A stretch of 64,000 nucleotides of DNA from Candidatus Zixiibacteriota bacterium (GTDB lineage: Bacteria > Zixibacteria > MSB-5A5 > DSPP01). The notes under the pieces were generated by a model, which saw nothing but the letters and a program-made list of their open reading frames with translations, was not told the DNA's origin and made no database searches. How positions within the stretch are numbered: position 1 is the first letter of the stretch; each line of letters begins with the position of its first letter. The DNA is taken from positions 5,118-69,117 of the forward strand of contig JAKEHY010000009.1 in NCBI GenBank assembly GCA_022614805.1, in the 5' to 3' direction. Shown in pieces: positions 1 to 64,000 of the stretch. Made by a program: the position numbers and the translations under genes.

Positions 1-2042
1 TTCGCTTCTTCAAACCGTTTCGCCCCGATTAAAGCTTCCGCCCGAGCCAAGGCGACGTCGCGATTATCCGGTGCGCTCCGGCCGAGAGAATCCAAAAGGG
101 CCGCCGCTTCCGTATGGCGCCCAAGCCGGGAGAGCAAAATTCCCCGGTTGTAGCGGGGCTCGAGCCAGCCGGGAGACAGCGATTCGGCTCGCCCAAGCGC
201 GGCGAGGGCTCCCTCCAAATCTCCGAGTCGGTAAAGGGTCGGGCCGAGCGTGTTCCAGGCGCCGGCGTTTGCGGGAGAGAGGCGAAGGGCGGCCTCCAAC
301 ACCTGACGGGCGCCGGCAAAATCGCCGCTCTTGTAGTACAAGTCCCCCAGAAAAGCGGCCACAACCGCATTGTTGGGGCTGTTTCTTAAACTCTGCTCGG
401 CAGCGGCTCGGGCTTCCGGCAGCCTTCCCTGTCCATCGAGCGCGCGGGCAAGATTGAAAAGAAGCGTGGAATGCTGCGGTTTCAAGGCCAAACCCTGCCG
501 CGACTCCCGTTCGGCACCCGGCATATCCCCCCCTTCCAAAAGCAAGGCGGCCGTATTGTTGTGCTGGCTGGCGAAATCGAGATATTCTGCGCCAACGCCG
601 AACAAGCTTTTCTTTTGCTCTTCGCCAGCCGTATTTGAACGCTCTCCAAAAGCAGGGTTCAAGTTCGTGAAAACCGCGCAAATCGCAAAAAGAGTAAAGC
701 CAAACAAAATTCTGCGGATGTTCCAGAGTTGCAATAACTCGTACAGATACGCGACGGCAAAACCGGCGAAAGAGGCCGCCAGCGGGACAACCGGTAAACG
801 GTGGCGGGCGGTTACAAAGAAGAAAATGACGGAAAGGGCGTACCCGATAAAAACCGAAAGCAGAGCCACCGGCCGTCGGGTCGAGAATAAAAGCACGAGA
901 AAACCAAAAAGACCAAGCGGCCACAAAATCCGGGAGATATGGGCCAGCGGGCCGTCCAAAATGGAAAGGTAGCGGGACAAAAAATAGAGATTGTCCACCT
1001 GCGGAACTTCAAAGGCGTTGAAGAACAGGAAAATTTTTCGCAAAAACAGCTTCAACCAAGCAAGGGGGGCTTGAGCAATTTCTTGGAGGGCGAGGCCGGT
1101 CCAAAAAGCAGAAACTTGGGACGGCCGTAAGGCTCTTCCCTCCTCCCTTTCGGCATAGGCCTGGATTGACTTTTCGAATCGGTTTCCGGTCGGGTCGTCA
1201 TCAAAACTGCCGGGCGCCAGGGGGAGCTGGTTCAGCGATATGAAACGTCCGTCTCCCTCGGTCACGTTCCCGAGATAGAAATTCACCCCCCCGCTGGAAG
1301 AGATAAGAACCATATCCCTGCCGACCGTGAGGTTGCGGTGCGTTACGGGCAGAATCACAACGGCCGCTCCGAGTAAAACGTATGAAAAACGGACGGCCAC
1401 CGACTTGAAACCCGCTTCTTCTCTTGAAAGCCACAAGGCTAAACCGAGAAAAGGGAGGATTAAAAGGGAGTTGCTGCGAAGAAGCGCCAGAAGCCCAAGG
1501 ACGGCTCCGGCGAAAAAGAGGGGTTTAAAGCCCGGCTTTTCCTGCCCGCGCAGGAAGGCAAAAAGCAAAACGGGCATCAAAAAGGCGGCGGCCGTTTCCG
1601 GGAGAATGCGGGTGGCGGAAAGAATCTGATAGCCGCTTGCGGCCAAAAGAACCCCCGCAACCAGACCGGCCAAATAGCCAAAGAGCCGCCCCGCCAACAA
1701 AGCCGTCAGGACACAGGTCAGACTATCGAGGAGAATTTGAAAAAGAACTATCGCCCGGTTGGGATGGTCAAAAGCCCAGTTGAAAAAAGCTGAAAACCAG
1801 ATGTATCCCGGACTCATAAAGTAGGGGCGGGTGCCGAGGCCTTCTCCGGAAGCAATCGCCCGACCGGCTTCGAGGTAATACCGGGAATCCAATACCGGAG
1901 TTTCGACCGGTAGAACATCCCGGCTCTGAAAGAAAACCGCAAGACGAAGGCCAAAAGCCAAGAAAAAAGTACCGGCCAGCGCGTATTTCCAGAAAGGCGT
2001 TGGGGCGGATTCCCCCGTTCGGAAGTTCGGCTTTGTTTTCAA
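1..2042 (-). CDS. GT39/ArnT-like integral-membrane glycosyltransferase-family protein with C-terminal TPR repeats. It is 3'-truncated by the window edge. Start is uncertain: TTG at ~2042, alternative TTG at ~2088.
   Basis: One continuous minus-strand reading frame was translated by hand from ~2150 down to position 1. It is not in the ORF track because there is no stop codon inside the window. The N-terminal half has many hydrophobic helices (FWKYALAGTFFLAFGLRLAVFF...), and the C-terminal half has TPR-like repeats (LALKPQHSTLLFNLARALDGQGRLPEARAAAEQSL...). It is clearly paralogous to the 56429..58741 protein. The listed 64..924(-) and 370..972(+) ORFs are other frames of this gene. Confidence 0.75.
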   Translation of the reverse strand, partial: MKTKPNFRTGESAPTPFWKYALAGTFFLAFGLRLAVFFQSRDVLPVETPVLDSRYYLEAGRAIASGEGLGTRPYFMSPGYIWFSAFFNWAFDHPNRAIVLFQILLDSLTCVLTALLAGRLFGYLAGLVAGVLLAASGYQILSATRILPETAAAFLMPVLLFAFLRGQEKPGFKPLFFAGAVLGLLALLRSNSLLILPFLGLALWLSREEAGFKSVAVRFSYVLLGAAVVILPVTHRNLTVGRDMVLISSSGGVNFYLGNVTEGDGRFISLNQLPLAPGSFDDDPTGNRFEKSIQAYAEREEGRALRPSQVSAFWTGLALQEIAQAPLAWLKLFLRKIFLFFNAFEVPQVDNLYFLSRYLSILDGPLAHISRILWPLGLFGFLVLLFSTRRPVALLSVFIGYALSVIFFFVTARHRLPVVPLAASFAGFAVAYLYELLQLWNIRRILFGFTLFAICAVFTNLNPAFGERSNTAGEEQKKSLFGVGAEYLDFASQHNNTAALLLEGGDMPGAERESRQGLALKPQHSTLLFNLARALDGQGRLPEARAAAEQSLRNSPNNAVVAAFLGDLYYKSGDFAGARQVLEAALRLSPANAGAWNTLGPTLYRLGDLEGALAALGRAESLSPGWLEPRYNRGILLSRLGRHTEAAALLDSLGRSAPDNRDVALARAEALIGAKRFEEA

Positions 2043-2162
2043 CCCATATTCTTTCAGCAGACGGAAATTAAAGGCTTTTTCCAAAAGCGAAAGGGCTGTC
2101 CGGTAAGGAACCCCGGACAGCCCGATGGCAGCTTTTATCTGGTATTTCCCGAAAACGGGATT

Positions 2163-2486
2163 TTAAGCCAAAATCCGGCTTAATTTCTCGACGAACTTCT
2201 TTTTCGGGGCGGCGCCCACCACGGTCTCCACCAGTTTGCCGTCTTTAAAAATCAGCAAGGTCGGGATGGAACGGATATCATAGCGGGAAGCGGTCTGGAT
2301 GTTGGCATCCACGTCCACTTTAACCACTTTCAGCTTGCCGTCGTATTCTTTGGCGATTTCATCGACTATCGGCGCCACCGCCCGGCAGGGGCCGCACCAG
2401 ACCGCCCAAAAATCGACCAAGACGGGCTGACTGGCCTGCAAAACTTCCGCTTCAAAACTGGCATCGGTAACTTCTATCGGTTTCAT
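2163..2486 (-). CDS. trxA: thioredoxin
   Basis: 107 aa with the WCGPC active-site motif and thioredoxin-fold length. Confidence 0.92.
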
Positions 2487-2511
2487 TCACTAGCCTCCAT
2501 TCTATGCTCGT

Positions 2512-3858
2512 TCAACCTAAAATAACCCCTTCCGGTTCCCGCACCAAAGGATACCCCCGGCCGGAGCGCTGCCAGGCTTCCAGCACCTTTCCCGCCACGT
2601 AGTGCGAACCGGTGACGACCAAAAGCTCGTCCGCTCCAAGCAGGGCGTAGGCCTTCCAAAGGGCCCCGGCCGGGTCTTCAATAACTTCGTTGGGTACGGC
2701 GGCGCCAACGGCCTCGGCCAAAATCCCCGGTTCCAAGGCCCTTTTCGAATCCGGCCGGACGAAATAAAAGCGTTTGGCCAAAGGTTTCAGTGCCATCAAA
2801 AACCGATGGTAGTCCTTGTCGGCCAGGATGCCCAGAACGAAAACCGCCTTTCCCGGCCACAGCCGGCGCAGCGAGCCGGCCAGCCGGGCGGCCGCTGCGG
2901 CGTTGTGGGCCACGTCCAAAACCACGGGCGGTTCCTGCGAAATCATCTCCAGCCGGGCCGGCCATAAAACCGTGCGGGTTCCCGCTTCGCAAGCCGCCGG
3001 CGGTATGAAAAAACCGCGCTGGCGTAAATGCTCCACAGCGGCCAAGGCCACCGACAGGTTTTCCCCCTGGTAACGCCCGGCCAGATTCAGAAAAAGCTCT
3101 CCGCTCGGACTGAAGGATTGGGAAACGTGGAAACGGTTTCCCCTCCAGTTCGCTTTCAAAAGCTTGACCGGCGCCGGCCCGGCAGCGACCGTCAGAGGTG
3201 CGCTTAGCTTTTGGGCCGTTTCGGCGACCGTCCGGAAGGCCCCGCTTTTCAAGTTTCCCACAACCATCGGCCTTCCCGGTTTTATAATCCCCGCTTTTTC
3301 GGTTGCAATTTTGGTCAAACTTTTTCCCAGCCGGTCGGTATGGTCTTTATCGACGTTGGTTATCACCGAGAGAACCGGACAAACGACGTTGGTGGCATCC
3401 AGCCGGCCACCGAGGCCGGTTTCGACGACGGCAATATCCACTTTCTGTTCGGCGAAATATTGAAAGGCCAACGCCGTTGTCGCTTCAAAAAAGGTGGCTT
3501 TGAGGCTTTCAATTTCGGGGCGAAGGCGGCCGACGAAATCTTCTATAAAATCATCCGGAACTTCCTGGCGGTTCACCCGCACCCGTTCGTTGAACCGAAC
3601 CAGATGGGGGGAGGTGTACAGCCCCACGCGGCAGCCGGAGGCTAGGAGAATCGACTCCAGTATGGCCGCCGTCGAGCCCTTTCCGTTGGTGCCAGCGATG
3701 TGGACGACCGGGTACCGGCTCTGGGGATTGCCGAGAAAAAGGCAAAGGGTGCGGATATTTTCCAGCCCCAGCTTGACGCCGAAAAGCTCCAAGTCGTAAA
3801 GGTATTGTATCGCGCTTGAAGATGACGTTTCCGATTTCACAGAAGGTTCAGAGCTCAA
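2512..3858 (-). CDS. folC: bifunctional folylpolyglutamate synthase / dihydrofolate synthase (Mur ligase family)
   Basis: 448 aa with the HIAGTNGKGST P-loop and Mur-ligase middle and C-terminal domains. Confidence 0.88.
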   Translation of the reverse strand: MSSEPSVKSETSSSSAIQYLYDLELFGVKLGLENIRTLCLFLGNPQSRYPVVHIAGTNGKGSTAAILESILLASGCRVGLYTSPHLVRFNERVRVNRQEVPDDFIEDFVGRLRPEIESLKATFFEATTALAFQYFAEQKVDIAVVETGLGGRLDATNVVCPVLSVITNVDKDHTDRLGKSLTKIATEKAGIIKPGRPMVVGNLKSGAFRTVAETAQKLSAPLTVAAGPAPVKLLKANWRGNRFHVSQSFSPSGELFLNLAGRYQGENLSVALAAVEHLRQRGFFIPPAACEAGTRTVLWPARLEMISQEPPVVLDVAHNAAAAARLAGSLRRLWPGKAVFVLGILADKDYHRFLMALKPLAKRFYFVRPDSKRALEPGILAEAVGAAVPNEVIEDPAGALWKAYALLGADELLVVTGSHYVAGKVLEAWQRSGRGYPLVREPEGVILG

Positions 3859-3862
3859 AAAT

Positions 3863-4720
3863 TCACGCCCGGGGACTTCCGTTCCCGCTGAAATACTCCA
3901 GAAGCAGGTTAATCGTCCGACGCAGTTCCTTCCTTTCGCAAATCATATCCACGAAGCCGTGTTCCAGGAAAAACTCCGAACTCTGGAAACCGGGCGGCAG
4001 CTCCTGGCCGATGGTCTGGGCAATCACCCGCGGCCCGGCAAAGCCCAGAAGCGCCTTCGGCTCGGCGATAATCACGTCCCCCAACGAGGCGTAGGAGGCC
4101 ATCACGCCGGCGGTGGTCGGGTTGGTCAAAACGCTGATAAAAGGAAGATTTTTCTTTTGCAGCTGGGCCAGAAGCGCGGAGGTTTTGGCCATTTGCATCA
4201 GGGAAAGAATCCCTTCCTGCATCCGCGCCCCGCCGGAGCAGGAAACGATAATCAGAGGAATCTTGCGTTCCAGCGCACGCTCGATGGCGCGGGCGATTTT
4301 TTCCCCCACCACCGAACCCATACTGCCTCCGATGAAGGAAAAATCCATCACCGCAACCGAGACCGCCCGCCCCCCGATTTTACCCGTGCCGCAGACGACG
4401 GCGTCCGTCAAACTCGTTTTCTTGCGCGCCTCGCGGATGCGGTCGGGATAGCGCTTGGAGTCCTTGAAACGGAGAGGGTCGGCGGAGGTGATGTTCCGGT
4501 CGTATTCCTTCCACGTGTCCGGGTCTGTCAAAAGCTCGAGATAGTCGCTGAAGCGGATGCGGAAATGATAGTTGCACTTGGGGCAGACCCACCGGTTTTT
4601 TTCCAGTTCGCGGACGAAAATGATTTCCCCGCAGGACTCGCATTTGGTCCAGAGTCCCTTGGGAATCTCTTTTTTCTCGCCGCCGGCAACCCCCTCGCGG
4701 TTTTTTTTGAACCACTCCAT
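3863..4720 (-). CDS. accD: acetyl-CoA carboxylase carboxyltransferase subunit beta
   Basis: N-terminal C4 zinc ribbon (CESCGEIIF...CPKCNYHFR) followed by the carboxyltransferase domain. The start was trimmed to the internal ATG (MEWFKKN...) at 4720. That places the rimI stop (4722) immediately upstream; the track's 4903 start is a GC-rich extension that overlaps rimI. Confidence 0.88.
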   Translation of the reverse strand: MEWFKKNREGVAGGEKKEIPKGLWTKCESCGEIIFVRELEKNRWVCPKCNYHFRIRFSDYLELLTDPDTWKEYDRNITSADPLRFKDSKRYPDRIREARKKTSLTDAVVCGTGKIGGRAVSVAVMDFSFIGGSMGSVVGEKIARAIERALERKIPLIIVSCSGGARMQEGILSLMQMAKTSALLAQLQKKNLPFISVLTNPTTAGVMASYASLGDVIIAEPKALLGFAGPRVIAQTIGQELPPGFQSSEFFLEHGFVDMICERKELRRTINLLLEYFSGNGSPRA

Positions 4721-4721
4721 C

Positions 4722-5264
4722 CTACCCTCCGACCGCTCGCCCCAGGTTGTGGGCCACCGAGGGCCGGGCCGCCTCGTCCGCCGGGCGGAACATAACCAGG
4801 GCATCCTCCTTCGGCCGGCGGTAGTAGTTTTTGCGGCGGTATACTTCTTGGAAGCCCAACTTTTCATACAACCGCCGGGCGGCGTTATTCGACTCCCGCA
4901 CATCCAGCCAAACCTCCCTGGCCCCCTGCCTTCGGCCCTGTCGAATCATTTCCTCAATCAATTTTTGGGCAACCCCCCGACGACGAAACTCCTCCCTGAC
5001 CGCCACGCTGGCCAGTTGCAGCTCCTCGAGGAGATGATAAGCGCATAAGTAGCCGACGATTTCACCGCCAAGGGCTGCGGCCGCCTCCAGCCGGGCCGCC
5101 AACATAATCGAAGAGCCGTCCCGCAGCTGGATTTCGAATCCTTTCCTGGGCCAGGGGTCGGTAAAAGAAGTTTTTTCCAGTTGAAGGATTTGGTCCAAAT
5201 CCTCCGGCCTCATCCGCTCGATGATTATTTTGCGGCTGACCTTTGGCTCCTTCAAATGCGGCAT
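4722..5264 (-). CDS. rimI: ribosomal-protein-alanine N-acetyltransferase (GNAT)
   Basis: GNAT motifs (VAVREEFRRRGVAQKLI) and the classical tsaB-rimI adjacency. The true start may be the internal MRPEDL. Confidence 0.8.
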   Translation of the reverse strand: MPHLKEPKVSRKIIIERMRPEDLDQILQLEKTSFTDPWPRKGFEIQLRDGSSIMLAARLEAAAALGGEIVGYLCAYHLLEELQLASVAVREEFRRRGVAQKLIEEMIRQGRRQGAREVWLDVRESNNAARRLYEKLGFQEVYRRKNYYRRPKEDALVMFRPADEAARPSVAHNLGRAVGG

Positions 5265-5267
5265 TTT

Positions 5268-6077
5268 TCAACTTACCTCTTTGAACTTGGTTTCAAAGCT
5301 TTTCAAAAAAATCGGTTCCAGACGGCCTTCTTTTCCGACCGGACTCCCCAGATTTCCCGTCGCCGCCAGTTGCGCCAGAAGCCCGGCCGGCGGATGCCAG
5401 AAGTCTTTTGAAGCCACCCGGTCCTCCGGGCGCACCCGGCTCATCACCTCCGAGCGTTCGGTCTCCAAAGCCGAGCCGGTGACCCAAGCTGGCTCATCGG
5501 GCCATACGAGTTCCTCGATTTTTTGCGCCTTCAAGGGTTCGGACTCCTCCATCCCGTTTTCGGTCCGGACATAAAGACCCCGATAAAGATACCCTTTTTT
5601 CGCCCCCGTCAAGACCAAAATGGTGCGCATCCCGGCCATTTCTTGCGAAGCGGTGTCCGACCCCTTATCAAAACCCAAATGCAAACCGCCCGAATCGGGC
5701 CTAAAGGAGGGTTGTTTTTCTGCCAAGCTTGCGCGAGTCAATCCTTTTTTGAACTCCGCCGATAAGGCCAGGCCGAAGGCCGTCAGTTTCAAGGAAGGAA
5801 AAGTCCAAATCGGCTTTTCGCCGTTAAAGGCCAGCCCCATTATGGCGGCGAAACCGACTTTCAGCCCGGTAAAGCTTCCCGGCCCGGCTCCGAGGGCAAA
5901 TCCTTCCAACTCGACCGGGCGAACGCCGGTTTCCGATAAGAGTTTCTCTATTTCGGGCGCCAGAAGCCCCACCGTTTTACCCCCGGCGGCAAACTGGCTT
6001 TCTGCCAAAACCTTTCGGCCCTCCGCAATTCCCAAAGTTACGACCGGTCCGGAGGAATCGAGGGCAAGAATTTTCAT
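5268..6077 (-). CDS. tsaB: tRNA threonylcarbamoyladenosine biosynthesis protein TsaB (YeaZ), with a ~40-aa C-terminal extension
   Basis: N-terminus MKILALDSSGPVVTLGIAEG is typical of YeaZ/TsaB (inactive Kae1 paralog), and rimI lies downstream. Confidence 0.85.
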   Translation of the reverse strand: MKILALDSSGPVVTLGIAEGRKVLAESQFAAGGKTVGLLAPEIEKLLSETGVRPVELEGFALGAGPGSFTGLKVGFAAIMGLAFNGEKPIWTFPSLKLTAFGLALSAEFKKGLTRASLAEKQPSFRPDSGGLHLGFDKGSDTASQEMAGMRTILVLTGAKKGYLYRGLYVRTENGMEESEPLKAQKIEELVWPDEPAWVTGSALETERSEVMSRVRPEDRVASKDFWHPPAGLLAQLAATGNLGSPVGKEGRLEPIFLKSFETKFKEVS

Positions 6078-6161
6078 ACCAATAAGTTAGCTCCCGCCCG
6101 GCCAAAAGCAAGCCATCCACCCCTTGACAAACCACCCTCCGCTCCCTACCATCCCCCCCTT

Positions 6162-8150
6162 ATGGAAATCGACCCGTCTGGCACGGGAGGGGAAAAGCCC
6201 CCTTTTGGCCAGCGGTTTAAACGCTTCCTTTTAGGCGGGCCGCGCCGGCTTACGGACAAAGCCATCTTCCACCGCCTGTCGCTGGTGGCCTTTTTGGCCT
6301 GGGTGGGGTTTGGCGCCGACGGGCTTTCCTCTTCCGCCTATGGCCCGGAGGAGGCCTTCCGCACGCTTGGGGAGCACCGCTATCTGGCCGTAATTCTTGC
6401 CGCCCTTATGGCCGCGACCGTCCTAATCATATCCGCTGCCTACAAACGGATCATCGAGGAATTTCCCGCTGGTGGCGGCGGGTACGTGGTTGCGACCAAA
6501 CTTCTGGGAGAGAAACTGGGGGTGGTTTCCGGGTGTGCCCTGTTGGTGGACTACATCTTGACGATTACCATCTCGCTCGCGGCCGCCGGAGATGCCTTGT
6601 TCAGCTTTCTTCCCTACTCGTGGCATTACGCCAAGCTTCCATTCGAGATATTTCTTGTCGTGCTTATGACCACCCTCAATCTGCGCGGCGTGCGGGAATC
6701 GGTGATTCCCTTGACACCCGTTTTTCTGATTTTTGTGCTCACCCACATAGTCGGAATCATCGGCGGGATAGCGGCTCACTCGCCGGAATTGCCCCAGACC
6801 GCCCGGCAGGTCAGTTCCGGGTTCCAACAGGGAGCGCAAGCCCTTGGTATGGGGGGAATGCTTTTACTCTTGGCGCACGCCTATTCACTCGGCGGCGGAA
6901 CCTATACCGGTATCGAAGCGGTTTCCAACGGGCTTCCCCTGATGCGCGAACCGAGAGTGGAAACGGCCAAAAAAACGATGAACTATATGGGGGCTTCCCT
7001 GGCCTTCACCGCCACGGGCCTTTTGGTCAATTACCTGCTCTGGAACGTCGAGCCGGTGGAAGGGAAAACGCTAAACGCCGTTTTTTTCGGGGAATTGGTC
7101 CGGGGAATCCCGGGTGGCGCCGTATTCTTGATGCTGACCCTCTTTTCAACCTCGACCCTTCTGGTGGTGGCCGCCCAAGCAGGGTTTTTCGGCGGCCCAC
7201 GGGTTTTGGCCAACATGGGGGTGGATTCCTGGATGCCCCACCGCTTTGCCGCCCTCTCCGACCGGCTGACGGTTCAAAACGGCATACTCCTGATGGGGAT
7301 TGCATCGCTGGCGGCCCTGCTCTATACACGGGGGGACGTCCGCCATTTGGTGGTTATGTACAGCATAAACGTGTTTTTGACTTTTTCTCTTTCAATGCTC
7401 GGTATGAGCCGACTCTCGTTGCAAAGGATACGGGAAGGGAAATCCGGAAAACGGCGGCTCTCCCTTTTTCTAATCGGGTTAATTCTGTGTCTCACCATTT
7501 TGACCATCACCTCCATTGAAAAGTTCGGGCAGGGAGGCTGGCTCACCCTTTTGGCAACCGGTTGCGTAATCGTCCTCACCTTCTTTATCCGCCGCCACTA
7601 CCGGAAGTCGGCCGCCGCTTTGGCCAAGCTGTATGCCAGTCTGGAGGAAATCCCCTCCCAGCCCGACATCCCCTCCCCACCGCTCACTCCCAAAAAGCCG
7701 ACCGCGGTCGTTCTCGTGGCCTCCTACGGCCCCGTTGGCATCCACACCGTTTTGAACATATTCAAAACCTTTCCCGGCCACTTCAAAAACCTGGTTTTCC
7801 TTTCGGTCGGGGTCATCGACTCCGGCTCTTTTAAGGGAAGCGAAGCGGTCGAAGCCTTGCAAAAGGAGACGGAAGCGTCCCTTTTGAAGTATGTCGAGCT
7901 GTCGAAGAAGTTGGGCATACCGGCGACCTACCGCATGGCCATCGGCACGGACGTGATTGAAGAGGCGGAAAAGCTTTGTTTGGAAATCGCCCAAACCTTC
8001 CAGCAGGTGACCTACTTCGCCACCAAGGTGATTTTCCAGCAGGAAAGATGGTACCACCGCTTTCTACACAACGAAACCGCTTACGCCATCCAACGGCGGC
8101 TGCAGTGGGTGGGGAAAACGATGGTTATCATCCCCGCCCGGGTGCGCTGA
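6162..8150 (+). CDS. APC-superfamily permease with a C-terminal ~200-aa cytoplasmic domain (KimA-like architecture)
   Basis: About 12 predicted TM helices plus a soluble C-terminal domain. The ATG at 6162 is the first in frame. Confidence 0.7.
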   Translation: MEIDPSGTGGEKPPFGQRFKRFLLGGPRRLTDKAIFHRLSLVAFLAWVGFGADGLSSSAYGPEEAFRTLGEHRYLAVILAALMAATVLIISAAYKRIIEEFPAGGGGYVVATKLLGEKLGVVSGCALLVDYILTITISLAAAGDALFSFLPYSWHYAKLPFEIFLVVLMTTLNLRGVRESVIPLTPVFLIFVLTHIVGIIGGIAAHSPELPQTARQVSSGFQQGAQALGMGGMLLLLAHAYSLGGGTYTGIEAVSNGLPLMREPRVETAKKTMNYMGASLAFTATGLLVNYLLWNVEPVEGKTLNAVFFGELVRGIPGGAVFLMLTLFSTSTLLVVAAQAGFFGGPRVLANMGVDSWMPHRFAALSDRLTVQNGILLMGIASLAALLYTRGDVRHLVVMYSINVFLTFSLSMLGMSRLSLQRIREGKSGKRRLSLFLIGLILCLTILTITSIEKFGQGGWLTLLATGCVIVLTFFIRRHYRKSAAALAKLYASLEEIPSQPDIPSPPLTPKKPTAVVLVASYGPVGIHTVLNIFKTFPGHFKNLVFLSVGVIDSGSFKGSEAVEALQKETEASLLKYVELSKKLGIPATYRMAIGTDVIEEAEKLCLEIAQTFQQVTYFATKVIFQQERWYHRFLHNETAYAIQRRLQWVGKTMVIIPARVR

Positions 8151-8203
8151 CAAATTCCCTGCCATCATCTTTCTTTTTCGGGCGTAGAAAGTGTGGAGGT
8201 TTG

Positions 8204-8887
8204 ATGCGGCGGCTCTTGGCGCTTGTGGCTTTCGTTGCCATTATCAGCCAATTCCCGGCATTCGGGCAAGGGCAGAAAGGGAACTTTGCCCTTTCAATGC
8301 AGGGGGGCGGTTTTGGCAATTTGGAAGACCGCTTTTTTAAAAGTATGGCGTTCGTGGTAAGCGGTGGGCTGGAGTATTATCCCTTGAATCCGGTAAGCTT
8401 CGGCATCCAATTTCAGTTTTCTCCCAAAGGCAGCTTTGGCGGCCCGGTTACTCTGGGAGTCGGCTCAGTCAGCGGCTCCGGCTACCGCCGCTCCGACCGG
8501 CTTTTTCAAACGACCATTTTTGCGCGGCCGACCGTCCCACTCGGTTCAGCCGTAAACATTTTCGGCGTGGCCGGGATGTCGCTGACCAAGGTCACCCGCT
8601 TGAACGGAGAGGAAATCGCGGCGACCGGTCCAAGCGAAGCGGCGGAAGAAGGAGAAAGAATCGGCGCCAAGTTCGGAGGCGGGGCCCTCATCCATTTGAA
8701 ATCCAATACGCATCTCAATTTCACCGCCGCTTACGACACCCAACCCCGGAAGCTTTTATCCGCCCAGGCCGGGCTTACGTTTTTCTTTGACCCGTTTTCC
8801 CGAAAAAGTGATTCAAACAAATCTTCTGATGCCCAAAAAAATCCCCTTCTCCCTCACAACCTATTATCTTTACGGGTGTATAAGTAA
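8204..8887 (+). CDS. small outer-membrane beta-barrel protein (OMP_b-brl/OmpW-like), paralog 1
   Basis: Start trimmed to the ATG at 8204 with GGAGG at 8195-8199. Signal peptide MRRLLALVAFVAIISQFPAFGQ. Alternating amphipathic beta-strands and a C-terminal aromatic residue. The track start at 7976 would overlap the permease. Confidence 0.75.
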   Translation: MRRLLALVAFVAIISQFPAFGQGQKGNFALSMQGGGFGNLEDRFFKSMAFVVSGGLEYYPLNPVSFGIQFQFSPKGSFGGPVTLGVGSVSGSGYRRSDRLFQTTIFARPTVPLGSAVNIFGVAGMSLTKVTRLNGEEIAATGPSEAAEEGERIGAKFGGGALIHLKSNTHLNFTAAYDTQPRKLLSAQAGLTFFFDPFSRKSDSNKSSDAQKNPLLPHNLLSLRVYK

Positions 8888-8905
8888 ACAAAAGGAGGTA
8901 AAGTT

Positions 8906-9592
8906 ATGACCAAACGGATTGCAGTTTTCACGCTGGGGGCGTTTTTGATTCTTGCGGCGGCGACCGCCGTCAATGCCCGCATCCGGAGGGGGGGCGCGTA
9001 CGGAAATCCGGAAGGGAAAGTATCCGTCGCCACCCACCTGGGGGCGTTTGTGCCGACCAACGAGTTCGGAGACATCGCCGATGTCGGCATCCGCTGGGGA
9101 GCGGCTTTGGATTTCTATCCCACGCGCGACGCCTCCATCGGCTTCGATTTCGGGTTCGGGGAAGCGGACGCCAAGGACTTTATGGTTCAAAGAGAAGAAA
9201 ACCGTTTGGAGCGACCGATACCAGAAGGAATAGGGCAGCCCGTTCAAATTCAGAGCTTCAACTATCGCAGTTACCGACTGGGAATCAACGGCCGCTTCAA
9301 TATCCCCACCGGTACGGGCGTAAGCCCGTATTTGGAGGCCGGAATGGGGGCCTACTGGACCCAACGCAGGGTCAGCGGCTTTACCACTGGCGGACCTCTT
9401 TTTGAATTCTCCGAACGCCGCACCACCAGCACGGCGGGCAGCAACGTGGGGCTGGGCCTGAACGCTTACTTGGGACGCCGCACCAATATGTACGCCGGCT
9501 TCCAGTTCCACCAGCTTTTTGACGACCAGCCGGAAGGAATCGACAATTTCGCCACTTTTACCTTCGGCTTGGGCCTCGGCCTTTGGCCGTAA
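8906..9592 (+). CDS. small outer-membrane beta-barrel protein, paralog 2
   Basis: RBS AAGGAGG at 8892-8898. Signal peptide MTKRIAVFTLGAFLILAAATAVNA. Shares a G-F-VPT-(E/D)-(F/Y)-GDI motif with paralogs 3 and 4. Confidence 0.8.
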   Translation: MTKRIAVFTLGAFLILAAATAVNARIRRGGAYGNPEGKVSVATHLGAFVPTNEFGDIADVGIRWGAALDFYPTRDASIGFDFGFGEADAKDFMVQREENRLERPIPEGIGQPVQIQSFNYRSYRLGINGRFNIPTGTGVSPYLEAGMGAYWTQRRVSGFTTGGPLFEFSERRTTSTAGSNVGLGLNAYLGRRTNMYAGFQFHQLFDDQPEGIDNFATFTFGLGLGLWP

Positions 9593-9610
9593 GCTTTCCG
9601 GTCTCAACCC

Positions 9611-9640
9611 AAGGCCGCCCCTGCGGGGCGGCCTTTTTAC
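9611..9640 (+). terminator. rho-independent terminator
   Basis: GGCCGCCCC-TGC-GGGGCGGCC hairpin followed by TTTTT. Confidence 0.7.
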
Positions 9641-9710
9641 TGTCGCAAAAGTCGGCCTTGACAAAGCCCCAGCTCTATGCCTCTTTCTCTTACGAAAGAA
9701 GGGAGGCCCA

Positions 9711-10304
9711 ATGGCCAAAAAGTTATTGCTTTTGCTGCTCGCCATTCTTTGCTTCGCAACGCTTCCGGCCGCGGCGCAGGAAGGGAGCGTAACCTGGAAC
9801 AACCGGCATCACATCGGGCTGGTAATTGGGTATGCAAAGTTGCTGAGCGATGACGTAAAGGACGACTCATCCGGTTTGGACTGGTCCAACTCCGCCCATG
9901 CCGCTGTCACGTATCGTTACTCCGTCAATCCTAATCTCGACCTTGCGGTGGATTCCCGGGCCACTTTTAGCACCCAAACAGTTAACGGAGTGGACGTAAA
10001 TCTGACCAACACCTATTTCGGGCCGGGGGTCCGGGTCATCGCGCCGCAAGGAAAAATAAAACTATTCCTGCAGGGTAATATTTATTTTGTGAACGAAGAA
10101 GTGGAACTCGTTCAAGGCAACACCAAGGTGAGCGGCAATGAAACCGATGTTGGCTTCGGAGCCAACTGCGGCATTGACATTCAAGTAAGTAAACTTCTCT
10201 CGATTCCGTTGGAAGCCAATTTCCTTTATGCTAAACCGGTGGACAACGTGTCTGCGTTCGGCATTTCAGCCGGACTGACTTTCAACTTCGGGATGATGCT
10301 GTAA
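9711..10304 (+). CDS. small outer-membrane beta-barrel protein, paralog 3
   Basis: Start trimmed to the ATG at 9711 with GGGAGG at 9700-9705. Signal peptide MAKKLLLLLLAILCFATLPAAAQ. The track start at 9519 lies inside the previous gene and its terminator. Confidence 0.78.
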   Translation: MAKKLLLLLLAILCFATLPAAAQEGSVTWNNRHHIGLVIGYAKLLSDDVKDDSSGLDWSNSAHAAVTYRYSVNPNLDLAVDSRATFSTQTVNGVDVNLTNTYFGPGVRVIAPQGKIKLFLQGNIYFVNEEVELVQGNTKVSGNETDVGFGANCGIDIQVSKLLSIPLEANFLYAKPVDNVSAFGISAGLTFNFGMML

Positions 10305-10328
10305 CCCGTTGCCACGGCTAAACTAAGC

Positions 10329-10361
10329 CGAGGCCGCCTTTCCGGGCGGCCTTCTTTTTTG
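10329..10361 (+). terminator. rho-independent terminator
   Basis: AGGCCGCC-TTTCCG-GGCGGCCT hairpin followed by TCTTTTTT. Confidence 0.7.
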
Positions 10362-10433
10362 GCCTAAAGAACCCCCCCGGGTTGCCGATACATATTTCGG
10401 GGGCTTACATACGCCCAGAAAGAAGGAGGAGCA

Positions 10434-11126
10434 ATGAAGAAGTTAGTCGTATTAGCCGCTGTATTTATGCTTTTCGGGGCTTTGGCGGCCCAAGCGGCGC
10501 CGCGCAAGCAAAGCCCCAAGCCGAGAGCCAGCCGCACCCCGGTTTCCGGTTTGGCCCAGCATAAGGGCTGGATTGCCATTATGCCGAAGCTTGGTTTTGT
10601 GGTGCCTACCGGCGACTACGGCGACATTTCCGGCAGCGGTTTCCGCTTTCAGGGAGCGGCCGAGTATTACCTTAGAAGCGACTGGACCATAGGCGTTTCC
10701 ACAGCCTGGGCCCAGACCGGCGCTTCGGACGACAGCAAAACGGCCGCGGAAGCGACCCTGCCTGCCGGCTCGACTATTTCGAGCTGGAAATTCCGCACGA
10801 TGCAGTTTTCCGGTTACGCCCGGCACCTGTTTCCCACCAGCTCGCCCAAGATTTCTCCCTACGTATCCGGCGGGCTGGGTATCTACAACACCAAGAGTTC
10901 GGCAGAAGGCACCGTCGCCACCCAGCAGGAAATTGATGCGGCGACCGGCTCCGGCTCCGGCGAAACCAACCTCGGTTTCAACCTGGGCGGCGGTATGATG
11001 ATGGCGCTCACCCCCACCGTCGGTTTCAACGTCGGAATGACCTATCACAACGCTTTTTCCGACCCGGCTACCAACTACTTCGTTTTCAACGGCGGCATGA
11101 ATTTCTTTTTCAACACCGGCCGTTAA
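10434..11126 (+). CDS. small outer-membrane beta-barrel protein, paralog 4
   Basis: RBS GAAGGAGG at 10421-10428. Signal peptide MKKLVVLAAVFMLFGALAAQA. Beta-barrel pattern ending FFFNTGR. Confidence 0.8.
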   Translation: MKKLVVLAAVFMLFGALAAQAAPRKQSPKPRASRTPVSGLAQHKGWIAIMPKLGFVVPTGDYGDISGSGFRFQGAAEYYLRSDWTIGVSTAWAQTGASDDSKTAAEATLPAGSTISSWKFRTMQFSGYARHLFPTSSPKISPYVSGGLGIYNTKSSAEGTVATQQEIDAATGSGSGETNLGFNLGGGMMMALTPTVGFNVGMTYHNAFSDPATNYFVFNGGMNFFFNTGR

Positions 11127-11145
11127 ACCTCATCGCAGAGGGGGA

Positions 11146-11183
11146 AGGCCGTCCGCCTCAAGCGGACGGCCTTATTTTTTTGC
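11146..11183 (+). terminator. rho-independent terminator
   Basis: AAGGCCGTCCGC-CTCAA-GCGGACGGCCTT hairpin followed by ATTTTTTT. Confidence 0.75.
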
Positions 11184-11240
11184 AGCCATCCCTCCGTATA
11201 GTTGTACCAAGAATCATTCCCGACGCAGCCAAAAACATTT

Positions 11241-12227
11241 TTACGTTTTCGAACCCCATTTTCCCATCACCCGTTGCCAAACCCTTTTGACCAAGACCGG
11301 CGGCGCTCCCAGTTCTACAATCTTCTTTTCCGGCGAGACCAGAACCAGGGCATTAAAGAAATTCTCCTCTCCCGGCGCCGCATAGCGCAAATCATCCCAG
11401 CGCACCAGAATATCCTCACCCCGATGGTCGAGCGAAAGGTAGGGAAAGCGGGCGAAGCGCAGAAAAACCCGGGAGAGGTAGCTTTCTTTGGCGGCCGCCA
11501 CATAGTCGTTTTCCCCGATTTTGGCATACCGGGCAGCCGGAAGGGGTGTGTCTGCAAAAAGCGAGACCTCCCCCCGGTAGAAATTGTTGTCGGTTTCCAA
11601 AACGTAGCGCCACTGCCAGAACTCCAAGGGCCGCGGATAAACGCCCCAGTCGCGGACTTTTTCCCCGGTTTCGACAGGCGGCCGGGCCAGAAGTTTTTGG
11701 GCCGCCCCTTCGTGCGCGAACAGGCGCAAGGTCACGTATCCGGAAAAAACAAAAAGCGCCGTCAGGGCCGCCCCCTTTCTAAAATCGAACTTAACGCGCC
11801 CCCAAATCAAGGCGGTTATCAAAACCAGCCAGATAAACGGGTCCACGATGAAAACCAAATCCCAGGCGAATTTTCTATCGGTGAAGGGCAAAAGGGCGCA
11901 GGTGGGATAGGGATTGAGTAAATCCAGAAGCGTATGGCCAAAGGAGCCCATCAGGGCGACCAGAAAAATCCACTTGAACTTCTGCCGGACGAATAGATAG
12001 ATGACTCCGGCGACCAAAACAGCTTCCAGGGACAAGCCAACTACCGAGTGGGAAAAACCCCGGTGGAGGTCGAAATATTTCGCTGCGCTGTCGAGGCGGT
12101 AAACGAAATCCAAGTCCGGGAAGTTGGAAGAAGCCGCAGCCGTCCAGAATGCGACCCGGCGGGGAAGCTTATCCTCGAAAAGCCGCCCCACCGCCGCCCC
12201 GAACAGCGTGTGGGTCAGATTATCCAT
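11241..12227 (-). CDS. membrane-bound metal-dependent hydrolase (YdjM/DUF457 family) with a C-terminal extension
   Basis: N-terminus MDNLTHTLFGAAVG and the His-rich TM pattern typical of YdjM-like inner-membrane hydrolases. Confidence 0.7.
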   Translation of the reverse strand: MDNLTHTLFGAAVGRLFEDKLPRRVAFWTAAASSNFPDLDFVYRLDSAAKYFDLHRGFSHSVVGLSLEAVLVAGVIYLFVRQKFKWIFLVALMGSFGHTLLDLLNPYPTCALLPFTDRKFAWDLVFIVDPFIWLVLITALIWGRVKFDFRKGAALTALFVFSGYVTLRLFAHEGAAQKLLARPPVETGEKVRDWGVYPRPLEFWQWRYVLETDNNFYRGEVSLFADTPLPAARYAKIGENDYVAAAKESYLSRVFLRFARFPYLSLDHRGEDILVRWDDLRYAAPGEENFFNALVLVSPEKKIVELGAPPVLVKRVWQRVMGKWGSKT

Positions 12228-12244
12228 ACTTACCGTTCAAGTTA

Positions 12245-12280
12245 CAAAAAAACCTCGCCCAAAATCGGGCGAGGCTTTTC
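12245..12280 (-). terminator. intrinsic terminator downstream of the OMP paralog 5 gene (bidirectional-capable)
   Basis: A-run, then CCTCGCCC-AAAAT-CGGGCGAGG hairpin, then TTTT. Confidence 0.65.
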
Positions 12281-12294
12281 AATTTCAGACAAAT

Positions 12295-13029
12295 TCAGAA
12301 TCGATATCCCAGCCGCATTCCGATTAACGTTCCGCCCCCCTTGACCGGGCCTATGACGCCAGCCTTGTTATTCGAACGGAAGTCCCGGATGGCCTCGAAG
12401 ACGAAAAAGAAATTGTATGGAAGACGGGCCTGAGCACCAGCTTCAAGGTAAAAACCGGAAAAGTTTTTGGAGAACTCCGCAACCTGACTGGGAGGAGGCG
12501 AAATATCCCGCACCGTAGTATCGGGCTCCCCCGTAATTGTATCTCGCTGCGTATAATCAAGAATGGTATCGATAACCACGGCCAGCGAATCGCCGTGTCC
12601 CTTCGAAGAACCAAAGCTGCCTCCAAAACCGACAAAAGGGGAAAAAGCGGCCTCCCGGAAGGGATGAAAAGCCACACCCAGTCGAAAACCGGAGGCGCGC
12701 ACATACGATTTTACATCTGTCGCCGTATGGATTATTCTGATGGTATCCAAGGTGCCGAAATCGGGAATAATGTCAAAGTCAAAGAATTTTTCCTGCTTAT
12801 CCGTTCGTTTGCGCATGCTCTCAAAACCAGCCTTAAAATCCAAAACCGACCATTTGTAGGTTACCTGTCCGGAAAAATTCGCCGGATTGTGTTCAAAGAA
12901 GTGGGAATAGCGGCCATCCTCGGGAAAATAACCGCCGACGCCGAAGGAAACTTCCAGCGGAATCCGCTGGGCAAAAGCGGTGTTGATGCCAGCAAATAAA
13001 AAAACAAAAAAAAACGCAATTTTTCTCAT
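12295..13029 (-). CDS. small outer-membrane beta-barrel protein, paralog 5
   Basis: Start trimmed to the ATG at 13029 with GGGAGGG upstream. Signal peptide MRKIAFFFVFLFAGINTAFAQ. Ends GYRF (C-terminal Phe). The track's 13146 start overlaps gcvPB. Confidence 0.75.
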   Translation of the reverse strand: MRKIAFFFVFLFAGINTAFAQRIPLEVSFGVGGYFPEDGRYSHFFEHNPANFSGQVTYKWSVLDFKAGFESMRKRTDKQEKFFDFDIIPDFGTLDTIRIIHTATDVKSYVRASGFRLGVAFHPFREAAFSPFVGFGGSFGSSKGHGDSLAVVIDTILDYTQRDTITGEPDTTVRDISPPPSQVAEFSKNFSGFYLEAGAQARLPYNFFFVFEAIRDFRSNNKAGVIGPVKGGGTLIGMRLGYRF

Positions 13030-13117
13030 CTTAGTCCCTCCCATACCCCTTCTACTACGCTTGGCCCGTGCAAAAGGTTTAACATTTTTTGAGGGTTTCT
13101 CAAACAGGGACTTCAGG

Positions 13118-14575
13118 CTATTTGTGAAAAGCGATGTCCAAATCACGGGCCGCTTTGGCTTCGTCCAGCCGCCCCACCGGCGTGGTATGCGGAGCTTTTT
13201 TCACCTTTTCCGGGTCGGTTTCGACTTCCCTGGCTATCTGGATAAAAGCATCCGCCAGATAATCCAGACTTTCCCTGCTTTCCGTTTCGGTCGGTTCAAT
13301 CATCAAGGCCTCCGGAACGATGAGCGGAAAATAGGCGGTCGGGGCGTGCACGCCGAAGTCCAACAGCCGCTTGGCAATGTCCATCGTCCGCACCCCCTGC
13401 GCTTTCTGCCGGTTGCCGGAAAGCACAAACTCGTGCTGGCAGAAACCGGGATACGGCACTTCGTAAGAATCTTTAACCCGCGCGAGAAGATAGTTGGCGT
13501 TGAGGATGGCGTTTTCGGAAACTTCGGAGAGTCCCTCCGTCCCCAGCGTGCGGATGTAGGTATAGGCCCGCACTAAAACGCCGAAGTTGCCGAAAGCGGA
13601 ATGCACCTTGCCGATTGATTTTTTGTTTTCCGTGAACCGATACCAATCTTTACCCTTTTTTTCGATTCGTTCCACCCGCGGATTGGGCAGATAGGGCTCG
13701 AGGAATTTTTTGACGCCGACCGCCCCGGCCCCCGGCCCGCCGCCGCCGTGGGGAGTCGAAAAAGTCTTGTGCAGGTTGAAGTGCACGATGTCGAAGCCCA
13801 AATCCCCCGGCTTGACGATGCCCATCAGGGCGTTCAGGTTGGCTCCGTCCATATACATCAGCCCGCCGGCTTCGTGCACCAGACGGCAGATTTCCAGAAT
13901 ATCCTTTTCGAAAAGCCCGAGCGTGTTCGGATTGGTCAGCATCATTCCGGCGGTGCGCCCGGTTAGGGCTTCTTGCAGCTTTTTCAGGCTGACCCGGCCG
14001 TCCGCGCCGGAGGCAATCTGCACGGTTTCCCAGCCGGCGGTCGCCACCGAAGCCGGATTGGTGCCGTGGGCGCTGTCCGGGATGATGATTTGATTGCGTT
14101 TTTTATCCTTCCGCTCGCTGTGATGGGCCTTCATCAAAAGAAGACCGGCCAGTTCCCCCTGGGCGCCGGCGGAGGGCTGGAGGGTGACGGCCCCCACCCC
14201 GCCGATTTCAGCCAGAAAGCCGGCCAGTTCATACATCAGCTTCAAGGCCCCTTGGGCGTCCGCTTCAGCAGTTTCAGGATGCAGTTCGGCAAATCCGGGC
14301 AGGCGGGCCGCCTGCTCATTGACTTTTGGATTGTACTTCATCGTGCAGGAACCGAGGGGATAAATTCCTTTTTCGATGTGGTGGTTCAAAACCGAGAGGC
14401 GCACGAAATGGCGCATCACGTCGATTTCCGCCGCCTCCGGCCACGCGAGTTCACTCCGACGACGGAATTCTTGGGAGAGCGCCTCCGGCTCGGGAACGTC
14501 GGTTTGGGGCAAAGGAACGCCTTTGCGTCCGGGAGAAGAAAGCTCAAAAATGGTCGGCTCGACCACCGGATTCAT
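13118..14575 (-). CDS. gcvPB: glycine dehydrogenase (decarboxylating) subunit 2
   Basis: 485 aa with the PLP-binding region (HFNLHKTFSTPHGGGGPG) and strong overall GcvPB similarity. Confidence 0.92.
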   Translation of the reverse strand: MNPVVEPTIFELSSPGRKGVPLPQTDVPEPEALSQEFRRRSELAWPEAAEIDVMRHFVRLSVLNHHIEKGIYPLGSCTMKYNPKVNEQAARLPGFAELHPETAEADAQGALKLMYELAGFLAEIGGVGAVTLQPSAGAQGELAGLLLMKAHHSERKDKKRNQIIIPDSAHGTNPASVATAGWETVQIASGADGRVSLKKLQEALTGRTAGMMLTNPNTLGLFEKDILEICRLVHEAGGLMYMDGANLNALMGIVKPGDLGFDIVHFNLHKTFSTPHGGGGPGAGAVGVKKFLEPYLPNPRVERIEKKGKDWYRFTENKKSIGKVHSAFGNFGVLVRAYTYIRTLGTEGLSEVSENAILNANYLLARVKDSYEVPYPGFCQHEFVLSGNRQKAQGVRTMDIAKRLLDFGVHAPTAYFPLIVPEALMIEPTETESRESLDYLADAFIQIAREVETDPEKVKKAPHTTPVGRLDEAKAARDLDIAFHK

Positions 14576-15969
14576 ACCAGTCCTGCCGTTTCCAGTTTCC
14601 TCTCCGGCGCTATTCCGCTACCGGCCTTGGGGCGAAAAAAACTCATCCCCTCCGCCAGAGCTTCAATGTCCGCCCGCAGCTTCTTTTCCGTCACCGCAAT
14701 CAAAAGCTGGTTTTTCCTTTTCCGGTCGTATTTTCCCAAATCGATACCGGGAACGATGTTCGTTTTTCGCAAGCGGGAGGCGACCCTCGAAGCGGGCACG
14801 GGCAGCTCGAGGGCAAACTCTTTAAAAAACGGGGCCGCATAGACCCGCCTGAATCCCTTTGCCTCCAGCAGCGCGGCCGTGTAATGGGCTTTGGCGTAGG
14901 AAAGCCGGGCCATCTGCAAAAGCCCCTCCTTGCCGACCAGGGACATAAATACGGTCGAAAGCGTTGCCATCAAACCCTGGTTGGTGCAGATGTTGGAGGT
15001 CGCCTTTTCCCGGCGGATATGCTGCTCCCGCGTCTGCAAGGTCAAAACGTAACCGATTTTACCGGTAACGTCTGTCGTCCGGGCCGCAATCCGACCCGGC
15101 ATCCGGCGCACCAGTTCCTTTTTGGCGGCAAAAAGCCCCACCGCCGGCCCGCCGTAGGAAATCGGAACGCCCAAAGATTGCCCCTCCGCCACGGCGATAT
15201 CGGCGTTGTATTCGCCGGGGGGAGAAACCATTCCGAGCGAGATGGGGTCAAAAACGGCGACCAATTTGGCGCCGACGGCGTGAACAATCGATTCCAGTTC
15301 CTTCGCCTCCTCGAGGCAGCCGAAAAAGTTGGGCGTTTGCAAAACCAAAGCGGCGGTTTTATTGGAGATATTTTTCTTGAGCGCCTCCGGCTCTACTTGT
15401 CCCGAAGGTCCGAGCGGCAACGAACGAAGCTGATACGCTCCGCCGGTGCCGTAGGTTTTGAGAACCTTCAGGTAGTTCGGATTCAGCCCTTCCGTCACCA
15501 AAACCTCTTTGCGTTCGGTGATATGCGCCGTCATCAGGGCCGCCTCGGCCACCGCAGAAGCGCCGTCGTACATCGAGGCGTTGGCCGCCTCCATTTTGGT
15601 CAGGGCAGAGATGAGGGACTGAAATTCGTAGATGACCTGCAGCGTCCCCTGCGAAACTTCCGCTTGATACGGGGTGTAGGAGGTCAAAAACTCCGGCCGG
15701 CGGATGATGAAATCGGCTGCCGCCGGGGTGAAATGGTCGTAAAACCCCCCTCCGAGAAAGGAATTGGCGACAGAAACGGGGATATTCTGACGGGAAAGCT
15801 TGCGCAAATCGGCGAAGAGCTCTAATTCGGAGGCCGGCGGCGGAATTTTGAGCGGTTCTTTTAACCGGATTTCATTCGGGACGGCATCCAAAAGGTCTTC
15901 GAAGCGGGAAACGCCGATGGCGGCCAGCATTTTTTTCCGGTCGGCATCCGTATTCGGCACGTAGCTCAT
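14572..15969 (-). CDS. gcvPA: glycine dehydrogenase (decarboxylating) subunit 1
   Basis: 465 aa. N-terminus MSYVPNTDADRKKMLAAIG is typical of GcvPA. ATGA overlap with gcvPB. Confidence 0.92.
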   Translation of the reverse strand: MSYVPNTDADRKKMLAAIGVSRFEDLLDAVPNEIRLKEPLKIPPPASELELFADLRKLSRQNIPVSVANSFLGGGFYDHFTPAAADFIIRRPEFLTSYTPYQAEVSQGTLQVIYEFQSLISALTKMEAANASMYDGASAVAEAALMTAHITERKEVLVTEGLNPNYLKVLKTYGTGGAYQLRSLPLGPSGQVEPEALKKNISNKTAALVLQTPNFFGCLEEAKELESIVHAVGAKLVAVFDPISLGMVSPPGEYNADIAVAEGQSLGVPISYGGPAVGLFAAKKELVRRMPGRIAARTTDVTGKIGYVLTLQTREQHIRREKATSNICTNQGLMATLSTVFMSLVGKEGLLQMARLSYAKAHYTAALLEAKGFRRVYAAPFFKEFALELPVPASRVASRLRKTNIVPGIDLGKYDRKRKNQLLIAVTEKKLRADIEALAEGMSFFRPKAGSGIAPERKLETAGLV

Positions 15970-16140
15970 AGCGTTCCGAACTTATCTTTTTTGGATGGCA
16001 AAGTCAACCGCCGGTGTAAAAACGGCCCCAGACGCGTTGTTAACCCGGACTTGATGCAGGTGCAAAGAAAATGGTCTCGCGAAAACGGGGCTTTAGTTTT
16101 TTTAACGAATCAATGATTCAATGACTCAATGAATAAATCG

Positions 16141-16521
16141 TTATGCTGTCACCATCTCCTTATATTTCTCCGCCGTCAAAAGCGAATCCAGTTCCTTTGG
16201 ATTCTTCACTTTTATTTTTATGAGCCACCCTTCGCCATACGGGTCTTTGTTGATGACCGTGGCGTCCGATTCCAAAGCGGAATTGGCCGCCACTATCTCT
16301 CCGGAAATCGGCGAGAAAAGTTCGGAGACCGCCTTTACCGCCTCAATGGTGCCGAACGGCTTCATCTGGGCCACGGCGGTGCCGGCTTTGGGCAGCTCGA
16401 CGAAAACGATGTCCCCCAATTCCCCCTGGGCAAAGTCGGTGATGCCGACCGTGGCGGTGTCGCCATCCAGTTTAATCCATTCGTGCTCTTTGGTGTACTT
16501 CAAATCTGGTTTTATTTCCAC
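16141..16521 (-). CDS. gcvH: glycine cleavage system H protein
   Basis: 126 aa with the lipoyl-lysine motif (VELPKAGTAVAQMKPFGTIEAVK) and a GTG start preceded by GGAGG. Confidence 0.92.
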   Translation of the reverse strand: MEIKPDLKYTKEHEWIKLDGDTATVGITDFAQGELGDIVFVELPKAGTAVAQMKPFGTIEAVKAVSELFSPISGEIVAANSALESDATVINKDPYGEGWLIKIKVKNPKELDSLLTAEKYKEMVTA

Positions 16522-16564
16522 GTTTCCTCCGATTACAATTTTGAGATTTCTATTCTAACAAAAC

Positions 16565-16793
16565 GGGCTGAATATATTCAGCCCCTACGAAAAATCCAAA
16601 AGGTGTAGGGGTTCAATATATTGAACCCTCCAGAATGGAGGTCTAAAGGCCTCCGCTACGCTGGTTGAAGCGGGCTGAATCCCTCGGCCCTGCTCGGAAC
16701 AAGTATATTCAGCCCCTACGAAAAATCCAAAAATTGCAGGGTTTCAATATGTTGAACCCTCCACCAAAATGGAGGTCAGAAGACCTCCGCTAC
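16565..16793. repeat. Two tandem copies (~95 and ~122 nt, 16565-16659 and 16672-16793) of a hairpin-dense element. Each copy has three perfect or near-perfect palindromes. Candidate structured RNA / regulatory element in the accC-gcvH intergenic region.
   Basis: Direct reading shows shared blocks: TATATTCAGCCCCTACGAAAAATCCAAAA (29/29 identical), TTCAATAT(A/G)TTGAACCCTCCA, and ATGGAGGTC...CCTCCGCTAC. Palindromes: GGGCTGAATATATTCAGCCC, GGGTTCAATATATTGAACCC, GGAGGTC-loop-GACCTCC. Copy 2 carries a 23-nt insertion inside the first palindrome's loop. Confidence 0.6.
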
Positions 16794-16831
16794 CCAAAAA
16801 CATTTCTTTTTCCCGCCCTACGACCTTCGCC

Positions 16832-18229
16832 CTATGAACTACGCCCCGCTTCCACCGGTTCCGCCGGTTTCTCCTTCGTTTTTTTTTCCTCGCCCAGCAT
16901 TTTCTCCACGAAAGATGTGTCGTAATTCAAGCTGACAAAATCCGGATGGGCCAGAACTTTTTTATGGAACGGAATGGTGGTGGCTATTCCTTCGATTACG
17001 AATTCGTCCAGCGCGCGCAACAGTTTCCCGATGGCCTGTTCCCGCGTTCGGCCGAAGCCGATCAGCTTGGCAATCATCGAATCGTAGTGCGGCGGCACGT
17101 CATAGAGGGCGAACGCATGGGTATCCACGCGGATGCCGTGCCCGCCGGGTACGTGAAAGTAGGTTATTTTCCCCGGGGAGGGGGCAAAATCCCTTTCCGG
17201 GTCTTCGGCGTTAATCCGGCACTCGATGGAATGCCCCCGAAGTTCCACATCGGCCTGCTTGATGGAGAGTTCTTCTCCGGCGGCGATTAGAATCTGTTCC
17301 TTGACCAAATCCAAATCCACCACTTCCTCGGTGACCGGGTGTTCCACCTGAATGCGGGTGTTCATTTCCATAAAGTAGAAGTTCTTGTTTTTATCGAAAA
17401 GAAATTCCAACGTCCCGGCCGAACGGTAGCCGATTTTCCAGGCCCCCAAAACCGCCGATTCGCACAGCTTTTTCCGGGTTTCGTCATCCAAGAAGGGACA
17501 CGGGGCTTCTTCTATCAATTTTTGATGGCGGCGCTGCACCGTGCAGTCCCGTTCCCCCAAATGGACGATATTCCCCAGATGGTCGGCCAAAACCTGCACC
17601 TCCACGTGGCGCGGGTTCTCGACGAATTTTTCGAGATACAGAGCATCGTTGCCGAAGGCCGCTTTTGCTTCCGCTTTGGCCATATCCCAGACCGCTTCCA
17701 GTTCTTTTTCATCCCGTGCCAGCCGCATCCCCCGCCCCCCGCCGCCGGCCGCCGCTTTTACGATGACCGGAAAGCCAAAACTTTTGGCCAGACCCATCGC
17801 TTTCGACAAGTCCGCCACTTCCCCCTCCGAACCGGAAATGATGGGCAACCCCGCTTCCGCCATTATTTTTTTGGCGAAAATTTTGTCCCCCATTTGCCGG
17901 ATTTGCTGGGCTGTGGGGCCAATGAACTGGATGTTGCAGGACTCGCAGATTTCGGCAAAATCGGCGTTTTCCGCCAGAAAGCCGTAACCGGGATGGATGG
18001 CATCGGCGTTGGTCAACTCGGCGGCGGCAATGATGCGCTTGGGGTCGAGATAGCTTTCTGCGGCCTTGGGGGGGCCGATACAAAGCGACTCGTCCGCGAA
18101 GCGCACGGCCAGCGAATCTTTGTCCGCTTCGGAAAAGACCGCCACGGACTTGATGCCCAACTCCCGGCAGGCTCGGATGATTCTAAGCGCTATTTCCCCC
18201 CGGTTGGCGATGAGGATTTTCTTGAACAT
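16832..18229 (-). CDS. accC: acetyl-CoA carboxylase biotin carboxylase subunit
   Basis: N-terminus [20 protein letters not shown] and ATP-grasp motifs. Start trimmed to the ATG at 18229. No accB is present upstream. Confidence 0.9.
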
Positions 18230-18682
18230 CCGATGCAAAATAACACAATTGCCCGATTTTCGCCAATTTTTGAGGCTGACCAAAAATTTTTCAGTCGACC
18301 TGCCCAGTCAAGCAGTTAGAAAACCCCGGTGCCTTCCTTAAACTTGACCGATTAGCTCGTCAATCCAGTTTCCCTATCACAAGTTGCCTGTCGTATAAGT
18401 TGTTTTGCATCAATGGGTTGTAAGGGTAAAACGGCAATGTGCCTGTAGAGCCGTTAATTTGCACAAACAAAACTCCCCCCAACTCTCGTATAAGTATTGT
18501 TTTTGAATGAGTAAGGAGGGTGGTGTGGAGTTTTCCAGTGGAGGGGAAAGCTCGACCACCTAAGTATTTATAGTTTGGAAAGGAGGATTACCAGCGCCTG
18601 AAGCTGCCGGACGAATCCGGTGTCGCTCGAAAAGCATTGCCAGTCAAACCAGTTTAAGTCCTCTGTGCAAAGGAGGTAAAGT

Positions 18683-28857: not shown

Positions 28858-29447
28858 ATCGAGTCCAGGGCAATGGGTTGAAGTTTTTCCGATTCCTTCA
28901 CGTAATAGGTGGTCAGTTTTAAATTGACGGTCACCGTTTCCTTTTTGGCGTCCCCTCCCGGATTCTGGCTGCCGGCCACCTGCAGGGAGGCAATGTTCAC
29001 GATGAACGGAAAGTTGGCGATGGAGGCCAGAAAAGAACCGACGGAATGAAAGCTGCCGGTAACGGACAGGTCGAACTCGGCCGACTCGTAAAAGGTTTGC
29101 GGGAACGTCCCTTTCGGAACAATTTCGGAGACCGCCACCTGGTTGGATATTCCGGCCACGTGCAACTGGGACAGAAGGGCCGGAACCTGCTTTTCGTTCG
29201 GCAACAAGAGCTCGATGGCCTGGTATTTCTTGAACAATTCCTGATACTCCTTTTTCAAGGCCTCGGAGGTTTTGGCCTTCATCTCCACGTTTTTCAGATT
29301 GGAGAGAATTCGCTCGTACTCGCTCTGGGTCTGCGAAAGCTTGGAATTGAAACTGGAAAAAACCCGGGTGTACCAGAAATACACCCCCAGAAAGGCCACA
29401 AGCCCCACCAGGATGTAGCGCTGATTTTTCGGGTCCTTCAAATCCAT
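28854..29447 (-). CDS. pilO: type IV pilus assembly protein PilO
   Basis: Single N-terminal TM, coiled-coil, and PilO fold. Its position is between pilN and pilP. ATGA overlap with the AMIN-PilP gene. Confidence 0.75.
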   Translation of the reverse strand: MDLKDPKNQRYILVGLVAFLGVYFWYTRVFSSFNSKLSQTQSEYERILSNLKNVEMKAKTSEALKKEYQELFKKYQAIELLLPNEKQVPALLSQLHVAGISNQVAVSEIVPKGTFPQTFYESAEFDLSVTGSFHSVGSFLASIANFPFIVNIASLQVAGSQNPGGDAKKETVTVNLKLTTYYVKESEKLQPIALDSI

Positions 29448-29457
29448 GGCGGCCCTC

Positions 29458-30156
29458 CTACGGCTGCTGGGCGTCCCCCAGGCGAATCGGTTTCTGCCCC
29501 TCGGTTTCGGTCGGGGCCTCTTCCGGCACCATCGTCAAATCACAGGTCAACTGAAAATTGTACAGCCGCGAATTCTCCATCTTTTGCTCTTTGGCGAACG
29601 AGAGCTCGATGTTTTGGATGAACGGCGATTTTTTCATCTGGATCATAAAGGTTGCCAGACTGTTCAAGGAATAGGAGAACCCTTCAATCACCGTTTTGGC
29701 GCCGCTGGAAGCCGCCGGCTGGGCCGGGCCGCCAGCTGTGGTTCCGCCCCGCGGCGGTGCCGAGGCTGCGGCGGCGGCTCCGCTCGTTCCTTCCCGAAAG
29801 TTGGACAGCCAGAGGTATTCCGGGACCCGCCCGGACAGGTCTTCCAGGAAGCGCACATAGGCGGAACGGTTCCGGTCCAGCCCCTCAATGGCCTCCATCC
29901 GCTCCAGAATTTTCCCCTTCAACGCGGTCAAAGCATCCACCAGCTGGATATCCTTCTGCATTTTGGCTTCGCGGGCCCTGGCTTCGGCGATTTTTTTCTG
30001 GATGTTGGCGATGCGCATCTTTTGCATCACCGTGAGGCCGGCCAAAACGGCCGCCAGTCCGGCTATTCCCGCCAGGAGGTACGTGGCCCCCTTGGGGAGG
30101 GCAATCCGGCCGGTGCGGCGCTGCAATTCTTTGGGAAGCAGATTTATTTCTATCAT
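29458..30156 (-). CDS. pilN: type IV pilus assembly protein PilN
   Basis: N-terminal MIEINLLPKELQ (INLLP motif), one TM, and a periplasmic domain. Confidence 0.8.
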   Translation of the reverse strand: MIEINLLPKELQRRTGRIALPKGATYLLAGIAGLAAVLAGLTVMQKMRIANIQKKIAEARAREAKMQKDIQLVDALTALKGKILERMEAIEGLDRNRSAYVRFLEDLSGRVPEYLWLSNFREGTSGAAAAASAPPRGGTTAGGPAQPAASSGAKTVIEGFSYSLNSLATFMIQMKKSPFIQNIELSFAKEQKMENSRLYNFQLTCDLTMVPEEAPTETEGQKPIRLGDAQQP

Positions 30157-30157
30157 T

Positions 30158-31210
30158 TCACTTCACCTTCCTGGCCGCCAGTCCAATTGGTACGGTCAGA
30201 AGCGGGGCAATCCGTTCCAGCTCCAGCTGCCGGTATTCGTCCGGGTCGTAATCGATGTTGCGCAGGGGATTGACGATGTCCACGGGAATGGAAAGCTTGG
30301 CCTGCATAAACTCCGGCAAAAACGGCACCAAGGCCCCCCCGCCGGACAGAAAAATCCAATCGACCTGCTCCGCCCGGGCCGAGGACTTGAAGTAGGAGAA
30401 GGCCACCTCAATGCCGGAAAACAGCTCTTCCGAGGCGGAAACGACGGTCGCCTTGAGCATATCCTGGTCCAGGCTCGTTTCCAGTTCCCCCCGCATCGCC
30501 TTGGTGGCCAGTTCGTGGTTCAGGCGGAATTCCTTCTGGATGGTGTCGTAAATCAAGCGGGTGCCGGCGGCCACGTCGCGCGTGGAATGGTACAGCTTGT
30601 CTTTGACGAAAACGACGTTGGTCGTGTCGAAACCGATGTTGACCAAAGCCAAAACCCGGTTCGGGTCGATGTCGTAATTGATTTCATAGGCGTTCAAAAC
30701 GGCGAAGGCATCCGTGTCGATGATGACCGGGCGCAGGCCGGTGTCGTTCAACAAATCCAGGTAGTTCTTCAAAAACTCCTGCCGGGCCGCCACCAACAGT
30801 ACGTCCATTTTGCCGGTCTCTTCGCTCGTACTTATAATGTGGTAATCCAAGGTCACGTCTTCCACGTCGAAGGGGCTGCGCTGCTCGGCCTCGAACAAAA
30901 TCGCCTGCTCGGCCTCGCTTCCGGATTTCTTGTCGATGGAGATTTTATCCGTGATCACCCCGTGGCCGGAAATGGAGATGACCACATCCTTGGTTTTTGG
31001 GTTCACCTGGTCCACCAGGCTCTGGATGTTGAAAATCAACGTGTCCCGGTCCTTGATTTCGTCGGCCACCAAGGCTTCCGCCGGAACTTCCTTGACCCCC
31101 AGGCCGCGCAAAATATAGCCGTCCGATTTCTTTTCGAGCTGAACCATCTTGATGGAGCTGGCCCCGATGTCCAGTCCGGTGGTGATTTTCGGTTTGCGCA
31201 ATAGGTTCAT
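30158..31210 (-). CDS. pilM: type IV pilus assembly ATPase-fold protein PilM
   Basis: Actin-like fold (GLDIGASSIKMVQL...). Start trimmed to the ATG at 31210 (MNLLRKPK...). Confidence 0.82.
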   Translation of the reverse strand: MNLLRKPKITTGLDIGASSIKMVQLEKKSDGYILRGLGVKEVPAEALVADEIKDRDTLIFNIQSLVDQVNPKTKDVVISISGHGVITDKISIDKKSGSEAEQAILFEAEQRSPFDVEDVTLDYHIISTSEETGKMDVLLVAARQEFLKNYLDLLNDTGLRPVIIDTDAFAVLNAYEINYDIDPNRVLALVNIGFDTTNVVFVKDKLYHSTRDVAAGTRLIYDTIQKEFRLNHELATKAMRGELETSLDQDMLKATVVSASEELFSGIEVAFSYFKSSARAEQVDWIFLSGGGALVPFLPEFMQAKLSIPVDIVNPLRNIDYDPDEYRQLELERIAPLLTVPIGLAARKVK

Positions 31211-31305
31211 CGTTTTCCCCCTGTCTTTCCCGACGTATCGGGAAAGGACCACACTTTTATTATCGACTCCCCCCCAAAAATATTAACCCCCTTTTGGCCA
31301 GCCGG

Positions 31306-31788
31306 TTAGTCCGTAAGCTTCACCCGGCCGGTGGAGGCCAGGACATCGATGGTGTAGGTGAAACCGCCGGAGGCCGGCAGAATCTGCAAATTTCCCGAAG
31401 AGGAAGCGCTGCCGTCGGTTTTGAAAACCACCGTGGAATTGGTAAAAGTATTGCCGCCGTAGTTCACCTTGGCCGTCAAGGTATCCCGGCCCACGATCGA
31501 ATCCCCCACCTCAAACTGGTAGTTGCCGGGGTTCGCCTTGTCCTTGAAAAAAAGGTAGCGCCGGTTGGCGGCATCAAAAAAAACCCCGTACTGCACCCGT
31601 TCGGAAATCGCCTTGGAGCGGGCCTGCCGCAAAGTCGAGACGACGTTGCGGGCTTTGCTTTTCGCTTCCATCTTGGAGGCGAAGTTCAAAAAACTCGGCA
31701 CGGCCAAAGCCGCCATCACGCCGATGATCACGGCCACGATCACCAGTTCCATCATCGTGACGCCGGTCTGCTTTTTCCAGTTTTTCAT
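31306..31788 (-). CDS. type IV pilin-like protein (prepilin-type N-terminal methylation domain)
   Basis: Start trimmed to the ATG at 31788 with AAGGGGGA upstream. N-terminus MKNWKKQTG/VTMMELVIVAVIIGVMAALAVP has the class-III signal with E at +5. Confidence 0.75.
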   Translation of the reverse strand: MKNWKKQTGVTMMELVIVAVIIGVMAALAVPSFLNFASKMEAKSKARNVVSTLRQARSKAISERVQYGVFFDAANRRYLFFKDKANPGNYQFEVGDSIVGRDTLTAKVNYGGNTFTNSTVVFKTDGSASSSGNLQILPASGGFTYTIDVLASTGRVKLTD

Positions 31789-32024
31789 AGCTCCCCCTTT
31801 AATATCGGATTTATTTCCCCTTTTTGAACCCAGCGTCTTTTGCCGTGGATGATTAAAACCTTCATCCCGTTCGGCGCCCACCTGGACTTCTGCTGCTCCA
31901 GCCGGGTTTCGCGGCTTTCCGAGAGCCCCGCAGCCGGCGGAAAGGATTTTTGCAGCCCGGCTGGCGGCTGAACAAAACCGGCGACGAGCGCCAACAGCGC
32001 GGCCAGGCCGAATTTTTTCAACAT
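31785..32024 (-). CDS. possible small exported protein (79 aa)
   Basis: Signal-peptide-like N-terminus MLKKFGLAALLALVAGFV. However, the 3' half is AT-rich and overlaps the downstream pilin RBS, and an alternative frame is also open. It may simply be intergenic. Confidence 0.2.
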   Translation of the reverse strand: MLKKFGLAALLALVAGFVQPPAGLQKSFPPAAGLSESRETRLEQQKSRWAPNGMKVLIIHGKRRWVQKGEINPILKGEL

Positions 32025-32037
32025 ACATCTTCACGTC

Positions 32038-32430
32038 CTAAATCGTCTTGTAGGTGTAGTAATCGACCGAGCGCGCCATCCCCTTTTTGTCCGTCCAGGA
32101 AATGGTGACCTTAATGCGATACACGCCGACCGGGACGGAACCATCCGTGGAGGTGTCATCCACCCGCACGGTCCGGTCATAGATGCCGTCGATGCCGTTG
32201 GTCGTTTCCGTGTAGGGCATCGCGGCAAAAAAAGTATTGGGCAGGGGCTTTAACTGCTCAATCCGGTCCTGGGCCACGGCGGTGGCCCGGGTCAAGTCCT
32301 GGGAATAGGTGTTGGAGTAAATGGACATGACCATCAACGGGGCCAGCCCCAAAATGCCGACCGCCAGAATGACCATTGAAATCATCACTTCTATAAGCGT
32401 AAACCCCTTGTCGTTTTTTCGTATTTTCAT
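32038..32430 (-). CDS. pilA: type IV pilin (candidate major pilin PilA; sigma-54 promoter upstream)
   Basis: MKIRKNDKG/FTLIEVMISMVILAVGILGLAPL prepilin signal. 130 aa. It sits immediately downstream of pilR and a -24/-12 promoter. Confidence 0.75.
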   Translation of the reverse strand: MKIRKNDKGFTLIEVMISMVILAVGILGLAPLMVMSIYSNTYSQDLTRATAVAQDRIEQLKPLPNTFFAAMPYTETTNGIDGIYDRTVRVDDTSTDGSVPVGVYRIKVTISWTDKKGMARSVDYYTYKTI

Positions 32431-32497
32431 GTCCTTTCCTCTCTTTTTCTTTAGAACCGAAAGGCCCCTTTGAACCTAACCGGCCTGCTGTAATCGA

Positions 32498-32515
32498 TTG
32501 CAAAGCGGCTGCCAA
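32498..32515 (-). promoter_or_regulatory. sigma-54 (-24/-12) promoter for the pilin gene
   Basis: The minus strand reads TTGGCAG-CCGCT-TTGCA, a near-perfect match to TGGCAC-N5-TTGCW. It lies ~70 bp upstream of the pilA start, with the NtrC-family PilR gene adjacent. Confidence 0.6.
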
Positions 32516-32699
32516 GCCCTCCTCTATTTTCTCGGCAGGAAGTACCGGAAGGATAAGCGGTTACGGAAGAGCAATTGGGGCTTTTCCTGCCCCTTCAAAA
32601 ATCGGGCCAAAAATTTCGCCCCCTCCCAAGGGGGTATGGGAATGCGCCCATACGAAAAAGGCGGCTTCTCGCCGCCCCCCCCCCACCTCGCACGGGTGC

Positions 32700-34067
32700 C
32701 TAAATCTCATCCTGCAGGTTGTATTTTTTGATCTTTTCAAAGAGGGTGGTGTAATCGATTTTCAGAATTTCGGCCGCCTTGCGCTTGTTGCCGCGGGTTT
32801 GCACAAGCACGCGCACAATCATTCCCCGTTCCGCTTCCATCTGGGCGAACTGGCTCACCTCCTTAAGCCCGGCCCCTTCCCGCAGGCGGATTTCCGCCGT
32901 GGTGGGAATGCGGATGGCCAGATGCTCCGGCGTGATTTTCTTTCCCTCGCACAAAATGATGGCCCGCTCGATGGTGTTTTCCAGTTCCCGCACGTTCCCG
33001 GGCCAATGGTAGCGGTCCAGGTTGTTCAAGGAGTCGTGGGAAAGCGACTTGACCGGCTTTTTCATTTCCAAACAGAACTTGCGGATGAAATGGCTGGCCA
33101 GGTTGGGAATGTCCTCCCGCCGTTCCCGCAGGGGGGGGATTTTAATCGGAAAAACCGAAAGCCGGTAATACAAATCCTCCCGAAAAGTTTTCTTGTCGAT
33201 GGCCTCTTTCAAATCGACGTTGGAGGCGGCGATGACGCGCACGTCCACGGAAATCAATTTCGTTCCGCCGAGACGCTCAAAGGTTTTTTCCTGGAGGACG
33301 CGCAAAAGTTTGGCCTGCAAGGCCGGCGACATATCCCCCACTTCGTCCAGAAAAATCGTCCCCCCTTCGGCGATTTCAAACTTCCCCATCTTGCGCGCGT
33401 ACGCCCCGGTGAAGGCCCCCCGTTCGGAGCCGAACAGCTCGTTTTCCAACAACTCGGACGGGATGGCGGCGCAGTTGATGGCCACAAAGGGACGATTTTT
33501 GCGGGGGGAAAGGTTGTGGATGGCGCGGGCAAACAGCTCTTTTCCGGTGCCGGATTCCCCCAACAAGAGAACGGTGGTGTCGGAATGGGCCACTTTTTGA
33601 ATCAGCCGGGAGACCTCCAGCATCTTTTCCGAGCGGCCGACGATTTCGGAAAAGCCCAGGCTCTGGTCCAACTCCTCCCGCAGGAGGGCGTTTTCGGCAA
33701 CCAGGCGGCGGTTTTCCAAAGCCTTTTTGATGATGACCGCCAGCCGGTCGGTGTCGAACGGCTTGGCGATGAAATCGACGGCGCCCAACTTCATCGCCTC
33801 CACGGCGGTTTCAATGGTGCCAAAGGCGGTCATCACGATGACCGCCAGGTCCGGATCGGTCTCCTTCAGCTGGGATAAAACGGCGATGCCGTCCATCTCC
33901 GGAAGCCGCATGTCCGTCAAAACCACGTCAAACTTTTTTTCCCGGGCGCGGCTGATGCCGCTTTTCGCATCGGCGGCCGTGTCCACATCATACCCCTCGC
34001 CGGCCAGCGTTTCGGCCAGCATCCCCCGCATGCTTTCTTTATCATCAATGACCAGAATAGACGGCAT
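32700..34067 (-). CDS. pilR: sigma-54-dependent response regulator PilR (REC + AAA+ sigma54-activator + Fis HTH)
   Basis: REC domain with the phospho-acceptor in VLTDMRLPEMDG, Walker A GESGTGKE, a GAFTGA motif, and an HTH at the C-terminus. Start trimmed to the ATG at 34067 (MPSILVIDD). Confidence 0.82.
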   Translation of the reverse strand: MPSILVIDDKESMRGMLAETLAGEGYDVDTAADAKSGISRAREKKFDVVLTDMRLPEMDGIAVLSQLKETDPDLAVIVMTAFGTIETAVEAMKLGAVDFIAKPFDTDRLAVIIKKALENRRLVAENALLREELDQSLGFSEIVGRSEKMLEVSRLIQKVAHSDTTVLLLGESGTGKELFARAIHNLSPRKNRPFVAINCAAIPSELLENELFGSERGAFTGAYARKMGKFEIAEGGTIFLDEVGDMSPALQAKLLRVLQEKTFERLGGTKLISVDVRVIAASNVDLKEAIDKKTFREDLYYRLSVFPIKIPPLRERREDIPNLASHFIRKFCLEMKKPVKSLSHDSLNNLDRYHWPGNVRELENTIERAIILCEGKKITPEHLAIRIPTTAEIRLREGAGLKEVSQFAQMEAERGMIVRVLVQTRGNKRKAAEILKIDYTTLFEKIKKYNLQDEI

Positions 34068-34413
34068 ATCCCCCTCGTCAAAAAGCTTTTTTGCCCCGTT
34101 TCTTTTATCGGAAAATCCCGCCAAAGCTTGATTGCATTCGGCCGGAAAGTTCTTTGAAACAAATGATTTGGAACGAAGCCGCCCGGTTGGGTTCCGGCCT
34201 TAACGGTCGGGTTTCGACGCGCGGCATTGCCTGCCCGAGCCGGCACGGCTCGAGTCAACCAGGGAAAATGCCGTCTGCGAAAATCGATTGAAACGAAAAA
34301 TTGCGGAAAGAATGAAAAAGCAAACAACGGAAGAAAGACGGCTTGAGACCGCCCCGCCTGTACCGCCTTTCTCTTTCGTTTTTCGGGATTTGTTATGACG
34401 CAGCCGGATGAGC

Positions 34414-35637
34414 CTAATTATTTTCAGCCGGATTACCCGGTTCGGTCCCCGGACCGGACGCCCATTCGTCAATGGCGATGCCCTTCTGGCGGCGCAACTC
34501 CTCAATCTGGGCGAGCGGACGTTCCAACTGCATCCGGCGGGTGGCCGCCAAAGAATTAAACTCTCTTTGGGCCTCTTCTATCCTTTTTCCCATTTTTTCG
34601 AACGCCGACACAAAGGCCGTCCACTGCTTGTTAAAACCCCCCATAAGCGAAAGCATTCGGGCCGCGCTCTGCTCCAGCTGAAAATTGTCGATTCCCTGGC
34701 GGATGACCAGAAGGATGGCGTAAAGGGTCAAGGGTGAGCACGGAATGACTTTGCTCCGCAGGGCGTCGTCGATAAAATCGGGCTGGTTTTCGAGAATGAA
34801 ACCGAACAGCTGTTCGTTGGGGATAAAAACCAGGACGCAGTCCACGGTCTGCGCCTCCGGGTTGATGTAATCGCGGGTGGTCACCTCCCGAATACGCTCC
34901 CGCACATCATTGAAAAAAGCGGTCTTGCAGCTCTCCTTTTCCGGCTCGCTGCCCGCTTCCAGGTAGCGGAGGTAATTGGTGAATGGAAATTTGACATCCA
35001 TATTCAATTTTAAATCCCGGGGCATAAGAAAAGTATAGTCCGGACGGTTGGCGCTGCCTTCCAGCGTGCGTTGTTTGCGATAGTTGATCCCCTCCAAAAA
35101 CCCGGCCAGCCGGAGCACATCCTCCGCCATCCGTTCCCCCCACTGACCGCGGGTTTTGGAGTTGGCCAAAACCAGCTTCAACTGGTCGGCCGTTTCCTGC
35201 AGCCGGCGGTTGTTTTCGGCCGCGGCTTTCAACTGGGCGGCGAGCTCTCCGAACTTGTTTTCCCGGTCTTTTTCGTACGCCTGGATGCAGTCTTTCACCC
35301 GCTCAAGCTCGCTTTTCATCCCCTCCAGCGTTTGGTCGATGAGTTGTTTTTTTCCTTCGAGCTCTTTTCCTCCGGCCTGGGCCTGGCCGGAGAGGGTCTG
35401 CTGGGCCAGCTTCATAAACTGATCGGTGTTGCGGGAAAGGGCGTTTAACGACAAGGCGTCGAAGGAAACCTTGAGGTTGTCAATTATGGCGTTCAGGTCC
35501 GTCAGCTTTTCCGCCTGCGTCTGGGCCAACAGTTCCCGGGCAACCGCTTGGGCCTCCCGTTTCTTAATCCATCCGACTGCCAGAACCGCCGCCCCGCCAA
35601 CGAGGGCGCCGATTGCGAACGCTATGATGAATTCCAT
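34414..35637 (-). CDS. rmuC: DNA recombination protein RmuC
   Basis: N-terminal TM, a long coiled-coil, and the RmuC C-domain. Confidence 0.8.
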   Translation of the reverse strand: MEFIIAFAIGALVGGAAVLAVGWIKKREAQAVARELLAQTQAEKLTDLNAIIDNLKVSFDALSLNALSRNTDQFMKLAQQTLSGQAQAGGKELEGKKQLIDQTLEGMKSELERVKDCIQAYEKDRENKFGELAAQLKAAAENNRRLQETADQLKLVLANSKTRGQWGERMAEDVLRLAGFLEGINYRKQRTLEGSANRPDYTFLMPRDLKLNMDVKFPFTNYLRYLEAGSEPEKESCKTAFFNDVRERIREVTTRDYINPEAQTVDCVLVFIPNEQLFGFILENQPDFIDDALRSKVIPCSPLTLYAILLVIRQGIDNFQLEQSAARMLSLMGGFNKQWTAFVSAFEKMGKRIEEAQREFNSLAATRRMQLERPLAQIEELRRQKGIAIDEWASGPGTEPGNPAENN

Positions 35638-35684
35638 ATCTCTCCCTTATTTAATCCCGAACTGGCAAAGAGGCAGCCGCTCCA

Positions 35685-36383
35685 TCATTTTTTCACATTA
35701 TATATGGCCGCCATCCCGCCCCAGAGGTTTTCGTAGCGGGACTCGCAGAAGCCTTCGCGTGCAAACAGCGCTGCAACCTCCTTTTGCGGCGGAAAAATTT
35801 TCAGCGACTCCGGCAAATACCGGTAGGCCTGGCTGTGCCGGGTGAAAATTCCCGCCATCCTGGGCATCAGTTGATAAAAATAGGCATAGAAAAGTTTTCC
35901 CCAGAGCCCGTTGGAGGGGTGGGCGATTTCGAGAAAGACCCCCGCACCGCCCGGTTGTAAAACCCGGCTTACCTCGCGGGCAAAGGCATTCAGATTCTCG
36001 AGGTTGCGCAGGGAAAATCCCAACATTGCTCCATCGAAGACTTCGAGTTTGAAGGGCAGTTTTTCGGCGTCGGCACAAATCAAAAATACCCGGCCTTGAA
36101 ATTTCTTCAGCTTCTTGAGCGCCAATTTGAGCATCGGCAAAGCAAAATCAGAAAGCACGACCATCCCCTGAAATCTTGAATCGGAAAGCAAAGCCTTGGC
36201 CATATCCCCCGTCCCGGCGCACAGGTCCAGAACGATTTTCCGGCCGAAAAGAGCTTGAACGGTCCTCCGCCGCCAACGCCGGTCGGAGTTGAAGGAAATG
36301 ATTCGATTCAGCCGGTCGTAATCGGGCGCCAGCTCCGAGAACATTTTCTTGACGTAGGCCTTTTTTCCGTTGGTGTTATTCAT
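35685..36383 (-). CDS. ubiE: UbiE/MenG-family class I SAM-dependent methyltransferase (demethylmenaquinone / ubiquinone methyltransferase)
   Basis: VLDLCAGTGDMA SAM motif and UbiE-like length. Start trimmed to the ATG at 36383. Confidence 0.7.
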   Translation of the reverse strand: MNNTNGKKAYVKKMFSELAPDYDRLNRIISFNSDRRWRRRTVQALFGRKIVLDLCAGTGDMAKALLSDSRFQGMVVLSDFALPMLKLALKKLKKFQGRVFLICADAEKLPFKLEVFDGAMLGFSLRNLENLNAFAREVSRVLQPGGAGVFLEIAHPSNGLWGKLFYAYFYQLMPRMAGIFTRHSQAYRYLPESLKIFPPQKEVAALFAREGFCESRYENLWGGMAAIYNVKK

Positions 36384-36823
36384 TAAAGCACGGTCTCCGT
36401 ATTGGCCGTGTCTTTTTTCACCGGCGCAAAAGGGGCAAACCGGTAAGCCGCCAGCTTCCAACCCCTCTTGGTTCGGAGCAAGGTCAAATTCAAAGTTGCC
36501 AGACTGTCGGAAACCCCGGAACGGACCAGCCGTCCGGTAACGGCGGCCTGTCTTTCCCCTATGTCCAGCTGCCGTCCGACCAAATCCACGCGCGTTACGC
36601 CGGTTGAATTGTAAATCTCCGCCAAAAATTTTTGCGGGTCGATGGGGGTGGTGTTTTCAACTGTCGTCAAAAGCGAATCCAGGACGGCCGGGTTTTTGGC
36701 GTCGACGGCCCTTTCCCAGTCGGCCAAAAAAGCCCGCACCTGCTGGGCCGCATCCGGCTTTTTCTTGCCGCAGGCTGCGAAAATGACAGCCGACAGAATT
36801 AACAAACGCAGGGCCATGTTCAC
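36383..36823 (-). CDS. hypothetical lipoprotein (SnoaL/NTF2-like size)
   Basis: Signal peptide with lipobox (LSAVIFAAC/GKKK). Confidence 0.55.
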   Translation of the reverse strand: MNMALRLLILSAVIFAACGKKKPDAAQQVRAFLADWERAVDAKNPAVLDSLLTTVENTTPIDPQKFLAEIYNSTGVTRVDLVGRQLDIGERQAAVTGRLVRSGVSDSLATLNLTLLRTKRGWKLAAYRFAPFAPVKKDTANTETVL

Positions 36824-37037
36824 GACGGTAAAATAGGTTTTTAGCGCAGTTTTTCCAAGCGATTTGGCGGCCGTTCCGACGATCCGAAGGAATTTCGGGG
36901 CAATCGCTGAAAGGACTCCGAGATAACAAAGGGGTTGTGGCGCGGGTTAAGTTCTATCTAACCTGCGGCCTTTCGCAAAAAAACGCACGATTCATCCCGC
37001 CGGAGCGGAAATTTATCCTGCGCCACAAATACGAGGA

Positions 37038-38321
37038 TTATCTAACGATGCGGGGAGTAATCATTATCAAAAGGTCGCTCTGGTTTTTCTGCTTGGAGGT
37101 GGAGCGGAAAAGATGACCGAGCAACGGGATATCCCCCAAAAGCCAGACTTTGCGGACGGTTTTGACTTCGTTGTCCTTAATCAACCCGCCGATGACCATC
37201 GTTTCGCCGTCTTTCATCCGGATTTGCGTTTCCACCGAACGCTTGGAGGTAATCGGGCGCTGGTTGTTGGCCGGGCCGGTGAAGCTGATGATATCCTCCA
37301 CCGTCGGCACCACCCGCAGGGTCACGGTGGAATCGTCGTTGATGCGCGGGATGACGTCCAAAATGATGCCGAATTCCTTGTCCTGGAAGGAAACGATGTC
37401 CTGGACGACGGCCCCCTCGCTGAAACGGTTCAAGGTCTGCAGCGGAATGGTGGTGGCAACCGTTATTTTGGCCGCCTGATTGTCCAAGGTCGTGACTTTG
37501 GGGCTGCTCAAAAGCTTGCTGTTGGTCTGGGTGACCAGATAGTTCAAAAACCAGTCCACCTGCTCCACCGAGAGGCGGCCGTATTTGGGGCGGCCCTGGA
37601 TGGGAAAAACCAACGCCTTGCTGGCGGCGGTGGTGGTGCCGGTGCTGCTCGTGCTTACCGGTTCGGCCTCTCCCAAAGAAGCGCCAATCGCTTCCGGCCA
37701 TTCCAGGCCCAAGTCGGAATTTTTGTCCAGGGAGGTTTCCACCATCTTGACTTCGATGGAAACCTGCCGGGCCGGTTTGTCCAGGGCCGCCACGATTTTT
37801 TCGATGCGGGGGAGGTTGTAGCCGAAGTCGGTGACCACCAGGATGGTGGCGGGAGCCTGTTTGGCCACCTCCAGCCGGCGCACCTCCTTGCTGAAAACAT
37901 CCATTTTCCCTTTGGGGGACAAAACGTTTTTCAAGCCGGCCATCACATAGTCGGCGGACACATAATCCAACTCGAAGACCCGCGTCTCCAGCTGCTGGGG
38001 GTAGTCCTTCTCCTGGGACAAAACCACGATGACGTTCCCCTGTCGGCTGTAAGTGTAACCGTTGGCCAGCAAAATGGAGGAGAGCGCCTCGTCCAGGCTG
38101 ACCTGGCGCAAGCGGAGCGATACCGTGCCGCGCACTTCTTGACCGGAAACAATGTTCAAATTGTTTTGCGCCGCCAAAAGTTTCAATACGGCCCCGATGG
38201 GGGCGGCCTCCATTTCCAAGGTGATTTTGGAATCCTCGGTGATGACGGTCAGCGGCTTTTCCTGCGCCCCCGCCGCCGTCGCAAACAGCCCGAAAATTAT
38301 AAGCAAACCCAGTCTTTTCAT
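37038..38321 (-). CDS. secretin (GspD/PilQ family, short 427-aa form) of the second pilus/T2SS-like cluster
   Basis: Signal peptide, N0-like domain, and secretin C-domain (...VIGGLIKDNEVKTVRKVWLLGDIPLLGHLFRST). Confidence 0.82.
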   Translation of the reverse strand: MKRLGLLIIFGLFATAAGAQEKPLTVITEDSKITLEMEAAPIGAVLKLLAAQNNLNIVSGQEVRGTVSLRLRQVSLDEALSSILLANGYTYSRQGNVIVVLSQEKDYPQQLETRVFELDYVSADYVMAGLKNVLSPKGKMDVFSKEVRRLEVAKQAPATILVVTDFGYNLPRIEKIVAALDKPARQVSIEVKMVETSLDKNSDLGLEWPEAIGASLGEAEPVSTSSTGTTTAASKALVFPIQGRPKYGRLSVEQVDWFLNYLVTQTNSKLLSSPKVTTLDNQAAKITVATTIPLQTLNRFSEGAVVQDIVSFQDKEFGIILDVIPRINDDSTVTLRVVPTVEDIISFTGPANNQRPITSKRSVETQIRMKDGETMVIGGLIKDNEVKTVRKVWLLGDIPLLGHLFRSTSKQKNQSDLLIMITPRIVR

Positions 38322-38794
38322 TTTAATCCCCCCTTAAGCGGATAATTCCAGAGAGTTCCATCCCGGCTTAAAACCACCCGGCCTTCGGTTATCGCATGCA
38401 CCCTAAAACCTTCGAGCCAGTCCCCGACCTGAACCACCCGGCCGTTGATTACGGCAAAAGCAGAGCTTCCCCGCAACGAAATGGCCGAAACCGAAAACTC
38501 CGGGCGGGTCGGCCCGGCGGAAACCGGCGCTTTTTCTTGTCCGCGGTAAAACGGGTTGCGTCCAAAGCCCAAAGTCAGCCGGGCCTGCTTTTCCGGAGTC
38601 AGGTGCTCGTAGGCGAACGAATCGGGTGCTGCCGGAGCCCCGGCGGCGACAGGAGTTGACGCCAAACTCGGATCCAGATCGGCGATGGTTCTCTTTTTGC
38701 CAATCGACATAATCGATTTCAGGTTTAAAAACCCGAAAAGGATGGCAAAAACCAAAACCCAGTACAAAACCCGCCTGCGTCTGGCCTCGTCCAT
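38318..38794 (-). CDS. PilP/GspC-like pilot/assembly protein
   Basis: N-terminal TM, an RNPF motif, and a C-terminal beta-domain (AISLRGSSAFAVINGRVVQVGDWLEGFRVHAITEGRVVL). Confidence 0.6.
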   Translation of the reverse strand: MDEARRRRVLYWVLVFAILFGFLNLKSIMSIGKKRTIADLDPSLASTPVAAGAPAAPDSFAYEHLTPEKQARLTLGFGRNPFYRGQEKAPVSAGPTRPEFSVSAISLRGSSAFAVINGRVVQVGDWLEGFRVHAITEGRVVLSRDGTLWNYPLKGGLK

Positions 38795-39366
38795 TACCCC
38801 TCCGCATTCGGATTGATAATCAGATACGCATAAAAGACCAAAGTCGCCTCCACCCGGCCGCTTCGAGAGCCGCGCACCGCTTCCGTAAGAAATAATCCGC
38901 GAAAGGCCGGGAGCGTTTCAATTTTTTGCGCCAGATCGGAAATCGTGCTGTAGGCTCCCTCCAGTTTCAAGGAAAAGGATACCGGGCGGATGAGATTGGG
39001 CCGGGTGGAGTCCATATCCCGGACGGACGAAAGCAGTTCAAAGAAAGTGGGCCGGGCATCCAGCACCAAAAGCCCCTCTTTTTGCGACAGCGCCATCAAA
39101 TCCCCCAAAAAATTCTGCGCTTCGCTCGGCGTATAGAGACTCTCCACCAGTCGGGCGACTGACTTTTCCAGTTCCGTCCGGCGCATCTGCCAGAAAGGAA
39201 TCTGGGGAGCCAGCTTGCGAAGCCGGGCCAGCCGGTTCTCCAGTTCCGCCTGCTTCCCGGCCAGCTGTACCTGTTTCTCCTTGATTGGAAAGTACCCAAA
39301 AACGGCCCCGGTTCCCAAGAGCAGAACCAAAAGCAAAATCCGGTAGAAGGGATGGTTGAACTTCAT
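38794..39366 (-). CDS. PilO/GspM-like assembly protein
   Basis: Single TM plus coiled-coil. Its position is between the PilM/N fusion and the PilP-like gene. Confidence 0.6.
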   Translation of the reverse strand: MKFNHPFYRILLLVLLLGTGAVFGYFPIKEKQVQLAGKQAELENRLARLRKLAPQIPFWQMRRTELEKSVARLVESLYTPSEAQNFLGDLMALSQKEGLLVLDARPTFFELLSSVRDMDSTRPNLIRPVSFSLKLEGAYSTISDLAQKIETLPAFRGLFLTEAVRGSRSGRVEATLVFYAYLIINPNAEG

Positions 39367-41084
39367 CGCAAGGCCACCTCAAGGGCAAAACCGACCGTTT
39401 TCTGGCTGCCGAATTTCTCCTCCGATTTGGAAACGACTTTCACCCTCCCGAAAAAGGGGGAATGCTCCAGCCGGCGGATGAATTCGACCACGACGGCATC
39501 CGTCCGTTCATACGGGGCGGCAGCCGTTCCGGAAATTTCCAGTTTCTCGAACACCCCGTGCTTTTGGCGGGCGGAAAGGGAATCGAGCATCAGCGGCAAA
39601 AGGGTCACCCGCGCCAGCTCGATTTCCGGCGGAGTGAGGTTGGACAGCTCCTTCATATGCCAGGGGAAAACGGCCGGATGGCGGACGAACTGGGAAAGGA
39701 AGTTTTGCGTGGAGAGGATTTTTTGTTCCAAAAAGGCGGCCTGGGAGAAGCCGGGCACGGCCTGCAACCGGGCCAGTTCCTTTTCAAGCCCTCCGACCAG
39801 CGCTTCCGCAGCGTGCAGCCGGTACAATTGAAATCCTTGAAAAAGAACCGCCACAGCCAAAACCGGGAGGGAGAACCGGAAAACAAGACGATTTTGGTGC
39901 TGAAGCCGGAAGGATTTTTCAACCGCTTCGGGCAGCAAATAGGGGCTTTTGTCGCGCCCCAAAGCGGTCCCCAGGGCCTTGGCGAAAAAGGGGTACAGTT
40001 CGGCAAATTCGGCGGCGTTGTCGACCGCGTAGAAAAGCTCGCGGGACTGTGACAAAATGGAAACTTTGATGCCCAAAATGTTCTCGAAGTGGGCCGTAAT
40101 GGTGACGTCACCAGCCGGCAGTCCGGTCAAATACAATCGCGCGACCTTGCGGCCGGAAACCTGGGCCTGATAGAAATCAAGGGAGGAAAGCACTTCCGCC
40201 GTCAAGGGCTCCAAAAACTGAACCAAAGCCCCCGCCTCCAAATCGGACGGCTTCAGACCAATGGAGGAAAATTCACGGAAAAATTCCATTCCATTCTTTC
40301 CGTAGAGGGTGAAATAGGAACTTTTGGGAGAAATTTCCAAAACTCCAACCGCATCCGTTTCCTCGTGGGGAATTACCGGCAAGACGTCGGCAAAACCGAA
40401 CCCTCCCAGCGTGACCCCGGAAAGCGGTACGCCGGCCTGCAGGAACAAAGCGACCTGACGGTCCAAAAGGGAGCGTACAATGGCTACAAAAATCACCTCC
40501 GTTTTTTTGTAGCTTTCCCCTTCTTTTTGGACCGTCCGGTAGGTCCAATAGGCGTTTTCGATAGGAAAGGGGGTTTGTTTGCGGGCCTCCCACAAGACGG
40601 CCTGCTTCTCTTCCGATTTTTTCTTCAAAGCCGGAATGGTGAAACGGCGAAAAAGCACGCCCGGTCCCTGGATGGAAAGGTAAAACCGGGCCCGGGGGTA
40701 GCGGCCGGGCGGCACCAATTCCTGCAGGTATTCTATTAAAGCCCGCTCCTTGTCCGCCTCGTCGAAATCGGGCGTGGGAGCCAGGTCGTGAATGCCAAAA
40801 TCGGCGAGCTCCCATTTCCACCCCAGACGAACGCTGGCTCGGGGTTTTTTGGCCAGCCGCACCCAGCGGAGCTGGTCGGACACTAAATCGAACCCGAAAA
40901 AAACCTCCGGCTCGTAGCGCCACCAGCTTTTCCACCGCCAAACTTGGCGGCCCAAACTGGCAGTCAAGCCGGACAGCCGGTCTTCAGAACCTCCCTTCAC
41001 CGGTTTGGAACGCAAAAGACCTGGCCGAGTTTCCTGTTTGCTCTCTTTTTTAATCCCCGGAAATTTCAAATCTCCCCCTGCCAA
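39363..41084 (-). CDS. PilM-PilN fusion (GspL-like) inner-membrane assembly protein
   Basis: 573 aa with an N-terminal actin-like PilM domain, a TM segment (LPVLAVAVLF), then a PilN-like periplasmic domain. Confidence 0.65.
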   Translation of the reverse strand: MAGGDLKFPGIKKESKQETRPGLLRSKPVKGGSEDRLSGLTASLGRQVWRWKSWWRYEPEVFFGFDLVSDQLRWVRLAKKPRASVRLGWKWELADFGIHDLAPTPDFDEADKERALIEYLQELVPPGRYPRARFYLSIQGPGVLFRRFTIPALKKKSEEKQAVLWEARKQTPFPIENAYWTYRTVQKEGESYKKTEVIFVAIVRSLLDRQVALFLQAGVPLSGVTLGGFGFADVLPVIPHEETDAVGVLEISPKSSYFTLYGKNGMEFFREFSSIGLKPSDLEAGALVQFLEPLTAEVLSSLDFYQAQVSGRKVARLYLTGLPAGDVTITAHFENILGIKVSILSQSRELFYAVDNAAEFAELYPFFAKALGTALGRDKSPYLLPEAVEKSFRLQHQNRLVFRFSLPVLAVAVLFQGFQLYRLHAAEALVGGLEKELARLQAVPGFSQAAFLEQKILSTQNFLSQFVRHPAVFPWHMKELSNLTPPEIELARVTLLPLMLDSLSARQKHGVFEKLEISGTAAAPYERTDAVVVEFIRRLEHSPFFGRVKVVSKSEEKFGSQKTVGFALEVALR

Positions 41085-41089
41085 GCGAA

Positions 41090-42235
41090 TTAGACGGAAA
41101 AGGTTATAATCGACCCGTCGGAAAATTCAACCGTGAAAGTTGTGCCGGCCATATTGGCGCCAGGGCAGCCGCCGGTCTGGCACTCGCGAAAATTTTGCAC
41201 CTCGATGGTTACGGTGGCGCCTGCGGCGATGGTTTGGGACGAACTGAAGCTGACAGTCTGGGTGGAGCCGAAGCGCGGGTTGGACTGGTTGGCCACCGTC
41301 GTTCCCCCCCAGCGAACCAGTTCGTAGTACGAAGCGGGCGTATGGCTGTACGTCAGCTTGACGCTGGTAACGTTGACGCTGGAGGAGCCGGAATTGCGCA
41401 CGTCGAAATCGAGCTGCTGGCCCCCCCCGGTGAGCGATGCCGTGCCGGAAACGTAGCTAAGCGACCCGCCCGAGCCGCCGCTTCCCCACAAGCTGCCCCT
41501 GAATTTGAAATCCAAAATGGTAGTGGAACGGGGCAAAACAACAGCCGTGCGTACCAGGGTATCGTTGGTGGGAGCATAAACGGCGGCCAGCGTTCGCACC
41601 CCCTGGGGAATCAGACCGGAAAAAGCATAATTCCCGGAGGCGTTGGGATTGGTGACGGCGGTGGTCGTTCCCCCCGTGCCGTTGGGATAGGTGATGCGAA
41701 TGCTGACGTTGGCGGCGGAGCTTCCGGGAGCGTTCCCCTGCCCATCCGTGACCACCCCCTGCACGGTGTTGGAGGTCAAATCGGCGGCGGCATTGGCATA
41801 TTGCTTGGTTATTGGGTTGCCGCCCGAACCGCTCGATGTGATAGCAACCCCGCCGGCATACGTGTAAAGATTGCCCCACCCGTCCGTTTTGTAATCGTTT
41901 GGATTCTGGGTAAAATCGTTCTGAATGTACGGCCCTCTCCAAGTGGCATAACCGCCCGGATTGGCGACCAGCCCGTCCAAATTGGTCGGCAAGGAGCCGA
42001 CGTCGCCGACGTAGCCGAAGTCGGAACGAACCCCGTTGGCGAACAAATCGGGATTGCCGGCAATCGCCCAGGAAAGTTTTTCCATCTCCTGTGTGGTGGC
42101 ATCCCAGCGGCTGTTGTCCAGGGCGACATCCATCGACTTAAAGGCAATCGCTCCGAGAATGCCAATGACGATAACCACCAGAAGAACTTCTATCAAGGTA
42201 AACCCTTTTTCCGAACTTTTTCTCAACTGTTTCAC
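41090..42235 (-). CDS. large pilin-like protein (381 aa) with prepilin N-terminus and a Gly/Ser/Thr-rich beta-rich C-terminal region; candidate minor or tip pilin
   Basis: MKQLRKSSEKG/FTLIEVLLVVIVIGILGAIA. A CarboxypepD_reg-like segment (VQGVVTDGQGNAPGSSAANVSIRITYPNGTGG). Confidence 0.7.
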   Translation of the reverse strand: MKQLRKSSEKGFTLIEVLLVVIVIGILGAIAFKSMDVALDNSRWDATTQEMEKLSWAIAGNPDLFANGVRSDFGYVGDVGSLPTNLDGLVANPGGYATWRGPYIQNDFTQNPNDYKTDGWGNLYTYAGGVAITSSGSGGNPITKQYANAAADLTSNTVQGVVTDGQGNAPGSSAANVSIRITYPNGTGGTTTAVTNPNASGNYAFSGLIPQGVRTLAAVYAPTNDTLVRTAVVLPRSTTILDFKFRGSLWGSGGSGGSLSYVSGTASLTGGGQQLDFDVRNSGSSSVNVTSVKLTYSHTPASYYELVRWGGTTVANQSNPRFGSTQTVSFSSSQTIAAGATVTIEVQNFRECQTGGCPGANMAGTTFTVEFSDGSIITFSV

Positions 42236-42242
42236 TTTCTTT

Positions 42243-42689
42243 TCAAAAACTGATGACGATGTTCGTCCCCGAACCGGTGGAGGTTATAGTCCGCGCCGTG
42301 GAATCATAAACATAGTTGACCCCCCAAGCATCATTCAGATAATCCCCGCCCGTGGAATCAATATACGGCCCGTGCCAACCCAGCCGGGTGTATGGATTCC
42401 AGACCGCAACGCCGCCTGGTCTGACCACCAAACCGGTTAAACTTGGCGGAAAGCTCCCCACGTCTCCCCGGTAGCCCCGGTCGGAAAAACGTCCGCTGGA
42501 ACTGACGGACGGATTTCCCATAATCCCTCCCTTCAGCCGCAGCATTTCCTCCTTGGTGGCGCTTGTTTTCGAACCGGAGATGACGTCGCCTATTTTGGGA
42601 ATTGCGACCGCGGCCACTATCCCCAAAACGACGATGATTAAAACCAGCTCCACCAGCGTAAATCCGGCTTTCGATTTCATACGCACCAA
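42243..42689 (-). CDS. type IV pilin/pseudopilin-like protein
   Basis: MVRMKSKAG/FTLVELVLIIVVLGIVAAVAIP. Confidence 0.75.
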   Translation of the reverse strand: MVRMKSKAGFTLVELVLIIVVLGIVAAVAIPKIGDVISGSKTSATKEEMLRLKGGIMGNPSVSSSGRFSDRGYRGDVGSFPPSLTGLVVRPGGVAVWNPYTRLGWHGPYIDSTGGDYLNDAWGVNYVYDSTARTITSTGSGTNIVISF

Positions 42690-42738
42690 CCATCCCGCCG
42701 GCCTATGGCGGGATGAAACAACAGAATTCCAACAACCA

Positions 42739-43167
42739 TTAGAGGTTGTTTTCGCCGGCCGTGTTGGTATTCGGCCAGATTTCTCCGGTGGCAGCCAAAT
42801 AGGCCCAGCCGCCGCGGGTGCCGACGATGACGCCCTTGGTCACGCCGGTGACGATTGAATCCGGAGCGCTGGTCGGCAGTTGGTACGGATTCGCCGGAAT
42901 GGCTTGCTCCATTACCACGCCCGGCGTGCCGAGCTCGGCCAAGGTGGGCCAGGTGGCCGTGCCGGTGGTCACCGCCCGGTTGGCGTAGAAAATGGAAACA
43001 CCCGAGCGCAGCCCGCCCAAAGCTCCCTTGCAGGCGGACAGTTTGGCCTGCGCGGAGATGTCCATATAACGGGGTATCGCCACCGCCGCCAGGATGCCCA
43101 GGACGACGATGATGATGACCAGTTCAATCAGGGTGAAGCCCGATTGATTCTTTGTTTTGAGAAACAT
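42739..43167 (-). CDS. type IV pilin/major pseudopilin-like protein (GspG/PilA-like)
   Basis: MFLKTKNQSG/FTLIELVIIIVVLGILAAVAIP. 142 aa. It is the first gene after pilC. Confidence 0.78.
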   Translation of the reverse strand: MFLKTKNQSGFTLIELVIIIVVLGILAAVAIPRYMDISAQAKLSACKGALGGLRSGVSIFYANRAVTTGTATWPTLAELGTPGVVMEQAIPANPYQLPTSAPDSIVTGVTKGVIVGTRGGWAYLAATGEIWPNTNTAGENNL

Positions 43168-43191
43168 ACTCCCTCCTTTTGGGTTTCGGTT

Positions 43192-44406
43192 TTACTTTTT
43201 AAACACGTTCAATAAATTCCACATCGGCAAAAAAACGGAAAGGGCGAAGAACAAAACAGTCGCCCCCAAGACCACGGTTAAAGCCGGCTCCACTAATTTG
43301 GAAAGCCGCCGGGTGGCGTACGCCACTTCCTGGTCGTAGTGAAAGGCCATCTCGGAAAGCATCCGGTCCAAAGCGCCGGACTCGCTGCCGACGGAAAACA
43401 TCTGCACGGCCAAAGGCGGGAAAACCGGCGAGCGCTCCAGCACCTCTTTCGGCTCCTTCCCTTCCACCATGCCGGCCTCCAGCCGCTCTATCTCCTCCGC
43501 CACGATTCGGTTGCCGATGGCCCCCCGCACCACCTGCAGGGACTGGATAATCGGCAGGCCGCTTTTGACCAACACCGAGAGCATATGGGAAAAACGGCTC
43601 ATCGCCACTCTTAGAAAAATTGTCCCCAAAATCGGCAGCTTCAGCTTAAACTCGTCAAGCCAAACTTCCCCTCGGTCGGTGGCCAACCAGCGTTTGAAAA
43701 AGTAAGCGGCAAAAAACAAAGCCGGGAGGAGATAATACCAATAGCTGCGAATAAGTACGCTGGTTCCCATTAAAATTCGGGTCGGCAGCGGCAATTCCGT
43801 ATTGAAGCGGGAAAAAAGAAAGGCGAATTTGGGAAAAACGAAGGCCACCAGAATCACGAAGGCGGCCGCCAGGGCGATGACTACCAAGGCGGGATAGCGC
43901 AAAGCGTCTTTTAAATCCTCTTTGGTTTTCATCTCCCGTTCCATAAATTCGGCCAGCCGGTCCAGCACCTGGTCGAAATGCCCGGTCGCTTCGCCGGTTT
44001 TGACGGAGGAGACAAACAGTTTCCCGAAGACTTTTTCCTGACGCAAAAAAGCGTCCGCCAGAGTGACTCCCGACTCCAAATCGGAGCGTATTTGTTCGAT
44101 GGCGGAGCGGAGTTGGGGATGGTCGGCCTGGGCAGACAACACAGCCAGGGCACGGAGAATGGGAATACCGGCCCGATAGAGGGTGGAAAGCTGGCGGGTG
44201 AAAACAACCAGCTCGGAAAGCGGCACCCGGCGGCCGCCCCACCGGAAGGCTTGCAGAATGCCTTCAGTTTTGCGTTCCACCACAAGGGGGATATACCCCA
44301 TACGGTCCAGCCGCAGGGAAACTTCCGAAGCGGTTTCGGCCTGCATCGTGCCGGACAAGGCAATACCCGTCCGGTCCACGGCGCGGTAGTTAAATTCCGG
44401 TAACAT
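43192..44406 (-). CDS. pilC: type IV pilus / T2SS inner-membrane platform protein (PilC/GspF family)
   Basis: 404 aa with two T2SSF repeats. Confidence 0.85.
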   Translation of the reverse strand: MLPEFNYRAVDRTGIALSGTMQAETASEVSLRLDRMGYIPLVVERKTEGILQAFRWGGRRVPLSELVVFTRQLSTLYRAGIPILRALAVLSAQADHPQLRSAIEQIRSDLESGVTLADAFLRQEKVFGKLFVSSVKTGEATGHFDQVLDRLAEFMEREMKTKEDLKDALRYPALVVIALAAAFVILVAFVFPKFAFLFSRFNTELPLPTRILMGTSVLIRSYWYYLLPALFFAAYFFKRWLATDRGEVWLDEFKLKLPILGTIFLRVAMSRFSHMLSVLVKSGLPIIQSLQVVRGAIGNRIVAEEIERLEAGMVEGKEPKEVLERSPVFPPLAVQMFSVGSESGALDRMLSEMAFHYDQEVAYATRRLSKLVEPALTVVLGATVLFFALSVFLPMWNLLNVFKK

Positions 44407-44533
44407 ATAGCAATCGTCTCACTTACGTTTAAGCAAACCCCCTATCAAGTCCTTGCTTTTTTTGACTCCTTCTCATCTTCGTTTCGTTCAGCGCCGAACC
44501 GTTTGAGGCCATGTCTAAATTCCCGCTCTCCGC

Positions 44534-46267
44534 TTAGGCGGGAATCAATTCCCCTTTCGGTATATCGGCAAAATCCCCGGCGGAGGTGACCCGCAAAACC
44601 TCCTCCACGGTGGTCAACCCGGCCAAAATCTTTTCCGCCCCGTCCTGCCGCAAAAGCTTCATTCCCTGTTTGCGGGCTTCGGCCAAAATGGCGGCCGTGG
44701 AAGAGCGGCCGGCTATCAACTCTCGAATCGAATCGGTCACCACGAGCATTTCAAAAAGACCGAGCCGGCCGGAAAAGCCGCTCTGCTTGCATTCCCGGCA
44801 GCCGGCGCCCCGGTGGAAAACGGCGTTCGGGTCGTCTATCCAGAGCTCCTTCTTGAGGGACTCCGGCACCGTCACTTTTTCCTTGCAAGCCGGACAGATG
44901 CGCCGCACCAGCCGCTGGGCCACCACCGAGATCAGGGAAGCGGCCAAAAGGTACGCCTCCACTCCCATATCCAAAAGACGGGCCGTCGTGGAGGGGGCGT
45001 CGTTGGCGTGCAGGGTGGACAACACGAGATGCCCGGTCAAAGCCGAGCGGACGGCGATTTCGGCCGTTTCCCGGTCGCGGATTTCTCCGACCATTATGAT
45101 ATCCGGGTCCTGCCGCAAAATCGAGCGCAGGGCGTTGGCGAAAAAAAGCCCGGCCTTTTCGTTGGTTTGCACCTGGGAGATAAAGGGAATGTGGTATTCC
45201 ACCGGGTCTTCCACGGTGATGATGTTTTTTTCGACGGAGTTCAGCTCCCGCAGCATCCCATAGAGGGTGGAGGTCTTGCCGCTGCCGGTCGGGCCGGTGA
45301 CCAGAATGAACCCTTCCGGTTTTTTCATCCCCTGGCGCAAGCGGGAAAGCAGGGCTGCGGGCAACCCGATTTTATCCAGATGGATGGCCAGGCTGGATTT
45401 GTCCAAAATTCTAAGCACCACCTTTTCGCCGAATATGGTGGGGAGGGTGGAAACGCGGAAATCGACTTCGTGCTTCTCCACCCGGTAGGTGAAGCGCCCG
45501 TCCTGGGGAAGCCGTTTTTCGGAGACATCCATATTGGCCATAATTTTGATGCGGGAAACGATGGCCGGGGCCAGCTCCCTGGGGGGGTTGGCCGCCTCGC
45601 GCATAAGGCCGTGAATCCGGAAGCGCACCCGCAAGTGGGCTTCTTCCGGTTCGATGTGAATATCGGAGGCCGTATCCCGAATCCCCTGCGTCAAAAGCAA
45701 ATTGACCAAGCGGATGATGGGGGCGTCGTCGGCCGCTCCGGCAATTTCTCCCGCCTTTCGGGAAACTTCCGCCAGTTCCTTGCCGAACTCTTCCGTCGGC
45801 AGCCCCATTTCCCGGACCACCTCTGCCACCGAATCCTGCACGGTGTAATAGTCCGAAATTGCTTTCTGAACCTGCGAAGGCGCCGCGATGACCCGGTTGA
45901 TTTCCAGCCCGGTGTGGTATTTTAGCTCCTCGACCGCAATCAAATCCAAGGGGTCAACCATGGCGACCGTGAGCGCGCCCCCCAGTTGCAGGATGGGAAT
46001 AAGCCGGTGTTTTTTGGCCAGTTCCACCGGAACCCGCCGGATAACCTCGGGGGCGATGACCAGGTTGTCGACGTTGACTTTGGGGATGGAGAGTTTTTCC
46101 GAAATTATCGAGAGGAAGTCCTCTTCGGTGATAACCCCCTGGCGGATGAGGATGTCCCCCACCCGCTCGCCGGTCTTTTTCTGGATTTTTAAAGCTTCAT
46201 CCAGCTGCTTTTGGGTAACCAGCTTTTTCTCCAAAAGCAGCTCGCCGATGCGCTTTTTGCTTTCCAT
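44534..46267 (-). CDS. pilB: type IV pilus / T2SS assembly ATPase (PilB/GspE family)
   Basis: N-terminal T2SSE_N domain, Walker A GPTGSGKTST, and a tetracysteine motif (CPACKEK...CRECKQSG). Confidence 0.88.
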   Translation of the reverse strand: MESKKRIGELLLEKKLVTQKQLDEALKIQKKTGERVGDILIRQGVITEEDFLSIISEKLSIPKVNVDNLVIAPEVIRRVPVELAKKHRLIPILQLGGALTVAMVDPLDLIAVEELKYHTGLEINRVIAAPSQVQKAISDYYTVQDSVAEVVREMGLPTEEFGKELAEVSRKAGEIAGAADDAPIIRLVNLLLTQGIRDTASDIHIEPEEAHLRVRFRIHGLMREAANPPRELAPAIVSRIKIMANMDVSEKRLPQDGRFTYRVEKHEVDFRVSTLPTIFGEKVVLRILDKSSLAIHLDKIGLPAALLSRLRQGMKKPEGFILVTGPTGSGKTSTLYGMLRELNSVEKNIITVEDPVEYHIPFISQVQTNEKAGLFFANALRSILRQDPDIIMVGEIRDRETAEIAVRSALTGHLVLSTLHANDAPSTTARLLDMGVEAYLLAASLISVVAQRLVRRICPACKEKVTVPESLKKELWIDDPNAVFHRGAGCRECKQSGFSGRLGLFEMLVVTDSIRELIAGRSSTAAILAEARKQGMKLLRQDGAEKILAGLTTVEEVLRVTSAGDFADIPKGELIPA

Positions 46268-46464
46268 CTGGATGTACCTATCCCCCTTAACTTCTTATCG
46301 GCAAAAAAGATGGGATTTACAGGCAGGTTAGGCCTGAACGCCTGCCGATCGCTTTTTTGAAAGGGTTCGAACACTAAAACGGGCGCGGCATCAAGGGGAA
46401 AGGCTTAAAAACAAGAAGCGGGAGCGAAAAATCCGTTCCCGTTTTTTTCCGCCGGCAAATAAAG

Positions 46465-47493
46465 TTATACCGCGTCTTTGGCCGAGCCGAGCCGGACCCC
46501 GTAATTCTTTTGGTAGTACTGCTGATATTCCCCCGACTTGACCTTCTGCCACCAGGAGCGGTTGTTGACGTACCAGTCGATGGTCAAATCCAAGGCCTCT
46601 TCAAGCGAGCGCCGCGACTTCCAGCCAAGTTCCCGTTCCAGTTTGGAGGCGTCCAACGCATAGCGCCGGTCATGGCCGGGGCGGTCGGCCACATGGGTGA
46701 TCAAGGATTCCGGTTTTCTCAAGCGCGCCAGAATCCGGCGGGTGATGTCCAAGTTGGTTAGTTCGTTGCTGCCGCCGACGTTATAAATTTCTCCCGGCCT
46801 GCCCTCGAAAAGCATTTTTTCAATGGCCCGGCAATGGTCGGCAACAAACAGCCAGTCCCGGACGTAGAGTCCGTCGCCATAAACGGGCAGGGGTTTATCC
46901 TCCAAAGCGTTGGTGACGAACAGCGGAATCAGCTTTTCCGGAAACTGGTATGGCCCGAAGTTGTTGGTGCAGCGGTCAACTACAAGGGGCAGTGCGAAGG
47001 ACTTAAAATAGGCCAGGGCCAGCAAATCGGAGGAGGCTTTGGACGCGGAATATGGAGAAGTCGGATTGAGCCGCGAAGCTTCCGTGAACTTCCCCGAGGA
47101 GGTGCTGCCGTACACTTCGTCGGTGGAGATATGCACGAACCGTTCGACCTTATGGCGAAGGGCCAAATCCAGCAAATTTCCGGTGCCGAAAACGTTGGTT
47201 TCGACGAAGGTCAACGGGGAATAAAGGCTTCGGTCCACGTGCGATTCAGCCGCAAAATGAACGATGCCCCAGATTTTTTCCTTGAAAACCGGCTCCAGCT
47301 CTGCCCGCATGGCCACATCCCCCCGCACAAAGTGGTAACGCGGGTTGTCTTCGACGTCGGTCAGGTTTTCCAGATTACCGGCGTAGGTCAGCTTGTCGAA
47401 GTTTATGATTTCGCATTCCGGCCGGTCGGACAAAAGATGGCGGATGAAGTTGGAGCCGATGAAGCCGGCCCCGCCCGTCACCAGAACCCTCAT
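46465..47493 (-). CDS. rfbB: dTDP-glucose 4,6-dehydratase
   Basis: MRVLVTGGAGFIGSNF Rossmann motif and a YxxxK active site. Start trimmed to the ATG at 47493 (ATGA overlap with rfbC). Confidence 0.88.
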   Translation of the reverse strand: MRVLVTGGAGFIGSNFIRHLLSDRPECEIINFDKLTYAGNLENLTDVEDNPRYHFVRGDVAMRAELEPVFKEKIWGIVHFAAESHVDRSLYSPLTFVETNVFGTGNLLDLALRHKVERFVHISTDEVYGSTSSGKFTEASRLNPTSPYSASKASSDLLALAYFKSFALPLVVDRCTNNFGPYQFPEKLIPLFVTNALEDKPLPVYGDGLYVRDWLFVADHCRAIEKMLFEGRPGEIYNVGGSNELTNLDITRRILARLRKPESLITHVADRPGHDRRYALDASKLERELGWKSRRSLEEALDLTIDWYVNNRSWWQKVKSGEYQQYYQKNYGVRLGSAKDAV

Positions 47494-47960
47494 CCGTCCT
47501 TTCGGTCCCACTTGTACGGGATATCGTTTTGATGCGGGTCTACCCGGTACTCGTCCGGACTTTTGTAGTCGTACAATTCCGTGGGGCAGTTGATGATAAT
47601 CGTCTCTTCGGTAGAAATCCCCTTGAAGCCGTGATAAACCAGAGGCGGAATTTGCAGAAGCTTGGGGTTATGCTCCCCCAGAAAAAATTCGTTCACCTCC
47701 CCCTTGGTGGCCGAACCCTCGCGCGGGTCGTACAGCACGATTTTGGCCATCCCCCTCACCACGGCAAAGTTGTCGATTTGCTTGTGGTGGTAGTGCCAGC
47801 CCTTTACTACGCCGGGGTAAACGCAGGTCATATAGAGCTGGCCGAATTTTATGAAAATGTCTTCATCCGAGCGCAGGATTTCCATCAATCGTCCCCGTTC
47901 ATCGGGAATTACCCTAAGCTCTTTTAAGCGGACACCGGCGATCATCGTTAATGGCCCCAA
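47490..47960 (-). CDS. rfbC: dTDP-4-dehydrorhamnose 3,5-epimerase
   Basis: Cupin fold with the conserved HYHH region. The start is either TTG at 47960 or ATG at 47945. Confidence 0.85.
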   Translation of the reverse strand: MGPLTMIAGVRLKELRVIPDERGRLMEILRSDEDIFIKFGQLYMTCVYPGVVKGWHYHHKQIDNFAVVRGMAKIVLYDPREGSATKGEVNEFFLGEHNPKLLQIPPLVYHGFKGISTEETIIINCPTELYDYKSPDEYRVDPHQNDIPYKWDRKDG

Positions 47961-48024
47961 AACGGGGAAAAAGAAATATCCAAACCCCTGGAGGAAAAGT
48001 CAAGTTGAAGGAAATTGAGGAAGA

Positions 48025-50823
48025 CTACTGCCCGGTCGGCGGCTGAAGGCCGTATTCCTTGAGCTTCAGGCGAAGGGTTGATTCCGGAATTTTTAAGAGT
48101 TCGGCGGCCCGCTTCTTCACCCCCCCTGTTTCGACCAAGGCCCGTTGTATATGCTTTTTCTCCGCTTCGGCCAGGAATTCATAGAGGGAAAAGGCGCGCG
48201 GATGGCCGCCGGGCAATTTTTCATCCGGCCCGAAAAACTTGGCGGAAAGCAGCTCGGGGGCAACCACCCCGGACTCGTCCGCCAAAACCGCCAGCTTGCG
48301 CACCTCGTTCTCCAGCTCCCGCACGTTGCCGGGCCAGTCATGGGCGCACAAAAGCTCGAAGGCGGCCGGATTAAAGCAGAGCTTCTTGCCGCCGGCATAT
48401 TTGGCGGCAAAATGCTCCAACAAGAGGGGCACATCCTCCTTCCGTTCCCGAAGCGACGGCAGCTTCAAAGCAAAGACGGAAAGCCGGTAGAACAGGTCCT
48501 GGCGGAAGAGTCCTTTCTCGGTCAAGCCCTTCAAGTCCTTGTTGCCCGCGGAAATCAAGCGGACGTTCACCCGGCGCGGTCGGGTTTCCCCGAGACGGAC
48601 CACCTCTTTTTCTTCCAAAACGCGCAAAAGCTTCGCCTGTACGGAAAGCGGTATCTCCGTAACCTCGTCGAGGAAAAAAGTGCCGCCGTCCGCCTCCTCA
48701 AAAAGGCCCGGCTTATCCCGGTCGGCCCCGGTAAAAGCCCCCCGGCGGTGGCCGAAGAGCTCGGACTCGAGCAAAGTCTCCGGCAGGGCCGCGCAGTTGA
48801 CCGACACGAATCTCTGTTCCCGGCGGTTGGACTGGAAATGAATGGTCTTGGCCAACAAGTCCTTCCCCACGCCGGTTTCACCTAAAAGCAGAATGGACAG
48901 GTCGGAGTCCTTCACGCGGGCCGCCGCTTCGATGGTCGAAAGTAAAAGAGGCGAACGGGTAATGATGTTGGGAAAGGCGCATTTCTCTTCCAGCGTGGCC
49001 AGAAGCCGTTCGTTCTCCCGGGCCAGATTCTTTTTGGAGAGATGCGAAAGCTCCAGGGCAAAATGAGATGCGGCCGCGGTGGCCAGGTTCAACTCCTCCT
49101 GGAAAAACGGCCGGGCCTGTTTGGATAAATAAAGCATTCCGGCGATCTCCCCTTCCACCATCAAAGGAAGACTCAAAACCGAAAGCATCCTATCTTTTTC
49201 CAGCACCTCCAACCGGGCGCCGGTGGCATCCCCGTCACCGGGGCCGGGAATCGTTTCCGGCAACTCGCCGGCCTGGGTAACCAACTGCTGCAATCCATTC
49301 GCAAGACCGTACAAGGCCGCCCCTTCCGCCTGCACTTCACCGACCAGAAGCGAAAGTTTGGCTTCCGGCGATTCCGCCCGGCTCAAATTCAGAAACAAAG
49401 CGTAGCGGTTTTCCGGCGAGTAGGCGAGGGAAACTTTCCGTTCGGAGAGTTGAGCGGAAAGGGCTCGCAAACGGGCCAGGTCTTCTTCTGAAAAAGCTAA
49501 AACCTCTTTATGATTCTCCAAAATTTCCAAAAGCGGCTCCAGCGGCCCGAGCCGGCCGCCGCCCAACAGCTTCTCGGCAGCCCAAAAACAGGGTTCGCGA
49601 AAGACGGGGGCCTTTTTCAGCCGCGCGAGCAGGCCGGTCACCTCGTTCAAAAATTTCTGGCAGCGGCCCTCGTCTCCGGCGGGGGACAGAACCAGCGCGA
49701 GAATCTTCAAGCGGGCCTCCTCGATCGGCAAAGTTACGGATGGCAGAAAGGAGAGCGCCTCCTCGAGGAGGGATTGAGCCTTCTCCGTTTGGCCGGTTTC
49801 AAACCAGGCCTGCGCCAAAACCCGCAGGGAAGCCAAAATTTCCTCTTTTTCCGAAAGCACCTGCGCCAGCGCAAGCGCCTCTTCGGCGCGGGAAATGGCC
49901 GCTCCCGGCCGGCCCTGGGCCAAAAGCAACTCCGCCCAGCGCCTTTGCACCTGCGTCACCAGGCCCGATTGGGGCGCCAGCCGCCGGCTGATTTCCAGAG
50001 CGCGGGTGTACTCCCCCTCGGCCTGGACCCACTCCTTCTGCCAGAAAAAAGCCTCCCCCCGATACTCGTGATAAATTGTTTCTTCCCGCAACAGCCGTTC
50101 GGCCTGAATGAGCCTTTTTGCCTCTGTAAACTCCGGCTCCATTTCGGACCGGCGCCCGGTGAGAGCGTAAAGGTAGGCCAAGGACAGGTGGTTGCGCGCC
50201 AGGCTGGCGGGGGCCTCCACCACCCGGTTTACCAGAAGGGCCAGTCGCAAAGATTTTTCGGCCTCCTCCCAACGGCCGGAAAGAAATTGAACCCGGCCCA
50301 GATTCCCCCAAGCCCTCCCTTCCCCGACCCCGTCGGAGGCATTGCGGGCCGCATCCAGGCTCTCCAGCAGGTACTCCTCGGCCGTTTTCAAATCGGAACG
50401 GATAAAGGCCAGCCGGGCCAATTCGCTGTAGGTTTGGGCCGTTCCTTTTAGGTCGGAGGCGCGCCGATAATTGGCCAAAGCATCCAAAAGTAATTTTTCC
50501 GCCTCGCGCAACTCTCCCGTTAAGGCAAACAAGAGCCCCAAGAGGTAAAGCGATTCGCCCGCCTCCGCATGGTTGGCGGTCAGCCGGTAACCGCCGTAGG
50601 CCTGCCGGGCCTTGGCTATTGCTTCGGCGTAGTTGTTTTCCCGGTATAATATCCAAGCCCACAAAAGGGAGGTTTCCGCCACTTCCTCCGGAGAAAAAAA
50701 CGTCGGCGGCCGGGTCTCCCGGGCGGCAAGGAACTCCCGGGCCTCGGCTACCCTTCCTTCCTCCAGAAGGCGCCGCGTCTGGGCAAAGCTTTGCCAGCTC
50801 TCCTGCGTTTCGGCCAGCTTCAT
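48025..50823 (-). CDS. sigma-54-dependent transcriptional activator with a ~450-aa N-terminal TPR array and a GAF-like domain (TPR-GAF-AAA+-HTH)
   Basis: Walker A GETGVGKD, a GAFTGA motif, and a C-terminal Fis-type HTH. The N-terminus has multiple TPR-like helices. Start trimmed to the ATG at 50823 (MKLAETQ...), just downstream of the small-protein gene. Confidence 0.8.
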   Translation of the reverse strand: MKLAETQESWQSFAQTRRLLEEGRVAEAREFLAARETRPPTFFSPEEVAETSLLWAWILYRENNYAEAIAKARQAYGGYRLTANHAEAGESLYLLGLLFALTGELREAEKLLLDALANYRRASDLKGTAQTYSELARLAFIRSDLKTAEEYLLESLDAARNASDGVGEGRAWGNLGRVQFLSGRWEEAEKSLRLALLVNRVVEAPASLARNHLSLAYLYALTGRRSEMEPEFTEAKRLIQAERLLREETIYHEYRGEAFFWQKEWVQAEGEYTRALEISRRLAPQSGLVTQVQRRWAELLLAQGRPGAAISRAEEALALAQVLSEKEEILASLRVLAQAWFETGQTEKAQSLLEEALSFLPSVTLPIEEARLKILALVLSPAGDEGRCQKFLNEVTGLLARLKKAPVFREPCFWAAEKLLGGGRLGPLEPLLEILENHKEVLAFSEEDLARLRALSAQLSERKVSLAYSPENRYALFLNLSRAESPEAKLSLLVGEVQAEGAALYGLANGLQQLVTQAGELPETIPGPGDGDATGARLEVLEKDRMLSVLSLPLMVEGEIAGMLYLSKQARPFFQEELNLATAAASHFALELSHLSKKNLARENERLLATLEEKCAFPNIITRSPLLLSTIEAAARVKDSDLSILLLGETGVGKDLLAKTIHFQSNRREQRFVSVNCAALPETLLESELFGHRRGAFTGADRDKPGLFEEADGGTFFLDEVTEIPLSVQAKLLRVLEEKEVVRLGETRPRRVNVRLISAGNKDLKGLTEKGLFRQDLFYRLSVFALKLPSLRERKEDVPLLLEHFAAKYAGGKKLCFNPAAFELLCAHDWPGNVRELENEVRKLAVLADESGVVAPELLSAKFFGPDEKLPGGHPRAFSLYEFLAEAEKKHIQRALVETGGVKKRAAELLKIPESTLRLKLKEYGLQPPTGQ

Positions 50824-50827
50824 AGGC

Positions 50828-51142
50828 TCAGAAAAAAGAAGTGAACGACTTCTTGCTGCTTGGTCCGCTTTTAAGGGTTGCGACCGCCTGCTGCGATTGG
50901 TACTTGACCCAGATAAGAACGGGATAAACTTGGTCCTTGGTATACCAGACGGCCAACAACATGTATTCATCCGTGACAAGCACAACCTCGACGCGGTAAG
51001 CACCCTTTACCTTATCCCAGGGATGTTCGTCGCCAGTTGGAGTGGGGGAAGCCGTGGCCGCACGGGTCGGCTCCGTACCCAAAAGAAAAAACACTACACC
51101 CAATAAAATGATTATTCCGAGAAACCACCGCATCATTTTCAT
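50828..51142 (-). CDS. small exported hypothetical protein (104 aa)
   Basis: Start trimmed to the ATG at 51142 with GGGAGGAG upstream. Signal peptide MKMMRWFLGIIILLGVVFFLLG. It lies 4 bp upstream of the sigma-54 activator gene. Confidence 0.55.
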   Translation of the reverse strand: MKMMRWFLGIIILLGVVFFLLGTEPTRAATASPTPTGDEHPWDKVKGAYRVEVVLVTDEYMLLAVWYTKDQVYPVLIWVKYQSQQAVATLKSGPSSKKSFTSFF

Positions 51143-51444
51143 ATCTCCTCCCTCTGCGTCCACACAGGGTCTATGGGCAGACACCAGCGGCCAGCCCGGC
51201 GGCGACATTGGTTGGGGGAGCCGGGCGTGCACATATGTTACGCAATAACTGCGAACTTTGTCAAGAATTTTTGTACCCAAACGGCAAATTTTTAAAATAC
51301 TCTAATCTCTTGTGAAAAGTTTCTCATTTTAGTCCGGCCGTTTGGGCCCTATTCAGGAAACCTAACCAAAAGCGGCACGTAAAGATAGGTGACTTCTTGC
51401 GGCCGCTGTGTATATTCCGGCTGAAAGAAAATCAAGGAGGTTCG

Positions 51445-52581
51445 ATGAAAGGAAAATACGCAGTTTTTCTGGCCCTGTCCGCAGTTTTTGTTTTTTCCCT
51501 TCCCGGCCACGCCACCCGGCTGGTGGGAAGCGAACATTTTTCGTTGAAGGCGGACAGCCTGGTGGATGACGACCTCGTTTTGGCCGTCAAAGAAGCCTCC
51601 CTTTCCGGCCACATAACGGGCGACCTTTTGTTTGCGGGCAGCGGCCTGATGCTGTCTGGACCGGTGGATGGGAATGTTTTGGCCGGCGGCCAGCATCTCT
51701 CCCTCAAGGGTCCGGTGGGCGGGTCCGTGCGGGCCTTCTGTTCCGATTTGACTATTGAAAACAGAGTGGGACGCAACCTGGCCGTCTTTTGCGGAACGGC
51801 CCGGTTGCCGGAGGGGGGCGTGGTGGAAAAGGACGCGCACGTTTTCAGCGGCAATTTGATGGTGGGTGGAAACATAAACGGCAGTCTGGTCTTCTACGGA
51901 GGGGAAGTGGTAATCAGCGGCAAAGTCGGGAAAGGGGCCAAAATCAAAGCCGACAAAATAACGCTTGCCTCCACCGCCCGGATTGAAGGGGACTTTACTT
52001 ACACCAGCAAAAAGGAGGCGAAAATCGAACCGGGGGCGGTGGTCACCGGCCAGACCCTCCATACCCTCCCAAAGAAAAAGGAGGGGAAAGGGGTCTCGGG
52101 CTGGATTTGGTGGGTGGTGTGGCGCACGAGCGAGCTCGTTACCGGCTTTCTTTTGATTGCGCTGTTCCGAAAACAGATGAATGTGCTCAAAGAAACGGTT
52201 GCCGTTTCCTTCCTGAAAACATTGGGCGTCGGCCTTTTGAGCTTCGTCGTGATTCCGGTAATGGCCTTGCTTTTCGCCGTCATCATAATAGGGCTCCCAA
52301 TTACTTTGGTTCTGACCGCTTTTTACCTGGTGGCATTGGTTTTGGCCTGCAATTTCACGGGCCTGCCGCTGGGGGACGGGGTCTTGCGGCTGTTCAGAAA
52401 AGATAAACCGTTTTCGCTTTACGCATCGATGACCGTTGGAGTGCTTTTGATCCAGCTTTTGGAAGAAGTTCCCTACTTTGGGATGTTGGTGCTTTTGGTG
52501 ACCGCCTGGATTGGGTTGGGAGCCATAATTTTGGGAAGCTATCGGCTTTCCATCCAACTGCCGGCGCCAAGCGGCAGTTAA
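51445..52581 (+). CDS. beta-helical repeat (bactofilin/DUF4097-like polymer-forming family) protein with signal peptide and a C-terminal 4-TM domain
   Basis: RBS AAGGAGG at 51434-51440. Signal peptide MKGKYAVFLALSAVFVFSLPGHA. Repeated G-x-V-x-G-x-L/V-x pattern (GDLLFAGSGLMLSGPVDGNVLAGGQHLSLKGPVGGSV...). The C-terminal ~150 aa is hydrophobic. Confidence 0.6.
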   Translation: MKGKYAVFLALSAVFVFSLPGHATRLVGSEHFSLKADSLVDDDLVLAVKEASLSGHITGDLLFAGSGLMLSGPVDGNVLAGGQHLSLKGPVGGSVRAFCSDLTIENRVGRNLAVFCGTARLPEGGVVEKDAHVFSGNLMVGGNINGSLVFYGGEVVISGKVGKGAKIKADKITLASTARIEGDFTYTSKKEAKIEPGAVVTGQTLHTLPKKKEGKGVSGWIWWVVWRTSELVTGFLLIALFRKQMNVLKETVAVSFLKTLGVGLLSFVVIPVMALLFAVIIIGLPITLVLTAFYLVALVLACNFTGLPLGDGVLRLFRKDKPFSLYASMTVGVLLIQLLEEVPYFGMLVLLVTAWIGLGAIILGSYRLSIQLPAPSGS

Positions 52582-52621
52582 GAGCGGACGCTTTCTTCCC
52601 AGACGGACCTTTATTGTCGCA

Positions 52622-53413
52622 ATGGATTTAAATCTGAAAGATAAAACCGTTCTGGTGGCGGCCGCCAGCTCCGGCATCGGGCGGGCGGCCGCCGAACTTT
52701 TTTTGGTCGAGGGAGCCAGAGTCTCCATCTCCTCGCATAATCCGGAAAAGCTGGCCCAAGCGGTTGAAACGTTGCACCAAAAAACCGGCCGCCGCCCCGT
52801 TTCTTTCGAGTGCGACCTGACCAAAGAAAATGAAATCGAAAAATGGGTGAAGGAATCGGAAAAAACCTGCGGCCCGGCGCAGATTTTGGTGACCAACACC
52901 GGCGGCCCCCCGGTCGGGAGCTGGGACGGGCTTTCACCGGAAGACTGGCAGCAGGCGCACGATTTGGTTCTCCGGTCGGTGATGAAACTGACCCGCCTTG
53001 TGGCGCCGCCGATGCAAAAATCCAACTGGGGCCGGATAATTCTCATCTCTTCGGTGGCGGCCAAAGAGTCCATTCCTTCTTTGGCCTCCTCTTCCACCTA
53101 TCGCGCCGGACTTCTGGGATACGCCAAAGTGCTGTCCATCGATTTGGGAAAATACAATATCACCGTCAATACCGTCCTGCCGGGCTACACTTTGACCGAC
53201 CGTCAAAAGGAGCTGGCGGAAAAAACGGCGGCCCAGACGGGAAATACTCCGGAGGAGATTATCAAAAGCTGGGAGGCCGGGATTCCCCTGGGGCGGACGG
53301 CCCGGCCGGAGGAAATTGCCGCTGCGGTCGTATTTCTGGCCTCGGAAAAAGCGAGCTACATCACCGGCGCCGCCCTGCCGGTGGACGGCGGCAGAATCTC
53401 GACCATCGTTTAG
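52622..53413 (+). CDS. SDR-family oxidoreductase (FabG-like)
   Basis: TVLVAAASSGIG Rossmann motif and a YxxxK motif. Confidence 0.85.
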   Translation: MDLNLKDKTVLVAAASSGIGRAAAELFLVEGARVSISSHNPEKLAQAVETLHQKTGRRPVSFECDLTKENEIEKWVKESEKTCGPAQILVTNTGGPPVGSWDGLSPEDWQQAHDLVLRSVMKLTRLVAPPMQKSNWGRIILISSVAAKESIPSLASSSTYRAGLLGYAKVLSIDLGKYNITVNTVLPGYTLTDRQKELAEKTAAQTGNTPEEIIKSWEAGIPLGRTARPEEIAAAVVFLASEKASYITGAALPVDGGRISTIV

Positions 53414-53415
53414 CC

Positions 53416-56184
53416 TTACTGAATGATCACGATTTTGCCGATGTGCCGCCCCTCGGAGGATTCCACCACAAACAGGTATAACCCCGCCGCCACTGGCTGC
53501 GCATTCCGGCTTAAAAGGTCCCAAAACTCATACCCCGAGTCCGTTGCCGTCGGCTCTTTCTCGTGGTTTATCTGCTGCACCAAATCTCCATCCAGAGTGT
53601 AAATCCGAATCGTACATTTGGGAGGCAGGTTGATGAAGTTTATCCGTTTGCTGCTTTGGGGGCGGCCACTGGCCGGCTGGTTCTTCTCAAAGTGGCTGTA
53701 GTCCTCGTCTATCCGGTAGGGATTGGGATAAACCGAAATCTTCAACTCCCCCGCCTTTCGGGCCGAATCCGTGGCCACCGGATAAACCAACTGGGCCACG
53801 GCCGAAGGGGGCGGCGCCTGCGGCGCTATCGTATTGTAGTAACTGGCGAATCCATTGTCGAAAGGAACGACCGCCAGAAAGAGCGGCTGGGAGGGAAAAA
53901 GCCCGGTCAATTTCATCTGGTACCAGTAGGCGCTGTCGTTGTTCAGGTCGGTGACCGAAGGGTACATCCGAGCTTTGCTCAAACCGGCATTATATCCTTC
54001 CCGGATAAAATAAAAGAAGGTATCCACTGGTATGATATTAAGCTGTCCGGTAGTGCCGCAGGAATCGCAAAAACGGACCCGGACGGCTGTTTTGGTCGAG
54101 TCCGGGTTGCACCAGGGATTGGGACGGGGCCTTTCCGGCAGGGGACGGATAGTTGCCAACCTCAATCGTATCGCCAAAATTGGGGCATTGTACTTATCCG
54201 GGTTAATCGGCTTGGTGATGTTCCCCGGTTTGTTCAAACAGGTATCCCAATTCACAGCAAACCTATTCTGAATCTCTCCATATGCCAAAGGCAGCCCCAG
54301 GGCCGGCTCCCAGCGGGTGTCGAGCGTGTCATCATCGTAATTGCCTTCGTCATTCGGGTCCGTGTAGCCGTTCCCGTTGACATCCGGGTTCAGGTAATGC
54401 AGCCGCCAGTTCACCTTATCGAAGTAACCGATGATGGTATAGTTGATGCCGTCGGTGGACATCTGCACGGTGTAGCCCTCGAAGTCCCGGAAACCGGTAA
54501 AGGGGTCGATGGTATCCTCGGTCTCCCGTCCGAACCAGCGGATGGTCACCTCCCCTTCGGCGGTGGAAAATTCCACTTTCGGAAATGGCGGGGGAACCGG
54601 CCCTTTGAAGTCGGGGATGCCGTCCCCTATAAGACGGATGTCTTGGGTTGGCACGTGGCCATCGGCTTGACAGATAACAGTTGAAAGGATATTCTCGTTG
54701 TCAAAGACGTTTTTGGCCATCCGGGCGTTGGCGATTAAAGCCCCAAGGTTAAGACGGTTCTGGTAGGCCAGGATGCGGGTGGTGTCCAAAAAGTCGGTGG
54801 ATGGAAACTGAAAATTGGAAGCATAGTTGGCCGCGTCGGTGTGAAGCTTCTCCCCCGCCAGAAGGGCAAAGGTCAGAGGCACGCTTTCCCCCACTTCCAA
54901 GTCGAACGGCCCGGCCGATAACAAAAAACGGGAATCGGCGCCGCCGGCGAGGCGGATGGCGCCCTCCGCCGGGAAGAGGGGCGGGCGCCAAATTTCCTGA
55001 AAGGGGAGATTCCGGTCAAGGGCGGAATAAATCTGGTCGTAGTCGAGTTCCCGGTTGGAAAGATAAAAATACTTCATCTTATCCCCTATCGGCTGGCCAA
55101 ACTGTCCAAGGGTATTCTTCCGACCGGGGATTTGCTGCGGCCCCCAGTCCAGAACCCGGTTGCTGTCCGGCACCCACCAGTTGAAGGAGATGTTCTTGTT
55201 GCCAAGAGTACCATCAAATTTGAGAGCTTCTCCCGCCCGCAAGACCCGCAGGCCGATGACCCCCGTGGGGCTTCGCATCCCATACTCCCCGTTATCTTCC
55301 GGGTCGCCGTCGTTGTCATAGGCGTAGGCCAGATTCAAGGTATCCCGGCAAATCAAAAGGCTTGGGTTAATCCCTGGAAAATTGGCGGCTCCATCGGCGA
55401 TTTTCAAAAAAGCCCCCGGCTTGAATGCGCTGTAATCGTCCGTATGAGTCAATTGACTGGCATTGACGCTGCCGATGTCCGGGTCCAGCAAAATGCCAAA
55501 ATAAGCCTGCCGTATCGGCTCCGGGCCAAGGTTGGTTATTGTGTAATCCAGCAAGACCCAATCCTTCGCAAAATCGGCCGACCAGGAATAGCTCCGCTGC
55601 TCGACTTTCAGACCTATGGGATGAAAGAGCTCTCCGGTCTCCGGGTCGGGAGTGATAACCAGCCGGGGGTCTGTGAGGGTATCGTAAAAAACCGAAATCA
55701 AGTCCAAGTCCGATACGGCCGCCGGGTTGTAATACGGACTGCTTGGCCGGGCCGAGCGTTTGATGATAGTGCCGGCTCCGCCTGCCTCCGGAAAGAGCTC
55801 CCGAATTCCCACCCAGCCGTCGCTGCCGGTGGAAACCAGTGTATCCTCCCCAACGATTCCTCCCACCCATACAGCTCCTTGAAAAAGATACTCCAGCCCC
55901 GAACCTCCCGGAAACTCCGCCGAAGAGGAGAAACCGCCCGTAAGGCAGTCCCGAAAAAAAATGTTTCGTTGATTGCCGAGAATACCCCAGTTTGAAACGG
56001 TCAGCCAGAGGCGTCCGGTTTTGTGAGTGCACTGCTCCAAGCTGGGAAAAGCCGTGATTTTGGGCAGCCCGGAAAGGGCCGGGCGGGCGGTATCAATAGC
56101 TATCATTCGGCCCAAAGCGGGCGGCAAAAGAAGGAAAAATAAAACCAAACCAAGAATTTGCCTTTTCGTATGAAACACGGCCAA
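53416..56184 (-). CDS. large secreted protein (922 aa) of an uncharacterised family, with a variant T9SS-like C-terminal sorting domain; paralog of 61951..64000
   Basis: Signal peptide MAVFHTKRQILGLVLFFLLLPPALG. C-terminal ~115 aa: ISVYPNPYRID...INFINLPPKCTIRIYTLDGDLV...GLYLFVVESSEGRHIGKIVIIQ. Conserved internal motif IPDFKGPVPPPFP. Confidence 0.65.
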   Translation of the reverse strand: MAVFHTKRQILGLVLFFLLLPPALGRMIAIDTARPALSGLPKITAFPSLEQCTHKTGRLWLTVSNWGILGNQRNIFFRDCLTGGFSSSAEFPGGSGLEYLFQGAVWVGGIVGEDTLVSTGSDGWVGIRELFPEAGGAGTIIKRSARPSSPYYNPAAVSDLDLISVFYDTLTDPRLVITPDPETGELFHPIGLKVEQRSYSWSADFAKDWVLLDYTITNLGPEPIRQAYFGILLDPDIGSVNASQLTHTDDYSAFKPGAFLKIADGAANFPGINPSLLICRDTLNLAYAYDNDGDPEDNGEYGMRSPTGVIGLRVLRAGEALKFDGTLGNKNISFNWWVPDSNRVLDWGPQQIPGRKNTLGQFGQPIGDKMKYFYLSNRELDYDQIYSALDRNLPFQEIWRPPLFPAEGAIRLAGGADSRFLLSAGPFDLEVGESVPLTFALLAGEKLHTDAANYASNFQFPSTDFLDTTRILAYQNRLNLGALIANARMAKNVFDNENILSTVICQADGHVPTQDIRLIGDGIPDFKGPVPPPFPKVEFSTAEGEVTIRWFGRETEDTIDPFTGFRDFEGYTVQMSTDGINYTIIGYFDKVNWRLHYLNPDVNGNGYTDPNDEGNYDDDTLDTRWEPALGLPLAYGEIQNRFAVNWDTCLNKPGNITKPINPDKYNAPILAIRLRLATIRPLPERPRPNPWCNPDSTKTAVRVRFCDSCGTTGQLNIIPVDTFFYFIREGYNAGLSKARMYPSVTDLNNDSAYWYQMKLTGLFPSQPLFLAVVPFDNGFASYYNTIAPQAPPPSAVAQLVYPVATDSARKAGELKISVYPNPYRIDEDYSHFEKNQPASGRPQSSKRINFINLPPKCTIRIYTLDGDLVQQINHEKEPTATDSGYEFWDLLSRNAQPVAAGLYLFVVESSEGRHIGKIVIIQ

Positions 56185-56428
56185 ACCTGCCTCTTCCTCG
56201 ACAGAACTTAAAACAAATCAAACCCGCCTGCCCCAAGTGGGGGTTGGGGCGAAACGGCCACCCAGCCAGAGCGTGGCCGCCTGCTATCCCGCGCTCCGTT
56301 TTTATAATTTACGCAGGAAAAACGGATATTGTCAAATAGAATCGATTCTTTTGACTTTCCAACCGTCGGCCGAATTGAGACCCCAATCGGCTTGACCCTC
56401 CTTGCCGAAGGATGTTGATTACAGGTGG

Positions 56429-64000: not shown

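What the first reader, a model, noticed from the sequence alone, without database searches (positions are those of the whole stretch)
16565..16793. Tandemly duplicated, triple-hairpin element in the 310-bp accC-gcvH intergenic region: possible novel tandem-aptamer leader of the glycine-cleavage operon
Two adjacent copies, each built as hairpin A (GGGCTGAATAT|ATATTCAGCCC), a spacer, hairpin B (GGGTTCAATAT|ATATTGAACCC), a spacer, then hairpin C (GGAGGTC-loop-GACCTCC). A 29-nt block is identical between copies. Copy 2 has a 23-nt insertion confined to the loop of hairpin A, which conserves the stem as expected for a selected RNA structure. On the minus strand this is the 5' leader of gcvH-gcvPA-gcvPB. 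The proximal hairpin A is followed by GUUUUGUU about 40 nt before the gcvH RBS, which is terminator/anti-terminator-like. Known glycine riboswitches are also tandem aptamers upstream of gcv genes, but I could not find their consensus (GGAGAG...ACCGAAGGGGCAA...CUCUCAGGCAAAAGGAC), so this is either a divergent or novel cis-regulator, a protein operator pair, or a REP/MITE-like repeat.
Basis: seen in the sequence. Interest (0 to 1): 0.68.

Follow-up and report, generated by a model that had tools for sequence, protein, structure and literature searches.

The report
REP palindrome cluster between accC and gcvH
The tandem hairpins upstream of gcvH are a cluster of GTAG-tagged repetitive extragenic palindromes, a known kind of small selfish DNA repeat that comes and goes between close relatives, and not a glycine-sensing RNA leader.

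Summary
Window 16565-16793 holds two tandem copies of a three-hairpin unit, far above chance.

The riboswitch reading does not hold:
- Rfam finds nothing, and no glycine riboswitch.
- Hairpins A and B each carry the unpaired GTAG tetranucleotide that defines GTAG-tagged REP elements. They sit as an inverted "tail-to-tail" dimer.
- The same 24-nt tag plus palindrome occurs at 118 or more loci (the scan was cut at its limit) in about 25 phyla. At least 7 are unrelated intergenic loci in three other Zixibacteria genomes. None lies near gcv or acc genes.
- 123 of 125 sites keep the stem complementary across four stem variants. 14% lie in long ORFs, against 80% of random positions.
- RayT-type Y1 transposase genes carry the same palindrome in frame, as published for TnpA_REP subclass 2.4.
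- Relatives with GcvH 83-96% identical and the same gene order show at least five states of this spacer, from two units to none.

Hairpin C was found only at this locus. It is probably accC's own 3' hairpin, copied along with the REP dimer.

The likely local effect is inferred from E. coli REP work: partial termination and protection of the upstream mRNA between accC and gcvH.

This is a new member of a known kind, and interest is low.

The parts
16565..16588 (-). REP A1: GTAG tag (16585-16588, read on the minus strand) plus the perfect 20-nt palindrome GGGCTGAATATATTCAGCCC. On the minus strand it is followed by GTTTTGTT.
   Evidence: GTAG plus a 10-bp stem. As RNA the hairpin folds at -13.6 kcal/mol. 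The consensus scan calls it terminator-like. The identical 24-mer occurs at unrelated loci in other Zixibacteria.
16589..16604 (.). 16-nt spacer of the tail-to-tail (tags inward) REP dimer A1-B1.
   Evidence: inverted repeat I1: 24-nt arms, 83% complementary, 16 nt between them.
16605..16628 (+). REP B1: GTAG tag (16605-16608, plus strand) plus the perfect 20-nt palindrome GGGTTCAATATATTGAACCC. It is in the opposite orientation to A1.
   Evidence: It folds at -12.2 kcal/mol. It differs from A at two stem pairs, and both differences are compensated.
16637..16659 (-). Hairpin C1: GTAG-C followed by GGAGGCC-TTTA-GACCTCC, with one A-C mismatch on the minus strand.
   Evidence: -8.2 kcal/mol. This hairpin type was found only at accC-gcvH loci.
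16565..16671 (.). 107-nt segment (A1, B1, C1 and a linker) that the closest relative L127 lacks. It is bounded by the direct repeat TTCAGCCCG (minus strand), so the boundary can be shifted by up to 9 nt.
   Evidence: direct repeat D3 (spacing 107). comparison of the window with L127.
16672..16719 (-). REP A2: the same palindrome, split by a 24-nt insert, plus its tag (CTAC on the plus strand, 16716-16719).
   Evidence: It folds at -23.9 kcal/mol with the insert. It is orthologous to the single unit of L127.
16680..16703 (.). Insert X (minus strand: CTTGTTCCGAGCAGGGCCGAGGGA), a copy of a second small dispersed motif.
   Evidence: L005 has a homologous 24-mer at another position, inside hairpin C. 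Similar motifs lie in other Zixibacteria intergenic regions, in L018 and twice in L020.
16736..16759 (+). REP B2: a decayed copy (GGTTTCAATATGTTGAACCC) with a degenerate GCAG tag.
   Evidence: It folds at -9.3 kcal/mol.
16771..16793 (-). Hairpin C2: GTAG-C followed by GGAGGTC-TTCT-GACCTCC, then ATTTTGG. It lies about 40 nt after the accC stop and is probably accC's native 3' hairpin.
   Evidence: -13.7 kcal/mol. It is conserved at the same position in L127, L003 and L128, and in disrupted form in L005.
16832..18283 (-). accC (biotin carboxylase), the upstream gene.
   Evidence: NF006367, 727 bits.
16141..16521 (-). gcvH, the downstream gene.
   Evidence: NF002270, 177 bits; 100% identical to a Zixibacteria MAG protein.

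Best explanation
The element is a small cluster of GTAG-tagged repetitive extragenic palindromes (REPs). It resembles an E. coli BIME and sits in the accC-gcvH spacer of a Zixibacteria genome.

Anatomy. Hairpins A and B are two stem variants of one REP family: GTAG followed by GGG[CT]T[CG]AAT..ATT[CG]A[AG]CCC. They are placed in inverted orientation with the tags inward and 16 nt between them. That makes a 'tail-to-tail' dimer which can also fold as one long hairpin, like a REPIN. Hairpin C is most likely accC's own 3' hairpin. The C-B-A block was then repeated in tandem together with a piece of flanking DNA, giving two units. One REP later received a 24-nt copy of another small repeat in its loop.

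Spread (inferred at family level). REPs of this kind are non-autonomous elements. A RayT/TnpA_REP HUH-Y1 transposase acts on them in trans, recognising the single-stranded DNA hairpin and its GTAG tag. Clusters grow and shrink by recombination or slippage between repeated arms.

Local effect (inferred from E. coli). When RNA polymerase reads from accC towards gcvH, the stable hairpins probably act as partial terminators and as barriers to 3' exonucleases. A1 followed by GUUUUGUU and C2 followed by AUUUUGG are the most terminator-like. The expected result is expression biased towards accC and away from gcvH. No ligand sensing is involved.
For: Tag and palindrome:
- A1, B1 and A2 have GTAG directly next to an 8-10 bp stem. 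C1 and C2 have GTAG one base away. These are the only GTAG-plus-hairpin sites above chance in the 64-kb window.
- The features match the definition in Di Nocera et al. 2013: stems of 6-13 bp, short loops, and an unpaired GTAG at one end. [quoted passage not shown] They lie mostly after the 3' end of the upstream ORF between genes of the same direction (PMC3733652).

Dispersal:
- The pattern GTAGGGGYTSAATNNATTSARCCC should match about once by chance in 596 Gb (my own estimate). It hit at least 118 stretches, and the scan stopped at its limit.
- Many genomes have several copies. One Thermodesulfobacteriota MAG has them on at least 12 contigs.
- Zixibacteria B21T1B10 has 4 loci, B22T1B11 has 2 and B77T1B8 has 1. 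These are intergenic, mostly just after a gene end. In L062 the TAG of the tag is the stop codon of the listed ORF.

Structure is maintained:
- 123 of 125 sites keep both free stem positions complementary across four stem variants (chance 25%).
- 48 sites have a head-to-head partner and 14 a tail-to-tail partner.

Not linked to glycine cleavage:
- None of the 118 loci encodes GcvH, AccC or GcvP.
- 14% of sites lie in ORFs of 150 aa or more, against 80% of random positions.

Transposase link:
- L104 6174-6749 is a Y1 transposase (Pfam PF01797, 33 bits against a cut-off of 23). It gives a partial match to NCBIfam REP-associated tyrosine transposase. Its relatives are named RayT by JGI.
- It carries the palindrome in frame as VGVQYIEPL, between the HuH motif and the C-terminal half. 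So do L085 and L135.
- This is the published hallmark of TnpA_REP subclass 2.4, which is scattered over many phyla (PMC6006769).

Presence and absence at this locus, with gene order kept:
- Two units in the window.
- One unit in L127 (GcvH 96% identical).
- One unit with X elsewhere in L005 (90%).
- Hairpin C only in L003 and L128 (90-91%).
- Nothing in L007, L008 and L130 (87-90%).
- A decayed A remnant in L132 (83%).

Same dimer elsewhere: the same kind of A-B tail-to-tail dimer lies at two different non-gcv metagenome loci, L133 and L134.

Local effect:
- Terminator-like calls for A1 and C2 on the minus strand.
- Hairpin energies from -8 to -24 kcal/mol.
- REP325 in E. coli acts as a partial terminator and an upstream mRNA stabiliser within yjdMN (bioRxiv 10.64898/2026.03.23.713779).
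Against: - In the 64-kb window this is the only locus with these repeats. Copy number in this genome is unknown and may be low. I could not scan the rest of the MAG.
- No RayT gene is in the window. None of the named top hits of the RayT search is from Zixibacteria.
- Hairpin C has the GTAG tag only in the window and L127. It is GTAC in L003 and GCAG in L005 and L128. It was not seen outside this locus, so it may not be a REP at all.
- The A hairpin followed by GTTTTGT is kept in the window, L127 and L005. This could mean it has been recruited for a local function.
- The effect on transcription is inferred. No expression data exist for this organism.
Confidence: 0.9

Rival explanations
1. A novel tandem riboswitch or attenuator in the 5' leader of gcvH. 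It would sense glycine or another metabolite and switch between A/B hairpins and an A-B long hairpin.
For: - It lies upstream of gcvH, and known glycine riboswitches are tandem.
- A and B can pair with each other as an alternative structure (I1).
- A1 is followed by a U-rich tract about 40 nt before the ribosome-binding site.
- The minus strand folds better than shuffles (z -4.2).
Against: - Rfam gives no match, including RF00504.
- The element is absent from the same spacer in relatives with GcvH 87-90% identical. Among the closest relatives the number of units varies from none to two.
- The same sequences lie at many non-gcv loci in many phyla.
- The plus strand folds at least as well (z -5.3).
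- The hairpins are perfect palindromes with 2-4 nt loops and no internal loops or bulges to form a ligand pocket.
- Copy 2 is decaying.
Confidence: 0.02
2. A pair of operator arrays for a dimeric DNA-binding regulator, with 20-bp perfect palindromes as binding sites, controlling gcvH or accC.
For: A and B are perfect 20-bp palindromes with an AT-rich centre (TGAATATATTCA and TTCAATATATTGAA), typical of operator geometry.
Against: - A' keeps its stem arms but has 24 nt inserted at the centre. This would destroy a dimer-binding site yet keeps a hairpin.
- The sites are absent in close relatives that have the same genes.
- Identical sites lie after the 3' ends of unrelated genes and in about 25 phyla.
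- The changes between variants are compensatory, which preserves pairing rather than a fixed recognition sequence.
- The GTAG tags are unexplained by this model.
Confidence: 0.03
3. A MITE: a miniature element with terminal inverted repeats, moved by a DDE transposase. The 24-nt A and B arms would be its inverted ends.
For: - The arms are inverted, 24 nt long and 83% complementary.
- The element is present or absent among relatives.
- The same dimer type lies at other loci.
Against: - Only 16 nt lie between the arms, so the whole 'element' would be 64 nt.
- Each arm is itself a complete palindrome that also occurs alone as a singleton at most loci.
- The arms carry the GTAG tag, and the associated genes are Y1 (HUH) transposases, not DDE enzymes.
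- I saw no target-site duplication. The indel against L127 is bounded by part of the repeat itself, TTCAGCCCG.
Confidence: 0.04

Closest known systems
GTAG-tagged REP superfamily (Di Nocera, De Gregorio & Rocco 2013, BMC Genomics 14:522, PMC3733652)
   Same: - Short palindrome with a 8-10 bp stem and a 2-4 nt loop.
- Unpaired GTAG at one end.
- Stem variants with compensatory changes.
- Singletons, head-to-head and tail-to-tail dimers, trimers, and clusters repeated in tandem with flanking DNA.
- Location after the 3' end of the upstream gene, between genes of the same direction.
- The TAG of the tag is used as a stop codon at some loci.
- In-frame copies occur inside genes.
   Different: - The sequence GGG[CT]T[CG]AAT..ATT[CG]A[AG]CCC was not found by text search in that paper or in the paper library. 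The paper's figures could not be read.
- Zixibacteria were not sampled in that paper.
- Copy number in this genome appears low: one locus in 64 kb.
- The same 24-mer pattern recurs in about 25 phyla, whereas most described REP families are lineage-specific.
REPs cognate to TnpA_REP (RAYT) subclass 2.4 (Quentin, Siguier, Chandler & Fichant 2018, BMC Genomics 19:475, PMC6006769)
   Same: - The subclass is scattered over many phyla.
- REP copies are inserted in frame inside the tnpA_REP gene, after the HuH motif. L104, L085 and L135 show exactly this with the same palindrome as the window.
   Different: - No tnpA_REP gene was found in the window or in the Zixibacteria loci held.
- I did not assign L104 to subclass 2.4 by phylogeny. 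The assignment rests on the in-frame REP hallmark only.
E. coli BIMEs and REP325 in yjdMN (Harris et al. 2026, bioRxiv 10.64898/2026.03.23.713779); malE-malF REPs (from my own knowledge)
   Same: A cluster of REPs in alternating orientation between two genes of the same direction. The expected effect is partial termination plus protection of the upstream mRNA, giving upstream-biased expression.
   Different: - The REP sequence is unrelated.
- No IHF or gyrase motifs were examined.
- The effect here is untested.
REPINs (Bertels & Rainey 2011, PLoS Genet 7:e1002132)
   Same: Two inverted REPs separated by a short spacer that can fold into one long hairpin. The same dimer type is seen at more than one locus (L133, L134).
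   Different: - REPINs are described as vertically inherited populations of tens to hundreds of copies with a single-copy RAYT.
- Here most family members in the Zixibacteria loci are singletons. Population size and RAYT are unknown for this genome.
Glycine riboswitch (Rfam RF00504)
   Same: Only the position upstream of a gcv gene and a two-unit tandem layout.
   Different: There is no match to the covariance model, no conserved aptamer core, no conservation among relatives, and no specificity for gcv genes.

Membership tests
GTAG-tagged REP superfamily | Short stem-loop palindrome (stem 6-13 bp, short loop) | tested here: met
   - A1 and B1 are perfect 20-nt palindromes with 8-10 bp stems.
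- C1 and C2 have 5-7 bp stems.
-.
GTAG-tagged REP superfamily | Unpaired GTAG (or a close variant) at one end of the palindrome | tested here: met
   - The tag is directly adjacent in A1, B1 and A2.
- It is one base away in C1 and C2.
- It has degenerated to GCAG in B2.
- These are the only such sites above chance in the window: 5 found, 3 of them here, against 0-4 in shuffles.
-.
GTAG-tagged REP superfamily | Many dispersed, mostly extragenic copies in the same genome | tested here: inconclusive
   - Own genome: only this locus in the 64 kb available.
- Same phylum: 4 loci in B21T1B10, 2 in B22T1B11 and 1 in B77T1B8. This used a strict exact pattern and a scan cut at its limit.
- Family-wide: 14% of sites in long ORFs against 80% of random positions.
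GTAG-tagged REP superfamily | Arranged as head-to-head or tail-to-tail dimers, trimers or tandem clusters | tested here: met
   - B-A is a tail-to-tail dimer with tags inward and a 16-nt spacer.
- The C-B-A trimer is repeated in tandem with a linker.
-.
- In the family, 48 sites have a head-to-head partner and 14 a tail-to-tail partner.
GTAG-tagged REP superfamily | Located between genes of the same or converging direction, near the 3' end of the upstream ORF | tested here: met
   accC and gcvH are both on the minus strand. The cluster begins about 40 nt after the accC stop.
GTAG-tagged REP superfamily / REPtron | A cognate RAYT/TnpA_REP (HUH-Y1) gene in the genome | not tested
   - No Y1 transposase is in the window (tblastn), and the rest of the MAG is not available.
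- At family level the link is met. L104, L085 and L135 are RayT-type genes carrying the same palindrome.
REPIN | Two inverted REPs that fold as one long hairpin and replicate as a unit | tested here: inconclusive
   - The long hairpin is possible (24-nt arms, 83% complementary).
- The same dimer type lies at two unrelated loci, L133 and L134.
- Most Zixibacteria copies seen are singletons.
Glycine riboswitch RF00504 | Match to the family covariance model | tested here: not met
   - No match at gathering score anywhere in the window.
- No RF00504 match at E<=10 in 16300-17000.
Glycine riboswitch or any cis-regulatory leader | Conserved upstream of the regulated gene in relatives | tested here: not met
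   - Absent in L007, L008 and L130.
- Only hairpin C is present in L003 and L128.
- One unit in L005 and L127.
-.
MITE | Terminal inverted repeats plus a target-site duplication | tested here: inconclusive
   - Inverted arms exist.
- Each arm is an autonomous palindrome also found alone.
- No target-site duplication was seen at the indel against L127.
- I made no systematic search for empty sites.
Intrinsic terminator | GC-rich hairpin followed by a U tract on the transcribed strand | tested here: met
   The consensus scan calls A1 (followed by GTTTTGTTAG) and C2 (followed by ATTTTGGTGG) on the minus strand. This is a sequence match only. Function cannot be tested here.

The most novel reading that the evidence does not exclude
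The A/B palindrome belongs to one REP lineage whose 24-nt tag-plus-stem pattern is kept almost unchanged across about 25 bacterial phylum-level groups. It also turns up on one small contig binned as Thaumarchaeota. It comes with RayT genes that carry the REP in frame.

If this reflects repeated horizontal spread of a RayT-REP system, it would contrast with the view of REPIN-RAYT systems as strictly vertically inherited. The alternative is an unusually strict recognition constraint.

The accC-gcvH spacer of these Zixibacteria would then offer a natural series of none, one and two units for measuring what a REP cluster does to a gene pair. A weaker variant is that hairpin A followed by GUUUUGU, kept in three relatives, has been recruited as the terminator that uncouples gcvH from accC.
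Probability: 0.25. Interest if true: 0.4.

Novelty: new member of a known kind. Interest (0 to 1): 0.12.

Why it matters
It removes a false lead. This is not a new glycine-responsive RNA, and scans should not count it as a riboswitch candidate.

It also gives a practical rule. Tandem perfect palindromes in a spacer should be checked for a flanking GTAG/CTAC tag before an RNA-regulator reading is entertained.

There is modest positive value:
- It documents GTAG-tagged REPs in Zixibacteria.
- It shows that one REP sequence type is shared across many uncultured phyla.
- The spacer exists in five or more states among close relatives, which could serve to test how REP clusters tune expression of neighbouring genes.

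Tried and rejected
1. Rfam at gathering score over the whole window and at E<=10 over 16300-17000 gave only noise (STnc390, ATPC, ROSE_2; all E>0.5) and was rejected.
2. Folding the whole spacer on both strands showed that both fold better than shuffles, so folding cannot tell an RNA from a DNA palindrome.
3. A sigma-70-type promoter scan of 16000-17000 and 15900-16160 found none. I could not place a gcvH promoter or confirm the promoter-like block before gcvPA.
4. I searched for further copies in the window with the palindrome pattern, the 25-nt block and a generic GTAG-plus-hairpin scan. None was found outside this locus.
5. tblastn for a RayT gene in the window and in all held loci found it only in L104, L085 and L119.
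6. A protein search with the L104 RayT gave thousands of relatives, many named RayT, but none of the named top 120 is from Zixibacteria. The question of a cognate transposase in this phylum stays open.
7. A text search of the paper library for the exact REP sequences gave only chance hits in unrelated papers.
8. I considered hairpin C as a third REP type. Outside the accC-gcvH locus it had one weak match (L106, a 3-nt loop, no GTAG tag). Its tag is not conserved in relatives, so I treat it as probably native to accC.
9. I considered a CRISPR array and rejected it. Nearly all family loci have one or two copies per 8 kb, with no regular spacers.
Full report
**1. The observation**

The sequence is as described. 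On the plus strand:
- A is GGGCTGAATATATTCAGCCC at 16565-16584.
- B is GGGTTCAATATATTGAACCC at 16609-16628.
- C is GGAGGTCTAAAGGCCTCC at 16637-16654.
- The second set is A' at 16672-16715, B' at 16740-16759 and C' at 16771-16788.

The two sets align in register as 60 nt at 92% identity and 33 nt at 85%. A 25-nt stretch of the shared block occurs exactly twice, where shuffles give none. The palindrome pattern matches only here, with 6 matches against 0.08 expected.

A' is the A palindrome with 24 nt inserted at its centre (16680-16703).

The flanking genes are accC (16832-18283, minus strand) and gcvH (16141-16521, minus strand). gcvPA and gcvPB follow. The organism is a Zixibacteria MAG. Two independent assemblies have an identical spacer, so this is not an assembly artefact.

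**2.

Each A and B palindrome is flanked on one side by GTAG. Read on the minus strand, the transcribed strand of both genes, one unit is:

[GTAG-C-GGAGGYC..GACCTCC] [GGGTTCAAT..ATTGAACCC-CTAC] 16 nt [GTAG-GGGCTGAAT..ATTCAGCCC]

A scan of the whole window for GT[AG]G followed by a perfect stem of 7 bp or more found five sites. Three are here, and shuffles give 0-4.

B and A are inverted copies with the tags facing inward. Together they form 24-nt arms that are 83% complementary (I1).

A and B differ at two stem pairs, and both differences are compensated.

The spacer folds better than shuffles on both strands (z -4.2 on minus, -5.3 on plus). That is what DNA palindromes give.

**3. Not a known RNA**

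Rfam has no match at gathering score anywhere in the 64 kb. At E<=10 in 16300-17000 there is only noise, and the glycine riboswitch does not appear.

**4. Relatives**

GcvH homologues 83-96% identical were located on contigs with the same accC-gcvH-gcvPA-gcvPB order. The accC-gcvH spacer exists in at least five states.

| Locus | GcvH identity | State of the spacer |
|---|---|---|
| Window | 100% | Two units |
| L127 | 96% | One unit, orthologous to the window's distal, decayed copy including the loop insert, followed directly by GTTTTGTAAGAATAG |
| L005, L006 | 90% | One unit with perfect A and B; the 24-nt insert sits in hairpin C instead |
| L003, L128 | 90-91% | Hairpin C only |
| L007, L008, L130 | 87-90% | None of the three hairpins (119-nt spacer) |
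| L132 | 83% | Decayed A remnant without a tag |

Against L127, the window has an extra 107 nt bounded by the direct repeat TTCAGCCCG. This fits gain or loss by recombination or slippage between repeated arms.

A regulator of gcvH would be conserved. This element is not.

**5. Dispersal**

I searched one genome per species (596 Gb) for GTAGGGGYTSAATNNATTSARCCC. By my own estimate this pattern should match about once by chance. It matched at least 118 stretches, and the scan stopped at its limit.

Hits come from about 25 phylum-level groups. Several genomes have many copies; one Thermodesulfobacteriota MAG has them on at least 12 contigs.

Three other Zixibacteria genomes carry the exact A-type sequence at seven unrelated loci: L018, L025, L062, L109, L020, L066 and L040. 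All are intergenic, and most lie just after a gene end. In L062 the TAG of the tag is the stop codon of the listed ORF.

Over 125 distinct sites:
- 123 keep both unconstrained stem positions complementary, across all four stem variants. Chance would give 25%.
- 48 have an inverted partner with tags outward and 14 have one with tags inward.
- Only 14% lie inside ORFs of 150 aa or more, against 80% of random positions in the same loci.
- None of the loci encodes GcvH, AccC or GcvP.

A metagenome scan for the A-B inward-tag dimer found the same dimer type, with an identical 13-nt spacer, at two different non-gcv loci (L133, L134). A third copy lies inside a transposase gene (L135).

**6. Link to a transposase**

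Several doubly tagged copies lie in frame inside small genes. L104 6174-6749 (191 aa) reads ...VVMPNHVHGIIGINP-VGVQYIEPL-PNRYQHIIPGSVGSIIRSFKSAVT...
- It passes the Pfam Y1_Tnp cut-off.
- It gives a partial match to the NCBIfam REP-associated tyrosine transposase model, below that model's cut-off.
- It has thousands of relatives, many named 'REP element-mobilizing transposase RayT' by JGI.

L085 and L135 are built the same way.

Quentin et al. 2018 describe exactly this for TnpA_REP subclass 2.4. [quoted passage not shown]

No such gene is in the window.

**7. Comparison with what is known**

Di Nocera et al. 2013 (PMC3733652) define the GTAG-tagged REP superfamily by these features:
- a 6-13 bp stem, a short loop and an unpaired GTAG at one end;
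- a preference for spacers between genes of the same or converging direction, close to the 3' end of the upstream ORF;
- use of the tag's TAG as a stop codon;
- occasional in-frame copies inside genes.

Every feature that could be tested is met here. Two could not be settled: copy number in this very genome, and the presence of a cognate RayT. The rest of the MAG is not available to me.

The exact REP sequence was not found by text search in that paper or in the paper library.

**8. Hairpin C and insert X**

Hairpin C occurs at the same place, about 40 nt after the accC stop, in the window, L127, L003 and L128. In L005 it is present but disrupted. Outside this locus the scan gave one weak match (L106, a 3-nt loop, no GTAG tag), which I treat as chance. 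Its tag is GTAG only in the window and L127. I read it as accC's own 3' hairpin, duplicated together with the REP dimer.

Insert X (CTTGTTCCGAGCAGGGCCGAGGGA on the minus strand) resembles motifs next to REPs in other Zixibacteria spacers, in L018 and twice in L020. It sits in different hairpins in the window and L127 compared with L005. It therefore belongs to a second small dispersed repeat. It is not evidence of selection on an RNA stem.

**9. How it most likely works**

Shown:
- It is a polymorphic cluster of GTAG-tagged palindromes of a widely dispersed family.
- The family's stems are maintained by compensatory change.
- RayT-type genes carry the same palindrome.

Inferred from the literature on RAYT/TnpA_REP:
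- Copies spread through a HUH-Y1 enzyme that acts on the single-stranded hairpin and its tag.
- Clusters expand and contract by recombination between arms.

Inferred for the local effect:
- The hairpins are stable as RNA (-8 to -24 kcal/mol).
- A1 followed by GUUUUGUU and C2 followed by AUUUUGG match a terminator consensus on the minus strand.
- In E. coli the REP325 cluster limits readthrough into the downstream gene and stabilises the upstream mRNA.
- The most likely consequence here is therefore expression biased towards accC relative to gcvH, with no ligand involved.

No promoter for gcvH could be placed.

In relatives the gcvH-gcvPA spacer has a strong terminator-type hairpin and a block conserved in all of them. 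So gcvH is probably not the first gene of a gcvH-PA-PB operon.

**10. Verdict**

The headline interpretation is rejected. This is a new member of a known kind.

The only mildly unusual aspect is how widely this one REP sequence type is shared among uncultured phyla.

Noticed in passing
window 15970-16140 (gcvH-gcvPA spacer); also L003, L005, L007, L127, L128, L130, L132: - In relatives, gcvH is followed by a strong terminator-type hairpin (for example GCCCCGCGCAAGCGGGGCTTTTTT).
- A block conserved in all eight loci then follows (GGTTGACTTTG...AAAAAGATAAGTTC), just before gcvPA. It looks like a separate gcvPA promoter, although the consensus scan did not call it.
- In the window the hairpin is degraded on the minus strand. 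It pairs better on the plus strand (16073-16092).
   Followed up: partly
window 16110-16132: A short tandem repeat lies right after the gcvH stop (period 8, unit TCAATGAC, 2.9 copies; CATTGA-type units on the minus strand). The number of units differs among relatives; L005 has more. The gcvH-gcvPA spacer ranges from 108 to 204 nt.
   Followed up: partly
window 16680-16703; L005 about 3848-3871; L018 about 5566; L020 about 1086 and 2621: A second small dispersed motif (consensus roughly CTTGTCCYGAGCGNAGYCGARGG) sits inside a REP loop in the window and L127, inside hairpin C in L005, and beside REPs in other Zixibacteria spacers. How a 24-nt piece lands in hairpins is unexplained.
   Followed up: partly
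L104 6174-6749; L085 about 1500-2023; L135 about 400-740; L055 138-1856; L126 near 2744; L125 near 1179: The doubly tagged palindrome GTAGGGG[CT]TCAATATATTGA[AG]CCCCTAC is translated in frame as VG[AV]QYIEPL inside RayT-type Y1 transposase genes (L104, L085, L135). It is also in frame in an unrelated 572-aa protein (L055). In L125 and L126 it lies within long ORFs of 461 and 1256 aa.
   Followed up: partly
L009-L126 (genome-contig hits): The same 24-nt REP pattern occurs in about 25 phylum-level groups, from Bacillota to Patescibacteria. One hit is on a 2.5-kb contig binned as Thaumarchaeota (L067). That contig comes from the same study as the Zixibacteria bins and may be mis-binned. REP families are usually lineage-specific.
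   Followed up: partly
L042 about 3106-3170; L113 4141-4270: The REP forms local tandem arrays.
- L042 repeats the right half plus tag (GATATATTGAACCCCTAC) several times.
- L113 repeats a 62-nt unit that contains the whole REP.
   Followed up: no
window 16814-16846: A 14-nt direct repeat (CGCCCTACGAACTA, 2.4 copies) overlaps the accC stop codon. It is partly conserved in L003, L005 and L127 (TAGTTCATAGGKCGAAGGTCGTAGGGCG on the minus strand).
   Followed up: no
window 18683-20833 (+) and its counterparts in L001: A 716-aa ORF next to accC has no NCBIfam match, and the matching 716-aa gene in L001 has no precomputed Pfam hit. It sits beside a Por_Secre_tail protein and another 791-aa protein with no hit on record.
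   Followed up: no

What the first reader, a model, noticed from the sequence alone, without database searches (positions are those of the whole stretch)
53416..56184. Second, free-standing paralog of the ~900-aa variant-CTD secreted family
Together with the partial gene at the 3' edge this makes a two-member family inside 10 kb. Both share long collinear blocks (NISFNWWVPDSNRVLDWGPQQIPGRKN / TSFNWWTPNGNVTLDWGPQKAPGRKN; IPDFKGP(V/L)PPP; YPNPYRID-DYSH(F/Y)E) but differ enough to suggest functional diversification. No enzyme motif was recognised, so this is a candidate uncharacterised surface or adhesion family.
Basis: seen in the sequence. Interest (0 to 1): 0.55.

Follow-up and report, generated by a model that had tools for sequence, protein, structure and literature searches.

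The report
Unannotated secreted sugar-binding-fold surface protein family
The gene is real and is one of at least three copies in this Zixibacteria genome of a large, unnamed family of exported proteins that combine a sugar-binding-type fold with a type IX secretion tail; it is most likely a cell-surface glycan-capture protein, which is useful to know but not a new kind of system.

Summary
Window 53416-56184 (-) is an intact 922-aa gene, 44-45% identical (E 5e-179) to the gene cut by the 3' edge, which is 926 aa when complete. A third paralog (78% identical) lies on another contig of the same assembly.

No Pfam or NCBIfam model covers the core in this protein or in 50 homologues. A confident AlphaFold model gives these parts:
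- a signal peptide;
- an FN3 domain;
- a variable beta domain;
- a type IX secretion (T9SS) C-terminal domain carrying a 22-residue insertion.

The family is large: 1274 clusters at E<=1e-30 and at least 580 loci, mostly in Zixibacteria. It often forms tandem arrays of 2-7 copies.

The edge paralog sits in a conserved operon: TonB-dependent receptor, family protein, PorV/PorQ-like barrel, lipoprotein. The copy in the finding is monocistronic.

Best reading (0.5): a T9SS-exported, surface-held glycan-binding protein. Catalysis is not excluded. I rate it a new variant of a known kind, of moderate interest.

The parts
53416..56184 (-). Free-standing paralog, complete CDS (922 aa, TTG start, stop at 53416-53418)
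   Evidence: ORF list and translation. The same 922-aa gene is called in the identical contig L083. The NCBI record starts at M27 (896 aa, P0001), which removes the signal peptide that homologues have. dN/dS is 0.17-0.27 against orthologue and paralogs.
56110..56184 (-). Sec signal peptide (residues 1-25, ...KRQILGLVLFFLLLPPALG|RM), SPI type with no lipobox Cys
   Evidence: Read from the sequence. Homologues have the same n/h/c layout ending in a conserved A-R-M. The AF2 model is disordered over residues 1-40.
54685..56052 (-). Galactose-mutarotase-like beta-supersandwich core (residues ~45-500). It includes the DNDGD (290-294) Ca-site-like motif and the SFNWW...LDWGP conserved loop.
54379..54684 (-). 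GDGIPDF Ca-site-like motif followed by an FN3-like domain (residues ~501-602)
53749..54378 (-). Variable middle beta domain with indel-rich, low-confidence loops (residues ~603-812)
   Evidence: Low pLDDT over 607-621, 672-689 and 712-715. Gap-rich columns in the family alignment. It is the least conserved folded domain between paralogs: 46% against the edge copy and 70% against P0002.
53419..53748 (-). T9SS type-A-like C-terminal domain with a 22-residue insertion after YPNPY (residues 813-922)
56190..56335 (-). Own expression signals: promoter-like TTGACA-18-TAAATT (56335..56306) and Shine-Dalgarno-like GAGGAAGAGG (56199..56190), 5 nt before the TTG
   Evidence: These are consensus matches only; function is not shown.
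61951..64000 (-). Edge paralog (C-terminal 682 of 926 aa; the N-terminus lies beyond the window)
   Evidence: The full length and the upstream 1132-aa TonB-dependent receptor are seen in the identical contig L083.
60933..61922 (-). PorV/PorQ-family outer-membrane beta-barrel, immediately downstream of the edge paralog
   Evidence: NCBIfam NF033709 PorV_fam scores 208.7 bits (cutoff 90). It is below the equivalog cutoffs for PorQ (106.9 of 220) and PorV (90.4 of 250). Pfam PorV E 1.6e-9.
58772..60898 (-). 708-aa lipoprotein (lipobox ...LIGSG|C), last gene of the operon, no known family
   Evidence: It is syntenic in 12 related loci.
56402..58741 (+). PMT_2 (GT-C type) glycosyltransferase with a TPR domain, divergent from the free copy and conserved next to the operon
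   Evidence: Synteny in L003-L010, L043, L066, L072 and L083. L083 aa, so the start may be at 56429.

Best explanation
The gene encodes a Sec-exported, T9SS-targeted cell-surface protein whose working part is a Ca-site-rich galactose-mutarotase-like supersandwich that binds a carbohydrate polymer.

Proposed path:
1. Signal peptidase I removes residues 1-25.
2. The C-terminal beta-sandwich acts as a type-A-like T9SS signal and takes the protein across the outer membrane.
3. The protein stays on the surface. It is held either through its unusually conserved CTD, bound to the PorV/PorQ-family barrel encoded 5 kb away (as PorU and PorZ are held by PorV and PorQ), or after sortase processing.
4. 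The conserved N-terminal core engages the ligand. The FN3 domain and the indel-rich middle domain act as spacer and specificity elements.

The sister paralog does the same job inside an operon with a TonB-dependent receptor, so the family probably feeds captured substrate to TonB-dependent import. The free-standing copy would be an independently transcribed variant with a diverged specificity.

Shown: gene integrity, paralogy, purifying selection, domain folds, family size, and synteny.
Inferred: the export route, the mode of anchoring, the ligand class, and the link to import.
For: Intact gene under purifying selection (dN/dS 0.17-0.27).

Signal peptide is conserved in homologues.

The AF2 model is confident (pLDDT 83.3, pTM 0.77).

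About 17 acidic, polar or aromatic residues are at least 93% conserved over 240 members: W106, D114, T115, D168, S198, W201, N218, D250, D290, N335, W336, W337, Y372, E379, D381, H448, D495.

Distant family members carry canonical Por_Secre_tail domains above the Pfam threshold, at 32.9 and 39.2 bits. 33 of 51 members give weak hits to the PorZ tail.

A canonical T9SS cargo and a PorV/PorQ-family barrel are in the same window.

In the 13 loci where they were detected, PorV-like genes follow a family gene, and 14 loci have a TonB-dependent receptor directly upstream. The operon is conserved in L003, L004, L005 and L083.

PorU:PorV and PorZ:PorQ are a precedent for CTD-retaining proteins held by such barrels (PMC5562754).

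The CTD is the most conserved domain between paralogs.

Modules fused to the core elsewhere are surface or assembly modules: dockerin, TSP3, FG-GAP, Big_5 and cohesin-like.
Against: The T9SS CTD models score below their thresholds on this protein (15.9-18.5 bits against 23; Pfam gives none).

The T9SS core machinery (SprA/Sov, PorKLMN, PorU) was not looked for in this genome, and I found no paper that links Zixibacteria and T9SS.

No ligand is known.

The free copy has no barrel gene and no receptor gene of its own.

Many arrays elsewhere sit beside M16 and S8 peptidase genes, not carbohydrate genes.

The receptor gives no hit to the SusC/RagA model at E<=1e-3.
Confidence: 0.5

Rival explanations
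1. It is a secreted carbohydrate-active enzyme of a new family. The supersandwich itself would be the catalytic domain, as in aldose-1-epimerases and GH174 endo-fucanases, and it would cleave or modify a polysaccharide at the cell surface.
Against: No sequence-level link to any CAZy, Pfam, NCBIfam or PDB family was found. The best fold matches are to non-catalytic N-domains. The equivalence of catalytic residues could not be tested because no coordinates were available for superposition. Multigene tandem arrays with variable loops look more like binding-specificity diversification.
Confidence: 0.25
2. It is part of a protein or peptide-harvesting apparatus. The family would capture proteinaceous substrates, or hold peptidases, at the surface for TonB-dependent peptide import, working like RagAB.
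For: In many Zixibacteria the tandem arrays lie in a conserved neighbourhood with two M16 peptidases, an S8 subtilase with PKD and dockerin domains, and an MFS transporter. A TonB-dependent receptor precedes the family gene in 14 loci.
Against: The fold class is carbohydrate-associated throughout the PDB hits. The evidence is adjacency only. The window's own copies are not next to peptidase genes.
Confidence: 0.1
3. It is a T9SS machinery component, a Zixibacteria analogue of PorU or PorZ that forms an attachment complex with the adjacent PorV/PorQ-like barrel, rather than a cargo.
Against: There are 3 or more copies per genome, arrays of up to 7, and 30-60% divergence between copies, which is unlike single-copy machinery. 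No Cys reaches the invariant (100%) or nearly invariant (>=90%) lists in the 57-sequence alignment, so a C25-type Cys-His dyad has no candidate Cys. The model shows no beta-propellers. The matches are confined to the CTD. One related genome (L004) lacks the free copy altogether.
Confidence: 0.05

Closest known systems
T9SS type A CTD cargo proteins (TIGR04183 / PF18962; solved CTDs such as mirolase 8qb1 and PorZ 5m11)
   Same: N-terminal Sec signal plus a C-terminal ~80-110-aa beta-sandwich with YPNP[FY], I.IY.L.G.LV and G.Y....GK.V..K motifs. The fold superposes on the mirolase CTD at 1.5 A. Distant family members carry canonical CTDs above threshold.
   Different: This protein's tail is below the model thresholds. 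It has a conserved 22-residue insertion (RIDxDYxxxGxE...) after YPNPY and a second small insertion. It is the most conserved part of the protein between paralogs.
PorU:PorV and PorZ:PorQ attachment sub-complexes of Porphyromonas gingivalis (PMC5562754)
   Same: A large surface protein with a CTD is encoded directly upstream of a PorV/PorQ-family barrel. The weak tail similarity is specifically to PorZ and PorU. One barrel gene per family gene in double-pair loci fits a 1:1 complex.
   Different: There is no C25 peptidase domain and there are no propellers. The family is multi-copy and divergent. The barrel is neither a PorV nor a PorQ equivalog. The free-standing copy has no barrel gene.
Galactose-mutarotase-like supersandwich domains (N-domains of GH15 glucoamylase 1lf6, GH94 phosphorylases 2cqs/1v7v and GH116 7w2t; aldose-1-epimerases 3nre/3mwx; GH174 8jd7; YidC P1 3blc)
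   Different: Identity is only 6-15% and no sequence-profile link was found. About 455 residues, with long conserved inserted loops and DNDGD-type motifs, compare with ~200-300 aligned. There is no attached (alpha/alpha)6 catalytic domain.
SusC/SusD-type and RagAB TonB-dependent surface capture systems of Bacteroidota (background knowledge)
   Same: A TonB-dependent receptor with an N-terminal CarboxypepD_reg domain is encoded directly upstream of surface-protein genes in one operon.
   Different: The receptor gives no SusC/RagA hit at E<=1e-3. The partner is not a helical SusD lipoprotein but a T9SS-tailed beta-protein plus a PorV-like barrel plus an unknown lipoprotein.
Type B CTD cargo with adjacent PorP/SprF adaptor genes in Flavobacterium (sprB-sprF; background knowledge, not tested here)
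   Same: The logic of cargo gene followed by its own outer-membrane barrel gene, repeated in tandem.
   Different: The barrel family is different (PorV/PorQ, not PorP/SprF). The CTD is type-A-like. The duplicated barrels are identical within a genome rather than cargo-specific.

Membership tests
T9SS type A CTD cargo | C-terminal domain scores above the curated threshold of TIGR04183 / PF18962 | tested here: not met
   TIGR04183 scores 15.9 bits on the full protein and 18.5 bits on the C-terminal half, against a cutoff of 23. Pfam gives no hit. Distant members of the same family do pass (P0149 at 32.9 bits and P0164 at 39.2 bits against 27), and some homologues are named 'T9SS type A sorting domain-containing protein' by NCBI.
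T9SS type A CTD cargo | C-terminal Ig-like beta-sandwich fold like solved CTDs | tested here: met
T9SS type A CTD cargo | N-terminal Sec signal peptide | tested here: met
   Read from the sequence and from homologue N-termini. No dedicated predictor was run.
T9SS type A CTD cargo | T9SS machinery encoded in the genome | tested here: inconclusive
   A PorV/PorQ-family barrel (208.7 bits) and a canonical CTD cargo (51 bits) are in the window. A PorX-like Response_reg+PglZ gene is near the operon in L005. SprA/Sov, PorKLMN and PorU were not searched.
Galactose-mutarotase-like superfamily (fold level) | Beta-supersandwich topology | tested here: met
Aldose-1-epimerase (enzyme family) | Catalytic His/Glu residues in equivalent positions; Pfam Aldose_epim hit | tested here: inconclusive
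   There is no Pfam hit. Residue equivalence could not be checked without model coordinates.
GH15 / GH94 / GH65 / GH116 glycoside hydrolases and phosphorylases | (alpha/alpha)6 catalytic domain following the N-terminal supersandwich | tested here: not met
   The model is almost all-beta, with only short helices at 368-376, 406-413 and 453-494. Alignments cover only 258-322 residues of the targets. No sequence hits were found.
PorU (T9SS sortase, C25-like) | Gingipain-like peptidase domain with a Cys-His dyad | tested here: not met
   NF033707 hits only the last ~55-100 residues, at 11-14 bits against a cutoff of 420. No Cys reaches the invariant or >=90% lists of the family alignment.
PorZ | Two beta-propeller domains plus a CTD | tested here: not met
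   NF052228 matches profile positions 682-756 only, at 19-21 bits against a cutoff of 260. The model has no propellers.
SusC/SusD polysaccharide utilisation pair | SusC/RagA-type receptor (TIGR04056) followed by a SusD-like helical lipoprotein | tested here: not met
   The receptor gives only sub-threshold generic TonB-receptor hits and no SusC/RagA hit at E<=1e-3. The downstream genes are the beta-rich family protein, a PorV-like barrel and an unknown lipoprotein.

The most novel reading that the evidence does not exclude
The family and its partners form a previously undescribed outer-membrane module, a TonB-dependent transporter served by T9SS-delivered capture proteins. Each capture protein would be held permanently by its CTD in its own copy of a PorV/PorQ-like barrel. 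In effect this is a Sus-like nutrient capture system built from T9SS attachment-complex parts. The 'CTD + barrel' cassette would be kept identical within a genome by gene conversion while the ligand-binding passengers diversify.
Probability: 0.2. Interest if true: 0.7.

Novelty: new variant of a known kind. Interest (0 to 1): 0.45.

Why it matters
Zixibacteria are uncultured but widespread sediment and soil bacteria. This family is one of their large, expanded and entirely unannotated surface-protein families: 1274 clusters at 50% identity with E<=1e-30, and up to 7 tandem copies in a locus.

Assigning it a fold, a likely export route and a genomic partner set turns about 1300 sequence clusters of 'hypothetical proteins' into testable candidates for how these organisms capture polymers.

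Tried and rejected
- **Pfam and NCBIfam on both paralogs:** nothing but sub-threshold tail hits. Pfam on 50 homologues found nothing on the core.
- **PDB sequence search with the family profile:** only the PorU tail at E 0.21.
- **PorU/PorZ-analogue idea:** rejected because of copy number, the absence of a conserved Cys, and the absence of propeller or peptidase domains.
- **The 582-aa ORF at 51349-53097 (-):** first taken as the downstream neighbour, it is spurious (low-complexity translation, no family hits). The real genes there are on the + strand, a bactofilin-like gene and an SDR.
- **Sigma-54 promoter upstream of the gene:** prompted by the nearby sigma-54 activator. There is no match in 56185-56401, and matches window-wide are fewer than chance.
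- **'Cognate barrel per cargo' specialisation:** contradicted by duplicated barrels that are 100% identical within genomes.
- **Literature on Zixibacteria and T9SS:** no papers found.
- **AFDB50 fold library:** unavailable.
- **Look-up of P0001's contig:** not on record. Solved by looking up the PorV-like protein instead.
- **PDB sequence search with the operon lipoprotein:** no hit.
- **Residue-level comparison with GH174 or mutarotase active sites:** not possible, because no model coordinates were available.
Full report
**Observation**

The ORF list shows a 922-codon ORF at 53416..56184 on the minus strand, and a long ORF that reaches the 3' edge at 61951..64000. BLASTP gives one collinear alignment of 686 columns at 44% identity, E 5e-179. 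A six-frame BLAST of the window finds no third copy.

I recovered a longer public contig by looking up the neighbouring PorV-like protein. This contig (L083; GCA_973680415.1, 509,772 bp) is 100% identical to window 50933-64000. It shows that the edge copy is 926 aa long and 45% identical to the free copy over its full length.

The best database match is a Zixibacteria MAG protein annotated as 896 aa (P0001). A 78%-identical third paralog (P0002, 957 aa) lies on another contig of the same assembly.

**Gene model and independence**

The NCBI start (M27) cuts off a typical signal peptide (KRQILGLVLFFLLLPPALG|RM). Homologues have equivalent signal peptides ending in a conserved A-R-M, and the other assembly aa. 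The TTG start is preceded by AAGAGG at a 5-nt spacing, and there is a promoter-like TTGACA-18-TAAATT about 120 nt upstream.

The apparent downstream 582-aa ORF is spurious. The real neighbours are a convergent SDR gene and a bactofilin-like gene on the + strand. Upstream lies a divergent PMT_2/TPR glycosyltransferase gene. The gene is therefore monocistronic, so 'free-standing' is correct.

dN/dS is 0.21 against P0002, 0.17 against the L003 orthologue and 0.27 against the edge paralog. It is a functional gene.

**What the protein is**

Neither Pfam nor NCBIfam recognises the core, and Pfam finds nothing in the cores of 50 homologues. A family profile finds nothing in PDB sequences except the PorU tail at E 0.21.

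An AlphaFold2 model built from a 57-sequence alignment is confident (pLDDT 83.3, pTM 0.77) and almost all-beta.

  - The catalytic (alpha/alpha)6 domain of those hydrolases is absent.
- **The tail compared with a canonical CTD.** Aligned with a canonical T9SS CTD from the same window (20632-21693; TIGR04183 at 51 bits), the tail shares the YPNP[FY], LP, Y.L.G..V, G.Y and terminal K positions. It also has a 22-residue insertion.
- **Ca-site-like motifs.** Invariant DNDGD and GDGxPD motifs look like Ca2+ sites. This is inferred from the sequence pattern only.

**Family size, spread and organisation**

An exhaustive profile search of 1.84 billion cluster representatives finds 1274 clusters at E<=1e-30 and 4835 at E<=1e-10. 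A scan of one genome per species finds at least 580 loci, almost all labelled Zixibacteria, or MAGs with uncertain labels.

Of 77 fetched loci, 43 contain 2-7 near-full-length copies, head to tail, with a median gap of 26 nt.

The N-terminal core is modular. Elsewhere it is joined to dockerin, TSP3 repeats, FG-GAP/Big_5 or cohesin-like modules, and to canonical Por_Secre_tail domains that pass the Pfam threshold.

Across 240 members, W106, D114, T115, D168, S198, W201, N218, D250, D290, N335, W336, W337, Y372, E379, D381, H448 and D495 are at least 93% conserved.

**Context**

The edge paralog belongs to a conserved operon: a TonB-dependent receptor (CarboxypepD_reg + Plug + barrel), then the family protein, then a PorV/PorQ-family barrel, then a ~650-740-aa lipoprotein. 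A PMT_2/TPR gene lies opposite.

An NJ tree separates an 'operon' clade from a 'free-standing' clade, and both are conserved across related genomes. One relative (L004) lacks the free copy, with PMT_2 lying directly beside the SDR gene.

In a sister group of genomes the operon holds two family-plus-barrel pairs.

**Mechanism**

The evidence best fits a Sec- and T9SS-exported surface protein whose supersandwich binds a carbohydrate polymer. It would be held at the outer membrane through its CTD, and in the operon form it would cooperate with a TonB-dependent transporter.

The anchoring idea rests on three things:
- the adjacency of the barrel gene;
- the CTD being the most conserved domain between paralogs (60-87%, against 46-70% for the middle domain);
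- the precedent that PorU and PorZ keep their CTDs and are held 1:1 by PorV and PorQ (PMC5562754).

Export route, anchoring, ligand class and the link to import are all inferences.

The main rival is that the supersandwich is catalytic. GH174 is described as an unusual beta-sheet-dominated glycoside hydrolase fold, and the number of conserved polar residues is high. The remaining rivals are a role in protein harvesting and a machinery role. The harvesting idea rests on arrays lying next to M16 and S8 peptidase genes. The machinery role (a PorU/PorZ analogue) is disfavoured by copy number, the lack of a conserved Cys, and the lack of peptidase or propeller domains.

**Comparison and novelty**

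The protein works like a T9SS cargo and shares the fold of galactose-mutarotase-like domains. It fails the sequence-model thresholds for the CTD families. It also fails the defining features of the GH15/GH94/GH65/GH116, PorU, PorZ and SusC/D families. I file it as a new variant of a known kind: a T9SS-type surface protein with an undescribed passenger family. All database members are 'hypothetical protein' or are named only for the tail.

**Verdict**

The gene is real, secreted and uncharacterised. Interest is moderate at 0.45. The most interesting elements are the operon with the receptor and barrel, and the homogenised CTD-plus-barrel cassettes in related genomes (see Noticed in passing); both lie outside the finding's own coordinates.

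Noticed in passing
L007, L008, L009, L010, L043, L072, L066 (e.g. L007 6544-7793 vs 10172-11421; L072 8052-9600 vs 11626-13174): In seven MAGs with two tandem 'family gene + PorV-like barrel' pairs, the two barrel genes are 100% identical at nucleotide level over ~1 kb. The identity runs 150-600 nt upstream into the CTD-coding 3' end of the family genes in six of the seven (in L066 it begins ~100 nt inside the barrel gene) and stops sharply at the barrel stop codon. The passenger parts are only ~60% identical at protein level and belong to old clades. This suggests gene conversion of a CTD-plus-barrel cassette, or an assembly artefact; only a look at the original reads can decide between the two.
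   Followed up: partly
L019, L021, L027, L039, L040, L058, L064 (e.g. L019 494-18624): Tandem arrays of 3-4 family genes sit in a broadly conserved neighbourhood. Pfam on L019 (plus one L058 protein) shows two M16 peptidase genes, a weak EF-hand-like protein, an S8 subtilase with PKD and dockerin, then the array, then on the opposite strand an MFS transporter and a TPR protein (a SpoIIE/FHA/GAF protein in L058); the other loci were compared only by ORF size and C-terminal tails.
   Followed up: partly
window 58772-58840 (-) and L019/L021/L064 proteins upstream of arrays: Recurrent C-terminal tails of the form F.GGP.P..C: the window lipoprotein ends ...KWFLGYEPPGGPPPCCPGPCP, and others end ...FMFSGGPAPCGC or ...YFWVEGPPPPACP. 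In some proteins the tail follows a dockerin-like segment. It may be a phylum-specific C-terminal tag.
   Followed up: no
window 56106-56184 (-): The NCBI annotation of this gene (P0001, 896 aa) starts at the internal ATG (M27) and so loses the signal peptide. The TTG at 56184, with a Shine-Dalgarno-like sequence, is the better start and is the one called in assembly GCA_973680415.1.
   Followed up: yes
window 51349-53097 (-) vs 51397-52581 (+) and 52622-53413 (+): A 582-aa minus-strand ORF is an antisense artefact (low-complexity translation, no family hits). The real genes are a bactofilin-like protein and an enoyl-ACP-reductase-like SDR on the + strand.
   Followed up: yes
L004 12327-15452 vs L003 16068-22153: The free-standing paralog is present between the PMT_2 and SDR genes in the window, L003, L006 and L083, but it is absent in L004, where PMT_2 directly abuts the SDR gene. 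This is a lineage-specific gain or loss.
   Followed up: partly
window 20632-24325 (+): A 354-aa protein has a canonical T9SS type A CTD (TIGR04183 at 51 bits). It is followed by an 805-aa FG-GAP repeat protein. These are further likely surface proteins of the same organism.
   Followed up: partly
window 25758-27092, 39366-46267 (-); 32703-34199 and 48025-51003 (-): A type IV pilus / T2SS-like cluster is present (secretin, PilM/N, a GspG-like pseudopilin, GspF and GspE), along with two sigma-54 activators, one of which has TPR and GAF domains. No sigma-54 promoter was found upstream of the family gene.
   Followed up: partly
L005 1-1016 (+): A Response_reg + PglZ gene, which is the domain pair of PorX (the T9SS regulator of Bacteroidota), lies about 9 kb upstream of the receptor-family-barrel operon in a related Zixibacteria contig.
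   Followed up: no
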